Shown: piece by piece, positions 1 through 64,000 of the stretch
How the letters are laid out: each line of letters begins with the position of its first letter
Numbering within the stretch: position 1 is the first letter of the stretch
Assembly: GCA_030390025.1 (NCBI GenBank)
Contig: JASTWF010000064.1
Location: 372,001-436,000, forward strand
Source: Squalus acanthias
Lineage: Eukaryota
DNA length: 64,000 bases
Reading direction: 5' to 3'
Notes under the pieces: generated by a model
Told to the model about the DNA's origin: nothing
What the model saw: the letters and a program-made list of their open reading frames with translations, nothing else
The model's database searches: none
Position numbers and translations under genes: made by a program

Positions 1-160
1 TCAGGGGGAGTGGGGCTGGGAGGGGTTAAAGTGCAGCAGTTATGGGGAATTTGGGCTTGGAGGGGGTTAAAGTTCAGCAGATCAGGGGAGTGTGGCTGGG
101 TGGGGGTTAAAGTTCAGCAGGTCAGGGGGAGTGGGGCTGGGAGGGGTTAAAGTGCAGCAG
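1..160. repeat. G-rich ~38-bp satellite (GGGGAGTGGGGCTGGGAGGGGTTAAAGTTCAGCAGGTCA); reverse complement of the 15419-17970 satellite
   Basis: Tandem units visible; same motif on the opposite strand at 15419-17970. Confidence 0.85.
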
Positions 161-309
161 GCCAGGCAGAGGATTTCGAGCCCAGGCAGGAGCTAAGAAC
201 GGCCAGGGTGATGTAATTTATTCCACGAGGGCCTAGAGGAGCAGGATTGATCCCCTGGACTCCACACAGAGTCACTGGGGCTCTCCAGCCCCTGCGTCCC
301 TCTCCCTCC

Positions 310-890
310 CACCCAGCAGCTGCCTTCAGACCCCCCTCCCAGCAGCTCCCTTCAGACCCCCCCTCCCAGCAGCTCCCTTCAGACCCCCCTCCCAGCAGGT
401 CCCTTCAGACCCCCTTCCCAGCAGGTCCCTTCAGACCCCCCTCCCAGCAGGTCCCTTCAGACTGTCCTCCCAGCAGTTCCCTACAGACCTCCCTCCCAGC
501 AGGTCCCATCAGACCCCCCTCCCAGCAGCTCCCTTCAGACTGTCCTCCCAGCAGCTCCCTACAGACCTCCCTCCCAGCAGCTCCCATCAGACCTTCCTCC
601 CAGCAGCTCCCTACAGACCCCCTCCCAGCAGCTCCCTTCAGAACCCCCTCCCAGCAGCTCCCTTCAGAACCCCCTCCCAGCAGCTCCCTTCAGACCTCCC
701 TCCCAGCAGCTCCCTACAGACCCCCTCCCAGCAGCTCCCTTCAGAACCCCCTCCCAGCAGCTCCCTACAGACCCCCTCCCAGCAGCTCCCTTCAGACCTC
801 CCTCCCAGCAGCTCCCACCAGACCCCCTCCCAGCAGCTCCCTTCAGACCCCCCTCCCAGCAGGTCCCTTCAGAGTCTCCCTCCCAGCAGA
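310..890. repeat. ~25-26-bp C-rich minisatellite (CCAGCAGCTCCCTTCAGACCCCCCTC)
   Basis: Direct tandem repetition; source of the spurious Pro/Ser-rich ORFs. Confidence 0.9.
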
Positions 891-1104
891 TATCCAACTC
901 ACCCGGGGGTCTCTGCCCTCCCTCCTCACCCCCTTCCCTCCTCCTCCCGGCCCCCTCCTCCCTCCGGAATGGGGAAAGGGCAGGGAATGGGACCGAGTGG
1001 AGAGCTCTTTCAGAGATTTAATTGCCCTGTAATACAGTCTAACCGCCCACATTACACTTTGACCCTCACACTCTCTCCTCACACTCCTCTGTTGCTCAAT
1101 CTAG

Positions 1105-1460
1105 TTGTGTGTGGACTCCCCCGTGCAGTTGTTTGTTCGCTGCCCCTCCCTTGTGTTTATCTCTGTTGGAAATCCCCTGTTGGAAAGTCCCTGAGCCAAG
1201 TTTTAGAAAGTTGTTGATCAAACCCGCGTCCATACAGCACCGTTCATGTCCCCAGGACTCTCTCAGCGCCTCACAGCCTGTGAATTATTTGAAGTGTAGT
1301 CACTGTTGTTTTATAGACAAACACAGCAACAGGTCGCTGAGTCTCAGGGCCTGAATCCTGCCCGGTGAGTCAGCGCGATACTGTTCCACATCCCTGGCAA
1401 TCCCCTGTCACAGTCCACAGTCTGCGCACTGGCTGCAGTCCAGCTTCTTCCGAGAAACCA
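1105..1460. promoter_or_regulatory. Candidate NF-kB/AP-1/STAT enhancer upstream of the MHC class I gene
   Basis: GGAAATCCCC (1168-1177) and GGAAAGTCCC (1182-1191) are reverse complements of consensus kB sites; TGAGTCA 1366-1372; kB-like GGCAATCCCC 1396-1405; GAS TTCCGAGAA 1448-1456; mostly non-repetitive DNA. Confidence 0.5.
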
Positions 1461-1562
1461 ACCTTGACTCCACCTTCACTCATCATAAAACCCTCGCATC
1501 GAGCACGTCACTCACACTCAGAGAGTGCGACCCACAACTGCACCTGACATGGCCCAGAATCA

Positions 1563-2200
1563 TCTCCCAATACCACCTTCTGTGTTCAACACCTCCCAAT
1601 ACCACCTTCTGTGTTCAACACCTCCCAATACCACCTTCTGTGTTCAACACCTCCCAATACCACCTTCTGTGTTCAACACCTCCCAATACCACCTTCTGTG
1701 TTCAACACCTCCCAATACCACCTTCTGTGTTCAACATTTCCCAATACCACCTTCTGTGTTCAGCATCTCCCAATACCACCTTCTGTGTTCAACACCTCCC
1801 AATACCACCTTCTGTGTTCAACATTTCCCAATACCACCTTCTGTGTTCAGCATCTCCCAATACCACCTTCTGTGTTCAACACCTCCCAATACCACCTTCT
1901 GTGTTCAACACCTCCCAATACCACCTTCTGTGTTCAACACCTCCCAATACCACCTTCTGTGTTCAACACCTCCCAATACCACCTTCTGTGTTCAACACCT
2001 CCCAATACCACCTTCTGTGTTCAACACCTCCCAATACCACCTTCTGTGTTCAACACCTCCCAATACCACCTTCTGTGTTCAACACCTCCCAATACCACCT
2101 TCTGTGTTCAGAACCTCCCAATACCACCTTCTGTGTTCAACACCTCCCAATACCACCTTCTGTGTTCAACACCTCCCAATACCACCTTCTGTGTTCAGCC
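1563..2200. repeat. 29-bp tandem repeat (CCTCCCAATACCACCTTCTGTGTTCAACA), ~22 copies
   Basis: Near-perfect tandem units. Confidence 0.95.
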
Positions 2201-2365
2201 TCACAGCTCAGGGCGTCACACCTCAGGGCATCACAGCTCGTGGCCATTACATGGTTAGGTGTCACAGCTCAGGGTGTCACAGCTCAGGGTGTCACAGCTC
2301 AGGGTGCCTCAGACCGTCACATCTCAGAACGACACGCCTCAGGGCGTCAGCCCTCAGAGCGTCAC
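2200..2365. repeat. 15-bp degenerate tandem repeat (CACAGCTCAGGGTGT)
   Basis: Tandem units visible. Confidence 0.8.
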
Positions 2366-2571
2366 GTAGAATCATAGAATAAAATCAAAGAATGATACAG
2401 CACAGAAGGAGGCCATTCAGAGAGGGCCAAGAATCGATCCTTGGGGGACTCCAGAGGTAATGATGCAGGAACACATCCCCAGGAAATAGATTTCACACCA
2501 GAGAGCTCATTACCTCATTCAGTATTTGTTTAAACCCACCACTGTAAAATTGCCCTTTTGTGTAATTCGGT

Positions 2572-3415
2572 CATAGAATCATAGAATGATACAGCACAGA
2601 AGGAGGCCATTCAGTCCATTGTGCCTGTGCTGGCTCTTTGAAAGAGCTATCCAATTAGTCCCATTCCCTATAGCCCGGCAAATTTTCCCCTTCAAGTCTT
2701 TATCCAATTCCATTTTCAAAGTTACTATTGAATCTGCTTCCACCGCCCTTTCAGGCAGCGCATTCCAGATCACAACAACTCGCTGCATAAAATAATTCTC
2801 CTCATCTTGCCTCTGGCTCTTTTGCCAATTACCTTAAATCTGTGTCCTCTGGTCACCGACCCTTCTGCTACTGAGAACAGTTTCTCCTGATTTACTCTAT
2901 CAAAACCTTCATGATTTAGAACACCTCTATTAAATCTCCCCTTAACCTTCTCTGCTCCAAGGAGAAAAACCCCAACATCTCCAGTCTCTCCACATAACTG
3001 AAGTCCCTCATCCCCGGTACCATTCTAGTAAATCTCCTCTGCACCCTCTCCCAGGCCTTGACATCCTTCCTAAAGTGTGGAGCCCAGAAATGGCCAGAAT
3101 ACTCCAGCCCAGGCCTAACTAGTGTTTTATAAAGGTTTAGCCTAACTTCCCTGCTTTTGTACTCTATGTCACTGGTTATAAAGCCAAGGACCCTGTAGCT
3201 TTTTTAACAGCCTTATCGACTTGTCCTGCCACTTTCAAAGATTCTTTCAAAGATTTGTGTACATAAATCCCGAGGCCTCTCTGTTCCTGCACCCTTTAAA
3301 ATTGTACCATTTTGTTTATATTGCCTCTCCTTATTCTTCATTCCAAAAGGCGTCACTTCACACTTCTCTGTGTTAAGTTTCATCTGCCGTGTGTCTGCCC
3401 ATCTCACCAGTCTGT
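2572..3415 (-). mobile_element. CR1 LINE 3' fragment
   Basis: RT C-terminal remnants (QRVVVIWNALP, WADTRQMKLNTEKCEV) and (ATTCTATG)n tail. Confidence 0.85.
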
Positions 3416-4490
3416 CGAATGGAATGTTGGCCTTTATCTCGAGGGCTGGGATACAAAGGGGAGGAAGCTGAGCTTCAGTTGTACCGAGCTCTGGTCAGAC
3501 CCCATCTGGAGCACTGTGTTCAGTTCTGGGCACCGCACCTCAGGAAGGATAGACTGGCCTTGGAGGGGCTGCAGCGCAGATTGACCAGAATGGTACCGGG
3601 GCTTTAAAGGCAGGTTGCTTAAACTTGGCTTGTATTCCCTGGAGTATAGAAAGTTGAGGGGTGATCTAATCGAGATGTTTATAATGTTAGCAGGTTTCGA
3701 TAGGGTAGAAACGGGGAAACTATTCCCTCCAGTGGGCGAATCAAGAAAGAGGGGACATAATCTTAAAATTAGAGCGAGGCCATTTAGGAGTGAAATCAGG
3801 AAGCACATTTTCCACACAAAGGGTAGTAGAAATCTGAACTCTCTCCCCAAAAGCCTGTGGATGTTGAAAGAAAGACTTGCATTTCTATAGCGCCTTTCAC
3901 GACCACTGGACGTCCCAAAGCACTTTACAGCCAATGAAGTACTTTTTGCAGTTGCTGTTGTAAGTAGGAAACGCGGCAGGAAATTATCGCACAGCAAGCT
4001 CCCACAAACAGCAATGTGATAATCACCAGATAATCTGGTTTTGTTCTGTTGATTGAGGGATAAATATTGGCCAGGACACCGGGGATAACTCCCCTACTCT
4101 TCTTCGAAATAGTGCCATGGGATCTTTTACGTCCACCTGAGAGAACAGACGGGGCCTCGGTTTAACATCTAATCCGAAAGACGGCACCTCCGACAGTGCA
4201 GCGCTCCCTCAGTACTGCCCTGGAGTGTCAGCCTAGATTTTTGTGCTCAAGTCTTTGGAGTGGGATTTAAACCCACAACCTTCTGACTCAGAGGCGAGGG
4301 TGCTACCAACAGAGCTACTCGGGACAATGGGAGCTTTTAAGACTGCGATCGATGATTTTTGTTGGGTTAGGGTATTAAAGGATATGGAGCAAAGGCGGGT
4401 AAATGGAGTTGAGGTACAGATCAGCCCTGATCTGATTGAATGGCGGAGCAGGCCCAAGGGGCTGAATGGCCTCCTCCTTTTCCTAATGTT
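3416..4490 (+). mobile_element. CR1 LINE 3' fragment interrupted by a SINE
   Basis: [19 protein letters not shown] and LRGDLIEMF motifs; CR1-type 3' UTR ending near 4490. Confidence 0.85.
3866..4325 (-). mobile_element. tRNA-derived SINE with L2-type tail (DeuSINE/SacSINE1-like)
   Basis: tRNA-like A/B-box head and AAGGCGCTATAGAAATGCAAGTCTTTC tail; same family at 13891-14350 and 32275-32706. Confidence 0.75.
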
Positions 4491-4519
4491 TTTCCCTCTG
4501 TCATGTTCTGTATCAAACT

Positions 4520-4762
4520 ACTTTCAGTTTCTGGTTTAATTATCAAACCTTGTTCAGTTCATCCTACCTGGCGACTCATGATATAGCTCGCAGTATTTCT
4601 CTGATTGGATAGCTCATGATATTGGGAAAGTTTATTTCGACACCGACACAACCTCTCCAGGACTCTTCTACCCGGAGCCTGCTGACTCACAGCCTGTTTT
4701 TATTCTAATTGGACACAAGCATACAGTTGAACCAATCAGTCTGGAGGATTCTGAGTTTAATA
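4520..4762 (+). promoter_or_regulatory. MHC class I promoter with two tandem ISRE-S-X1-X2-Y modules, CCAAT box and TATA-like element
   Basis: Module A: ACTTTCAGTTTCT 4520-4532, AAACCT 4545-4550, CCTGGCGAC 4567-4575, CTGATTGG 4601-4608. Module B: AGTTTATTTC, CAACCT 4649-4654, CCCGGAGCC 4671-4679, TGACTCA 4683-4689, CTAATTGG 4705-4712. Both have 16-bp S-X1 and 25-bp X1-Y spacing. CCAATCAG 4732-4739; TTTAATA 4756-4762. Confidence 0.8.
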
Positions 4763-4985
4763 CAATCAGCACTGGGCACAGTTCACAGACAGAGAGAAGA
4801 CTGGCAGAGAGGGACAGTCCAGGAGGCACGGTATCAGCACTGGGCACAGAGCGACAGTCAGAGAGAAGACGGGCACAGGAATCACACGGTCTCAACTGGG
4901 CACAGCTCACGGATTAAGACGAGACGGTCCCTTGGAAAAGGATTACCCACAAACTGCTCATCCCGGCCTGTCGAGGGAAGCAACA

Positions 4986-5034
4986 ATGATTGGACTGATT
5001 GTGCTGGCCGTTCTGTGTGGAGGGGTCTCTGCAG
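4986..5034 (+). CDS. UAA: MHC class I heavy chain exon 1 (signal peptide MIGLIVLAVLCGGVSA)
   Basis: ATG in ACAATGA context, hydrophobic leader, phase-1 donor G|GTGAGT in frame with exon 2. Confidence 0.9.
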
Positions 5035-5043
5035 GTGAGTCAT

Positions 5044-5272
5044 GGGGTGTGAGAGGGTCTCAGTGCCAGGCTGGGTACTGGGCATTAATCCTCGGTCAGT
5101 GGGTAATGGGGTGTGAGAGGGTCTCAGTGCCAGGCTGGGTACTGGGCATTAACCCTCGGTCAATGGGTAATGGGGTGTGAGAGGGTCTCAGTGCCAGGCT
5201 GGGTACTGGGCATTAACCCTCGGTCAGTGAGTAATGGGGTGTGAGAGGGTCTCAGTGCCAGGCTGGGTACTG
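5044..5272. repeat. ~64-bp intronic VNTR (~4 copies; ~7 in the inverted arm at 12770-13185)
   Basis: Tandem units GGGGTGTGAGAGGGTCTCAGTGCCAGGCTGGGTACTGGGC... Confidence 0.85.
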
Positions 5273-5384
5273 GGGCTGGCGAGGTTGAGACACAATGGGG
5301 TGGGGGGAGGAACTGAGGTCAGGGACACATGAGGCTGGAGACTAAGCGTTAGGGTTATGACACTGGAGAGTGGAGAGGGAGAGA

Positions 5385-6990
5385 GGAACATAGCAACAAG
5401 ATTAGTCTATTCAGCCCCTCGAACCTGTTCCGCCAACCAGTTAGATCACGGCCGATCTGTACCTCAACTCCATTTACGCACCTTTGCTCGATATCGCGTG
5501 ATACTCTGAGCTAAGAAAACACTATCTCAGTTTTGAAAGCTCCAGTTGAGTCTCAACATCCACAGCCTTTTTGGGAGAGATTTCCAGATTTCTACTACCC
5601 TTCGTGTGAAGAAGTGCTTCCTGATTTCCCTCCTAAATGGTCTTGCTCTAATTTGAAGATGATGTCCCCTTGTTCTTGATTGCCCCCCAGAGGGAGTAGT
5701 TTCCCTGTATCTACTCTACCAAACCCTTTTAACATTTTAAACACCTCGATCAGATCACCGTTCAATCTTTGAAACTCGAGAGTATACAAACTAAGTTTAT
5801 ACAATCTGTCCTCATAATTGAACCCTCGAAACCCCAGAATTATTCTGGTGAATCTGCTCTGCACCCTCTCTGTGCCCTGAACTGAACGCAGTGCTCCAGA
5901 TGGGGTCTAACCAGAGCTTTATAGAACTGTAACCGAACTTCCCCACTTTGTATCCCAGTCCTCGAGACAGGCCAACATTCCATGAGCCTTTTTAATTATT
6001 TTTTATCCTTGTCTACTAGCTTTTAGTGATTTCTGTACTTGGAGCCCTAAATCTCTCTGCTCCTCCACAGTTCCCAGCCTCTCACCATTTAGAAAATACT
6101 CTGATCGATCTTTCTTAGGTCCAAAGTGGATGACCTCACACTTTCTCACATTGAACTCCATCTGCCACAGTTTTACCCACACTTAATCTAACGATGTCCC
6201 TTTGCAACTTCCTGCTCACATCTACACAACTTACTGTCCCCATAACTTAGTCTCATCGACAAACTTAGATATACAACTCTCCATTCCTTCATCCAAGTCA
6301 TTTATAAATGTGGTGAAAAGCTGAGGCCCCAGAACAGATCCCTGGGGACACCACTAGTCACATCCCACCAATCAGAGTACCTACCCTTTATCCCCACTCT
6401 CTGTCTCCTACCTCCCAACCAATTTCCAACACAAGTCTAAAGATCACCTCCAATTCCATGCACTCCCATTTTTGCGAAGTCTCTTGTGTGGAACCTTATC
6501 GAATGCCTTCTGGAAATCCATATAAATAACATCTATAGACACTCCCCTATCTATCTGGTTGGTGACCTCCTCAACATAATCAACTAGATGAGTCAGACCT
6601 GACTTACCTTCAACAAAGCCACTCCTCTCTCTGATCAGCTCGTATTTGTTCAAGTGCTCAGTCACTCTGTCCCTAATAACAGATTCTAGTAGCTTCCCAA
6701 ACCCAATGTTAAACTGACTCTCTATAACTCCAACCTTTCTGTCCTCCTCCTGCCTTGGACTGTCTCCTGCTCCATGGTGCCTTGGTCAACATTGTGGCCA
6801 TCCTTCCCACAGCCTTGCTCCTTATCCCCACAGGCAGCAAGCACATCGTACCTGTTGGACAGGACCAGACTCCGTGGTCCCACCTTCCCTGCCTCCACTA
6901 GATTCCCCAACCCTGCTGACCGTCAGTCACACTCCTCCGCCTGAACCTGTACCTCTCTACTTGGTGTGACCGAGATCTGCAGTAAACTAG
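5385..6990 (-). mobile_element. Degenerate, internally deleted CR1 LINE in MHC-I intron 1
   Basis: ORF1 remnant (LSNRYDVLAAC), RT remnant (DVIYMDFQKAFDKVPHKRL), 3' tail near 5390. Confidence 0.85.
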
Positions 6991-7170
6991 GCCCCTCTCC
7001 CTCAGTCCGTCAGTGGGTGGGTTACCCCAGGCCCCTCTCCCTCAGTCTGTCAGTGGGTGGGTGGGTGGGTGGGTTACCCCGGGTCCCTCTCCCTCAGTCT
7101 GTCAGTGGGTGGGTTACCCCAGGCCCCTCTCCCTCAGTCCGTCAGTGGCTGGGTAAGCCCAGGCCCCTCT
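6990..7170. repeat. ~40-bp intronic VNTR (~4 copies; ~10 in the inverted arm)
   Basis: GGCCCCTCTCCCTCAGTCTGTCAGTGGGTGGGTTACCCCA units. Confidence 0.85.
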
Positions 7171-7329
7171 TTCTCAGTCTGGCAGTGATGTTAATGATTG
7201 AATTACAGGGAGTTATGTTAAGTATCTGACCAATGAGATGCTGCATTCAGTCACTCAGCTGGTGATTATTCCCATTGCGTTGTTTAAAAACAACTGGTGT
7301 GACTGGGAGAGGGAGGAGTGGGCCCATGT

Positions 7330-7690
7330 TTCGGCCTATTACTGACGGTGCTCAATGTGACTGGGCCCGAGTCTCGGCCTATTACTGACGGTGCTCAGTG
7401 TGACTGGGCCCGAGTCTCGGCCTATTACTGACGGTGCTCAGTGTGACTGGGCCCGAGTCTCGGCCTATTACTGACGGTGCTCAGTGTGACTGGGCCCGAG
7501 TCTCGGCCTATTACTGACGGTGCTCAGTGTGACTGGGCCCGAGTCTCGGCCTATTACTGACGGTGCTCAGTGTGACTGGGCCCGAGTCTCGGCCTATTAC
7601 TGACGGTGCTCAGTGTGACTGGGCCCGAGTCTTGGCCTATTGCTGACGGTGCTCAGTGTGACTGGGCCCAAGTCTCGGCCTATTGCTGAC
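7330..7690. repeat. 43-bp intronic VNTR (~8 copies; ~14 in the inverted arm at 9860-10480)
   Basis: TCGGCCTATTACTGACGGTGCTCAGTGTGACTGGGCCCGAGTC units. Confidence 0.9.
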
Positions 7691-7704
7691 GATGCTCAGT
7701 GGGA

Positions 7705-8876
7705 CTGGGGCTCTGTTTTGTGTTGGGGTTGATTTCCAGGGGCTCTGTGTTGTGTTGTGTTGGGGTTGATTTCCAGGGGCTCTGTGTTGTGTTGTGTTGG
7801 GGTTGATTTCCAGGGGCTCTGTGTTGTGTTGTGTTGGGGTTGATTTCCAGGGGCTCTGTGTTGTGTTGGGGTTGATTTCCAGGGGCTCTGTGTTGTGTTG
7901 TGTTGGGGTTGATTTCCAGGGGCTCTGTGTTGTGTTGGGGTTGATTTCCAGGGGCTCTGTGTTGTGTTGGGGTTGATTTCCAGGGGCTCTGTGTTGTGTT
8001 GTGTTGGGGTTGATTTCCAGGGGCTCTGTGTTGTGTTGTGTTGGGGTTGATTTCCAGGGGCTCTGTGTTGTGTTGTGTTGGGGTTGATTTCCAGGGGCTC
8101 TGTGTTGTGTTGTGTTGTGTTGGGGTTGATTTCCAGGGGCTCTGTGTTGTGTTGTGTTGGGGTTGATTTCCAGGGGCTCTGTGTTGTGTTGGGGTTGATT
8201 TCCAGGGGCTCTGTGTTGTGTTGTGTTGGGGTTGATTTCCAGGGGCTCTGTGTTGTGTTGTGTCGGGGTTGATTTCCAGGGGCTCTGTGTTGTGTTGGGG
8301 TTGATTTCCAGGGGCTCTGTGTTGTGTTGTGTTGGGGTAGATTTCCAGGGGCTCTGTGTTGTGTTGGGGTTGATTTCCAGGGGCTCTGTGTTGTGTTGGG
8401 GTTGATTTCCAGGGGCTCTGTGTTGTGTTGTGTTGGGGTTGATTTCCAGGGGCTCTGTGTTGTGTTGTGTTGGGGTTGATTTCCAGGGGCTCTGTGTTGT
8501 GTTGTGTTGGGGTTGATTTCCAGGGGCTCTGTGTTGTGTTGTGTTGGGGTTGATTTCCAGGGGCTCTGTGTTGTGTTGGGGTTGATTTCCAGGGGCTCTG
8601 TGTTGTGTTGGTGTTGATTTCCAGGGGCTCTGTGTTGTGTTGTGTTGGGGTTGATTTCCAGGGGCTCTGTGTTGTGTTGGGGTTGATTTCCAGGGGCTCT
8701 GTGTTGTGTTGTGTTGGGGTTGATTTCCAGGGGCTCTGTGTTGTGTTGGGGTTGATTTCCAGGGGCTCTGTGTTGTGTTGTGTTGGGGTTGATTTCCAGG
8801 GGCTCTGTGTTGTGTTGTGTTGGGGTTGATTTCCAGGGGCTCTGTGTTGTGTTGTGTTGGGGTTGATTTCCAGGGG
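7705..8876. repeat. ~32/37-bp GT-rich minisatellite immediately upstream of the exon 2 acceptor
   Basis: GGGGTTGATTTCCAGGGGCTCT(GTGTT)2-4 units. Confidence 0.95.
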
Positions 8877-8906
8877 TTCATGCCATGATGTCTCTCTGTG
8901 TTTCAG

Positions 8907-9167
8907 GCACTCACTCTCTCCGGTATTTCTACACCTGGATGACCCCGATTCCCGGTTTGCCGGAGTTTGTGGTGGTCGGTTATGTGGACGATGCTCAGTT
9001 TGTTCAGTATGACAGCGACCGGAAACAGATGATCCCGCGGCAGCGGTGGATTGAGGAGAGCGAGGACGAACAATACTGGGAGCGGGAGACACAGAACCTG
9101 CGGGGCTCGGAGCAGATTGGGAAGGTCGATATTCAGACCCTCATGACCCGGACCAACCAGACTGGCG
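8907..9167 (+). CDS. UAA: MHC class I heavy chain exon 2 (alpha1 domain), classical/UAA type
   Basis: TTTCAG| acceptor and G|GTGAGT donor; 261 nt; GTHSLRYFYT...PEFVVVGYVDD...YDSD...YWERETQ...RTNQT with Y7, Y59, R84 and the N86 sequon. Confidence 0.95.
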
Positions 9168-9174
9168 GTGAGTC

Positions 9175-9560
9175 CCCGCCCCCCCCCCCCCCCCCCCGTG
9201 TCTCTCTATTCCCCCCCCCCCCGTGTCTCTCTATTCCCCCCCCCCCCCCCGTGTCTCTCTATTCCCCCCCCCCCCCCCGTGTCTCTCTATTCCCCCCACC
9301 CCCCGTGTCTCTCTATTCCCCCCACCCCCCGTGTCTCTCTATTCCCCCCACCCCCCGTGTCTCTCTATTCCCCCCACCCCCCGTGTCTCTCTATTCCCCC
9401 CCCCCCGTGTCTCTCTATTCCCCCCCCCCCCGTGTCTCTCTATTCCCCCCCCCCGTGTCTCTCTATTCCCCCCCCCCGTGTCTCTCTATTCCCCCCCCCC
9501 CCCGTGTCTCTCTATTCCCCCCCCCGTGTCTCTCTATTCCCCCCCCCGTGTCTCTCTATT
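9175..9560. repeat. C-rich minisatellite (Cn-GTGTCTCTCTATT) in intron 2
   Basis: Tandem units running into the gap. Confidence 0.9.
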
Positions 9561-9760
9561 NNNNNNNNNNNNNNNNNNNNNNNNNNNNNNNNNNNNNNNN
9601 NNNNNNNNNNNNNNNNNNNNNNNNNNNNNNNNNNNNNNNNNNNNNNNNNNNNNNNNNNNNNNNNNNNNNNNNNNNNNNNNNNNNNNNNNNNNNNNNNNNN
9701 NNNNNNNNNNNNNNNNNNNNNNNNNNNNNNNNNNNNNNNNNNNNNNNNNNNNNNNNNNNN
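9561..9760. other. Assembly gap (200 N)
   Basis: Run of N. Confidence 1.
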
Positions 9761-11054
9761 GAGCCCCTGGAAATCAACCCCAACACAACACAACACAACA
9801 CAACACAGAGCCCCTGGAAATCAACCCCAACACAAAACAGAGCCCCAGTCCCACTGAGCATCGTCAGCAATAGGCCGAGACTTGGGCCCAGTCACACTGA
9901 GCACCCTCAGCAATAGGCCGAGACTTGGGCCCAGTCACACTGAGCACCGTCAGCAATAGGCCGAGACTCGGGCCCAGTCACACTGAGCACCATCAGTAAT
10001 AGGCCGAGACTCGGGCCCAGTCACACTGAGCACCGTCAGTAATAGGCCGAGACTCGGGCCCAGTCACATTGAGCACCGTCAGTAATAGGCCGAGACTCAG
10101 GCCCAGTCACACTGAGCACCGTCAGCAATAGGCCGAGACTCGGGCCCAGTCACACTGAGCACCATCAGTAATAGGCCGAGACTCGGGCCCAGTCACACTG
10201 AGCACCGTCAGTAATAGGCCGAGACTCGGGCCCAGTCACATTGAGCACCGTCAGTAATAGGCCGAGACTCAGGCCCAGTCACACTGAGCACCGTCAGCAA
10301 TAGGCCGAGACTCGGGCCCAGTCACACTGAGCACCGTCAGTAATAGGCCGAGACTCGGGCCCAGTCACACTGAGCACCGTCAGTAATAGGCCGAGACTCG
10401 GGCCCAGTCACATTGAGCACCGTCAGTAATAGGCCGAGACTCAGGCCCAGTCACACTGAGCGCCGTCAGTAATAGGCCAAAACATGGGCCCACTCCTCCC
10501 TCTCCCAGTCACACCAGTTGTTTTTAAACAACGCAATGGGAATAATCACCAGCTGAGTGACTGAATGCAGCATCTCATTGGTCAGATACTTAACATAACT
10601 CCCTGTAATTCAATCATTAACATCACTGCCAGACTGAGAAAGAGGGGCCTGGGCTAACCCAGCCACTGACGGACTGAGGCCCGGGGTAACCCAGCCACTG
10701 ACGGACTGAGGGAGAGGGTCCTGGGGTAACCCACCCACTGACAGACTGAGGGAGAGGGGCCTGGGGTAACCCACCCACTGACAGACTGAGGGAGAGGGGC
10801 CTGGGGTAACCCACCCACTGATAGACTGAGGGAGAGGGGCCCGGGGTAACCCACCCGCTGACGGACTGAGGGAGAGGGGCCTGGGGTAACCCACCCACCC
10901 ACCCACCCACTGACAGACTGAGGGAGAGGGGCCTGGGGTAACCCACCCACTGACAGACTGAGGGAGAGGGACCCGGGGTAACCCACCCACTGACAGACTG
11001 AGGGAGAGGGGCCCGGGGTAACCCACCCACTGACGGACTGAGGGAGAGGGGCCT

Positions 11055-12657
11055 AGTTTACTGCAGATCTCGGTCACACCAAGTAGAGAGGTACAGGTTC
11101 AGGAGGAGGAGTGTGACTGACGGTCAGCAGGGTTGGGGAATCTAATGGAGGCAGGGAAGGTGGGACCACGGAGTCTGGTCCTGTCCAACAGGTACGATGT
11201 GCTTGCTGCCTGTGGGGATAAGGAGCAAGGCTGTGGGAAGGATGGCCACAATGTTGACCAAGGCACCATGGAGCAGGAGACAGTCCAAGGCGGGAGGAGG
11301 ACAGAAAGGTTGGAGTTATAGAGAGTCAGTTTAACATTGGGTTTGGGAAGCTACTAGAATCTGTTATTAGGGACAGAGTGACTGAGCACTTGAACAAATA
11401 CGAGCTGATCAGAGAGAGGAGTGGCTTTGTTGAAGGTAAGTCCGGTCTGACTCATCTAGTTGATTATGTTGAGGAGGTCACCAACCAGATAGATAGGGGA
11501 GTGTCTATAGATGTTATTTATATGGATTTCCAGAAGGCATTCGATAAGGTTCCACACAAGAGACTTCGCAAAAATGGGAGTGCATGGAATTGGAGGTGAT
11601 CTTTAGACTTGTGTTGGAAATTGGTTGGGAGGTAGGAGACAGAGAGTGGGGATAAAGGGTAGGTACTCTGATTGGTGGGATGTGACTAGTGGTGTCCCCA
11701 GGGATCTGTTCTGGGGCCTCAGCTTTTCACCACATTTATAAATGACTTGGATGAAGGAATGGAGAGTTGTCTATCTAAGTTTGTCGATGAGACTAAGTTA
11801 TGGGGACAGTAAGTTGTGTAGATGTGAGCAGGAAGTTGCAAAGGGACATCGTTAGATTAAGTGTGGGTAAAACTGTGGCAGATGGAGTTCATTGTGAGAA
11901 AGTGTGAGGTCATCCACTTTGGACCTAAGAAAGATCGATCAGAGTATTTTCTAAATGGTGAGAGGCTGGGAACTGTGGAGGAGCAGAGAGATTTAGGGCT
12001 CCAAGTACAGAAATCACTAAAAGCTAGTAGACAAGGATAAAAAATAATTAAAAAGGCTCATGGAATGTTGGCCTGTCTCGAGGACTGGGATACAAAGTGG
12101 GGAAGTTCGGTTACAGTTCTATAAAGCTCTGGTTAGACCCCATCTGGAGCACTGCGTTCAGTTCAGGGCACAGAGAGGGTGCAGAGCAGATTCACCAGAA
12201 TAATTCTGGGGTTTCGAGGGTTCAATTATGAGGATAGATTGTATAAACTTAGTTTGTATACTCTCGAGTTTCAAAGATTGAACGGTGATCTGATCGAGGT
12301 GTTTAAAATGTTAAAAGGGTTTGGTAGAGTAGATACAGGGAAACTACTCCCTCTGGGGGGCAATCAAGAACAAGGGGACATCATCTTCAAATTAGAGCGA
12401 GACCATTTAGGAGGGAAATCAGGAAGCACTTCTTCACACGAAGGGTAGTAGAAATCTGGAAATCTCTCCCAAAAAGGCTGTGGATGTTGAGACTCAACTG
12501 GAGCTTTCAAAACTGAGATAGTGTTTTCTTAGCTCAGAGTATCACGCGATATCGAGCAAAGTGCGTAAATGGAGTTGAGGTACAGATCGGCCGTGATCTA
12601 ACTGGTTGGCGGAACAGGTTCGAGGGGCTGAATAGACTAATCTTGTTGCTATGTTCC
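11055..12657 (+). mobile_element. CR1 remnant (copy of 5385-6990)
   Basis: Mirror of the intron-1 CR1. Confidence 0.85.
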
Positions 12658-13191
12658 TCTCTCCCTCTCCACTCTTCAGTGTCATAACCCTAACGCTTAG
12701 TCTCCAGCCTCATGTGTCCCTGACCTCAGTTCCTCCCCCCACCCCATTGTGTCTCAACCTCGCCAGCCCCAGTACCCAGCCTGGCACTGAGACCCTCTCA
12801 CACCCCATTACTCACTGACCGAGGGTTAATGCCCAGTACCCAGCCTGGCACTGCCCCTCTCACACCCCATTACTCACTGACCGAGGGTTAATGCCCAGTA
12901 CCCAGCCTGGCACTGCCCCTCTCACACCCCATTACTCACTGACCGAGGGTTAATGACCAGTACCCAGCCTGGCACTGAGACCCTCTCACACCCCATTACT
13001 CACTGACCGAGGGTTAATGCCCAGTACCCAGCCTGGCACTGACCCTCTCACACCCCATTACTCACTGACCGAGGGTTAATGCCCAGTACACAGCCTGGCA
13101 CTGACCCTCTCACACCCCATTACTCACTGACCGAGGGTTAATGCCCAGTACACAGCCTGGCACTGAGACCCTCTCACACCCCATGACTCAC

Positions 13192-13240
13192 CTGCAGAGA
13201 CCCCTCCACACAGAACGGCCAGCACTACCAGTCCAATCAT
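13192..13240 (-). CDS. UAA: Second MHC class I exon 1 (signal peptide MIGLVVLAVLCGGVSA)
   Basis: Reverse-complement copy with intact ATG and GTGAGT donor; ATT>GTA (I>V) difference. Confidence 0.85.
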
Positions 13241-13463
13241 TGTTGCTTCCCTCGACAGGCCTGGATGAGCAGTTTGTGGGTAATCCTTTTCCAAGGGACC
13301 GTCTCGTCTTAATCCGTGAGCTGTGCCCAGTTGAGACTGTGTGATTCCTGTGCCCGTCTTCTCTCTGACTGTCGCTCTGTGCCCAGTGCTGATACCGTGC
13401 CTGCCGGACTGTCCCTCTACGCCCGTCTTCTCTCTGTCTGTGAACTGTGCCCAGTGCTGATTG

Positions 13464-13696
13464 TATGAAACTCAGAATCCTCCACACTGATTGGTTCGAC
13501 TGTATGCTTGTGTCCAATTAGAATAAAAACAGGCTGTGAGTCAGCAGGCTCCGGGTAGAAGAGTCCTGGAGAGGTTGTGTCGGTGTCGAAATAAACTTTC
13601 CCAATATCATGAGCTATCCAATCAGAGAAATACTGCGAGCCATATCATCAGTTGCCAGGTAGAATGAACTGAACAATTAAACCAGAAACTGAAAGT
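13464..13696 (-). promoter_or_regulatory. Second MHC class I promoter (double SXY; distal S box absent)
   Basis: Mirror of 4520-4762; lacks ATCAAACCTT; distal X1 is CCTGGCAAC; TATA-like element is TTTCATA. Confidence 0.75.
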
Positions 13697-13890
13697 AGTT
13701 TGACACCGAACATGACAGAGGGAAGAACATTAGGAAAAGGAGGAGGCCATTCAGCCCCTTGGGCCTGCTCCACCATTCAATCAGATCAGGGCTGATCTGT
13801 ACCTCAACTCCATTTACCCGCCTTTGCTCCATATCCTTTAATACCCTAACCCAACAAAAATCATCGATCCCAGTCTTAAAAGCTCCCATT

Positions 13891-14350
13891 GTCCCGAGTA
13901 GCTCTGTTGGTAGCACCCTCGCCTCTGAGTCAGAAGGTTGTGGGTTTAAATCCCACTCCAAAGACTTGAGCACAAAAATCTAGGCTGACACTCCAGGGCA
14001 GTATTGAGGGAGTGCTGCACTGTCGGAGGTGCCGTCTTCCAGATGAGACATTAAACTAAGGCCCCGTCTGTTCTCTCAGGTGGACATAAAAGATCCCATG
14101 GCACTATTTCGAAGAAGAGCAGGGGAGTTATCCCCGGTGTCCTGGACAATATTTATCCCTCAATCAACATAACAAAACCAGATTATCTGGTGATTATCAC
14201 ATTGCTGTTTGTGGGAGCTTGCTGTGTGATAATTGGCTGCCGCGTTTCCTACATTACAACAGCAACTGCAAAAAGTACTTAATTGGCTGTAAAGCGCTTT
14301 GGGATGTCCGGTGGTCGTGAAAGGCGCTATAGAAATGCAAGTCTTTCTTT
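13891..14350 (+). mobile_element. tRNA-derived SINE (copy of 3866-4325)
   Basis: Mirror copy. Confidence 0.75.
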
Positions 14351-14435
14351 CAACATCCACAGGCTTTTGGGGAGAGAGTTCCAGATTTCTACTTTGTGTG
14401 AAAATGTGCTTCCTGATTTCACTCCTAAATGGCCT

Positions 14436-14671
14436 TGCGAGGGGGTCGTTCGGCCCGATTGCCTGCCTCCCTTCCCCGGCCATGTTCGTGCCCGGGTGGC
14501 CCTGGAGATGGAGCACGTGGTGTCCGCCGGCAAGCTCGAGGCCTTCCGAGACAGGTGGGCGCCGCGGGGACTGGAGTGCATTGTCTCCCTGGCCGACGAA
14601 ATATTAATTTAATTTGATAAGTTTTATTTGAGGGTCCACTAAGTTACAGTTACCCGGTTCAACAAAAGAGG
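14436..14671 (+). mobile_element. 5'-truncated Tx1/L1-clade LINE 3' end
   Basis: ORF2 C-terminus-like RARVALEMEHVVSAGKLEAFRDRWAP; 12-bp TSD CCTAAATGGCCT (14424-14435 and 14672-14683); empty site in the other arm near 3777-3788. Confidence 0.7.
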
Positions 14672-15418
14672 CCTAAATGGCCTCGCTCTAATTTTAAGTT
14701 TATGTCCCCTCTTTCTTGATTCACCCACCAGAGGGAATAGTTTCCCCGTTTCTACCCTATCGAAACCTGCTAACATTATAAACATCTCGATTAGCTCACC
14801 CCTCAACTTTCTATACTCCAGGGAATACAAGCCAAGTTTAAGCAACTTGCCTTTAAAGCCCCAGTACCATTCTGGTCAATCTGCGCTGCAGCCCCTCCAA
14901 GGCCAGTCTATCCTTCCTGAGGTGCGGTGCCCAGAACTGAACACAGTGCTCCAGATGGGGTCTGACCAGAGCTCGGTACAACTGAAGCTCAGCTTCCTCC
15001 CCTTTGTATCCCAGCCCTCGAGATAAAGGCCAACATTCCATTCGACAGACTGGTGAGATGGGCAGACACACGGCAGATGGAACTTAACACAGAGAAGTGT
15101 GAAGTGACGCCTTTTGGAAGGAAGAATGAGGAGAAGCAATATAAACAAAATGGTACAATTTTAAAGGGTGCAGGAACAGAGAGGCCTCGGGATTTATGTA
15201 CACAAATCTTTGAAAGAATCTTTGAAAGTGGCAGGACAAGTCGATAAGGCTGTTAAAAAGCTACAGGGTCCTTGGCTTTATAAACAGTGACATAGAGTAC
15301 AAAAGCAAGGACGTTAGGCTAAACCTTTATAAAACACTATTTAGGCCTGGGCTGGAGTATTCTGGCCATTTCTGGGCTCCACACTTTAGGAAGGATGTCA
15401 AGGCCTGGGAGAGGGTGC

Positions 15419-17970
15419 TCCCAGTCCAACTCCCCCTGACCTGCTGAAACTTAACCCTCTCCCAGCCCCACTCCCCGTAACCTGCTGAACTTTAACCCGC
15501 TCCCAGCCCCAGTCCCCTGACCTGCTGAACTTTAACCCCTACCAACCCCACTCCCTGACCTACTGAACATTAACCCCCTCGCAACCCCACTCCCCCTGAC
15601 CTGCTGAACTTTAACCCTTCCCACTCCCCTGACCTGCTGCACTTTAAACCCCTCCCAGCCCCACTCTCCCTGAACTGCTGCACTTTAACCCCTCCCAGAT
15701 CCACTCCCTGATGAACTTTAACCCACTCCCCCTGACCTGATGAACTTTAATCCCCTCCAAGCCCCACTCCCCCTCACCTGCTGAATTTAAATCCCCTCCA
15801 AGCCCCACTCCCCCTGACCTGCTGAACTTTAACCCCCTATCAGTCCCACTCCCCTGACCTACTGAACATTAACCCCTTTCCAGCCCCACTCCTGACCTGC
15901 TGAACTTTAACATGCTCCCAGCCCTACTCCCCCTGACCTGCTGAACTTTAATCCCCTCCAAGCCCCACTCCCCCTGACCTGCTGAACTTTAACCCTTCCC
16001 AGCCCCACTCCCCTTGCCCTGCTGAACTTTAACCCCCTCCCAGCCCCACTCCCCCTGACCTGCTGAAGTTTAACCTCCTCCCAGACCCACTCCCCATGAC
16101 CTGCTGAACTTTAACCCCTCCCAGCCTCACTCCCTCAGACCTGCTGCACTTTAACCCCCTCCCAGCCCCACTCCCCTGAACTGCTGCACTTTAACCCCTC
16201 CCAGACCCACCCCCCACCCCCACCCAACCCCACTCCCCCTGACCTACTGAACTATAATCCTTCTCAGCCCCACTCCCCTTGTCCTGCTGCACTTTATCCC
16301 CTCCCAGCCCCACTCCCCATGATCTGCTGCACTTTAACCCCCCTCCAAGACCCACTTCCCCTGACCTGCTGAACTTTAACCCACTCCCCCTGACCTGCTG
16401 CACTTTAAACCCCTCCCAGCCCCACTCTCCCTGACCTGCTGAACTTTCACCCACTCTCCCTGACCTGTTGAACTTTAACCCCCTCCCAACCCCACTCCCC
16501 ATGACTTGCTGAACTTTAACCCCGCACCCAGCTCCACTCCCACGACCTGCTGAACTTTAACCCCCTACCAGCCCCACTCCCCTGACCTACTGAACTTTAA
16601 CCCCCTCCCAACCCCACTCCCCCTGACCTGCTGAACTTTAACCCTTCCCAGCCCCACAACCCCTGACCTGCTGAACTTAACCCCCTCCCAGCCCCACTCC
16701 CCCATAACTGCTGCACTTTAAGCACCTCCCAGTCCAACTCCCCCTGACCTACTGAACTTTAACCCTCTCCCAGCACCAGTCCCCCTGACCTGCTGAACCT
16801 TAACCCTCTCCCAGCCCCACTCCCCGTAACCTGCTGAACTTTAACCCGCTCCCAGCCCCAGTCCCCTGACCTGCTGAACTTGAACCCCCCCCCCACCCAG
16901 CCCCACTCCCCCTGACCTGCTGAACTTTAACCCCCTCCACCCAGCCCCACTCCCCCTGACCTACTGAACATTAACCTCCTCCCAGCCACACTCCCCTGAC
17001 CTGCTGAACTTTAACCCCTCCCAGCCCCACTCCTGACCTGCTGAACTTTAAACCCCTACCAGCCCCACTCCCCTGACCTGCTGAACTTTAACCCTTCCCA
17101 GCCCCAGTCCCCCATAACTGCTGAACTTCAACCCACTCCCCCTGACCTGCTGAATTTAAACCCCTCCCAGCCCCACTCCCCCTGACCTGCTGAACTTTAA
17201 CCCATTTCCCAGCCCCACTCCCCCTGACGTGCTGAACTTTAACCCTTCCCAGCCCCACTCCCCTGACCTGCTGAACTTTAACCCTTCCCAGCCCCACTCC
17301 CCTTGACCTGCTGCACTTTAACCCCTTTCCAGCACCACTCCTGAGCTGCTGAACTTTAACACGCTCCCAGCCCCACTCCCCCCGACCTGCTGCACTTTAA
17401 CCTGCCCTCCCAGCCCCACTCCCCCTGACCTGTTAAGTTTAACCTCCTCCCAGACCCACTCCCCTGAACTGCTGCACTTTATCCCCTCCCAGTCCCACTC
17501 CCCATGACCTGCTTAACTTTAACCCCCCCCACCCAGCCCCATTCCCCTTGTCCTGCTGAACTTTAACCCCCCTCCCAGACCCACTCCCCGACTTGCTGAA
17601 CTTTAACCCCCCACCCAGCTCCACTCCCCCTGACCTACTGAACTTTAACCCGCTCCCAGTCCCCCTGACCTGCTGAACTTTGACCTAATCCCCCTGTCCT
17701 GCTGCACTTTAACCCCCTCCCAGCCCCACTCTCCCTGACTTGCTGAACTTGAACCCCCCGACCTGCTGAACTTTAAACCCCCACCCAGCCCCACTCCCCC
17801 TGACCTACTGAACTTTAACCCCCTCCCAGCCCCACTCCCCCTGACCTGCTGAACTTTAACCCCCTCCCAGCCCCATTTCCCCATACCTGCTGAACTTTAA
17901 CCTCCTTCCAGCCCCACTTCCCCATACCTGCTGAACTTTAACCCCTCCCACTCCCCCTGTCCTACTGAAC
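15419..17970. repeat. ~38-bp C-rich satellite (CCCCTCCCAGCCCCACTCCCCCTGACCTGCTGAACTTTAA)
   Basis: Degenerate tandem array of ~2.5 kb. Confidence 0.95.
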
Positions 17971-18000
17971 CCAGTTGAACAGGCTTTGGAAAAGCTGACT

Positions 18001-19030
18001 CGACCTAATCGGTGACAGTGGAGGAGGCCACAAGATATGAAACAGCCGAGGAGAGGACAGCACAGACTTAATCGGTGGCAGTGGAGGAGGCCACAAGATA
18101 TAAAACAGCCGAGGAGAGGACAGCACGGACCTAATCGGCTGCAGTGGAGGAGGCTACAAGATATAAAACAGTCGAGGAGAGGACAGCACAGACCTAATCG
18201 GTGGCAGTGGAGGAGGCCACAAGATATAAAACAGCCGAGGAGAGGACAGCACGGACCTAATCGGCTGCAGTGGAGGAGGCTACAAGATATAAAACAGCCG
18301 AGGAGAGGACAGCACGGACCTAATCGGCTGCAGTGGAGGAGGCTACAAGATATAAAACAGCCGAGGAGAGGACAGCACAGACCTAATCGGTGACAGTGGA
18401 GGAGGCCACAAGATATAAAACAGCCGAGGAGAGGACAGCACAGACCAAATCGGCAGCAGTGGAGGAGGCCACAAGATATAAAACAGCCGAGGAGAGGACA
18501 GCACAGACCAAATCGGCAGCAGTGGAGGAGGCCACAAGATATAAAACAGCCGAGGAGAGGACAGCACAGACCTAATCGGTGACAGTGGAGGAGGCCACAA
18601 GATATAAAACAGCCGAGGAGAGGACAGCACGGACCTAATCGGCAGCAGTGGAGGAGGCTACAAGATATAAAACAGTCGAGGAGAGGACAGCACGGACCTA
18701 ATCGGTGACAGTGGAGGAGGCTACAAGATATAAAACAGCCGAGGAGAGGACAGCACAGACCTAATCGGTGGCAGTGGAGGAGGCCACAAGATATAAAACA
18801 GCCGAGGAGAGGACAGCACAGACCTAATCGGTGACAGTGGAGGAGGCCACAAGATATAAAACAGCCGAGGAGAGGACAGCACAGACCTAATCGGTGGCAG
18901 TGGAGGAGGCCACAAGATATAAAACAGCCGAGGAGAGGACAGCACAGACCTAATCGGTGACAGTGGAGGAGGCCACAAGATATAAAACAGCCGAGGAGAG
19001 GACAGCACAGACCTAATCGGCAGCAGCGGA
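18001..19030 (+). repeat. 63-bp tandem repeat (~16 copies) containing TATAAAA, at the 5' end of a CR1
   Basis: GACCTAATCGGTGGCAGTGGAGGAGGCCACAAGATATAAAACAGCCGAGGAGAGGACAGCACA units. Confidence 0.9.
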
Positions 19031-20743
19031 ACCGCCGACAATTTCAACAGCAACAAGAACCAAGGAGTGACGTCACAGCACAGCAGGTAGGTGATTGGTG
19101 GGTGAGTATTAACGCTGTTTCTCTGTAACCTGGGACAGTGGCTTAAACCAGGAGCGGGAAACTATAACGCACTTCATTAAATTTATAACTTAACCAGTTA
19201 AACTAATTAATATAACTATAAATAGTCATTGAATAAAGATTTTAACTAATTAAATAAATAAAAGAAGGTTAGACTAAGGTTTGGCAGGGCAGGTTGTGTG
19301 TCTGGACTGCAGTCTGTGGACAGCGAGACTGTCCCGAGCGAACACGTCTGCAGGAGATGTCTCCGTCTCGAATCTCTCCGGCTCAGAGTCATTGAGCTGA
19401 GTGCGAGTTGGAGACACTCCGACACGTGAGGGAGGGGGAAGAGTATCTGGACAGTTTGCTCCAGACCTCGGTTATACCTCGTAGAGAGGTGCAGGATCAG
19501 AACGGGATCGAGTTCAAAGCGTTTGAAAGGGAGAAATGCAAAACAGCTACTAAGATTCTAGATTTAGGTAAGACCGACTTCAATGGGATGAGGCAGAGAC
19601 TGTCCACAGTAAACTGGGCAAATCTGTTAATGGGTAAAATGACAAAAGATCAGTGGGAGATGTTTAAAAAAAAAGAACCAGTTTATACCCCTGAGTGGCA
19701 AGAACTCAACTTGCCAAAAAAAACAGCCGTGGACGACTAAAGAGGTAAGAGACAACATAAAACTAAAGGAAAGGGCATACAAAAATGCAAAAAATAGCAC
19801 AGATCCTGACGAATGGGAAAGATAGAAAGAACAGCAAAGGGTCACAAATCAGACAGTAAGAGCTACAAAAGGGAGTATGGAAAGAAACTTGCAAGGCCTA
19901 TTAAAATCAATACGAAGAATTTTTATAGCTACATGAGGAAAAAGAGGGTGGTCAGGAGCAATGTTGGCCCCTTAAAAACTGATAACGGTGATATTGTCAA
20001 TGACAATGGGGAAATGGCGGACATGTTGAATAATTACTTTGTGTCAGTATTTACAGTAGAAGAAGAGGATAGCATGCCGGAAATCCCAAAGAAACTAATA
20101 TTGAATCGGGGACAGGGACTCAATAAAATGAATGTAGGTAAAATAACAGTAATGAAGAAAATAATGCCACTAAAGAGTGACAAATCCCCAGGGCCAGATG
20201 GTTTCCATCCCAGGGTTTTAAAGTATGTAGGTGAGAACATTGCAGATGCCCTAACTATAATCTTCCAAAGTTCTCTAGATTCAGGAATGGCCCGGATATT
20301 CCGCTCGGAGGCTTCCCGCGGGCAGAAGCCCCTGACCTGCAAAAAAGAACCGCACGGACCTTAATGCTCTGGGCCCACGTAAACTTCCGTTGTAATCCTG
20401 AGGACTCCTGGGCAGCGTATGACGTCACGCCACCCAGGAGCACAGCGTGTGCGGAGCCTAGGGCTTCACGTGTAGGGGAGACCCGCCCTCAAAAGTTATA
20501 TTTGCATAGGCCACGCCCCCGATTATTTTCAACTCTTCAGAAGCATTGGCAACTGAAAGTAGCTGCAAAACTCAATGGTAAGTTGTTTCTTTATAGTTTT
20601 TTGAATCTTTTGTAAACTTTTAAAGACTTTTACATAGATTTGAAGAATCTTAAATAGTTTTAAAGAGATTTGAAGCAATTTAAAGAGTTTTAAAAGCCCT
20701 GAAAACATTTTTTTCATTCATTTTAATTAATGAGCAAAGTGAA

Positions 20744-21203
20744 ATGGAAGGACTGAGCACAATTCGCATGATTAAGAGAGCTCAGAATTTCAGTGACCAT
20801 GACATCAGCACACTCCTCAATGAGGTTGAGGTGAAGTGCCTGTGGATCCTTGGGAATGAGAAGTCCAGGGCGCCGCGCAAAGGACAGATGACAGCTTGGT
20901 CAGAAGTTGCCCAGGCTGTCAGCGCGAACTCCACCATTCCACGGACAGCGGAACAATGCCATTACTTTGACTCCCGCAGAACCGCCCTTACCTGCTCCCA
21001 GCGCAGACACAGTGCAGGCCCATGAGACAGCAGCTCCGCCAATCCTGATGCAAGCAAACGTTGCCTTTCAGCAGCAGCAGCAGCAGCAGCAGCAGCCCTG
21101 TCAGGAGGCAATTGCTGAAGGGCAAGAGATGGCACACAGGGGCCTTTCAATTGGCAGCAGAGGGCTCCGGTCACGGGGAAGGGGAAAGCGCAGGAGACAG
21201 TAG
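20744..21203 (+). pseudogene. Harbinger Myb/SANT-like (trihelix) DNA-binding protein, internally deleted/frameshifted
   Basis: KRAQNFSDHDISTLLNEV...AWSEVAQAVSA...RTAEQC, then loss of the expected RKKW helix; polyQ and basic tail in another frame. Confidence 0.7.
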
Positions 21204-21714
21204 GGTGTCACCTTTGCACAATCCACATCCTTTGACCCTCAGGCACAGATACGAGGGGGCAAATCGTTCAATTCTTTCATGTTTCGTTTTATTTAAATGT
21301 TAAATGGTGTCGTTGCTTTTTTTTATTGAAATATATATTTGTGACTGAAAGTGTATGTAACCGTTTTGTTTAAAAAGTACAGCCTCTAGTCACTTTGAAA
21401 AAAATGTCAACTCTTTTATTTGCAAAGATATTTAAAATTACAACTGTTTGAAAATTAGAAAATAGCTCGTTTCCATCTTGAATGTCTTTATTGCACTAAG
21501 AAACCAAAAAAGTCACTTTAAACTGTTTACAAATTTTATTTAAAAAAAATTATGTTTGCGAAGGTTTGAAAAGTAGAAAATAACATTTAAAAGTTAAAAA
21601 CTGAACCTCAAAAGTCTTTGATGCTGCAATAAAAGTTCACTGTTTCACTTTAAATTGTGTCTGTTCCTTTCTTTGCCTTGCTGGGGGAGGGGGAGGTACA
21701 AGGCGAGACTATCA

Positions 21715-22860
21715 TCACCTCGTGAAGGTGTTGGCTACTAGCAGTTCCCGAGCAGCCGTACTTTCGGCAGCACTTGGCTCCTCCCCATCAGGCCTGGCCA
21801 CAGGCACATTGGCATCGTCCATGTCCTCCATTTCAGCAGGGAGCTCCTCTGCAGGGTTAAAGGTCAGTCCGACCCGCAGGGCAAAGTTATGCAAAGCACA
21901 ACAGGCCACCACAATCCTTGGCACTTTCAGAGGAGAATACTGCAAGGTCCCCCCTGACCTGTCCAGGCACCGGAAGCATGATTTCAGAACCCCGATTGTC
22001 CTCTCCACCACTTGCCGTGTGGACACGTGTGCCTGGTTGTGTCTCTCCTGAGCCTCATTATTGGTCTTGCGGTAGGGAGTCATCAGCCATGGTCTTAGCG
22101 GGTAGCCCTTGTCGCCCAATATCCATGCGGATCCTGGAGGCAATGTGCTGAGGGCGCCATATAAGTCCGAGTTACGGAGGACGAAGGAGTCATGAGCACT
22201 TCCCCGGTGCTCTGCATTCACGTTTAGGATCCTGAGGTGCGCATCACAGACTATCATGACATTCAATGAATGAAACCCCTTCCTGTTGATGTATGTCACA
22301 GGTGCATCCAGTGGTGCCTTCAATGCAACATGGGTTCCATCGACAGCCCCAATCACTTTGGGGAATCCAGCAATGGTATAAAATGCAAGGGCCATCTCCT
22401 TTTGATGGCGTGTGGACAAGTCAAAGTCCATGAACTCTGAAGCCCTACGGAAAATGGCATCTGTGACCTGGTGAATGCAGGCCAATGCAGCACTCTGGGA
22501 GATGTTGGTAATGTCACCGGTGCCTGCCTGAAATAACCCACTTGCAAAGAAGTTCAGCGCTGTGGTTACCTTCATGTTCACTGACAAGGCAGTGCGGGTC
22601 TTCGAGCGTGTTTGAAGGTCCTCCTTTAACATGTCACATAGTCGGCCGATTGCCTCTTTACTGAAGCGCAGCCTCCTCACACACAACTCCGACAGCATCT
22701 CAAATGACAGCCTCTCCCTGTACACTCTCTGCGGTGGGTAATAGTTCCTCCTGATCAGGAGACGGTGATGGTTCCTCGGTCTTCTTTGTTGTTCCCTGGC
22801 GTTTCCAATTCTCTGATGCACAATTGCACCGAGGATCAAGGCAACATCGTCAAAGGGCAT
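21715..22860 (-). CDS. Harbinger (HARBI1-like) DDE transposase, 381 aa, uninterrupted
   Basis: GAVDGTHV, HDSFVL, LGDKGYPL, RQVVERTIG and CCALHNF motifs. Confidence 0.93.
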   Translation of the reverse strand: MPFDDVALILGAIVHQRIGNAREQQRRPRNHHRLLIRRNYYPPQRVYRERLSFEMLSELCVRRLRFSKEAIGRLCDMLKEDLQTRSKTRTALSVNMKVTTALNFFASGLFQAGTGDITNISQSAALACIHQVTDAIFRRASEFMDFDLSTRHQKEMALAFYTIAGFPKVIGAVDGTHVALKAPLDAPVTYINRKGFHSLNVMIVCDAHLRILNVNAEHRGSAHDSFVLRNSDLYGALSTLPPGSAWILGDKGYPLRPWLMTPYRKTNNEAQERHNQAHVSTRQVVERTIGVLKSCFRCLDRSGGTLQYSPLKVPRIVVACCALHNFALRVGLTFNPAEELPAEMEDMDDANVPVARPDGEEPSAAESTAARELLVANTFTR

Positions 22861-24242
22861 GTTTCTCCCTCACAGGCTTCCTCTTCAAACAGATGAAGTA
22901 CTTGTAAGGAAAAAATGGAAAGAGTTGTAAAATTAATTTTAATAAAGTGAGTGGCTAGAAAATCAGGTCGGGCTATGGTGGGAAACGTGTGGTATCGGAT
23001 TGGGAACACGTCATACCCGCCTGATGAATATCACGGCCCGAGATGATTTTCTAAGAACTTTAACATTTTCACAAAGTCATACCTACAATTTTTAAAGGGC
23101 ATGGAAAAGTTAACATATAACTAATTGATATTTTCTGGCATAATTTTTTAAAACTTCAGTAAATGTTAAAGAATTCATTTTTAAACAGTCATTTTCACAT
23201 TTAAGAAAATGAAATTTAATTCAATAGAATGATTACCTTGCACACAGCAAGAGTTGCTCTTTATAACTACACTACTCAAAACAAGATCCAAAACCATTTT
23301 TAACAAATTAAAGTTGATAAAAACTTACCTCAGACTTTCTACAAAGAACTTTGCTCACTTTCACAATTAAAAATGTTCCCTTTCCAAGCCCCCTGCTGAA
23401 AAAGTTCTTCTTCCTGGAGCTTCTTCCGGTAGAATGCTGGCTGTACACCTGCTTTTACTGGGTGCAGCTGTTTCAGACGTACCTGGACTGAAGCATTTGA
23501 GAAAAAATCGGAACATTGAGCTGGTAGCGCTGCCTATCCTGCGCATGCGTTTGATCTGTCAAAGCCCTTTCTTGACAGATCGGAAATGCCGGTTTCCAGC
23601 GCATGCGCTGTGCATGCCTGAAACCGGCATTTCCGATGTCCCTATGGGTGAGTACACAGCGCGTACCCACCCGTAGGGATCGGAATATCCGGGCCAATGC
23701 CACTAAAGAGTGACAAATTCCCAGGGCCAGATGGTTTCCAGCCCAGGGTTTTAAAGTATGTAGGTGAGAACATTGCAGATGCCCTAATTCTAATCTTCCA
23801 AAGTTCTCTCGATTCAGGAACCATCCCTTTAGATTGGAAAATTGCGCATGACACTCCACTTTTTAAGAATGGTGAGAAAGGGAAACCAGAGAATTATAGA
23901 TCAGTTAGCCTAATATCTGTTGTGGTAAATTGTTAGAGTCTATAATTAAGGATAGGGTGATTGAATACTTAGAAAATGTTCAGTTGATCAGAGAGAACTG
24001 GCATGGATTTGTAAAAGGTAGGTCATGCCTGACAAACCTGACTGAATTTTTTGAGGAGGTGACTAAAGTAGTGGACAGAGGAATGTCTATGGATGTTATT
24101 TATATGGACTTCCAGAAGGCATTTGATAAAGTCCCTCATAAGAGACTGTTACCTAAGGTAGAAGCCCATGGAGTTGAGAGCAAATTATTGACCAAGTTAG
24201 GAATTCGGCTGAGCGGCAGGAGAGAGAGAGTAGGGATAATGG

Positions 24243-26263
24243 AGGTCTAGCAGCTAGCCGACAACCACGACGTGCGTGGATTCTTTAAGACCACCTACGG
24301 CCCAAGCACCCATGCTCCTACCCCACTGTGGGCCAAGAATGGAGAGGTAGTCATCAAGGACAGAGAGGCAGTCAGTGCTCGCTGGAAGGAGCACTTCGAA
24401 GATCTCCTTAACCGAGACTCTGTCTTCAATGCGAGTGTCCTCAACTCCATCCCGCAGCATGCTACCCGTCACCACCTCAGCACAATCCCAGCCCGGCATG
24501 AGGTTGAAAAGGCCATCCGACAACTGAAGAACAACAAGGCCTCAGGAGCAGATGGAATCCCCGCCGAGACACTAAAGCATGGTGGAGAAGCACTATTGGC
24601 GTGAATACATGAACTCATTTCTCTTATTTGGAAGGAGGAGAGCATGCCAGCAGATCTCAGAGACACCGTAATCGTGTCCATCTTCAAGAAAGATGACAAG
24701 TCCGATTGTGGTAATTACAGTGGAGTTTCCCTGCTGTCTGCCACAGGGAAAGTCATTGCAAGAATCCTCCTCAATCGCCTTCTCCCAGTGGCTGAAGAGC
24801 TCCTTCCAGAGTCGCAATATGGATTCCGCCCACTAAGGGGCACAATGGACATGATCTTCACTGCGCGTCAAATACAAGAGAAATGCAGGGAACAGCACCA
24901 ACTGCTGTACATGGGCTTCTTTGACCTCACAAAGGCCTTCGACACTGAGGGATTATGGAGTGTCCTCCTCAAATTCGGCTGCCCTCAAACGTTTGTCACC
25001 TCTGCCTGCTTCACGATGACATGCAAGCCATGATCCTGACCAACGGATCCACCACAGACCCAATTCACATACGGACCGGAGTCAAGCAAGGCTGTGTCAT
25101 CGCATCAATGCTCTTCTCGATCTTCCTGGCTGCAATGCTCCATCTCACCCTCAGTAAGCTCCCCGCTGGAGTAGAGATAATTTACAGAACAAACGGGAAA
25201 CTGTTCAACCTCCGTCGCCTCCAGCCCAGATCCAAGGTTGTCCCATCCTCTGTCATCAAATTACAGTATGCAGACGACGCTTGCGTCTGCGCACACTCTG
25301 AGGTCAACCTCCAAACCATCGTCAACACCTTCACCAAAGCGTACGAGAACATGGGCATTACACTAAACATGCATAAGACAAAGGTCCTCTACCAACCTGC
25401 CCCCGCCACACATTACTGCTCCCCGATTATCAAAATCCATGATGAGGCCTTGACAACGTGGACCACTTTCCATACCTCAGGAGCCTACTGTCAACAAGGG
25501 CAGACGTCGATGACGAAGTCCAACACCGCCTTCAGTGTGCCAGTGCAGCCTTCGTTCGCCTGAGGAAGAGAGTGTTTGAAGATCAGGACATCAAACCTGG
25601 CACCAAGCTCATGGTCTACAGAGCAGTAGTGATACCCGCCCTCCTGTATGCTTCAGAGACATGGACCATGTACAGCAGGCACCTCAAAGCACTGGAGAGG
25701 TACCACCAACGCTGCCTCCGCAAGATCCTGCAAATCCACTGGCAGGATAGGCGCACCAACGTCAGTGTTCTCATTCAGGCCAACATCCCCAGTATCAAAG
25801 CTTTGACCACGCTCGATCAGCTCCGATGGACGGGCCACATCGTCTGCATGCCCGATCCGAGACTCCCAAAACAAGCGCTCTACTCGGAGCTCTGACACGG
25901 CAAGAGAGCCCCAGGTGGGCAGAGGAAATGCTTCAAGAACACCCTCAAAGCCTCCTTGAAAAAGTGCAACATTCCCACCGACACCTGGGAATTCCTGGCC
26001 CAAGACCGCTCAAAGTGGAGGAGAAGCATCCGGGAAGGCGCCGAACACCTCGACTCTCTTCGCCGGGAGCAAGCGGAAGCCAAGTGCAAGCAGCGGAAGG
26101 AGTGCACGTCAACCCAAGCACCCCACCCACCCGCCCCTTCAACCACCATCTGCCCCACCTGTGACAGAGACTGTAGGTCCCGCATTGGACTCATCAGTCA
26201 CCTGCAAACTCATTTTTAGTGTGGAAGCAAGTCATCTTCCGTTCCGAGGGACTGTCTAAGAAG
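24243..26263 (+). mobile_element. RTE-clade (BovB-like) LINE, 5'-truncated, frameshifted
   Basis: NNKASGADGIPAE, GVKQGCVI, LQYADD, HFPYL, C-terminal CPTC...H; (AAG) tail; short AATGG duplication. Confidence 0.85.
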
Positions 26264-26405
26264 AATGGGTAGGTACTCAAATTAGCAGGATGTGACTAGT
26301 GGTGTCCCGCAGGGATCACTGTTGGGGTCTCAACTATTCACAATATTTATTAACGACTTAGATGATGTCATATATCTAAATTTACCGATGACACAAAGAT
26401 AGGCG

Positions 26406-26473
26406 ATCGATAGCTCCGAAAGCTTGTGATTTCAAATAAAACTGTTGGACTATAACCTGGTGTTGTGCGACCT
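26406..26473 (+). mobile_element. 68-bp Penelope-like element 3' stub
   Basis: GCTCCGAAAGCTTGT...AATAAA...GTTGGACTATAACCTGGTGTTGTGCGAC shared with 46782-46840; 14-bp TSD CACAAAGATAGGCG. Confidence 0.75.
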
Positions 26474-27347
26474 CACAAAGATAGGCGGCATTGTAGATGA
26501 AAGTGTAAAATTACAAAGGGATATCGACAGATTAAGTGACTGGGCAAAACTGTGGCAAATGGATTTCAATGTAAGCAAATGTGAGGTCATCCACTTTGGA
26601 CCTAAAAAGGATAGAACAGGGTACTTTCTAAATGGTGAAAGGCTAAAAACAGTGGCTGTCCAAAGAGACTTGGGGGTACAGGTACATAGATCATTAAAAT
26701 GTCATGAACAGGTACAGAAAATAATCAAAAAAACTTTATATCTAGAGGACTAGAATACAAGGGGGTAGAAGTTATGCTGCAGCTATACAAAGCCCTGATT
26801 AGACCACACCTGGAGCACTGTGAGCAGTTCTGGGCACCACACCTCAGGAAGGATATATTGACCTTGGAGAAAGTGCAGCGCAGGTTTACCAGAATGATAC
26901 CCAGACTTCAAGGTTTAAGTTACGAGGAGCGATTACACAAACTAGGGTTGTATTCCCTGGAATTTAGAATTTAGGGTGATCTTATCGAAGTTTTCAAGAT
27001 ATTAAGGGGAACAGATAGGATAGATAGAGATAAACTATTTCCACTGGTTGGGGATTCTAGAACTAGGGGACATAGTCTAAAAATTAGAGCCAGACCTTTC
27101 AGGAGTGAAATTAGGAAACACTTCTACACACAAAGGGTGATAGAAGTTTGGAACTCTCTTCCGCAAACGGCAATTGATGCTAAATCAATTGTTAATTTTA
27201 AATCGGAGATTGATAGCTTTTTGTTAACCAAAGGTATTAAAGGATATGGGCCAAAGGCAGGTATATGGAGTTAGATCGCAGATCAGCCATGATCTCATTG
27301 AATGATGGAACAGGCCCGAGGGGCTGAATGGCCTCCTCCTGTTCCTA

Positions 27348-27500
27348 TGACTCAGACCCCTGTTGCTAAGAGACGGCTTCACATCCCAGTTACTGGGAGT
27401 TTCCTGTGGAGATAATGGGGGAGGGGCTGACTGAGGGGGCTGTCCAATGAGAATTAGACTCAGCAGGACGTCACTGTTACCAGGCAGAATAACCGGCAAT
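27348..27500 (-). promoter_or_regulatory. Candidate distal MHC-type X1-X2-Y enhancer or promoter with kB, RFX and AP-1 sites
   Basis: Minus strand: CCTGGTAAC (27484-27476), TGACGTC (27473-27467), CTCATTGG (27451-27444), GTCTCTTAGCAAC (27374-27362). Plus strand: GGGAGTTTCC 27395-27404, TGACTCA 27348-27354. Confidence 0.6.
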
Positions 27501-27544
27501 GTTTACATCTGTCGCCCAGCTCATTTCATTGAAAGAAGTACAGG

Positions 27545-27834
27545 GTGAAAGAGGGAGAGAGAGAGTGAAAGCGAGGAGAGTGAAAGCGAGGAGAGTGAAA
27601 GAGAGAGAGAGAGTGAAAGAGAGAGAGAGAGACAGAGAGAGTGAAACGGAGAGTGAAAGAGGAGTGAAACGGAGAGTGAAAGAGAGGAGTGAAAGAGAGA
27701 GAGTGAAAGAGAGAGTGAAAGAGAGAGAGGGAGTGAAAGAGAGAGAGACAGAGAGTGAAACGGAGAGTGAAAGAGGAGTGAAACAGGGAGAGTGAAAGAG
27801 AGGAGTGAAACAGGGAGAGTGAAAGAGAGGAGTG
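27545..27834. repeat. GA-rich simple repeat
   Basis: (GAGAGTGAAA)n-like. Confidence 0.9.
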
Positions 27835-27964
27835 NNNNNNNNNNNNNNNNNNNNNNNNNNNNNNNNNNNNNNNNNNNNNNNNNNNNNNNNNNNNNNNNNN
27901 NNNNNNNNNNNNNNNNNNNNNNNNNNNNNNNNNNNNNNNNNNNNNNNNNNNNNNNNNNNNNNNN
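27835..27964. other. Assembly gap (130 N)
   Basis: Run of N. Confidence 1.
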
Positions 27965-29690
27965 CCTAGATGAAGGGACCGAGTGCAATGTATCCAAGTT
28001 TGCTGACGATACAAAGCTCGGTGGGACAGTAAGCTGTGAGGAGAACACATGGGGGGAGAAATTCAGTTGCTTTGTGCCTCCCGTTAGTGCCCTAAGAGGG
28101 TCTAACGGGGCACAAAGCAACTAGCGCCCGGGCATGGCGCCGCCAACGCCTCCCGCGAAATTCAGCGGGAGGTTAGTGGCGACGGTAACTGTTTGCGCCC
28201 CACGGTGTTGCGCCGCCGGCGATGACATCATCGCCGTGCACAGCGCCCCGCTCGCGCCCCAGTCGCGATCTTCGGTAGCGCCCCCTGACTTACGCCGGAC
28301 GCTATGTCCAATGGGGTCAGGGGGGCCTACCTGCGGTCGGGGCGGCGCTAATTAAAGGCGCAGTTCCAGGCGGCCATTTTTGCTGCTGGCCGCCTGCCAG
28401 CACTTGCCCCCGTTGCCGTCCCTGGCCTCCTCAGCACACCTCCCCCCCCACGGAGTACCGGCTGCGCTCCGTGAGCCCGGCACTTCTCTTGAGTGCCGGG
28501 CTCTTTTGCCGGCTCTCTGATCCCAGTGGCCCAGCTGGGCCCCGGGTGCTGCTGCGCAAGGCCCCTCCCCTTTAGGAAGGGGAGGAAGGCCTGCAATACC
28601 GCGGCACGACGTATCACAGCGCATGGCGCTGCGGCACTTAGCACGTCGATATTCCCTCGCAGCGCCCCAAGAGGGAGGCGGGACGCTTCCAGTAGCGCCC
28701 TGCTTCCCTCTAGGGGCGCTACCGATGAATTTCGGCCACGGGGGCGCTAATTTTTTCGGGGTGCTAAAAGTAGCGCCCCGGTGAAGTTAGCGCCCCAAAG
28801 GGAGCGCGACTCAAATTTTCCCCCAAAGGGATATAGATAAACTAAGTGAGTGGGCAGTAAGGTGGCAGATGGAGTATAATGTAGGGAAATGAGGTTATTC
28901 ACTTTAGTAGGAAGAATAGAAAAACAGAATATTTTTTAAATAGTGAGAAACTTTCAAATGTTGGTGTTCAGAGATTTGGGTGTCCTCGTGCAAGAAACAC
29001 AGAAAGCTAGCATGCAGGTACAGCAAGCAATACGGAAGGCAAATGGCATGTTGGTCTTTATTGCAAAGGGGGTTGGAGTATAAGAGTAAGGAAGTCTTGC
29101 TACAATTGTACAGGGCCTTGGTGAGACCACACCTGGAGTACTGTGCACAGTTTTGGTCTCCTTATCTAAGGAAGGATATACTTGCCTTGGAGGCGGTGCA
29201 ACAAAGATTCACTAGATTGATTCCTGGGATGAGAGGGATGTCCTATGATGAGAGATTGTGTAGAATGGGCCTATACTCTCTGGAGTTTAGAAGAATGAGA
29301 GGTGATCTCATTGAAACATACAAGATTCTGAAGGGGATAAACAGAGTAGATGCTGAGAGGTTGTTTCCCCTGGCTGGAGTGTCTAGAACTAGGGGGCATA
29401 GTCTCAGGATAAGGGGTAGGCCATTTAAGACTGAGATGAGGAATTTCTTCACTCAGAGGGTTGTGAATCTCTGGAATTCTCTGCCCCAGAGGGCTGTGAA
29501 TGCTGAGTCATTGAGTATATTCAAGGCTGAGATAGATAGATTTTTTGGACTCTAGGGGAATCAAGGGATATGGAGGTCGGGCGGGAAAGTGGAGTTGAGG
29601 TCGATGATCAGCCATGATCTTATTGAATGGCAGAGCAGGCTCGAGGGGCCGTATGGCCTACTCCTGCTCTTATTTCTTATGTTCTTATGA
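27965..29690 (+). mobile_element. CR1 LINE 3' part, interrupted by a MITE
   Basis: [38 protein letters not shown] tail. Confidence 0.88.
28051..28824. mobile_element. GC-rich non-autonomous DNA transposon (Harbinger-type MITE)
   Basis: Imperfect TIRs GGGGGAGAAATTCAGTTGC / GCGACTCAAATTTTCCCCC; subterminal AGCGCCC repeats; interrupts the CR1. Confidence 0.7.
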
Positions 29691-30623
29691 AAGAGAGGAG
29701 AGAAACAGAGAGAGTGAACTTGATTGAGTTCTTTGATGAGGTAACAGAGAGGGTTGATGAGGGCAATGCAGTTGACGTAGTGTACATGGATTTCCAAAAG
29801 GCGTTTGATAAAGTGCCACATTCTTGTCAGCAAAGTTGAAGCCCATGGAATAAAAGGGACAGTGGCAGCATGGATACGAAATTGGCTAAGTGACAGGAAA
29901 CAGAGAGTAGTAGGGAACGGTTGTTTTTCGGACTGGAGGTCGGTACTAGGACCACTGCTTTTCTTGATATATATTAATGACTTGGACTTGGGTGTACAGG
30001 GCAGAATTTCAAAATTTGCAGATGACACAAAATTTGGAAGTATAGTGAACAGTGAGGAGGAGAGTGATAGACTTCAAGAGGACAAAGACAGGCTGGTGGA
30101 ATGGGTGGACACGAGGCAGATGAAATTTAACACAGAAAAGTGCGAAGTGATACACTTTGGTAGGAAGAATGAGGAGAGGCAATATAAACTAAAAAGTACA
30201 ATTCTAAAGTGGGTGCATGAACTGAGAGACCTGGGGGTATATGTGCACAAATCGTTGAAGGTGGCCGGGCAGCTGGAGAAATTGTTTAAAAAAGCATACG
30301 AGATCCTGGGCTTTATAAATAGAGGCATAGAGTACAAAAGCAAGGAAGTTATGATGAACCTTTATAAAAAACTGGTTCGGCTTCAACTGGAGTATTGTGT
30401 CTAATTCTGGGCACCGCACTTTAGGAAGGATGTGAAGGCCTTAGAGAGGATGCAGAAAAGATTTACGAGAATGGTTCCAGGGATGAGGGACTTCAGTTAC
30501 GTGGATAGACTGGAGAAGCTGGGGTTGTTCTCCTTAGAGCAAAGAAGATTGAGAGGAGAAATAACAACAGAAAACGCTGGAAAAACTCAGCAGGCCAGGC
30601 AGCATCCATGGAGAGAGAAACAG

Positions 30624-30660
30624 AGTTAACGTTTCAGGTTGAAGACCTTTCGTCAGAACT
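30624..30660 (-). ncRNA. Minimal type I hammerhead ribozyme (inverted pLTR copy)
   Basis: AGTT-CTGACGA-AAGGTCTTCAACCT-GAAA-CG-TT-AACT on the minus strand. Confidence 0.7.
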
Positions 30661-31377
30661 GTGTCTACTGTGGTTGACATGGCCCTCGACCGTGTCCGTT
30701 CTATCTCCCGCACTTCTGCCCCCACCCCTGCCCCTCCCTCCCGGAACCACGATAGAGTTCCCCTTGTCCTCACCTTTCACCCCACCAGCCTCCACATTCA
30801 ACGGATCAGCCTCCGCCATTTCCGCCACCTCCAGCGTGATCCCACCACCAAACGCATCTTCCCCTCACCTCCCCTTTCAGCATTCCGCAGGGACCGCTCC
30901 CTCCGCGACACCCTAGTCCACTCCTCTACCACCCCCAGCACCCCTTCCCCTTCGCCCGACACCTTCCCGTGCAAGCGCAGGAGATGCAACACATGCCCTT
31001 ATACCTCCCCTCTTCCCACTGTCCAGGGCCCCAAACACCCCTTCCAGGTGAAACAGCGATTTACTTGTACTTCCTGCAATTTAGTATACTGTATTCGCTG
31101 CTCACGATGTGGTCTCCTCTACATTGGGGAGACCAAACGCAGATTGGGTGACCGCTTTGCGGAACACCTCCATTCAGTCCGTAAGGGGGACCCCGAGCTC
31201 CCGGTGTCCTGTCACTTTAATTCTCCGCTCCACTCCCACTCTGACCTCACCATCCTCGGCCTATTACACTGTTCCACGGAAGCTCAGCATAAGCTCGAGG
31301 AACAGCACCTCAACTTTCGATTGGGCACTCTACAACCCTTTGGACTCAACATCGAGTTCAACAATTTTAGATCATAA
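30661..31377 (+). pseudogene. Penelope polyprotein C-terminal fragment (thumb/linker + GIY-YIG endonuclease)
   Basis: RVPLVLTFHP, CKRRRCNTC, NLVYCIRC...LYIGETKRRLGDRFAEH, GLN. Confidence 0.85.
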
Positions 31378-31655
31378 CCTCAGCCCCTATCACATTTATA
31401 TTTTATTTTTCATCCACCCTTTTGTTTGCCCCCCCCTCCCTTTTTTTCCTCCTAGCAGCTGGCAGCTGTCCTGCATTCTGCCTGTGCATTTCACACTTCT
31501 TTTAGCCTCAACCTGTTACATCAACACCTCCTCTTGCCTTGAATATCTCTTAATGTCTCTTAATGTCTCTTAATGTCTCCTTTTGTTCTTTCATCCCCTC
31601 CCCCTTTTCCCAGCTTTATCCTTGCCTTAAATCTATTTCATTTCCTGCTATTTCC

Positions 31656-31692
31656 AGTTCTGACGAAAGGTCTTCGACCTGAAACGTTAACT
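31656..31692 (+). ncRNA. Minimal type I hammerhead ribozyme in the Penelope pLTR
   Basis: Stem I AGTT/AACT, core CTGACGA, stem II AGGTC-TTC-GACCT, GAAA, palindromic stem III (AACGTT). Confidence 0.8.
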
Positions 31693-32214
31693 CTGTTTCT
31701 CTCTCCACGGATGCTGCCTGGCCTGCTGAGTTTTTCCAGCGTTTTCTGTTGTTATTTCGGATTTCCAGCATCCGCAGTATTTTGCTATCGTAAGATTGAG
31801 AGGAGATTTGATGGAAGTGTTCAAAATCAGGAGGGGTCTGGACAGCGTAGATAGAGAGAAACTGTTCCCATTGGCAGAAGGGTCGAGAACCCGAGGACGC
31901 AGATTTAAGGTGATTGGCAAAAGAACCAAAGGCGACGTAAGAAAAAACTTTTTTACGCAGCGAGTGGTTAGGATCTAGAATTCACTGCCTGAAAGGGAGG
32001 TGGAGGCAGATTGAATCACGACTTTCAAAAGGGAGTTGGATAAGTACCTGAAAGAAATTTTTTTGCAGGGCTACAGGGAAAGGGCAGGGGAGTGGGACTA
32101 GCTGAGTTGCTCTTGCAAGCAGCCGGCACGGGCTCGACGGGACGAATGGCCTCCTTCCGTGCTGTAACCATTCTATGATTCTATGATGAATTCCATTCCC
32201 AGCCACCAACTCCA

Positions 32215-33490
32215 TCCCTCTCCCTGGTCATTGTCTGAGGGTAAACCAGACCGTTCACAACCTTGGCATCCTATGTGTCAGCTGTGGCTCAGTGGGTAGC
32301 ACACTCACCTCTGAGTCAGAAGGTTTTGGGTTCAAGTCCCACTCAAGGGACTTGAGCACAGTAAAGCTAGGCTGATACTCCAGTGCAGTGCTGAGGGAGT
32401 GCTGCACTGTCAGAGGTGCCATCATTCGGATGCAACGTTAAACTGAGGCCCCGTCTCCTCTCTCAGGTGGATGTAAAAGATCCTATGACACTATTTCGAA
32501 GAAGGTGTCCTGGCCAACATTTGTCCCTCAATCAACATCACTAAAACAGATTATCTGGTCATTATCACATTGCTGTTTGTGGGAGCTTGCTGAGCGCAAA
32601 TTGGCTGCTGCGTTTCCCACATTGCAACAGTGACTATATGTCATTGACTGTAAAGCGCTTTGAGGTGGTTGTGAAAGGCGCTATATAAATGCAAGTCTTT
32701 CTTTTTATTTGACCCCGAGATGAGCTTCCGACCACATATCTGTGCCATCACCAAGTCCGCCTATTTCCACCTCTGTAGCATCGCCCGACCCTGCCTCAGC
32801 TCATCTGTTGCTGAAACCCTCATCCGTGCCTTTGTTACCTCTAGACTTGACTATTCAAATGCTATGTTAGCCAGACTCCCATCTTCCGCCCTACATAAAC
32901 TTGAGTTCATCCAAAACTCTGCTGCCCGTGTCCTAACTCGCACCAAGTCCCGTTCACCCATCACCCCTGTACTCACTGACCTACATTGGCTCCTGGTTCG
33001 GCAACGCCTCGATTTTAAAATTCTCATCCTTGTTGTTTTCAAATCCCGCCACAACCTCGCCCCTCCCCATCACTGTAACCTCCTCCAGCCCTACAACCCT
33101 CTGAGATCCAATTCTAGCCTCTAGCACATCACAATATTAATCGCTCCACCATTGGCTGCCGTGCCTTCAGTTGCCTAGGCTCTGGAATTCCCTCCCTACA
33201 CCTCTCCGCCTCTCTCTCCTTATATAAAACACTCCTTTAAAACCTACCTAGTATATTCCAGACAGAGGTCGATAATGCTTTTGGGAATTAAGGGATATGG
33301 GGATAGTGTGGGGGAGTTGAGGTAGAAGATCAGCCATGATCTTGTTAAATGGCGGAGCAGGCTCGAAGGGCCAACTGGCCTACTCCAGCACCTATTTCTT
33401 ATGTACCTCTTTGACCAAGTTTTTGGTCACCTGTCCTAATATCTCCTTATGTGGCTTGGTATTAAATTTTGTTTGATAATGCTCCTCTCT
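32215..33490 (+). mobile_element. L2 LINE 3' fragment (interrupted by the SINE and a short CR1 tail)
   Basis: AFVTSRLDYSN...IQNSAARVLT...ITPVLTDLHWL motifs. Confidence 0.8.
32275..32706 (+). mobile_element. tRNA-derived SINE (DeuSINE/SacSINE1-like)
   Basis: TGGCTCAGTGGG A-box, GGTTCAAGTCC B-box, AAGGCGCTATATAAATGCAAGTCTTT tail. Confidence 0.8.
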
Positions 33491-33579
33491 TTCATTGTCC
33501 CTATTTCATCCCTCTCCTTCACCCTGTTTCATTCTCTCTTCCATTGTGTCTGTTTCATCCTCTCTTTCAGTCTCCCTAA

Positions 33580-34610
33580 TAGCAATGAATAGTCAGCATG
33601 GATTTCAAAAGGGAAAGTCTTGCTTGACCAACCACATTGAATTTTTTGAAGAGGTAAAAGAGAGAGTAGACAAGGGTAATGCAGTAGATGTAATTTATCT
33701 AGATTTTCAAAAGGTCTTCGATAAGGTACCACATCATAGACTAATGAATAAGGTCAGAGAAAGGATCAGTGCTGGGACCACTGTTGTTCACAATTTATAT
33801 TAATGATTTAGACTTTGGAATCAAAAACACAATTTCTAAATTTGCGGATGACACCAAATTGGGGGGGATAGTCAATACTGAGGAGGACCGCAACAAATTA
33901 CAGGAGGACATTAATAAACTTGCAGAATGGGCATATAATTGGCAAATGAAATTCAACACAGATAAATGTGAAGTATTACATTTTGGTAGGAAGAATAGGG
34001 AGGTCAATTATTACTTGGGGGGGTGCGAGTCTGGGTGGGGTAGAGGAGCAAAGGAATCTCAGAGTACAAATACACAAGTCACGAAAATATCGACACAGGT
34101 TAGCAAGGCCATAAAAGAGCAAACCAAGCACTCGAATTTATTTCTGGAGGGATAGAATTGAAAAGTAGTGAAGTTATTCTAAACTTGTATAAAGACCACA
34201 CGTGGAGTACTGCGTACAGTTCTGGTCGCCATATTATAAAAAGGATATAGAGGCACAGGAGAGGGTGCAGAGAAGATTTACAAGGATGATCCCAGAAATT
34301 CAAGGGTATACCTATCAGGAAAGGATGAACAAGCTGAGTCTCTTTTCTCTTGAAAAAAGAAGGCTGAAGGGTGACCTAATAGAGGTCTTTAAAATTATGA
34401 AAGGTTTTGATAGAGTAGATACAGAGTGTTTCCACTTGTGGGGAAGAGCAAAATTAGAGGCCATCAATATAAGACAGTCACCAAGAAATCCAATAGGGAA
34501 TTCAGAAGAAACTTCTTCACCCAGAGAGTGGTGAGAATGTGGAACTCGCTACCACAGGGAGTGGTTGAAGTGAATAGTATAGATACATTTAAGGGGCAGT
34601 TAGATAAGCA
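33580..34610 (+). mobile_element. CR1 LINE RT fragment
   Basis: [33 protein letters not shown]. Confidence 0.85.
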
Positions 34611-34639
34611 ACATACACTTGAAAGCTGATGTGTTTTCG

Positions 34640-36275
34640 GATGATGTCACTGACGGGCAGTGTGTTTCAGTGCTGTGACAGGGGCAGGAACCTGATTGGA
34701 GGGATTCAAACATGGAGTTTCAGGGAAGATGGGAATGGGTTTGAGAGGTAACAACACACTCAAGGACTTTGGAGAGGAAAGGGAGGTTGGAGATGGGTGG
34801 TAGTTTTCGAGGACAGAGGGGTCAAGAGTGTATTTTTTGAAAGGGGTGATGACGGCAGATTTGAAGGGGAGGGGGACAGTGCCTGAGGAAAGGGAACTGT
34901 TAACAATATCAGCTAACATGGGAGCCAGGAAGGGAAGTTAGGTGGTTGGTGGGAATAGGGTCGAGGGAGCAGGAGGCGGGTCTCATGGACAAGCTGCGCT
35001 CGGAGAGGGAGCAGGAGGCGGGTCTCATGGACAAGCTGAGCTCGGAGAGGGAGCAGGAGGCGGGTCTCATGGACAAGCCGCACTCGGAGAGGGAGCAGGA
35101 GGCAGGTCTCATGGACAAGCCGCACTCGGAGAGGGAGCAGGAGGTGGGTCTGATGGACAAGCTGAGCTCGGAGAGGGAGCAGGAGGCGGGTCTGATGGAC
35201 AAGCCGCACTCGGAGAGGGAGCAGGAGGTGGGTCTGATGGACAAGCTGAGCTCGGAGAGGGAGCAGGAGGCGGGTCTGATGGACAAGCTGCTCTCGGAGA
35301 GGGAGCAGGAGGCGGGTCTCATGGACAAGCTGCGCTCGGAGAGGGAGCAGGAGGCGGGTCTGATGGACAAGCTGCACTCGGAGAGGGAGCAGGAGGCGGG
35401 TCTGATGACAAGCCGCGCTCGGAGAGGGAGCAGGAGGCGGGTCTCATGGACAAGCTGCACTCGGAGAGGGAGCAGGAGGGGAGACAGAAGAGGAACTGGA
35501 GAAAGATGCGAGTTCAAGGCTCGGGCAGGGGGAGCCTTAGGGGAAGCGTGGCCCGGTGGGCTAGGGGGAGGGGGGAAGCAGCAGAGGCAGCTGAATGGAT
35601 GGTCTCGATCTTAGCGACAAAGACGTCCATGAGCTCCTCACACTTTTTGTTGGAGATGAGGGTGGAGGGGGCAGGGGAGAGGGGTTTAAGAAGATAGCTT
35701 GCAGTGGAGAAAGAAGCCGAGGGTTATCTTTACATTCCAGGATGAGCAGTTTTGGCTGAGTTGAGCAGGACACGATAGTGCTTAATGTGGTCCAGCCTGA
35801 TCTGGCGACGAATGGTTAAATCATTGTCGACCATAAATGTTCCAAGTCTGCGTTCCATTGGACTTAAGGGAGTGAAGATGACGAACATACCAGAGGGACT
35901 GACCAGGGTGAGAGAGACTAATGGTTTTAATGGGGACAAGGGCATCAAAGGTGGAGGTGAGGGTGTGATTGAGCAGATCGGTAGCTGCAGAAATGTCATG
36001 GTGAATGGAGGGCCAAAGGCTGGACAGTTGGGATGTTGAAAGTGCCGTTGTAAATGATTTGGGAGAGTTTTACCGGGGCGGACACAGAAGTGGGGTTGGG
36101 AGGGGGAAGGGGGATGTGAGTGGAGGGGGATACAAGGAAGTGATCAGAGATGGCCTTATCAGTGATTGACACGATGGGAGTAGCGAGGCCACGAGAGATG
36201 GCAGTGAATATGGGTAGGTGAGTTTATATGAAGGGAGAGTTTAAGGAAGGATAGGAGGACAGTGAACTCAGAGGA
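34640..36275 (-). mobile_element. Degenerate L2 LINE ORF2 fragment
   Basis: SCSLDPIPT, IVNSSLSSGTVP, KSAVITP, LDPSVLENY motifs. Confidence 0.75.
34963..35478. repeat. 42-bp minisatellite (~12 copies) expanded from L2 ORF2 sequence
   Basis: GAGGGAGCAGGAGGCGGGTCTCATGGACAAGCTGCGCTCGGA units, continuous with L2 LSMRPASCSLDP. Confidence 0.88.
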
Positions 36276-36514
36276 GATAAGAACATAAGAACATAAGAAA
36301 TAGGAGCAGGAGTAGGCCAATCGGCCCCTCGAGCCTGCTCCGCCATTCAATAAGATCATGGCTGATCTGATCCTAACCGCCAATCTACTATCTATCACAG
36401 AACCATCTCCTGCATCTAACAGAATTGCACACACGAAATAGGAGCAGAATCAGGCTACACGGTCCCTGGGCCCGCTCCACTACCCACAGGGCCATGACCG
36501 ATCCGAACCTAGAC

Positions 36515-39457
36515 TCATGTCCAAATTCCTGCCCGCTCCCCGTAACCCTTAATGCCCTTTACTTCTAGGAAATTGTCTATTTCTGTTTTAAATTTATTTA
36601 ATGATGTAGCTTCTACAGCTTTTTGTGGCAGCATATTCCATGGACCTACCACCCTCTGAGTGAAGTAGTTCCTCCTCATCTCAGTTTTGAAAGAGCAGCC
36701 CCTTATTCTAAGACTATGTCCCCTAGTTCTAGTCTCACCCGTCATCGGGAACATCCTCCCCGCATCCACCCGATCCAACCCCTTCACAATCTTATATGTT
36801 TCAATAAGATCGCCTCTCATTCTTCTGAACTCCAATGAGTAGAGTCCCAATCTACCCAACCTCTCCTCATATGACCACCCCCTCATCCCCGGGATTAACC
36901 GAGTGAACCTTTTTTGCACTGCCTCGAGAGCAAGGATGTCTTTCCTTAAGTAAGGACACCAAAACTGTATGCAGTATTCCAGGTGCGGTCTCACCAATAC
37001 CTTGTACAACTGAAGCAATACCTCCCTATTTTTATATTCTATCCCCCTAGCAATGAAAGCCAACATTCCATTTGCCTTCTTAATCACTTGCTGCACCTGC
37101 ATACTAACCTTTTGAGTTTCGTGCACCAAGACCCCCAGATCCCTTTGCACTTCGGTACTCTCCAGTTTCTTGCCATTAAGATAATAAATTGCTCTAGGAT
37201 TTTTCCTGCTAAAGTGCATCACCTCACACTTTCCAGTGTTGTATTCCATCTGCCAAATCTCTGCCCACTTACTTAGCCTGTCTATGTCCCCTTGCAGGTT
37301 TTTTATGTCCTCCTCACTCACTACTTTCCCTCCCATCTTTGTATCATCTGCAAATTTTGATATGTTACACTTGGTCCCTTCCTCCAAATCGTTAATATAG
37401 ATTGTAAAGAGTTGGGGACCCAGCACTGACCCCTGTGGAACACCACTAGTTACTGATTGCCAGTCTGAGAATGAACCATTTATCCCAACTCTTTGCTTTC
37501 TGTTAGATAGCCAATCCTCTATCCATGCCAGAATATTACCCCCAATCCCGTGATTTTTTACCTTAAGCAATAATCTTTTGTGTGGCACCTTGTCAAATGC
37601 CTTTTGGAAGTCTAAATACACTACGTCCACTGGTTCCCCTTTATCCACTCTATATGTTACTTCCTCAAAGAACTCCAGCAAATTTGTCAAACATGACTTC
37701 CCCTTCGTAAAACCATGCTGACTTTGTCCTATTAAATTATGATTATCCAAATGTCCTGCTACTGTTTCCTTAATAATGGACTCCAAAATTTTACCTACCA
37801 CAGATGTTAGGCTATAGTTACCAGCCTTCTGTCTACTGCCCTTTTTAAATAAGGGTGTTACATTAGCAGTTTTCCAGTCTGCCGGGACCTTAGCGGAATC
37901 CAGGGAGTTTTGAAAAATTATTACCAATGCATCTACAATCCCTACCGCCACTTCCTTCAAGACTCTAGGATGTAAGCCATCAGGTCCAGGTGATTTATCC
38001 GACTTGAGTCCCATTATTTTACCAAGTACCACTTCCTTAGTGATTTTGATCGTGTTTAGCTCCTCTCCCCCTATAGCCCCCTGTTTGTCCAGTGTTGGGA
38101 TATTCTTAGTGTCCTCTACTGTAAAGACTGATACAAAATATTCATTCAGTGTTTTTGCCATCTCCATATTTCCCACCATTAATTTCCCGGTCTCATCCTC
38201 TAAGGGACCAACATTTACTTTAGCCACCCTTTTACTTTTTGTCTAACTATAAAAACTCTTACTATCTGTTTTTATATTTTTTGCTAATTTACTTTCATAA
38301 TCTATCTTCCCTTTCTTAATCAATCTTTTTGGTATCTTTTGCTGCCTTTTAAAGTTTTCCCAATCCTCTGTCCTCCCACTAGATTTCGCTACCTTATATG
38401 CCCTTGTTTTTAGTCGAATACTATCCTTAATTTCTTTACTTAGCCACGGATGACTGTCCTTTCTTTTACACCCTTTTCTTTTCAGTGGAATATATTTTTT
38501 TTGGAAGTTGTAAAATAACTCCTTGAATGTACACCACTGATCATGTGTCATCTTACCCTTTAATCTATTTTCCCAATCCACTCTACTCAATTCCGCTCGC
38601 ATACCTTCATAGTCTCCTTTATTCAAGCTTAGCACGCTTGTTTGAGATCCAACCTTCTCACCCTCTAATTGAATATGGAATTCAACCATGTTATGGTCAC
38701 TCATTCCAAGGGGATCCTTTACTAGGAAATTTTTAATTAATCCTGTCTCGTTACACAGGACCAGATCTAAGGTTGCTTGCCCCCTGGTCGGTTCAGTTAC
38801 ATACTGCTCAAGAAACCCATCCCTAATACACTCAATGAACTCATCCTCAAGGCAGCCCTGCCCCATTTGATTTGTCCAATTAATATGATTGTTAAAATCC
38901 CCCATAATTATAGATGTTCCCTTATTACACGCCTCAACTATTTCCTGATTGATACTCCGTCCAACAGAGTTGCAACTGTTCGGAGGCCTATAGACTACAC
39001 CCACTAGTGTTTTTTTCCCCTTATTATTCCTTATCTCCACCCAAACTGTTTCATTATCATGATTTTTTGACCCAATATCATTACTCTGTATTACAGTGAT
39101 TCCTTCCTTTATTAACATAGCCACCCCACCTCCCCTTCCTTCCTGCCTGTCCTTCCTGATCGTTAAATAACCTGGTATGTTTAATTCCCAGGCATTGTTA
39201 CCCTGCAGCCATGTTTCTGTAATGGCCACAATATCATAACCATATGTAGTTATTTGTGCCATTAACTCGTCTATTTCGTTACGAATGCTACGTGCATTCA
39301 GATAGAGAACTTTCAAATATGCTTTGTGGCACTTAGTTCCTGCTTTTTCACTTTTTACCACTTTACCTTTTACTCCACACACTCTGTCCCTTCCTGCCAC
39401 GCTCTGATTTGTGATTCCCCTACTGCTACCTATGTCTATGACCCTCTCTGTTGTCAT
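36515..39457 (-). pseudogene. CR1 ORF2p (APE endonuclease + reverse transcriptase) with a single in-frame TAG at 38243-38245
   Basis: YLNARS, ITETW, YRPP, GDFN, SDH; QGSVLGP, FADD; both ORF halves in the same frame; GNYSLTS lacks RPV. Confidence 0.92.
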
Positions 39458-39495
39458 TTTTATTTTTTGCTCTCTTGAAAACTCCCCCCCACTAA

Positions 39496-40452
39496 TTAGT
39501 TTAAAGCCCTCTCCACAGCCCTAGTTATTCGATTCGCCAGGACACTAGTCCCAGCACTGGCCAAGTGAAGTCCGTCCCAACGGAACAGCTCTCTCCTGCC
39601 CCAGTACTGGTGCCAGTGTCCCAAGAAGCAAAACCCATTTTTCCCACACCAGTCTTTGAGCCACGCATTCAACTCCCTGATTTTATTTACCCTAGCCAAA
39701 TTTGCTCGTGGCTCAGGTAGTAATCCAGAGATTATTACCCTCGAGGTTCTGCTTTTTAATTTGGCCTCTAGCTGCTCAAACTCCCTCAGCAGAACCTCTT
39801 TCCTTGTCCTATCTATGTCATTGGTACCAACATGGACCACGACAACTGGATCCTCCCCCTCCCACTCCAAGTTTCTCTCCAGCCCAGAGGAGATGTCCTT
39901 AACCCTGGCACCGGGCAGGCAACACAGCCTTCGGGACTCTCGCTCTTGGCTGCAAAGAACCCTATCTATCCCCCTAATGATACTATCCCCTACCACTACA
40001 ACATTTCTTTTTACTCCCCCGACTTGAATGGCCCCCCTTACCACGGTGCTGTGGCCAGGTTGCTCATCCTCCCTGCAGTCCCCGCTCCTATCCACACAGG
40101 GAGTAAGAGCCTCGAACCTGTTGGACAAGAGCAAGGGCTGCGGCTCCTCCAACACTACCTCCTGGATCCCTGTACCTGCCTCACTCGTAGTCACACCTTC
40201 CTGTCCCTGACCACGGGCTACTTCTGAATTAGTTACTCCAATTGGTGTGACTACCTCCTGAAACACGGAGTCCAGGTAACTCTCCCCCTCCCTGATGTGT
40301 CGCAGTGTTTGAAGCTCGGACTCCAGCTCATCAACACGGAGCTGGAGTTCCTCGAGCAGCCAACACTTACTGCAAATGTGTTCACCGTGAACATCAATGG
40401 TGTCCACCAGCTCCCACATATTGCAGCAGTAACACATCACCTGCTCTCCCAT
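39496..40452 (-). CDS. CR1 ORF1p (zinc finger/leucine zipper + SGNH esterase), 318 aa
   Basis: CxxC...HxCxxC, VVVGDSII, VHVGTND, DGLH. Confidence 0.9.
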   Translation of the reverse strand: MGEQVMCYCCNMWELVDTIDVHGEHICSKCWLLEELQLRVDELESELQTLRHIREGESYLDSVFQEVVTPIGVTNSEVARGQGQEGVTTSEAGTGIQEVVLEEPQPLLLSNRFEALTPCVDRSGDCREDEQPGHSTVVRGAIQVGGVKRNVVVVGDSIIRGIDRVLCSQERESRRLCCLPGARVKDISSGLERNLEWEGEDPVVVVHVGTNDIDRTRKEVLLREFEQLEAKLKSRTSRVIISGLLPEPRANLARVNKIRELNAWLKDWCGKNGFCFLGHWHQYWGRRELFRWDGLHLASAGTSVLANRITRAVERALN

Positions 40453-40696
40453 TCTATGTAATTAATTAAAAATGTATTATTTTCCCTTCAGTGACTCCCT
40501 CTGTGTAGTCTCTGTAAGTACAGACTCTCTCTGTGACTCCTCCGGTGGTGTCTCTGTAAGTACAGACCCAATTTGTGAATCCCTCTGTGGAGTATCTGTA
40601 AGTACAGACTCTCTCTGTGACTCCTCCAGTGTTGTCTCTGTAAGTACAGACCCACTCTGTGACACCCCCTGTGGAGACTCTTTAGCAACAGACTCA

Positions 40697-41240
40697 TAAT
40701 GTGTGCAGTTCTGGTTGCCACACTATAGGAAGGATGTGATTGCATTGGAGAGGGTGCAGAGGAGATTCACCAGGATGTTACCTGGGCTGGAGCGCTTCAG
40801 CTATGATGGGAGACTGGACAGGCTGGGGTTGTTTTCCTTAGGGCAGAGAAGGCTGAGGGGGGACCTGATTGAGGTGTACAAAACTATGAGGGGCATAGAT
40901 AGGGTAGATAGAAAGGAACATTTCCCCTTAGTAGAAGGGTCAATAACAAGGGGGCATAGTTTCAAGGTAAGGGGCAGGAGGTTTAGAGGGGATTTGAGGA
41001 AAAACTTTTTCACCCAGAGGGTGGTTGGAATCTGGAACTCACTGCCTGAAATGGTGGTAGAGGCAGGAACCCTCACAACATTCAAGAAGCATTTAGATGA
41101 GCACCTGAAACGCTATAGCATACAAGGATATGGACCAAGTGCTGGAAAAAGGGATTAGAACAGACAGGGCTTGATGGCCGGCGCGGACACGATGGGCCGA
41201 AGGGCCTCTTTCTGTGCTGTATAACTCTTTGACTCTATGA
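40697..41240 (+). mobile_element. CR1 3' fragment inserted in the 42-bp satellite
   Basis: QFWLPHYRKDVIALERVQRRFTRM; (TGACTCTA) tail. Confidence 0.85.
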
Positions 41241-42850
41241 CTATGACTCCCCCTGTGGATGGTCTGTAAGTACAGACACACTCTGTGAATCCCCCTGTGG
41301 GGTCTCTGTAATACAGCCCCACTCTGTGCCTTCCTCTGTGGTGTCTCTAAGTACAGACCCACTCTGTGACATCCTCTGTGGAGACATTGTAAGTACAGAC
41401 CCACTCTGTTACCCCCTCTGTGGAGACACTGTAAGTACAGACCCAATCATTTACTCACCCTGTGGTGTCTCTGTAAGTACAGACCCACTCTGTGACTCCG
41501 CCTCTGAAGTCTCTGTCAGTACAGACCCACTCCGTGACTCCGCCTTTGAAGTCTCTGTGAGTACAGACCCACTCTGTGACTTCCCCTGTGGAGTCTCTGT
41601 CAGTACACACCCACTCTGTGACTCCCCCTGTGGAGTCTCTGTACTTACAGACACATTCTGTGACACCCTCTGTGGTGTCTCTGGAAGTAGAGGCCCACGC
41701 AGTGACTCCCCCTGTGGTGTCTCGGTAAGTATAGGCCAACTCTGTGACACCCACTGTGGTGTCTCTGTCAGTACAGACACATTCTATGACTCCCTCTGTG
41801 GAGTCTCTGTAATACAGACCCACTCTGCGACTGCCTCTCTGGTATCTCTGTACGTACAGACCCACTCTGTGACTCCCCCTGTGGTGTCTCTGTAAGTACA
41901 AACCCACACTGTGACTCCCTCAGTGGTGACTCTGTAAGTGCAGACGCACTCTGTGACTCCTTCTGTGGTGTCTCTGTAAGTACAGACACATTCTGTGACT
42001 CCCCCTGCACAGTATCTGTAAGTACAGACCGACTCTGTGACTTCCCCTGTGGAGTCTCTGTATGTACAGTCCAACTCTGTGACTCACCTGTGGAGTATTG
42101 GTAAGTACAGGCCCATTCTGTGACTCCTCCTGTGGAGTCTCTGTATGTACAGACCCACTCTGTGCCTCCTCCTGTGGTGTCTCTTAAAGTACAGACCCAC
42201 TCAGTGACGCCCCATGTGGTGTCTCTGTAAGTACAGGCCCACTCTTTGACTCACCCTCTGGTGTGTCTGTCAGTACAGACCCACTCTGTGACTCCCCCTG
42301 TGGAGTATTGGTAAGTACAGACCCACTCTGTGACACCCTCTGTGTAGTCTCTGTAATACAGCCCCACTCTGCGACTGCCTCTCTGGTATCTCTGTATGTA
42401 CAGACCCACTCTGTAACTCGCACTGTGGAGTCCCGGTAAGTACAGACCCACTCTGTGACTCCCTCTGCAGAGTCTCTGTAAGTACAGACCCAATCTGTGA
42501 CTCCCCCTGTGGATAGTCTCTATGTACAGACCAACTCTGTGACTCCTTCTGTGGTGACTCTGTGTACAGACCCACTCTGTGACTCACCTGTGGATAGCCT
42601 GTAAGTACAGACCCACTCTGTGACTCACCTGTGGAGTATTGGTAATTACAGACCAACTCTGTGACTCCCCCTGTGGAGTCGCTGTAATACAGACCCACTC
42701 TGTGACTCCCCCTGTGGAGTCGCTGTAATACAGACCCACTCTGTGAATCCCCCTGTGGAGTCTCTGTAAGTACAGACCCACTCTCTGACTCGCTCTGTGG
42801 TGTCTCTGTAAGTACAGACCCACTCTGTGACTCCCACTGTGGTGTCTCTG

Positions 42851-43470
42851 GTAAACATAGAAGATAGGAGCAGCAGTAGGCCATTCGGCCGTTCGAGCCT
42901 GTTCTGCCATTTAATGAGATCATGGCTGATCATCCAAATTCAGTACCCTGTCCCTGTTTCTCCCCCTATCCCTTGATCCATTTTGCATTAATAAATATAT
43001 CTAACTCCTTCTTGAATAAATTTAATGAATTGGCCTCAACTGCCTTGTGTGGTAGAGAATTCCACAGGTTCACCACTCTCTGGGTGAAGAAATTCCTCCT
43101 CATCTCTGATTTAAATGGCTTACCCCTTATCCTTAGACTGTGACCCCTGGTTCTGGCTTCCCCCGCGATCGGGAAGATCCTTCCTGCATCTAGTCTGTCT
43201 AGTCCTGTTAGAATTTTATAAGTTTCAATAAGATCCACTCTCATTCTTCTAAACTCGAGCGAATATAACCCTAATCGACCCAATCTCTCCTCATAATTCA
43301 TTCCTGCCATCCCAGGTATCAGTCTAGTGAATCTTCGCTGCATTCGCTACATGGCAAGAATACCCTTACTCAGATAAGGTGACCAAAACTGCATACAGTA
43401 CTCAAGGTGTGGTCTCAACAAGGCCCTGTACAAATGCAGCAAATCATCCTTGCTCCTGTACTTGAATTAC
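42851..43470 (-). mobile_element. ~620-bp CR1 3' fragment (first of 16 tandemly amplified copies)
   Basis: QRRFTRLIPGM...RNFFTQRVVNLWNSLP; same breakpoints in all copies. Confidence 0.92.
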
Positions 43471-46390
43471 ATACCTCTCTGTGACTCACTCTGTGGTGTC
43501 TCTGTAATACAGACCAACTCTGCGACTGCCTCTCTGGTATCTCTGTACGTACAGACCCACTCTGTGACTCCCCCTGTGGTGTCTCTGTAAGTACAGACCC
43601 ACTCTATTACTCCCCCGGTGGAGTCTCTTTAATTACAGACACATTCTGTGACACCCTCTGTGGTGTCTCTGTAAATAGAGGCCCACGCAGTGACTCCCCC
43701 TGTGGTGTCTCGGTAAGTATAGGCCAACTCTGTGACACCCACTGTGGTGTCTCTGTCAGTACAGACACATTCTATGACTCCCTCTGTGGAGTCTCTGTAC
43801 GTACAGACCCACTCTGTGACTCCCCCTGTGGTGTCTCTGTAAGTACAAACCCACACTGTGACTCCCTCAGTGGTGACTCTGTAAGTGCAGACGCACTCTG
43901 TGACTCCTTCTGTGGTGTCTCTGAAAGTACAGACACATTCTGTGACTCCCCCTGCACAGTATCTGTAGGTACAGACCGACTCTGTGACTTCCCCTGTGGA
44001 GTCTCTGTATGTACAGTCCAACTCTGTGACTCACCTGTGGAGTATTGGTAAGTACAGACCCATTCTGTGACTCCTCCTGTGGTGTCTCTGTAAGTACAGA
44101 CCCATTCAGTGACGCCCCATGTGGTGTCTCTGTAAATACAGGCCCACTCTTTGACTCACCCTCTGGTGTGTCTGTCAGTACAGACCCACTCTGTGACTCC
44201 CCTGTGGAGTCTCGGTAATACAGACCCACTCTGTGATGCCCCATGTGGTGTCTCTGTCAGTACAGACCCAGTCTTTGACTCACCCTCTGGTGTGTCTGTC
44301 AGTACAGACACACTCTGTGACTCCTTCTGTGGTGTCTCTGTAAGTACAGACCCACTCTGTGACTCCCCTGTGGAGTCTCTGTAACTACAGACCCACTCTG
44401 TGACTCCCCCTGTGGTGTCTCGGTAAGTACAGACACACTCTGTGACACCCACTGTGGTGTCTCTGGTAAACATAGAAGATAGGAGCAGGAGTAGGCCATT
44501 TGGCCCTTCGAGCCTGTTCTGCCATTTAATGAGATCATGGCTGATCATCCAAATTCAGTACCCTGTCCCTGTTTCTCCCAATATCCATTGATCCATTTAG
44601 CCTTAATAAATATATCTAACTCCTTCTTGAATATATTTAATGAATTTGCCTCAACTGCCTTGTGTGGTTCCGAATTCCACAGGTTCACCACTCTCTGGGT
44701 GAAGAAATTCCTCCTCCTCTCTGATTTAAATGGCTTACCCCTTATCTTTAGACTGTGACCCCTGGTTCTGGACTCCCCCGCGATCGGGAAGATCATTCCT
44801 GCATCTATTCTGTCTAGTCCTGTTAGTATTTAATAAGTTTCAGTAAGATCCCCTCTCATTCTTCTAAACTCGAGCGAATATAAGCCTAATCGACCCAATC
44901 TCTCCTCATACTTCATTCCTGCCATCCCAGGTATCAGTCTGGTGAACCTTCGCTGCACTCTCTCCATGGCAAGAACACCCTTACTCAGATAAGGTGACCA
45001 AAACTGCACACAGTACACAAGGTGTGGTTTCAACAAGGCCCTGTACAAATGCAGCAAAACATCCTTGCTCCTGTACTCGAATTACATACCTCTTTGTGAC
45101 TCACTCTGTGGTGTCTCTGTAAGTACAGACCCACTCTGCGACTCCCTCTCTGGTATCTCTGTACGTACAGACCCACTCTGTAACTCGCACTGTGGAGTCT
45201 CTGGATATACAAACCCACACTGTGACTCCCTAAGTGGTGACTCGGTAAGTACAGATCCACTCTGTGACTCCATCTGTGGAGTCTCGGTAATTACAGACAG
45301 ACTCTGTGACTCCCCCTGTGGAGTCTCTGTAATTACAGACCCACTCTATGACTCCCCCTGTGGTGTCTCTGTAATTACAGACCCACTCTGTGACCTTCCC
45401 TGTGGTGTCTCGGTAAGTACAGACACACTCTGTGACACCCACTGTGGTGTCTCTGTAAGTACAGACCCACTCTGTGACTCCCCTGTGGAGTCTCTGTAAC
45501 TACAGACCCACTCTGTGACTCCCCCTGTGGTGTCTCGGTAAGTACAGACACACTCTGTGACACCCACTGTGGTGTCTCTGGTAAACATAGAAGATAGGAG
45601 CAGGAGTAGGCCATTTGGCCCTTCGAGCCTGTTCTGCCATTTAATGAGATCATGGCTGATCATCCAAATTCAGTACCCTGTCCCTGTTTCTCCCAATATC
45701 CATTGATCCATTTAGCCTTAATAAATATATCTAACTCCTTCTTGAATATATTTAATGAATTTGCCTCAACTGCCTTGTGTGGTTCCGAATTCCACAGGTT
45801 CACCACTCTCTGGGTGAAGAAATTCCTCCTCCTCTCTGATTTAAATGGCTTACCCCTTATCTTTAGACTGTGACCCCTGGTTCTGGACTCCCCCGCGATC
45901 GGGAAGATCATTCCTGCATCTATTCTGTCTAGTCCTGTTAGTATTTAATAAGTTTCAGTAAGATCCCCTCTCATTCTTCTAAACTCGAGCGAATATAACC
46001 CTAATCGACCCAATCTCTCCTCATACTTCATTCCTGCCATCCCAGGTATCAGTCTGGTGAACCTTCGCTGCACTCTCTCCATGGCAAGAACACCCTTACT
46101 CAGATAAGGTGACCAAAACTGCACACAGTACACAAGGTGTGGTTTCAACAAGGCCCTGTACAAATGCAGCAATACATCCTTGCTCCTGTACTCGAATTAC
46201 TTACCTCTCTGTGACTCCCTAAGTGGTGACTCTGTTAGTACAGACCCACTCTGTGACTCCCCCTGTGGACTCTGTGTAATTACAGTCTCACTCTGTGACT
46301 CCCCCTGTGAAGTAACTGTAAGTGCAAGCCCGCTCTGTGACTCCCCCTGAATGTCACTGTAAGTACAGACCCACTCTGTGTCTCCCCCTG

Positions 46391-46852
46391 CGGATATGCG
46401 GGTAAGCGTTCTCCAAGGCGGCCTTCGAAATACACGACAGCGCAAAATCATAGAGCAGAAACTGATAGCCAAGTTCCGCACTCATGAGGAGGGCCTCAAT
46501 CGCGATATCGGGTTCATGTCACGATACAGAACGTGACTTGACATCATGGCCGGTCTTCCCAGGTGTTTTTTTTTTAAAAAGGCTAACACAAGAACCTACA
46601 CAGATTGACAGGATATGCAGCCAGCAGGTGGTTTGACACTTTGGACCCCCTGGGACACATCTCATTGTCTTGGCTATGCTCTTTGATGTGGGAAAAATTT
46701 GAATATATTTTGTCTGTGCTTTAAATTGTGAATTCTGGGAGATTCTCTCACTGCTAAACTTACCTGACGAAGGAGCGAACTGCTCCGAAAGCTTGTAAAA
46801 TTAAATAAATCTGTTGGACTATAACCTGGTGTTGTGCGACTTCTCATTTTTG
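46391..46852 (+). mobile_element. Penelope-like element 3' fragment inserted in the satellite
   Basis: Encodes LQGGLRNTRQRKIIEQKLIAKFRTHEEGLNRDIG (GIY-YIG C-terminus); pLTR with hammerhead and AATAAA; possible TSD TCCCCCTG. Confidence 0.8.
46760..46798 (+). ncRNA. Minimal type I hammerhead ribozyme
   Basis: TTAC-CTGACGA-A-GGAGC-GAACT-GCTCC-GAAA-GC-TT-GTAA: stem I TTAC/GTAA, stem II GGAGC/GCTCC, palindromic AAGCTT. Confidence 0.8.
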
Positions 46853-49800
46853 TCCCCCTGTGGAGTCTCTGTAAGTACAGGCCCACTCTGTGACTCCCCC
46901 TGTGGAGTCTCTGTAAGTACAGACCCACTCTCTGCCTCCCGCTGTGGTGTCTCTGTAAGTACAGACCCACTCTGTGACTCCCCCCTGTGGAGTCTCGGTA
47001 AGTACAGACACACTCTGTGACACCCACTGTGGTGTCTCTGGTAAACATAGAAGATAGGAGCAGCAGTAGGCATTCGGCCCTTCGAGCCTGTTCTGCCATT
47101 TAATGAGATCATGGCTGATCATCCAAATTCAGTACCCTGTCCCTGTTTCTCCACATATCCCTTGATCCAGTAAGCCTTAATAAATATATCTAACTCAATC
47201 TTGAATATATTTAATGAATTTGCCTCAACTGCCTTGTGTGGTAGCGAATTCCACAGGTTCACCACTCTCTGGGTGAAGAAATTCCTCCTCCTCTCTGATT
47301 TAAATGGCTTACCCCTTATCTTTAGACTGTGACCCCTGGTTCTGGACTCCCCCGCGATCGGGAAGATCCTTCCTGCATCTCGTCTGTCCAGTCCTGTTAG
47401 TATTTAATAAGTTTCAATAAGATCCCCTCTCATTCTTCTAAACTCTAGCGAATATAAGCCTAATCGACCCAATCTCTCCTCATACTTCATTCCTTCCATC
47501 CCAGGTATCAGTCTGGTGAACCTTCGCTGCACTCTCTCCATGGCAAGAACATCCTACCACAGATAAGGTGACCAAAACTGCACACAGTACTCAAGGTGTG
47601 ATCTCACCAAGGCCCTGTACAAATGCAGCAAAACATCCTTGCTCCTGTACTCGAATTACATACCTCTCTGTGACTTCCTCTGTGGTGTCTCTGTAAGTAC
47701 AGAACCACTCTGTGACTCCCACTGTGGTGTCTCTGTAAGTACAGACCCACTCTGTTTCTCACCCTGTGGTGTCTCTGTAATTACAGACCCACTCTGTGAC
47801 TCCCCCTGTGGAGTCTCTGTAAGGACAGACCCACTCTGTGACTCCCCCTGTGGAGTCTCTGTAAGGACAGACCCACTCTGTGACTCCCCCTGTGGTGTCT
47901 CTGTAATTACAGACCCACTCTGTGACGACCTCTGTGGAGTCTTTGTATGTACAGACCCACTCTGTAATCCCATCTGTGGAGTCTCCGTAATACAGACCCA
48001 CTCTGTGACTCTCACTGTGGAGTCTCGGTAAGTACAGACACACTCTGTGACACCCGCTGTGTTGTCTCTGGTAAACATAGAAGATAGGAGCAGCAGTAGG
48101 CCATTCGGCCCTTCGAGCCTGTTCTGCCATTTAATGAGATCATGGCTGATCGTCCAAATTCAGTACCCTGTCCCTGTTTCTCCCCATATCTCTTGATCCA
48201 TTTAGCCTTAATAAATATATCAAACTCCTTCTTGAATATATTTAATGAATTGGCCTAAACTGCCTTGTGTGGTAGAGAATTCCACAGGTTCACCACACTC
48301 TGGGTGAAGAAATTCCTCCTCATCTCTGATTTAAATGGCTTACCCCTTATCTTTAGACTGTGACCCCTGGTTCTGGACTACCCCGCGATCGGGAAAATCC
48401 TTCCTGCATCTAGTCTGTCTAGTCCTGTCAGTATTTTATAAGTTTCAATAAGATCCCCTCTCATTCTTCTAAACACGAGCGAATATAAGCCTAATCGACC
48501 CAATCTCTCCTCATACTTCATTCCTGCCATCCCAGGTATCAGTCTGGTGAACCTTCGCTGCACTCTCTCCATGGCAAGAACACCCTTCCTCAGATAAGGT
48601 GACCAAAACTGCACAATGTACTCAAGGTGTGGTTTCAACAAGGCCCTGTACAAATGCAGCAAAACATCTTTGCTCCTGTACTCGAATTACTTACCTCTCT
48701 GTGACTCCCTCTGTGGTGTCTTTGTAAGTACAGACCCACTCTGTGACTCACCCTGTGGAGTCTCTGTGTACAGACCCACTCTGTGACTCCCCCTGTTGTG
48801 TCTCTGTAAGTACAGACACACTCTGTGACTCCCTCGGTGGAGTCTCTGTAAGTACAGACCCACTCTTTGACTCCCCCTGTGGTGTCTGTGGAAGTACAGA
48901 CCCACTCTGTGCCTCCCCCTGTGATGTCTCTGTAAGTACAGACCCAATCTGTGACACCCACTGTGGAGTCTCTCAGTACAGACCCAATCTGTGACACCCA
49001 CTGTGGTGTCTCTGTATGTACAGACCCACTCTGTGACTCCCCCTGTGGAGTCTCTGTAAGTTCAGACCCACTCTGTGACTCCCCCTGTGGAGTCTCTCAG
49101 TACAGACCCAATCTGTGACACCCACTGTGGTGTCTCTGTATGTACAGACCCACTCTGTGACTCCCCCTGTGGAGTCTCTGTAAGTAAAAACCCACCCTGT
49201 GACTCCCCCTGTGGTGTCTCTGTAATTACAGAACCACCCTGTGACGACCTCTGTGGATTCATTGTTTCTACATATCCACTCTGTGATCCCATCTGTGGAG
49301 TCTCCGTAATACAGACCCACTCTGTGACTCCCCCCTGCGGAGTCTCCGCAATACAGACCCACTCTGTGACACCCCCTGTGTTGTCTCTGGTAAACATAGA
49401 AGATAGGAGCAGGAGTAGGCCATTCGGCCCTTCGAGCCTGTTATGCCATTTAATGAGATCATGGCTGATCATCCAAATTCAGTACCCTCTCCCTGTTTCT
49501 CCCCATAACCATTGATCCATTTAGCCTTAATAAATATATCTAACTCCTTCTTGAATATATTTAATGAATTGGCCTCAACTGCCTTGTGTAGTAGAGAATT
49601 CCACAGGTTCACCACTCTCTGGGTGAAGAAATTCCTCCTCATCTCGGATTTAAATGGCTTATCCCTTATCCTTAGACTGTGACCCCTGGTTCTGGACTCC
49701 CCCGCGATCGGGAAGATCCTTCCTGCATCTAGTCTGTATTTGTCCTGTCAGTATTTTATAAGTTTCAATAAGATCCCCTCTCATTCTTCTAAACTCGAGC

Positions 49801-52800
49801 GAATATAAGCCTAATCGACCCAATCTCTCCTCATACTTCATTCCTGCCATCCCAGGTATCAGTCTGGTGAATCTTCGCTGTTCTCTCTCCATGGCAAGAA
49901 CACCCTACCTCAGATAAGGTGACCAAAACTGCACACAGTACACAAGGTGTGGTTTCAACAAGGCCCTGTACAAATGCAGCAAAACATCCTTGCTCCTGTA
50001 CTCGAAATACATACCTCTTGGTGACTCACTCTGTGGTGTCTCTGTAAGTACAGACCCACTCTGCGACTCCCCCTCTGGTATCTCTGTACGTACAGACCCA
50101 CTCTGTAACTCGCACTGTGGAGTCTCTGGATATACAAACCCACACTGTGACTCCCTAAGTGGTGACTCGGTAAGTACAGATCCACTCTGTGACTCCCTCT
50201 GCAGAGTCTCTGTAATATAGACCCAATCTCTGACTCCCCCTGTGCATAGTCTGTAAGTACAGATCCACTCTGTGACTCTCCCTGTGGAGTCTCCGTAACA
50301 CAGACCCACTCTGTGACTCCCACTGTGGTGTCTCTGTAATTACAGACCCACCCTCTGACTACCTCTGTGGAGTCTTTGTATGTACAGACCCACTCTGTGA
50401 CTCCCCCTGTGGTGTCTCTGTAAGTACAGACCCACTCTGTGACTCTCCCTGTGGAGTCTCTATCAGGACAGACCCACTCTGTAACTCGCACTGTGGAGTC
50501 TCTGGATATACAAACCCACACTGTGACTCCCTCAGTGGTGACTCTGTCAGTGCAGACGCACTCTGTGAATCCCCCTGCGTTTTCTCTGTAAGTACAGGCC
50601 CGCTCTCTGACTCCTCCTATGGTGTCTATATAAGTAAAGACCAACTCTGTGACTCCCCCTGTGCTGTGTCTGTCAGTACAGACCCACTTTGTGACTCCTT
50701 CTGTGTTGACTCTGTAAGTACAGACCCACTCTGTGACACCCACTGTGGTGTCTCTGGTAAACATAGAAGATAGGAGCAGCAGTAGGCATTCGGCCCTTCG
50801 AACCTGTTCTGCCATTTAATGAGATCATGGCTGATCATCCAAATTCAGTACCCTGTCCCTGTTTCTCCACATATCCCTTGATCCAGTAAGCCTTAATAAA
50901 TATATCTAACTCCTTCTTGAATATATTTAATGAATTTGCCTCAACTGCCTTGTGTGGTAGCGAATTCCACAGGTTCACCACTCTCTGGGTGAAGAAATTC
51001 CTCCTCATCTCTGATTTAAATGGCTTACCCCTTATCTTTAGATTGTGACCCCTGGTTCTGGACTCCTCCGCGATCGGGAAGATCCTTCCTGCATCTTGTC
51101 TGTCCAGTCCTGTTAGTATTTAATAAGTTTCAATAGATCCCCTCTCATTCTTCTAAACTCTAGCGAATATAAGCCTAATCGACCCAATCTCTCCTCATAC
51201 TTCATTCCTGCCATCCCAGGTATCAGTCTGGTGAACCTTCGCTGCACTCTCTCCATGGCAAGAACACCCTACCTCAGATAAGGTGACCAAAACTGCACAC
51301 AGTACTCAAGGTGTGGTCTCACCAAGGCCCTGCACAAATGCAGCAAAACATCCTTGCTCCTGTACTCGAATTACATACCTCTCTGTGACTCCCTCTGTGG
51401 TGTCTCGGTAAGTACAGACCCACTCTGTGACTCCCACTGTGGTGTCTCTGTAAGTACAGACCCACTCTGTTACTCACCCTGTGATGTCTCTGTAAGTACA
51501 GATCCACTCTGTGACTCCCCCTGTGGTGTCTCTGTAAGTACAGACCCACTCTGTTACTCACCCTGTGGTGTCTCTGTAAGTACAGATCCTCTCTGTGACT
51601 CCCCCTGTGGTGTCTCTGTAATTACAGACCCACTCTGTGACTCCCCCTGTGGAGTCTCTGTAAGGACAGACCCACTCTGTGACTCTCCCTGTGGTGTCTC
51701 TCAGTACAGACCCACTCTGTGACTCCCCCTGTATGTCACTGTAAGTACAGACCCACTCTGTGCCTCCCCCTGTGGTGTCTGTGGAAGTACAGACCCACTC
51801 TGTGACTCCCCCTGTGGAGTCTCTCAGTACAGACCCAATCTGTGACACCCACTGTGGTGTCTCTGTATGTACAGACCCACTCTGTGACTCCCCCTGTGGA
51901 GTCTCTGTAAGTAAAAACCCACCCTGTGACTCCCCTGTGGTGTCTCTGTAATTACAGAACCACCCTGTGACGACCTCTGTGGATTCATTGTATGTACATA
52001 TCCACTCTGTGATCCCATCTGTGGAGTCTCCGTAATACAGACCCACTCTGTGACTCCCCCCTGCGGAGTCTCCGCAATACAGACCCACTCTGTGACACCC
52101 CCTGTGTTGTCTCTGGTAAACATAGAAGATAGGAGCAGGAGTAGGCCATTCGGCCCTTCGAGCCTGTTATGCCATTTAATGAGATCATGGCTGATCATCC
52201 AAATTCAGTACCCTCTCCCTGTTTCTCCCCATAACCATTGATCCATTTAGCCTTAATAAATATATCTAACTCCTTCTTGAATATATTTAATGAATTGGCC
52301 TCAACTGCCTTGTGTAGTAGAGAATTCCACAGGTTCACCACTCTCTGGGTGAAGAAATTCCTCCTCATCTCGGATTTAAATGGCTTATCCCTTATCCTTA
52401 GACTGTGACCCCTGGTTCTGGACTCCCCCGCGATCGGGAAGATCCTTCCTGCATCTAGTCTGTATTTGTCCTGTCAGTATTTTATAAGTTTCAATAAGAT
52501 CCCCTCTCATTCTTCTAAACTCGAGCGAATATAAGCCTAATCGACCCAATCTCTCCTCATACTTCATTCCTGCCATCCCAGGTATCAGTCTGGTGAATCT
52601 TTGCTGTTCTCTCTCCATGGCAAGAACACCCTACCTCAGATAAGGTGACCAAAACTGCACACAGTACACAAGGTGTGGTTTCAACAAGGCCCTGTACAAA
52701 TGCAGCAAAACATCCTTGCTCCTGTACTCGAAATACATACCTCTTTGTGACTCACTCTGTGGTGTCTCTGTAAGTACAGACCCACTCTGCGACTCCCCCT

Positions 52801-55800
52801 CTGGTATCTCTGTACTTACAGACCCACTCTGTAACTCGCACTGTGGAGTCTCTGGATATACAAACCCACACTGTGACTCCCTAAGTGGTGACTCGGTAAG
52901 TACAGATCCACTCTGTGACTCCCTCTGCAGAGTCTCTGTAATATAGACCCAATCTCTGACTCCCCCTGTGCATAGTCTGTAAGTACAGATCCACTCTGTG
53001 ACTCTCCCTGTGGAGTCTCCGTAACACAGACCCACTCTGTGACTCCCACTGTGGTGTCTCTGTAATTACAGACCCACCCTCTGACTACCTCTGTGGAGTC
53101 TTTGTATGTACAGACCCACTCTGTGACTCCCCCTGTGGTGTCTCTGTAAGTACAGACCCACTCTGTGACTCTCCCTGTGGAGTCTCTATCAGGACAGACC
53201 CACTCTGTAACTCGCACTGTGGAGTCTCTGGATATACAAACCCACACTGTGACTCCCTCAGTGGTGACTCTGTCAGTGCAGACGCACTCTGTGAATCCCC
53301 CTGCGTTTTCTCTGTAAGTACAGGCCCGCTCTCTGACTCCTCCTATGGTGTCTATATAAGTAAAGACCAACTCTGTGACTCCCCCTGTGCTGTGTCTGTC
53401 AGTACAGACCCACTTTGTGACTCCTTCTGTGTTGACTCTGTAAGTACAGACCCACTCTGTGACACCCACTGTGGTGTCTCTGGTAAACATAGAAGATAGG
53501 AGCAGCAGTAGGCATTCGGCCCTTCGAACCTGTTCTGCCATTTAATGAGATCATGGCTGATCATCCAAATTCAGTACCCTGTCCCTGTTTCTCCACATAT
53601 CCCTTGATCCAGTAAGCCTTAATAAATATATCTAACTCCTTCTTGAATATATTTAATGAATTTGCCTCAACTGCCTTGTGTGGTAGCGAATTCCACAGGT
53701 TCACCACTCTCTGGTTGAAGAAATTCCTCCTCATCTCTGATTTAAATGGCTTTCCCCTTATCTTTAGATTGTGACCCCTGGTTCTGGACTCCTCCGCGAT
53801 CGGGAAGATCCTTCCTGCATCTTGTCTGTCCAGTCCTGTTAGTATTTAATAAGTTTCAATAGGATCCCCTCTCATTCTTCTAAACTCTAGCGAATATAAG
53901 CCTAATCGACCCAATCTCTCCTCATACTTCATTCCTGCCATCCCAGGTATCAGTCTGGTGAACCTTCGCTGCACTCTCTCCATGGCAAGAACACCCTACC
54001 TCAGATAAGGTGACCAAAACTGCACACAGTACTCAAGGTGTGGTCTCACCAAGGCCCTGCACAAATGCAGCAAAACATCCTTGCTCCTGTACTCGAATTA
54101 CATACCTCTCTGTGACTCCCTCTGTGGTGTCTCGGTAAGTACAGACCCACTCTGTGACTCCCACTGTGGTGTCTCTGTAAGTACAGACCCACTCTGTTAC
54201 TCACCCTGTGATGTCTCTGTAAGTACAGATCCACTCTGTGACTCCCCCTGTGGTGTCTCTGTAAGTACAGACCCACTCTGTTACTCACCCTGTGGTGTCT
54301 CTGTAAGTACAGATCCTCTCTGTGACTCCCCCTGTGGTGTCTCTGTAATTACAGACCCACTCTGTGACTCCCCCTGTGGAGTCTCTGTAAGGACAGACCC
54401 ACTCTGTGACTCTCCCTGTGGTGTCTCTCAGTACAGACCCACTCTGTGACTCCCCCTGTGGTGTCTCTGTAATTACAGACCCACTCTGTGACTCCCCCTG
54501 TGGAGTCTCTGTAATTACAGACCCACTCTGTGCCTCCCCCTGTGGTGTCTGTGGAAGTACAGACCCACTCTGTGACTCCCCCTGTGGAGTCTCTCAGTAC
54601 AGACCCAATCTGTGACACCCACTGTGGTGTCTCTGTATGTACAGGCTCACTCTGTGACTCCTCTGTGGTGTCTCTTTAAGTACAGAACCACTCTGTGACT
54701 CCCCCTTTGGAGTCTCTGTAAGTGCAGACCCACCCTGTGACTCCCCCTGTGGTGTCTCTGTAATTACAGACCCACCCTGTGACGACATCTGCGGAGTCTT
54801 TGTATGTACAGACCCACTCTGTGATCCCATCTGTGGCGTCTGCGTAATACAGACCCACTCTGTGACTCTCACTGTGGAGTCTCGGTAAGTACAGACACAC
54901 TCTGTGACACCCCCTGTGGTGTCTCTGGTAAACATAGAAGATAGGAGCAGCAGTAGGCCATTCGGCCCTTCGAGCCTGTTCTGCCATTTAATGAGATCAT
55001 GGCTGATCATCCAAATTCAGTACCCTGTCCCTGTTTCTCCCCATATCCCTTGATCCATTTAGCCTTAATAAATATATCTAACTCCTTCTTGAATATATTT
55101 AATGAATTGGCCTTAACTGCCTTGTGTGGTAGAGAATTCCAATGGTTCACCACTCTCTGGGTGAAGAAATTCCTCCTCATCTCTGATTTAAATGGCTTAC
55201 CCCTTATCTTTAGACTGTGACCCCTGGTTCTGGACTACCCTGCGATCGGGAAGATCCTTCCTGCATCTCGTCTGTCCAGTCCTGTTAGTATTTAATAAGT
55301 TTCAATAAGATCCCCTCTCATTCTTCTAAACTCTAGCGAATATAAGCCTAATCGACCCAATCTCTCCTCATACTTCATTCCTGCCATCCCAGGTATCAGT
55401 CTCGTGAACCATTGCTGCACTCTCTCCATGGCAAGAACACCCTTCCTCAGATAAGGTGACCAAAACTGCACAAAGTACTCAAGGTGTGGTTTCAACAAGG
55501 CCCTGTACAAATGCAGCAAAACATCTTTGCTCCTGTACTCGAATTACTTACCTCTCTGTGACTTCCTCTGTGGTGTCTTTGTAAGTACAGACCCACTCTG
55601 TGACTCACCCTGTGGAGTCTCTGTGTACAGACCCACTCTGTGACTCCCCCTGTATGTCACTGTAAGTACAGACCAACTCTGTGACTCCCTCTGTTGTGTC
55701 TCTGTAAGTACAGACACACTCTGTGACTCCCTCGGTGGTGTCTCTGTAAGTACAGACCCACTCTGTGACTCCCCCTGTTGTGTCTCTGTAAGTACAGACA

Positions 55801-58800
55801 CACTCTGTGACTCCCTCGGTGGTGTCTCTGCAAGTACAGACCCACTCTGTGTCTCCCCTGTGGAGTCTCTTTAAGTACAGACCCACTCTGTGACACCCAC
55901 TGTGGTGTCTCTGGTAAACATAGAAGATAGGAGCAGCAGTAGGCATTCGGCCCTTCGAACCTGTTCTGCCATTTAATGAGATCATGGCTGATCATCCAAA
56001 TTCAGTACCCTGTCCCTGTTTCTCCACATATCCCTTGATCCAGTAAGCCTTAATAAATATATCTAACTCCTTCTTGAATATATTTAATGAATTTGCCTCA
56101 ACTGCCTTGTGTGGTAGCGAATTCCACAGGTTCACCACTCTCTGGGTGAAGAAATTCCTCCTCATCTCTGATTTAAATGGCTTACCCCTTATCTTTAGAT
56201 TGTGACCCCTGGTTCTGGACTCCTCCGCGATCGGGAAGATCCTTCCTGCATCTTGTCTGTCCAGTCCTGTTAGTATTTAATAAGTTTCAATAGGATCCCC
56301 TCTCATTCTTCTAAACTCTAGCGAATATAAGCCTAATCGACCCAATCTCTCCTCATACTTCATTCCTGCCATCCCAGGTATCAGTCTGGTGAACCTTCGC
56401 TGCACTCTCTCCATGGCAAGAACACCCTACCTCAGATAAGGTGACCAAAACTGCACACAGTACTCAAGGTGTGGTCTCACCAAGGCCCTGCACAAATGCA
56501 GCAAAACATCCTTGCTCCTGTACTCGAATTACATACCTCTCTGTGACTCCCTCTGTGGTGTCTCGGTAAGTACAGACCCACTCTGTGACTCCCACTGTGG
56601 TGTCTCTGTAAGTACAGACCCACTCTGTTACTCACCCTGTGATGTCTCTGTAAGTACAGATCCACTCTGTGACTCATCCTGTGGTGTCTCTGTAAGTACA
56701 GACCCACTCTGTTACTCACCCTGTGGTGTCTCTGTAAGTACAGATCCTCTCTGTGACTCCCCCTGTGGTGTCTCTGTAATTACAGACCCACTCTGTGACT
56801 CCCCCTGTGGAGTCTCTGTAAGGACAGACCCACTCTGTGACTCTCCCTGTGGTGTCTCTCAGTACAGACCCACTCTGTGACTCCCCCTGTATGTCACTGT
56901 AAGTACAGACCCACTCTGTGCCTCCCCCTGTGGTGTCTGTGGAAGTACAGACCCACTCTGTGACTCCCCCTGTGGAGTCTCTCAGTACAGACCCAATCTG
57001 TGACACCCACTGTGGTGTCTCTGTATGTACAGACCCACTCTGTGACTCCCCCTGTGGAGTCTCTGTAAGTAAAAACCCACCCTGTGACTCCCCCTGTGGT
57101 GTCTCTGTAATTACAGAACCACCCTGTGACGACCTCTGTGGATTCATTGTATGTACATATCCACTCTGTGATCCCATCTGTGGAGTCTCCGTAATACAGA
57201 CCCACTCTGTGACTCCCCCCTGCGGAGTCTCCGCAATACAGACCCACTCTGTGACACCCCCTGTGTTGTCTCTGGTAAACATAGAAGATAGGAGCAGGAG
57301 TAGGCCATTCGGCCCTTCGAGCCTGTTATGCCATTTAATGAGATCATGGCTGATCATCCAAATTCAGTACCCTCTCCCTGTTTCTCCCCATAACCATTGA
57401 TCCATTTAGCCTTAATAAATATATCTAACTCCTTCTTGAATATATTTAATGAATTGGCCTCAACTGCCTTGTGTAGTAGAGAATTCCACAGGTTCACCAC
57501 TCTCTGGGTGAAGAAATTCCTCCTCATCTCGGATTTAAATGGCTTATCCCTTATCCTTAGACTGTGACCCCTGGTTCTGGACTCCCCCGCGATCGGGAAG
57601 ATCCTTCCTGCATCTAGTCTGTATTTGTCCTGTCAGTATTTTATAAGTTTCAATAAGATCCCCTCTCATTCTTCTAAACTCGAGCGAATATAAGCCTAAT
57701 CGACCCAATCTCTCCTCATACTTCATTCCTGCCATCCCAGGTATCAGTCTGGTGAATCTTTGCTGTTCTCTCTCCATGGCAAGAACACCCTACCTCAGAT
57801 AAGGTGACCAAAACTGCACACAGTACACAAGGTGTGGTTTCAACAAGGCCCTGTACAAATGCAGCAAAACATCCTTGCTCCTGTACTCGAAATACATACC
57901 TCTTTGTGACTCACTCTGTGGTGTCTCTGTAAGTACAGACCCACTCTGCGACTCCCCCTCTGGTATCTCTGTACTTACAGACCCACTCTGTAACTCGCAC
58001 TGTGGAGTCTCTGGATATACAAACCCACACTGTGACTCCCTAAGTGGTGACTCGGTAAGTACAGATCCACTCTGTGACTCCCTCTGCAGAGTCTCTGTAA
58101 TATAGACCCAATCTCTGACTCCCCCTGTGCATAGTCTGTAAGTACAGATCCACTCTGTGACTCTCCCTGTGGAGTCTCCGTAACACAGACCCACTCTGTG
58201 ACTCCCACTGTGGTGTCTCTGTAATTACAGACCCACCCTCTGACTACCTCTGTGGAGTCTTTGTATGTACAGACCCACTCTGTGACTCCCCCTGTGGTGT
58301 CTCTGTAAGTACAGACCCACTCTGTGACTCTCCCTGTGGAGTCTCTATCAGGACAGACCCACTCTGTAACTCGCACTGTGGAGTCTCTGGATATACAAAC
58401 CCACACTGTGACTCCCTCAGTGGTGACTCTGTCAGTGCAGACGCACTCTGTGAATCCCCCTGCGTTTTCTCTGTAAGTACAGGCCCGCTCTCTGACTCCT
58501 CCTATGGTGTCTATATAAGTAAAGACCAACTCTGTGACTCCCCCTGTGCTGTGTCTGTCAGTACAGACCCACTTTGTGACTCCTTCTGTGTTGACTCTGT
58601 AAGTACAGACCCACTCTGTGACACCCACTGTGGTGTCTCTGGTAAACATAGAAGATAGGAGCAGCAGTAGGCATTCGGCCCTTCGAACCTGTTCTGCCAT
58701 TTAATGAGATCATGGCTGATCATCCAAATTCAGTACCCTGTCCCTGTTTCTCCACATATCCCTTGATCCAGTAAGCCTTAATAAATATATCTAACTCCTT

Positions 58801-61800
58801 CTTGAATATATTTAATGAATTTGCCTCAACTGCCTTGTGTGGTAGCGAATTCCACAGGTTCACCACTCTCTGGTTGAAGAAATTCCTCCTCATCTCTGAT
58901 TTAAATGGCTTTCCCCTTATCTTTAGATTGTGACCCCTGGTTCTGGACTCCTCCGCGATCGGGAAGATCCTTCCTGCATCTTGTCTGTCCAGTCCTGTTA
59001 GTATTTAATAAGTTTCAATAGGATCCCCTCTCATTCTTCTAAACTCTAGCGAATATAAGCCTAATCGACCCAATCTCTCCTCATACTTCATTCCTGCCAT
59101 CCCAGGTATCAGTCTGGTGAACCTTCGCTGCACTCTCTCCATGGCAAGAACACCCTACCTCAGATAAGGTGACCAAAACTGCACACAGTACTCAAGGTGT
59201 GGTCTCACCAAGGCCCTGCACAAATGCAGCAAAACATCCTTGCTCCTGTACTCGAATTACATACCTCTCTGTGACTCCCTCTGTGGTGTCTCGGTAAGTA
59301 CAGACCCACTCTGTGACTCCCACTGTGGTGTCTCTGTAAGTACAGACCCACTCTGTTACTCACCCTGTGATGTCTCTGTAAGTACAGATCCACTCTGTGA
59401 CTCCCCCTGTGGTGTCTCTGTAAGTACAGACCCACTCTGTTACTCACCCTGTGGTGTCTCTGTAAGTACAGATCCTCTCTGTGACTCCCCCTGTGGTGTC
59501 TCTGTAATTACAGACCCACTCTGTGACTCCCCCTGTGGAGTCTCTGTAAGGACAGACCCACTCTGTGACTCTCCCTGTGGTGTCTCTCAGTACAGACCCA
59601 CTCTGTGACTCCCCCTGTGGTGTCTCTGTAATTACAGACCCACTCTGTGACTCCCCCTGTGGAGTCTCTGTAATTACAGACCCACTCTGTGCCTCCCCCT
59701 GTGGTGTCTGTGGAAGTACAGACCCACTCTGTGACTCCCCCTGTGGAGTCTCTCAGTACAGACCCAATCTGTGACACCCACTGTGGTGTCTCTGTATGTA
59801 CAGGCTCACTCTGTGACTCCTCTGTGGTGTCTCTTTAAGTACAGAACCACTCTGTGACTCCCCCTTTGGAGTCTCTGTAAGTGCAGACCCACCCTGTGAC
59901 TCCCCCTGTGGTGTCTCTGTAATTACAGACCCACCCTGTGACGACATCTGCGGAGTCTTTGTATGTACAGACCCACTCTGTGATCCCATCTGTGGCGTCT
60001 GCGTAATACAGACCCACTCTGTGACTCTCACTGTGGAGTCTCGGTAAGTACAGACACACTCTGTGACACCCCCTGTGGTGTCTCTGGTAAACATAGAAGA
60101 TAGGAGCAGCAGTAGGCCATTCGGCCCTTCGAGCCTGTTCTGCCATTTAATGAGATCATGGCTGATCATCCAAATTCAGTACCCTGTCCCTGTTTCTCCC
60201 CATATCCCTTGATCCATTTAGCCTTAATAAATATATCTAACTCCTTCTTGAATATATTTAATGAATTGGCCTTAACTGCCTTGTGTGGTAGAGAATTCCA
60301 ATGGTTCACCACTCTCTGGGTGAAGAAATTCCTCCTCATCTCTGATTTAAATGGCTTACCCCTTATCTTTAGACTGTGACCCCTGGTTCTGGACTACCCT
60401 GCGATCGGGAAGATCCTTCCTGCATCTCGTCTGTCCAGTCCTGTTAGTATTTAATAAGTTTCAATAAGATCCCCTCTCATTCTTCTAAACTCTAGCGAAT
60501 ATAAGCCTAATCGACCCAATCTCTCCTCATACTTCATTCCTGCCATCCCAGGTATCAGTCTCGTGAACCATTGCTGCACTCTCTCCATGGCAAGAACACC
60601 CTTCCTCAGATAAGGTGACCAAAACTGCACAAAGTACTCAAGGTGTGGTTTCAACAAGGCCCTGTACAAATGCAGCAAAACATCTTTGCTCCTGTACTCG
60701 AATTACTTACCTCTCTGTGACTTCCTCTGTGGTGTCTTTGTAAGTACAGACCCACTCTGTGACTCACCCTGTGGAGTCTCTGTGTACAGACCCACTCTGT
60801 GACTCCCCCTGTATGTCTCTGTAAGTACAGACCCACTCTGTGACTCCCCCTGTATGTCACTGTAAGTACAGACCAACTCTGTGACTCCCTCTGTTGTGTC
60901 TCTGTAAGTACAGACACACTCTGTGACTCCCTCGGTGGTGTCTCTGTAAGTACAGACCCACTCTGTGACTCCCCCTGTTGTGTCTCTGTAAGTACAGACA
61001 CACTCTGTGACTCCCTCGGTGGTGTCTCTGCAAGTACAGACCCACTCTGTGTCTCCCCTGTGGAGTCTCTTTAAGTACAGAACCACTCTGTGACTCCCCC
61101 TTTGGTCTCTGTAATTACAGAACCACTCTGTGACTCCCCCTGTGGAGTCTCTGTAAGTACAGACCCACCCTGTGACTCCCCCTGTGGTGTCTCTGTAATT
61201 ACGGACCCACTCTGTGACTCCCCCTGTGGAATCTCTGTAAGTACAGACCCACTCTGTTTCTCACCCTGTGGTGTCTCTGTAATTACAGACCCACTCTGTG
61301 ATCCCATCTGTGGAGTCTCCGTAATACAGACCCACTCTGTGACTCCCCCCTGTGGAGTCTCGGTAAGTACAGTCCCACTCTGTGACACCCCCTGTGGAGT
61401 ATCTGTAATACAGACCCACTCTGTGACTCCCCCCTGTGGAGTCTCCGTAATACAGACCCACTCTGTGACTCCCCCCTGTGGAGTCTCTGGTAAACATAGA
61501 AGATAGGAGCAGCAGTAGGCCATTCGGCCCTTCGAGCCTGTTCTGCCATTTAATGAGATCATGGCTGATCATCCAAATTCAGTACCCTGTCCCTGTTTCT
61601 CCCCATATCCCTTGATCCATTTAGCCTTAATAAATATATCTAACTCCTTCTTGAATATATTTAATGAATTGGCCTCAACTGCCTTGTGCGGTAGAGAATT
61701 CCACAGGTTCACCACTCTCTGGGTGAAGAAATTCCTCCTCATCTCTGATTTAAATGGCTTACCTCTTATCTTTAGACTGTGACCCCTGGTTCTGGACTCC

Positions 61801-64000
61801 CCCGCGATCGGGAAAATCCTTCCTGCATCCAGTCTGTCTAGTCCTGTTAGTATTTTATAAGGTTCAATAAGATCCCCTCTCATTCTTCTAAACTCGAGCG
61901 AATATAAGCCTAATCGACCCAATCTCTCCTCATACTTCATTCCTGCCATCCCAGGTATCAGTCTCGTGAACCATCGCTGCACTCTCTCCATGGCAAGAAC
62001 ACCCTTCCTCAGATAAGGTGACCAAAACTGCACAAAGTACTCAAGGTGTGGTTTCAACAAGGCCCTGTACAAATGCAGCAAAACATCTTTGCTCCTGTAC
62101 TCGAATTACTTCCCTCTCTGTGACTCCCTGTGTGGTGTCTTTGTAAGTACAGACCCACTCTGTGACTCACCCTGTGGAGTCTCTGTGTACAGACCCACTC
62201 TGTGACTCCCCCTGTATGTCTCTGTAAGTACAGACCCACTCTGTGACTCCCCCTGTATGTCACTGTATGTACAGACCAACTCTGTGACTCCCTCTGTTGT
62301 GTCTCTGTAAGTACAGACACACTCTGTGACTCCCTCGGTGGTGTCTCTGTAAGTACAGACCCACTCTGTGACTCCCCTTGTTGTGTCTCTGTAAGTACAG
62401 ACACACTCTGTGACTCCCTCGGTGGTGTCTCTGCAAGTACAGACCCACTCTGTGTCTCCCCCTGTGGAGTCTCTGTAAGTACAGACCCACTCTGTGACTG
62501 CCCCTGTGATGTCTCTGTAAGTGCAGACCCACTCTGTGAATCCCCCTGTGGAGTCTCTCTCAGTACAGACCTACTCTGTGACTCCCCCTGTGGAGTCTCT
62601 CAGTACAGACCCAATCTGTGACACCCACTGTGGTGTCTGTGTATGTACAGGCTCACGCTGTGACTCCTCTGTGGTGTCTCTTTAAGTACAGAACCACTCT
62701 GTGACTCCCCCTGTGGTGTCTCTGTAATTACGGACCCACCCTGTGACGACCTCTGTGGAGTCTTTGTATGTACAGACCCACTCTGTGATCCCATCTGTGG
62801 AGTCTCCGTAATACAGACCCACTCTGTGACTCCCCCCTGTGGAGTCTCGGTAAGTACAGTCCCACTCTGTGACTCCCCCTGTGGAGTATCTGTAATGCAG
62901 ACCCACTCTGTGACTCCCCCCTGTGGAGTCTCCGTAATACAGACCCACTCTGTGACTCCCCCCTGTGGAGTCTCCGTAATACAGACCCACTCTGTGACTC
63001 TCACCATGGAGTCTCGGTAAGTACAGACACACTCTGTGACACCCCCTGTGGTGTCTCTGGTAAACATAGAAGATAGGAGCAGCAGTAGGCCATTCGGCCC
63101 TTCGAGCCTGTTCTGCCATTTAATGAGATCATGGCTGATCATCCAAATTCAGTACCCTGTCCCTGTTTCTCCCCATATCCCTTGATCCATTTAGCCTTAA
63201 TAAATATATCTAACTCCTTCTTGAATATATTTAATGAATTGGCCTCAACTGCCTTGTGCGGTAGAGAATTCCACAGGTTCACCACTCTCTGGGTGAAGAA
63301 ATTCCTCCTCATCTCTGATTTAAATGGCTTACCTCTTATCTTTAGACTGTGACCCCTGGTTCTGGACTCCCCCGCGATCGGGAAAATCCTTCCTGCATCC
63401 AGTCTGTCTAGTCCTGTTAGTATTTTATAAGGTTCAATAAGATCCCCTCTCATTCTTCTAAACTCGAGCGAATATAAGCCTAATCGACCCAATCTCTCCT
63501 CATACTTCATTCCTGCCATCCCAGGTATCAGTCTGGTGAACCATCGCTGCACTCTCTCCATGGCAAGAACACCCTTCCTCAGATAAGGTGACCAAAACTG
63601 CACAAAGTACTCAAGGTGTGGTTTCAACAAGGCCCTGTACAAATGCAGCAAAACATCCTTGCTCCTGTACTCGAATTACTTACCTCTCTGTGACTCCCTC
63701 TGCGGTGTCTTTGTAAGTACAGACCCACTCTGTGACTCACCCTGTGGAGTCTCTGTGTACAGACCCACTCTGTGACTCCCCCTGCTGTGTCTCTGTAAGT
63801 ACAGACACACTCTGTGACTCCCTCGGTGGTGTCTCTGTAAGTACAGACCCATTCTGTGACTCCCCTGTGGTGTCTCTGTAAGTACAGACCCACTCTGTGA
63901 CACCCCCTGTGGAGTCTCTGTAAGTACAGACCCACTCTGTGACACCCCCTGTGGAGTCACTGTAAGTACAGACCCACTCTGTGACTCCCCTGTGGTGTCT

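Follow-up and report, generated by a model that had tools for sequence, protein, structure and literature searches.

A shark MHC class I gene has in its promoter two S-X1-X2-Y modules in tandem, a distal module A and a proximal module B, which share one orientation and represent a real tandem class I SXY arrangement, a variation on known SXY promoters. The pair was identified in a 64,000-nt stretch of Squalus acanthias DNA (hereafter the window), approximately 230-470 bp upstream of an ATG at position 4986 of the window, and its offset of 104 bp, described in an earlier note on this DNA, is exact in this first of two promoter copies (copy 1). Module A comprises an S box of class I type, AAACCT, at 4545-4550 (+), followed by three elements assigned by motif reading on the same strand: an RFX half-site as X1 (4561-4575), an X2, TGATATA, which is not a CRE in this lineage (4579-4585), and an inverted CCAAT, CTGATTGG, as Y box (4601-4608). 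Module B (4649-4712, +) comprises S CAACCT at 4649-4654, X1 at 4665-4679, X2 TGACTCA at 4683-4689 and Y ATTGG at 4708-4712, and both modules follow the spacing S-10-X1(15)-3-X2(7)-18-ATTGG. A strict pattern scan also located an ISRE/IRF site for module A at 4520-4531 (+); this site and its counterpart in copy 2 are the sole strict matches in the window, against 0.33 expected. An ISRE-like motif had been ascribed to each module, which holds for A. The stretch before module B contains a weak, non-canonical ISRE-like remnant (4629-4638, +) that agrees with A's ISRE at 2/12 positions in register, and since no strict match occurs upstream of its S box, an ISRE in module B was dropped.

Judged from its coding sequence, the gene downstream is a shark MHC class I gene, in agreement with the earlier reading of this region as a shark-type class I promoter. 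Exon 1 (4986-5034, +) encodes a leader peptide, MIGLIVLAVLCGGVSA, that matches three shark class I leaders at 88-94% by tblastn, and exon 2 (8907-9167, +) encodes a class I alpha-1 domain, as identified by Pfam MHC_I (PF00129, E 4.7e-26), the nurse shark class I chain of PDB 6lup (E 8e-37) and protein matches, including 85% identity to a Squalus acanthias class I protein. Both exons have class I character, and their splice sites are intact. Residues Y6, Y56 and R81 of the alpha-1 query are invariant in 12/12 aligned sequences, and we take them to be the peptide-anchor residues Y7, Y59 and R84. A classical-type (UAA-like) gene is likely, and is rated no higher because an N gap at 9561-9760 interrupts the gene and no alpha-2 or alpha-3 exon was found in the 64-kb window. 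Minisatellites of 64, 40, 43, 37 and 26 bp occur in introns 1 and 2 (5035-9547), and wherever both copies of the gene can be compared, their copy numbers are unequal.

Further along the window, an intact 381-codon DDE transposase frame (21715-22860, -; PF13359, E 1.7e-41), presumably Harbinger-like, belongs to an element that interrupts LINE-like sequence at about 20290-23700, and a broken reverse-transcriptase element (24240-26260, +; PF00078) is nested in another LINE-like sequence. A tandem array occupies 41244-64000, with units of 1-1.5 kb that combine a 42-bp minisatellite with a dispersed-repeat fragment of about 610 bp; a higher-order period, of roughly 5.2 kb, may be superimposed on these units.

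The promoter is bounded upstream by a dispersed repeat (4341-4495) that stops just short of the promoter elements; this repeat, presumably a LINE 3' tail, has 16 other blastn matches in the window, one of them in the inverted copy, and its flank also appears in loose contig ends of three runs from relatives (X17, X19 and X21). A kB pattern was without match at 4300-5100, including the interval between the repeat and module A, and a kB enhancer A near the promoter was therefore dropped. Downstream of module B, a motif scan identified a CCAAT box (4732-4736) and a TA-rich putative TATA element (4755-4761; together 4732-4761, +), the latter differing in copy 2 and in one paralog contig. Another ATTGG, the third, lies at 4621-4625; paralog contigs carry a change there (4624 G>T, among the differences listed), and it was set aside. 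The likely 5' UTR (4765-4925) is made of degenerate 56-69-bp repeats.

The doubling of A and B goes beyond chance. Identity between the modules is 26/36 in the boxes (S, X1, X2 and Y) and 7/28 in the spacers, consistent with the earlier description of boxes and spacing kept between diverged spacers, and amounts to 33/64 over the ungapped 64-nt S-to-Y core. Only four of 127,872 window positions, counted over both strands, reach this value, namely A itself, B and the two equivalents in the inverted copy, such that B is the best non-self match to A's core; of 2000 dinucleotide-shuffled versions of the 500 nt preceding B, 6 also reach it. The pattern ACCT-28-TGA-22-ATTGG, which by eye also suits mouse H2-K as given in PMC4374748, has three matches over both strands of the window, at modules A and B in copy 1 and at module B in copy 2, and not one in 30 shuffles. 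Neither Tandem Repeats Finder nor a repeat finder called the two modules a repeat, in line with their identity of 52%. The boxes are short, their consensus is loose and the limits of A's boxes were set with knowledge of B, which would favour a chance likeness of module A; with the match rank and shuffle counts against it, as well as conservation of A in paralogs, we consider this very improbable.

The doubling is likely old, since the A-B spacers have fallen to background identity. This age estimate draws on the saturated spacers and on paralogs rather than on distant species, because all organisms compared were close relatives. The shared spacing is in itself no proof of a duplication origin, as function alone can fix spacing. 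Module A might instead have arisen separately from B, as an X-Y/IRF enhancer of the sort dispersed across the MHC that happens to lie unusually near the promoter, or might serve a second start site as its platform, as the lack of likeness between the spacers (7/28) and the second S-Y enhancers known at HLA-DRA (PMC2677874) would allow. Against this, A lies immediately adjacent to B in the same orientation with its S box in the same register, and a search for a CCAAT or TATA-like element after A found none; we regard this origin as doubtful.

A second copy of the promoter, missed by the earlier note, was also identified: the segment at about 3041-7762 (+), comprising promoter, exon 1 and intron 1, recurs inverted at 15418-9791 (-), and its divergence varies by segment, being lowest in the intron (0.5%) and highest in the promoter (3.6%). 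At the N gap each copy passes into repeats, so that the inverted one could represent either a paralog or a haplotype placed wrongly in the assembly. The stretch from the shared part to a 40-bp satellite farther upstream is about 2.9 kb longer in copy 1. The double module of copy 2 (13514-13696, -) has kept module B whole and, from module A, the ISRE together with X and Y, but A's S box has gone with a 10-bp deletion (4540-4549 versus 13676/13677). Within 4496-4727 the copies are separated by six substitutions and this deletion, all within the first 90 nt, and the 142 nt at 4586-4727, spanning Y-A and all of B, are identical, with S-B being CAACCT in both. The deletion is likely derived, since it is carried by none of the eight contigs from relatives that bridge the site, contigs being assemblies that drop rare variants. 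It measures about one helical turn, lies between TT repeats and would leave the helical phase between the ISRE and X1-A unaltered.

Relatives were surveyed through six sequencing runs of six coded organisms, drawn from 24 runs of nine organisms, all compared organisms being close relatives; for one comparison 40 of 112 differences are listed, 55 contig rows lie outside the listing, and differences near contig ends are unlisted. Module A was present in 5/6 runs (organisms A, C, E, G and H), and the sixth, X18 (organism F), yielded no contig on 4495-4650, which is no proof of absence. The S-to-Y core of A was gap-free in eight contigs from five runs, four near-identical to the window and four of a second lineage, and three promoter lineages (P1, P2 and P3) were recognised in total, with module A in all of them. 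P1 differs from the window by 1-5 letters over 185-227 nt without gaps and was found in organisms C, E, G and H, with shorter pieces in A. P2 (organisms A, E, G and H) is about 12% diverged, with changes at ISRE core base 4529 and S-A base 4548 and three 1-nt gaps at S-B; its contigs are apparently one 5' UTR repeat unit shorter (joint 4740 to 4808). P3 aligns only around Y-A and is too diverged upstream to align at 80%, yet its loose ends (X16 and X19) retain the X1 core followed by a CRE-like X2, and in one P3 contig (X19 record 3) a loose end shows three extra letters between X2 and Y of A. Contig depth differs between the lineages and was given no weight, as depth is not a measure of copy number. 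Metagenome contigs contained no exact match to the A-type X-Y pattern, and no relatives were present among 31 metagenome pattern matches tested with a shark class I alignment.

These lineages differ in several features of both modules. The X2 of A is TGATATA in the window (3/7 versus mouse class I H2-K), Eb-like in P2 (6/7 versus mouse class II H2-Eb) and CRE-like in P3, the mouse sequences having been taken from the primer list of PMC4374748 and all comparisons with them made by eye against one promoter per class. Through indels between or within the modules, the offset changes to 101 bp in P2 and to 105 bp in a P3-type contig; the notion of a fixed helical phasing of about ten turns, advanced earlier, was dropped in view of these offsets of 101-105 bp. 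Position 4577 carries a change private to copy 1, from which all contigs differ there. Among the differences listed, S-B is mostly CAAACT (4652 C>A) in the contigs of X17, X19 and X21, and in copies of this kind the more mouse-like S box is that of A. Also among the differences listed, Y-B is mostly CTGATTGG (4707 A>G) in three relatives' runs, and as the majority Y of module B there, this sequence was dropped as a mark of module A alone.

Comparing P1 with P2, the boxes of A changed at 7/42 positions and its spacers at 11/48 (p 0.32, boxes defined beforehand), such that this comparison gave no sign of stronger selection on the boxes of A than on its spacers; changes seen in all three runs numbered 6/42 in the boxes and 5/48 in the spacers. 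A subset chosen post hoc, the X core (3' half of X1) together with Y, had one change in 24 positions versus 17 in 66 elsewhere (p 0.018), and Y-A with its flank (4595-4612) was without change in any sequence seen, among the differences listed. The S boxes appear labile in both modules, which fits mutual redundancy. Of the old, selected double architecture originally proposed, the age finds support in the background identity of the spacers, and persistence in the presence of A in three lineages, whereas a constraint on boxes over spacers does not emerge.

These observations bear on whether module A, although once selected, is now a dispensable relic that an old duplication left to decay, with B alone (perhaps together with the ISRE) running the gene. 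Such decay would account for the deletion of S-A in copy 2 by exactly 10 bp, the non-CRE X2-A of the window lineage, the private change of copy 1, the altered ISRE-A and S-A of P2, the one contig with spacing extended by three, and boxes in A that are no more constrained than its spacers. Conversely, an A-B identity of 26/36 in the boxes with spacers at background requires long selection on both modules, Y-A and its flank did not change among the differences listed, and the X1 core was kept even in the lineage whose upstream part no longer aligns at 80%. We therefore consider a relic unlikely, if less so than the other alternatives weighed here.

The earlier note had also typed module A as class II and module B as class I, and had suggested that they might be separate CIITA- and NLRC5-responsive units. 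By eye, and with one mouse promoter per class, the X region of A matches H2-Eb at 15/25 and H2-K at 12/25 in copy 1, and at 18/25 and 15/25, respectively, in copy 2, whereas that of B matches H2-Eb at 13/25 and H2-K at 18/25. The X regions lean in the direction of this typing, and the S boxes both belong to class I: AAACCT in A and CAACCT in B are of the NAACCT type of H2-K, and a GGACCT-type class II S box was not found in module A, where by eye the match is 4/6 to H2-Eb and 5/6 to H2-K. For mouse NLRC5, the X box of H2-Eb serves as well as that of H2-K, the S region of H2-K is necessary and sufficient, and a hybrid (hybrid 4) with an H2-Eb backbone and the H2-K S region is activated by NLRC5 (PMC4374748). 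Module A, which in copy 1 and its near-identical relatives joins an ISRE, an NAACCT-type S, X and Y at H2-K spacing, would by its class II-like X and Y resemble this hybrid and would not be CIITA-only, provided that the mouse rules apply to sharks, as we infer.

A division of labour, with A as a CIITA-responsive class II-type unit and B as an NLRC5-responsive class I-type unit, would draw on the opposite leanings of the two X regions by eye, on the 6/7 match of X2-A in P2 to H2-Eb, and on the separation of the two X types across lineages. That lean consists of just 3-5 bases in 25, however, and NLRC5 specificity is not set by the X boxes in mouse (PMC4374748). Further, S-A is of class I type, the class II-type Y CTGATTGG also occurs in module B of relatives, and in three relatives the majority of contigs have lost the ACCT core of S-B (4652 C>A, among the differences listed). 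With both S boxes of class I type, and the S region rather than X being decisive for NLRC5 in mouse, the proposed split is unsupported and we consider it improbable.

Comparison with known systems places the shark pair closest to class I promoters. The mouse H2-K SXY module, bound by RFX, CREB/ATF, NF-Y and NLRC5 (Ludigs 2015, PMC4374748), has the same S-10-X1(15)-3-X2(7)-18-ATTGG spacing as both shark modules, and has in common with them an NAACCT-type S and, with the shark promoter as a whole, an upstream ISRE; shark module B matches it by eye at 39/64 ungapped with the same spacing. It differs in that the shark promoter has two modules in tandem where mouse H2-K has one, an ISRE before the distal one and no kB enhancer A nearby. 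The CIITA-bound S-Y module of mouse H2-Eb (PMC4374748) resembles module A in X1-link-X2 (by eye 15/25, or 18/25 for copy 2) and in CTGATTGG, unlike A it has GGACCT as its S box and an X2-to-Y spacer of 17 rather than 18, and the gene downstream of A is of class I. Second S-Y modules are known kilobases away from class II genes (PMC2677874), among them the S'-Y' enhancer of HLA-DRA, likewise an extra module upstream of the promoter one and more weakly occupied there; it belongs to a class II gene and lies about 2.3 kb ahead of it, whereas shark A lies 104 bp upstream of B within a class I promoter and so lacks the kilobase distance of a distal enhancer. The salmonid UBA promoter (PMC1971071) contains an ISRE, W/S, site alpha/X2 and enhancer B and differs between alleles, and unlike the shark pair has no second module described in the accessible text. 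An SXY module has also been reported in an opossum class I promoter (PMC1351924), extra Y motifs at H2-T10/T22 (PMC4374748), and an importance of X-Y spacing for CIITA function (PMC4381081), while in a salmon cell line IRF1 and STAT1, not the enhanceosome, were argued to drive induction (PMC7573153). A literature search limited to openly accessible main text turned up neither a described shark class I promoter nor a class I promoter with SXY modules in tandem.

We give about an even chance to an explanation in which an old doubling has left B as the core module and A as a partly redundant, IRF-coupled RFX/NF-Y booster. From its motifs, module B would be the core platform for RFX, CREB/ATF (or AP-1) and NF-Y next to the CCAAT box and, by analogy with the S-Y module of HLA-DRA, which also positions the start site (PMC2677874), B and the downstream CCAAT may together set the start of transcription, which we estimate would lie near 4785. 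Module A would bind RFX and NF-Y as a second platform, given that the 3' half of X1 and the Y box are its steadiest parts, and the IRF site at 4520-4531, the promoter's only good interferon site, would work through A, raising basal or interferon-induced output. Both modules would serve one start site and the same co-activator(s), and their redundancy would let either S box drift.

In a further and quite unlikely scenario, class I promoters of jawed vertebrates would originally have had the double module, as two functional enhanceosomes that differ in X type, and mammals would have come by their single module through a collapse that joined the ISRE and S of A to the X, Y and CCAAT of B. Its lead is that H2-K is closer to A in S and the S-X spacer (12/16, versus 6/16 for B) and closer to B from X1 to Y (33/48, versus 22/48 for A), in counts made post hoc and by eye on one mouse promoter.

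Should A prove dispensable, the arrangement would reduce to an ordinary promoter doubling. SXY spacing is common to the base to a shark and a mouse class I promoter, and the natural variants identified here, with S-A deleted, X2 as CRE or non-CRE, and S-B weakened, would provide ready test alleles. The promoter may serve as a natural construct for investigating what the S and X boxes add to the choice between NLRC5 and CIITA in the oldest lineage with an MHC.

Follow-up and report, generated by a model that had tools for sequence, protein, structure and literature searches.

The distal modules of the DRA and Ea genes lie inverted relative to their promoters, sharks possess CIITA, NLRC5 and the RFX complex, and a locus control region is defined by position-independent, copy-number-dependent expression. 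The described systems closest to the element reported here are HLA-DRA's S'-Y' module along with the other distal S-Y modules of class II genes, in which a copy of the promoter module lies kilobases upstream and remote from exons (PMC2677874, PMC1802633, PMC4243378). The HLA-DRA S'-Y' module, at -2.3 kb, is bound by RFX and CIITA (PMC2677874), and distal S'-Y' regions undergo transcription (PMC1904273). Distal X-Y enhancers in mammals are a class II feature; in mouse, NLRC5 ChIP-seq found no intergenic enhancers or sites in the MHC, nor any distal X-Y enhancer occupied by NLRC5 there (PMC4374748), and in human the CIITA sites that PMC4243378 names for the class I region are promoter-proximal. 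NLRC5 action in mouse is determined by the S box (PMC4374748), S mutations lower activity only partly (PMC1802633), CIITA sites outside class II promoters are frequently without W/S (PMC4381081), and an X-Y spacing of 17-18 is termed usual (PMC7753138). Elasmobranchs have one class Ia gene and a variable number of class Ia-like genes, according to an article with 0 occurrences of either "promoter" or "regulatory" (PMC10751288), and a literature search conducted mostly outside subscription journals listed no article on the class I promoters of sharks or on X-Y modules that lie distal to class I genes.

The window analysed here, 64,000 nucleotides of the Squalus acanthias assembly, contains parts of two MHC class I copies placed tail to tail over a 200-N gap (9,561-9,760). 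The plus-strand copy (4986..9168) has a leader at 4,986-5,034 and an alpha1 exon at 8,908-9,168, the product of which shows 85% identity with a class I chain of Squalus acanthias and 71% identity with PDB 6LUP, and has Y7, Y59 and R84, which we take to be alpha1 peptide-anchor positions. The minus-strand copy consists of a promoter, a leader exon (13192..13240) and intron 1 only, the intron extending as far as the 200-N gap (9,760). Among the matches listed when 12 of 27 class I proteins were compared with the window, there was neither a third leader nor an exon for alpha2, alpha3 or the transmembrane part. Each promoter (4499..4764 on the plus strand and 13462..13727 on the minus strand) has an ISRE, at 13,685-13,694 in the minus copy, together with modules A and B, each of X1-X2-Y type and with ATTGG 37 nt from the start of X1. 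An AACCT-type S hexamer stands 16 bp before X1 in module B and in module A of the plus copy. In the minus copy, module B (X1 at 13,547-13,555) has its S at the same 16 bp, and module A (X1 at 13,651-13,659) has lost its S box through a 10-bp deletion. The layout of mouse H2-K, with an AACCT-type S, 16 bp and an X1-to-ATTGG distance of 37 as counted from printed primers (PMC4374748), is matched by module B and by module A of the plus copy. Within this tandem double SXY promoter (4545-4712 and 13512-13659), module B equals H2-K in S hexamer type and in all three spacings, a match conserved across jawed vertebrates.

Satellites end both class I copies on either side of the 200-N gap. As elasmobranchs have a single class Ia gene and a varying set of Ia-like ones, the two arms may be haplotypes scaffolded together or close paralogues, and their inverted arrangement may reflect two haplotypes falsely recorded as a duplication. 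Between the arms, mismatches are denser across promoter, 5' UTR and leader (4499-5034 and 13192-13717), with 18 in 536 columns, than across the intron-1 LINE, with 8 in 1,499. The promoter changes cluster around module A, and no difference occurs from the Y box of A to the end of module B, a pattern that suggests old allelic lineages or gene conversion. A 233-bp GC-rich insert (14439-14671) is found in the minus arm only. In the plus copy, satellite and promoter are separated by about 2.9 kb that is absent from the minus copy, including a single-copy segment (890..1560) with two kB sites (1,168-1,191) and an AP-1 site. The break in the minus copy falls inside a LINE and leaves it without a 3' tail, which points to a deletion in the minus copy.

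Upstream of the minus copy lies a single-copy island (27350..27549), bounded by the 3' tail of a LINE on one side and, on the other, by a GA microsatellite (27,550-27,834) that runs up to a 130-N gap; it has no second copy anywhere in the 64-kb window. On its minus strand, the same strand as the neighboring class I copy, motif positions and profile place a distal X1-X2-Y module (27444..27484), with X1, an RFX half-site, at 27,476-27,484, a CRE-type X2 at 27,467-27,473, and Y at 27,444-27,451, its ATTGG core occupying 27,444-27,448. An earlier note on this DNA had described an orphan MHC-type module here, sharing its orientation with the minus class I copy and lacking both an adjacent exon and a well-spaced S box. 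All the motifs it named were located where it had placed them, the module is borne out by motif positions, profile score and shuffles, and its orientation agrees with that description. Concerning the S box, none is present at 16 bp, but a degenerate S-like hexamer, AAACAT (27499..27504, minus strand), which the note had missed, lies 14 bp before X1.

Around the module are a kB consensus site (27395..27404, plus strand; one of 7 such sites in 1-40,400), a second RFX half-site (27389..27396, minus strand) and a third RFX half-site or X1-like box (27362..27374, minus strand), both without a subsequent Y box, and an AP-1 site (27348..27354, plus strand), the first 6 nt of which are the right copy of a candidate target-site duplication. 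The second half-site lies within a perfect 15-bp palindrome (27,384-27,398) with 7-bp arms, which overlaps the kB site as well. These accessory sites are weaker: 0.035 kB sites and 0.059 AP-1 sites are expected per 200 bp, and three same-strand RFX half-sites inside 130 bp turned up in 4/200 shuffles. The third RFX site was also considered as part of a further full module that would parallel module B; this was rejected, as no ATTGG follows and downstream identity is at background.

The absence of an exon beside the island held up, with no class I exon there by comparison with class I proteins and by the ORF and Pfam scan, and with neither a class I exon nor a non-mobile ORF found nearby by class I proteins, Pfam and a six-frame check. 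The island itself was rejected as a coding exon, since stops occur in all six frames and the longest open stretch is 51 codons. Comparison of 28 proteins with the island gave matches of 5-18 residues only (best E 0.034), and a 92-codon ORF overlapping it had no Pfam match. A structured RNA was likewise rejected, with four weak Rfam matches in 17,000-29,500 and none on the island, and a check for plasmid contamination gave no match. Pfam matches were obtained for 11 of the 26 scanned ORFs, every one of mobile-element type.

The spacing of the island module can be compared directly with that of known X-Y systems. The start of X2 lies 25 nt from ATTGG, the distance that the earlier note had equated with module B and that module A shares as well. 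The start of X1 lies 36 nt from ATTGG rather than the 37 of A and B, because the X1-X2 gap of the island is 2 nt and not 3. The CRE center may be in register with that of HLA-DRA, and the X-Y spacing falls within the natural range. Counted by eye from printed primers, the 36 nt equal H2-Eb and the X2-to-ATTGG distance of 18 nt equals H2-K, whereas the X1-X2 gap is 3 nt in H2-K and H2-Eb as in modules A and B (PMC4374748).

Like the distal class II modules, the island has X1, X2 and Y in order and is remote from exons, as a copy of a promoter module kilobases upstream. Unlike them, it sits upstream of a shark class I gene, has a degenerate S at 14 bp and a 2-nt X1-X2 gap, and adds kB, AP-1 and extra RFX half-sites. 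It is oriented as its promoter is, in contrast to the inverted distal modules of DRA and Ea. No class II or invariant-chain target was seen; the sole host gene found in the window, by class I proteins and Pfam, was class I. With the NLRC5-type SXY modules of H2-K, H2-D, B2m, Tap1 and Psmb9, the island has in common an X box, a Y box and a pyrimidine tract before X1, but those modules are promoter-proximal, whereas the island is 14,244 bp from the ATG and has no class I-type S box at about 16 bp. The W/S-independent XY sites bound by CIITA resemble the island in having class II-like X-Y spacing without a proper S, though many of them recruit CIITA without gene regulation, whereas the island is a sequence relative of an adjacent MHC promoter (PMC4381081). 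As it has no S at 16 bp and no class II target was found, and as it does not fit the NLRC5-type definition, the island is best described as a variant of the distal class II modules and not a member.

In order to avoid circularity, a three-block profile was trained on promoter modules A and B alone and evaluated against locally shuffled windows. The island scored 32.4 bits and ranked first outside the training set, the top unrelated site scoring 11.7, and 0 of 200 shuffled windows reached the island score (maximum 24.6). A strict X1-TGA-Y pattern matched at two places, the island and the minus copy's module A, and in 0 of 200 shuffles; looser patterns were not significant alone (X1 plus Y in 58/200 shuffles, X2 plus Y in 105/200). 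When the profile was trained on single modules, the island score was reached in 0/100 shuffles for A of the plus copy, 0/100 for A of the minus copy and 9/100 for B, which is not significant by itself. With the ATTGG core blanked, the corresponding counts were 0/100 for A and B together, 2/100 for A of the minus copy, 63/100 for A of the plus copy and 100/100 for B. These outcomes indicate that the signal is solid and A-like. X1, X2 and Y therefore occur in order on one strand above chance, and the motifs of the island are not a chance occurrence.

Similarity to the promoter modules extends beyond the motif cores. When the whole island was aligned with the 266-bp promoter, the top local alignment landed on the modules and on the correct strand, and shuffles reached it in 15 of 3000 cases for the minus promoter and 138 of 3000 for the plus promoter. 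At 36 non-core positions the island matched module A of the plus copy at 18, A of the minus copy at 19 and B at 17, compared with 27, 30 and 25 of 98 positions in the farther flanks (Fisher P about 0.015 each, only indicative as the non-core windows were picked after the alignment had been inspected). Between A and B themselves, 11-12 of the same 36 positions agree. Similarity stops about 8 nt past Y, the 13-15 matches in 52 positions downstream being background, and beside the island there was no remnant of an ISRE, a module B, a 5' UTR or a leader. By these alignments the island and module A are diverged relatives, alike over about 65 bp only. The short similarity and the lack of such remnants fit an old duplication of a single module better than a recent copy of the whole promoter, and we infer that duplication of a promoter module was the probable origin of the island.

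The distance between island and promoter has a history of its own. From the island, the minus copy's module A lies 13,825 bp away and the ATG of that copy 14,244 bp, so that the spacing of about 14 kb given in the earlier note is correct today; it is however secondary, owing mostly to a single LINE insertion. This decayed CR1-type LINE (18002..27347, plus strand) comprises a 63-bp monomer array, a 5' UTR, ORF1, endonuclease and RT pieces and a 3' tail, its pieces being colinear 5' to 3' with a LINE at 36.3-40.5 kb. A 6-bp word is present at both ends (17,996-18,001 and 27,348-27,353), its right copy overlapping the AP-1 site of the island; 146 of 20,000 random junction pairs had a duplicated word of this kind. 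The left end is the start of the 63-bp array, which was found independently, and the last array unit runs into the 5' UTR, from which the array would be part of the LINE. A boundary at the end of the array was rejected, as no duplicated word exists there. The left flank (17951..18001, plus strand), which includes an NFAT core GGAAA (17,988-17,992) and the left copy of the duplication, would be the former continuation of the island, and is preceded by a 41-bp satellite (15418..17950) that recurs at 1-166, upstream of the plus copy, and is oriented there in the same way with respect to the gene. Excising 9,352 bp leaves X1 4,473 bp from module A, 2.5 kb of which is satellite, and if the plus layout is ancestral, just about 1.2 kb of single-copy DNA would separate island and promoter region. 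With no N gap between island and module A, the gaps being 9,561-9,760 and 27,835-27,964, the empty-site analysis now ties the island physically to the upstream region of the minus class I copy in the presumed pre-insertion layout. A joint system of island, double promoter and kB cluster, as the earlier note had proposed, is not found together on one copy in the window, because the minus copy lacks the kB segment and the upstream region of the plus copy leaves the window.

In the empty-site reconstruction, the GGAAA at 17,988 comes to lie 3 nt from the AP-1 site. This is the sole GGAAA-N3-AP-1 match made by LINE removal, the present window has 0, and GGAAA occurs at a frequency of 0.0017 per position. 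We take the restored geometry, noticed post hoc, to be an NFAT:AP-1 composite. The source found for it states only the adjacency of NFAT and AP-1 sites in ARRE-2 (PMC2779587), and a literature search for the 3-nt spacing in sequence letters did not find it. The LINE has 7 stops in 849 aligned codons, a decay of about 5%, whereas shared repeats of the two arms diverge by 0.5-1.9%. The LINE is thus older than the split of the arms, and too young to prove selection on the module since its displacement.

Several features of the LINE are worth recording in their own right. Its 5' end (18002-19110) has 16 copies of the 63-bp unit with TATA-like and CCAAT-like words, is directed at the island and could transcribe through to it. 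The 5' UTR also contains a full CRE followed by ATTGG at 19,068, so X2-Y pairs arise elsewhere as well. Nested in the LINE are a PIF/Harbinger transposon (20287..23696), with a DDE_Tnp_4 ORF, a Myb/SANT ORF and terminal inverted repeats, and a second, unrelated RT element (24243..26263, plus strand), which we take to be RTE-like. The Harbinger transposase ORF, 384 codons, is open, and on either side of the transposon stands a directly repeated 125-bp piece of LINE sequence (20163-20287 and 23695-23819, 96% identical), far longer than the 3-bp target duplication usual for Harbinger elements.

With moderate confidence, we read the island as a distal RFX/CREB/NF-Y enhancer of the neighboring class I gene, more CIITA-like than NLRC5-like. 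A promoter X-Y module, closest to module A, would have been duplicated long ago and placed a few kb upstream, and the CR1 LINE with its nested elements would then have moved it 9.35 kb further out. RFX would bind X1, CREB/ATF X2 and NF-Y the Y box, and the bound island may open chromatin and, by looping, present the double promoter with a second landing platform, a mechanism modeled on HLA-DRA S'-Y' at -2.3 kb (PMC2677874, PMC1904273). Given its poor S box, the island is expected to recruit CIITA, or to act without an NLR coactivator, better than it would recruit NLRC5. The kB site, extra RFX half-sites and AP-1 site may add activation-dependent input, the NFAT:AP-1 composite having presumably been split in two by the LINE. 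Weighing against this reading are the off-canon S hexamer and X1-X2 gap, the absence of intergenic sites from the mouse NLRC5 data, the result of training on B alone and the X2-Y pair in the LINE 5' UTR.

It is unlikely, though by no means negligible, that the island is instead a module already dead or on its way there, whether as a promoter left behind when a tandem class I paralogue was deleted or as a onetime enhancer that the LINE knocked out. The orientation of the island is that expected of a tandem copy, its S box and X1-X2 gap are off canon, the composite NFAT:AP-1 site is split, a LINE decay of about 5% leaves too short a time for erasure, and the minus copy is also without the kB segment and the module A S box. 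An orphaned promoter is however at odds with a similarity that ends about 8 nt past Y and with the lack of ISRE, module B, 5' UTR and leader remnants, and the cores have stayed near consensus while the spacers are about 50% diverged, a comparison tempered by the fact that the cores were the basis of selection.

Since X-Y modules are directional promoter elements and the island points at the gene, and since distal S'-Y' regions are known to be transcribed (PMC1904273), the island might also drive the class I gene, or a non-coding RNA, as an alternative promoter lying upstream, its non-coding first exon having been lost in or behind the LINE. We regard this as distinctly unlikely, as there is no coding frame at the island (2-5 stops in each of 6 frames), Rfam gives no match over it, neither a TATA box nor a clear donor was seen by eye, and the opposite-strand LINE starts about 95 bp past Y.

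A real module might alternatively serve another gene (class II, B2M or TAP/PSMB) outside the window or across the 130-N gap, which is only 285 bp off. The X1 and the X1-Y distance of the island resemble class II boxes, and elasmobranch class Ia and class II regions are adjacent (PMC10751288). Such a target is nevertheless highly improbable in view of the gap-free connection to the class I promoter, 4.5 kb before the insertion, the non-core similarity of the island to class I modules, and the stretch from position 28 kb to the window end, where repeats and satellites were all that was seen.

That the motifs came together by chance, or belong to a dispersed repeat (a LINE promoter, for instance), as the shortness of the motifs, the repeat-rich region and the CRE-ATTGG pair in the neighboring LINE 5' UTR might suggest, is barely credible, as 0/200 shuffles reach the island score and the island is single copy in 64 kb and lies beyond a LINE 3' tail, not at a LINE 5' end.

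If the island works as the distal enhancer that we favor, it bears on whether the regulation of both MHC classes goes back to a common architecture and on how NLRC5 and CIITA came to be split; should it be dead, it still keeps a small record of a duplicated promoter module. In either case it offers a 200-bp testable element with natural paired states, the LINE-split and the empty site. A broader and rather doubtful extension is that three related X-Y modules drive elasmobranch classical class I genes, the distal one being conserved in sharks and rays as a CIITA-recruiting locus control element. Were this three-module reading true, long-range S'-Y' control of the class II type would have been present in the ancestor of both MHC classes and have disappeared from mammalian class I genes, and gains and losses of sequence upstream, at the LINE, the kB segment and the module A S box, would tune expression among class I haplotypes.

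Finally, two further features lie beyond the island. A GC-rich single-copy element with inverted ends (28050-28825), inside a LINE fragment, is probably a non-autonomous DNA transposon, and weak hairpin-type Rfam matches, below threshold, fall at 28,659-28,722. From 41244 to 64000 the window consists of a higher-order array in which blocks of a 42-bp satellite alternate with 16-17 copies of a LINE 3' fragment, one every 1.0-1.6 kb or so.
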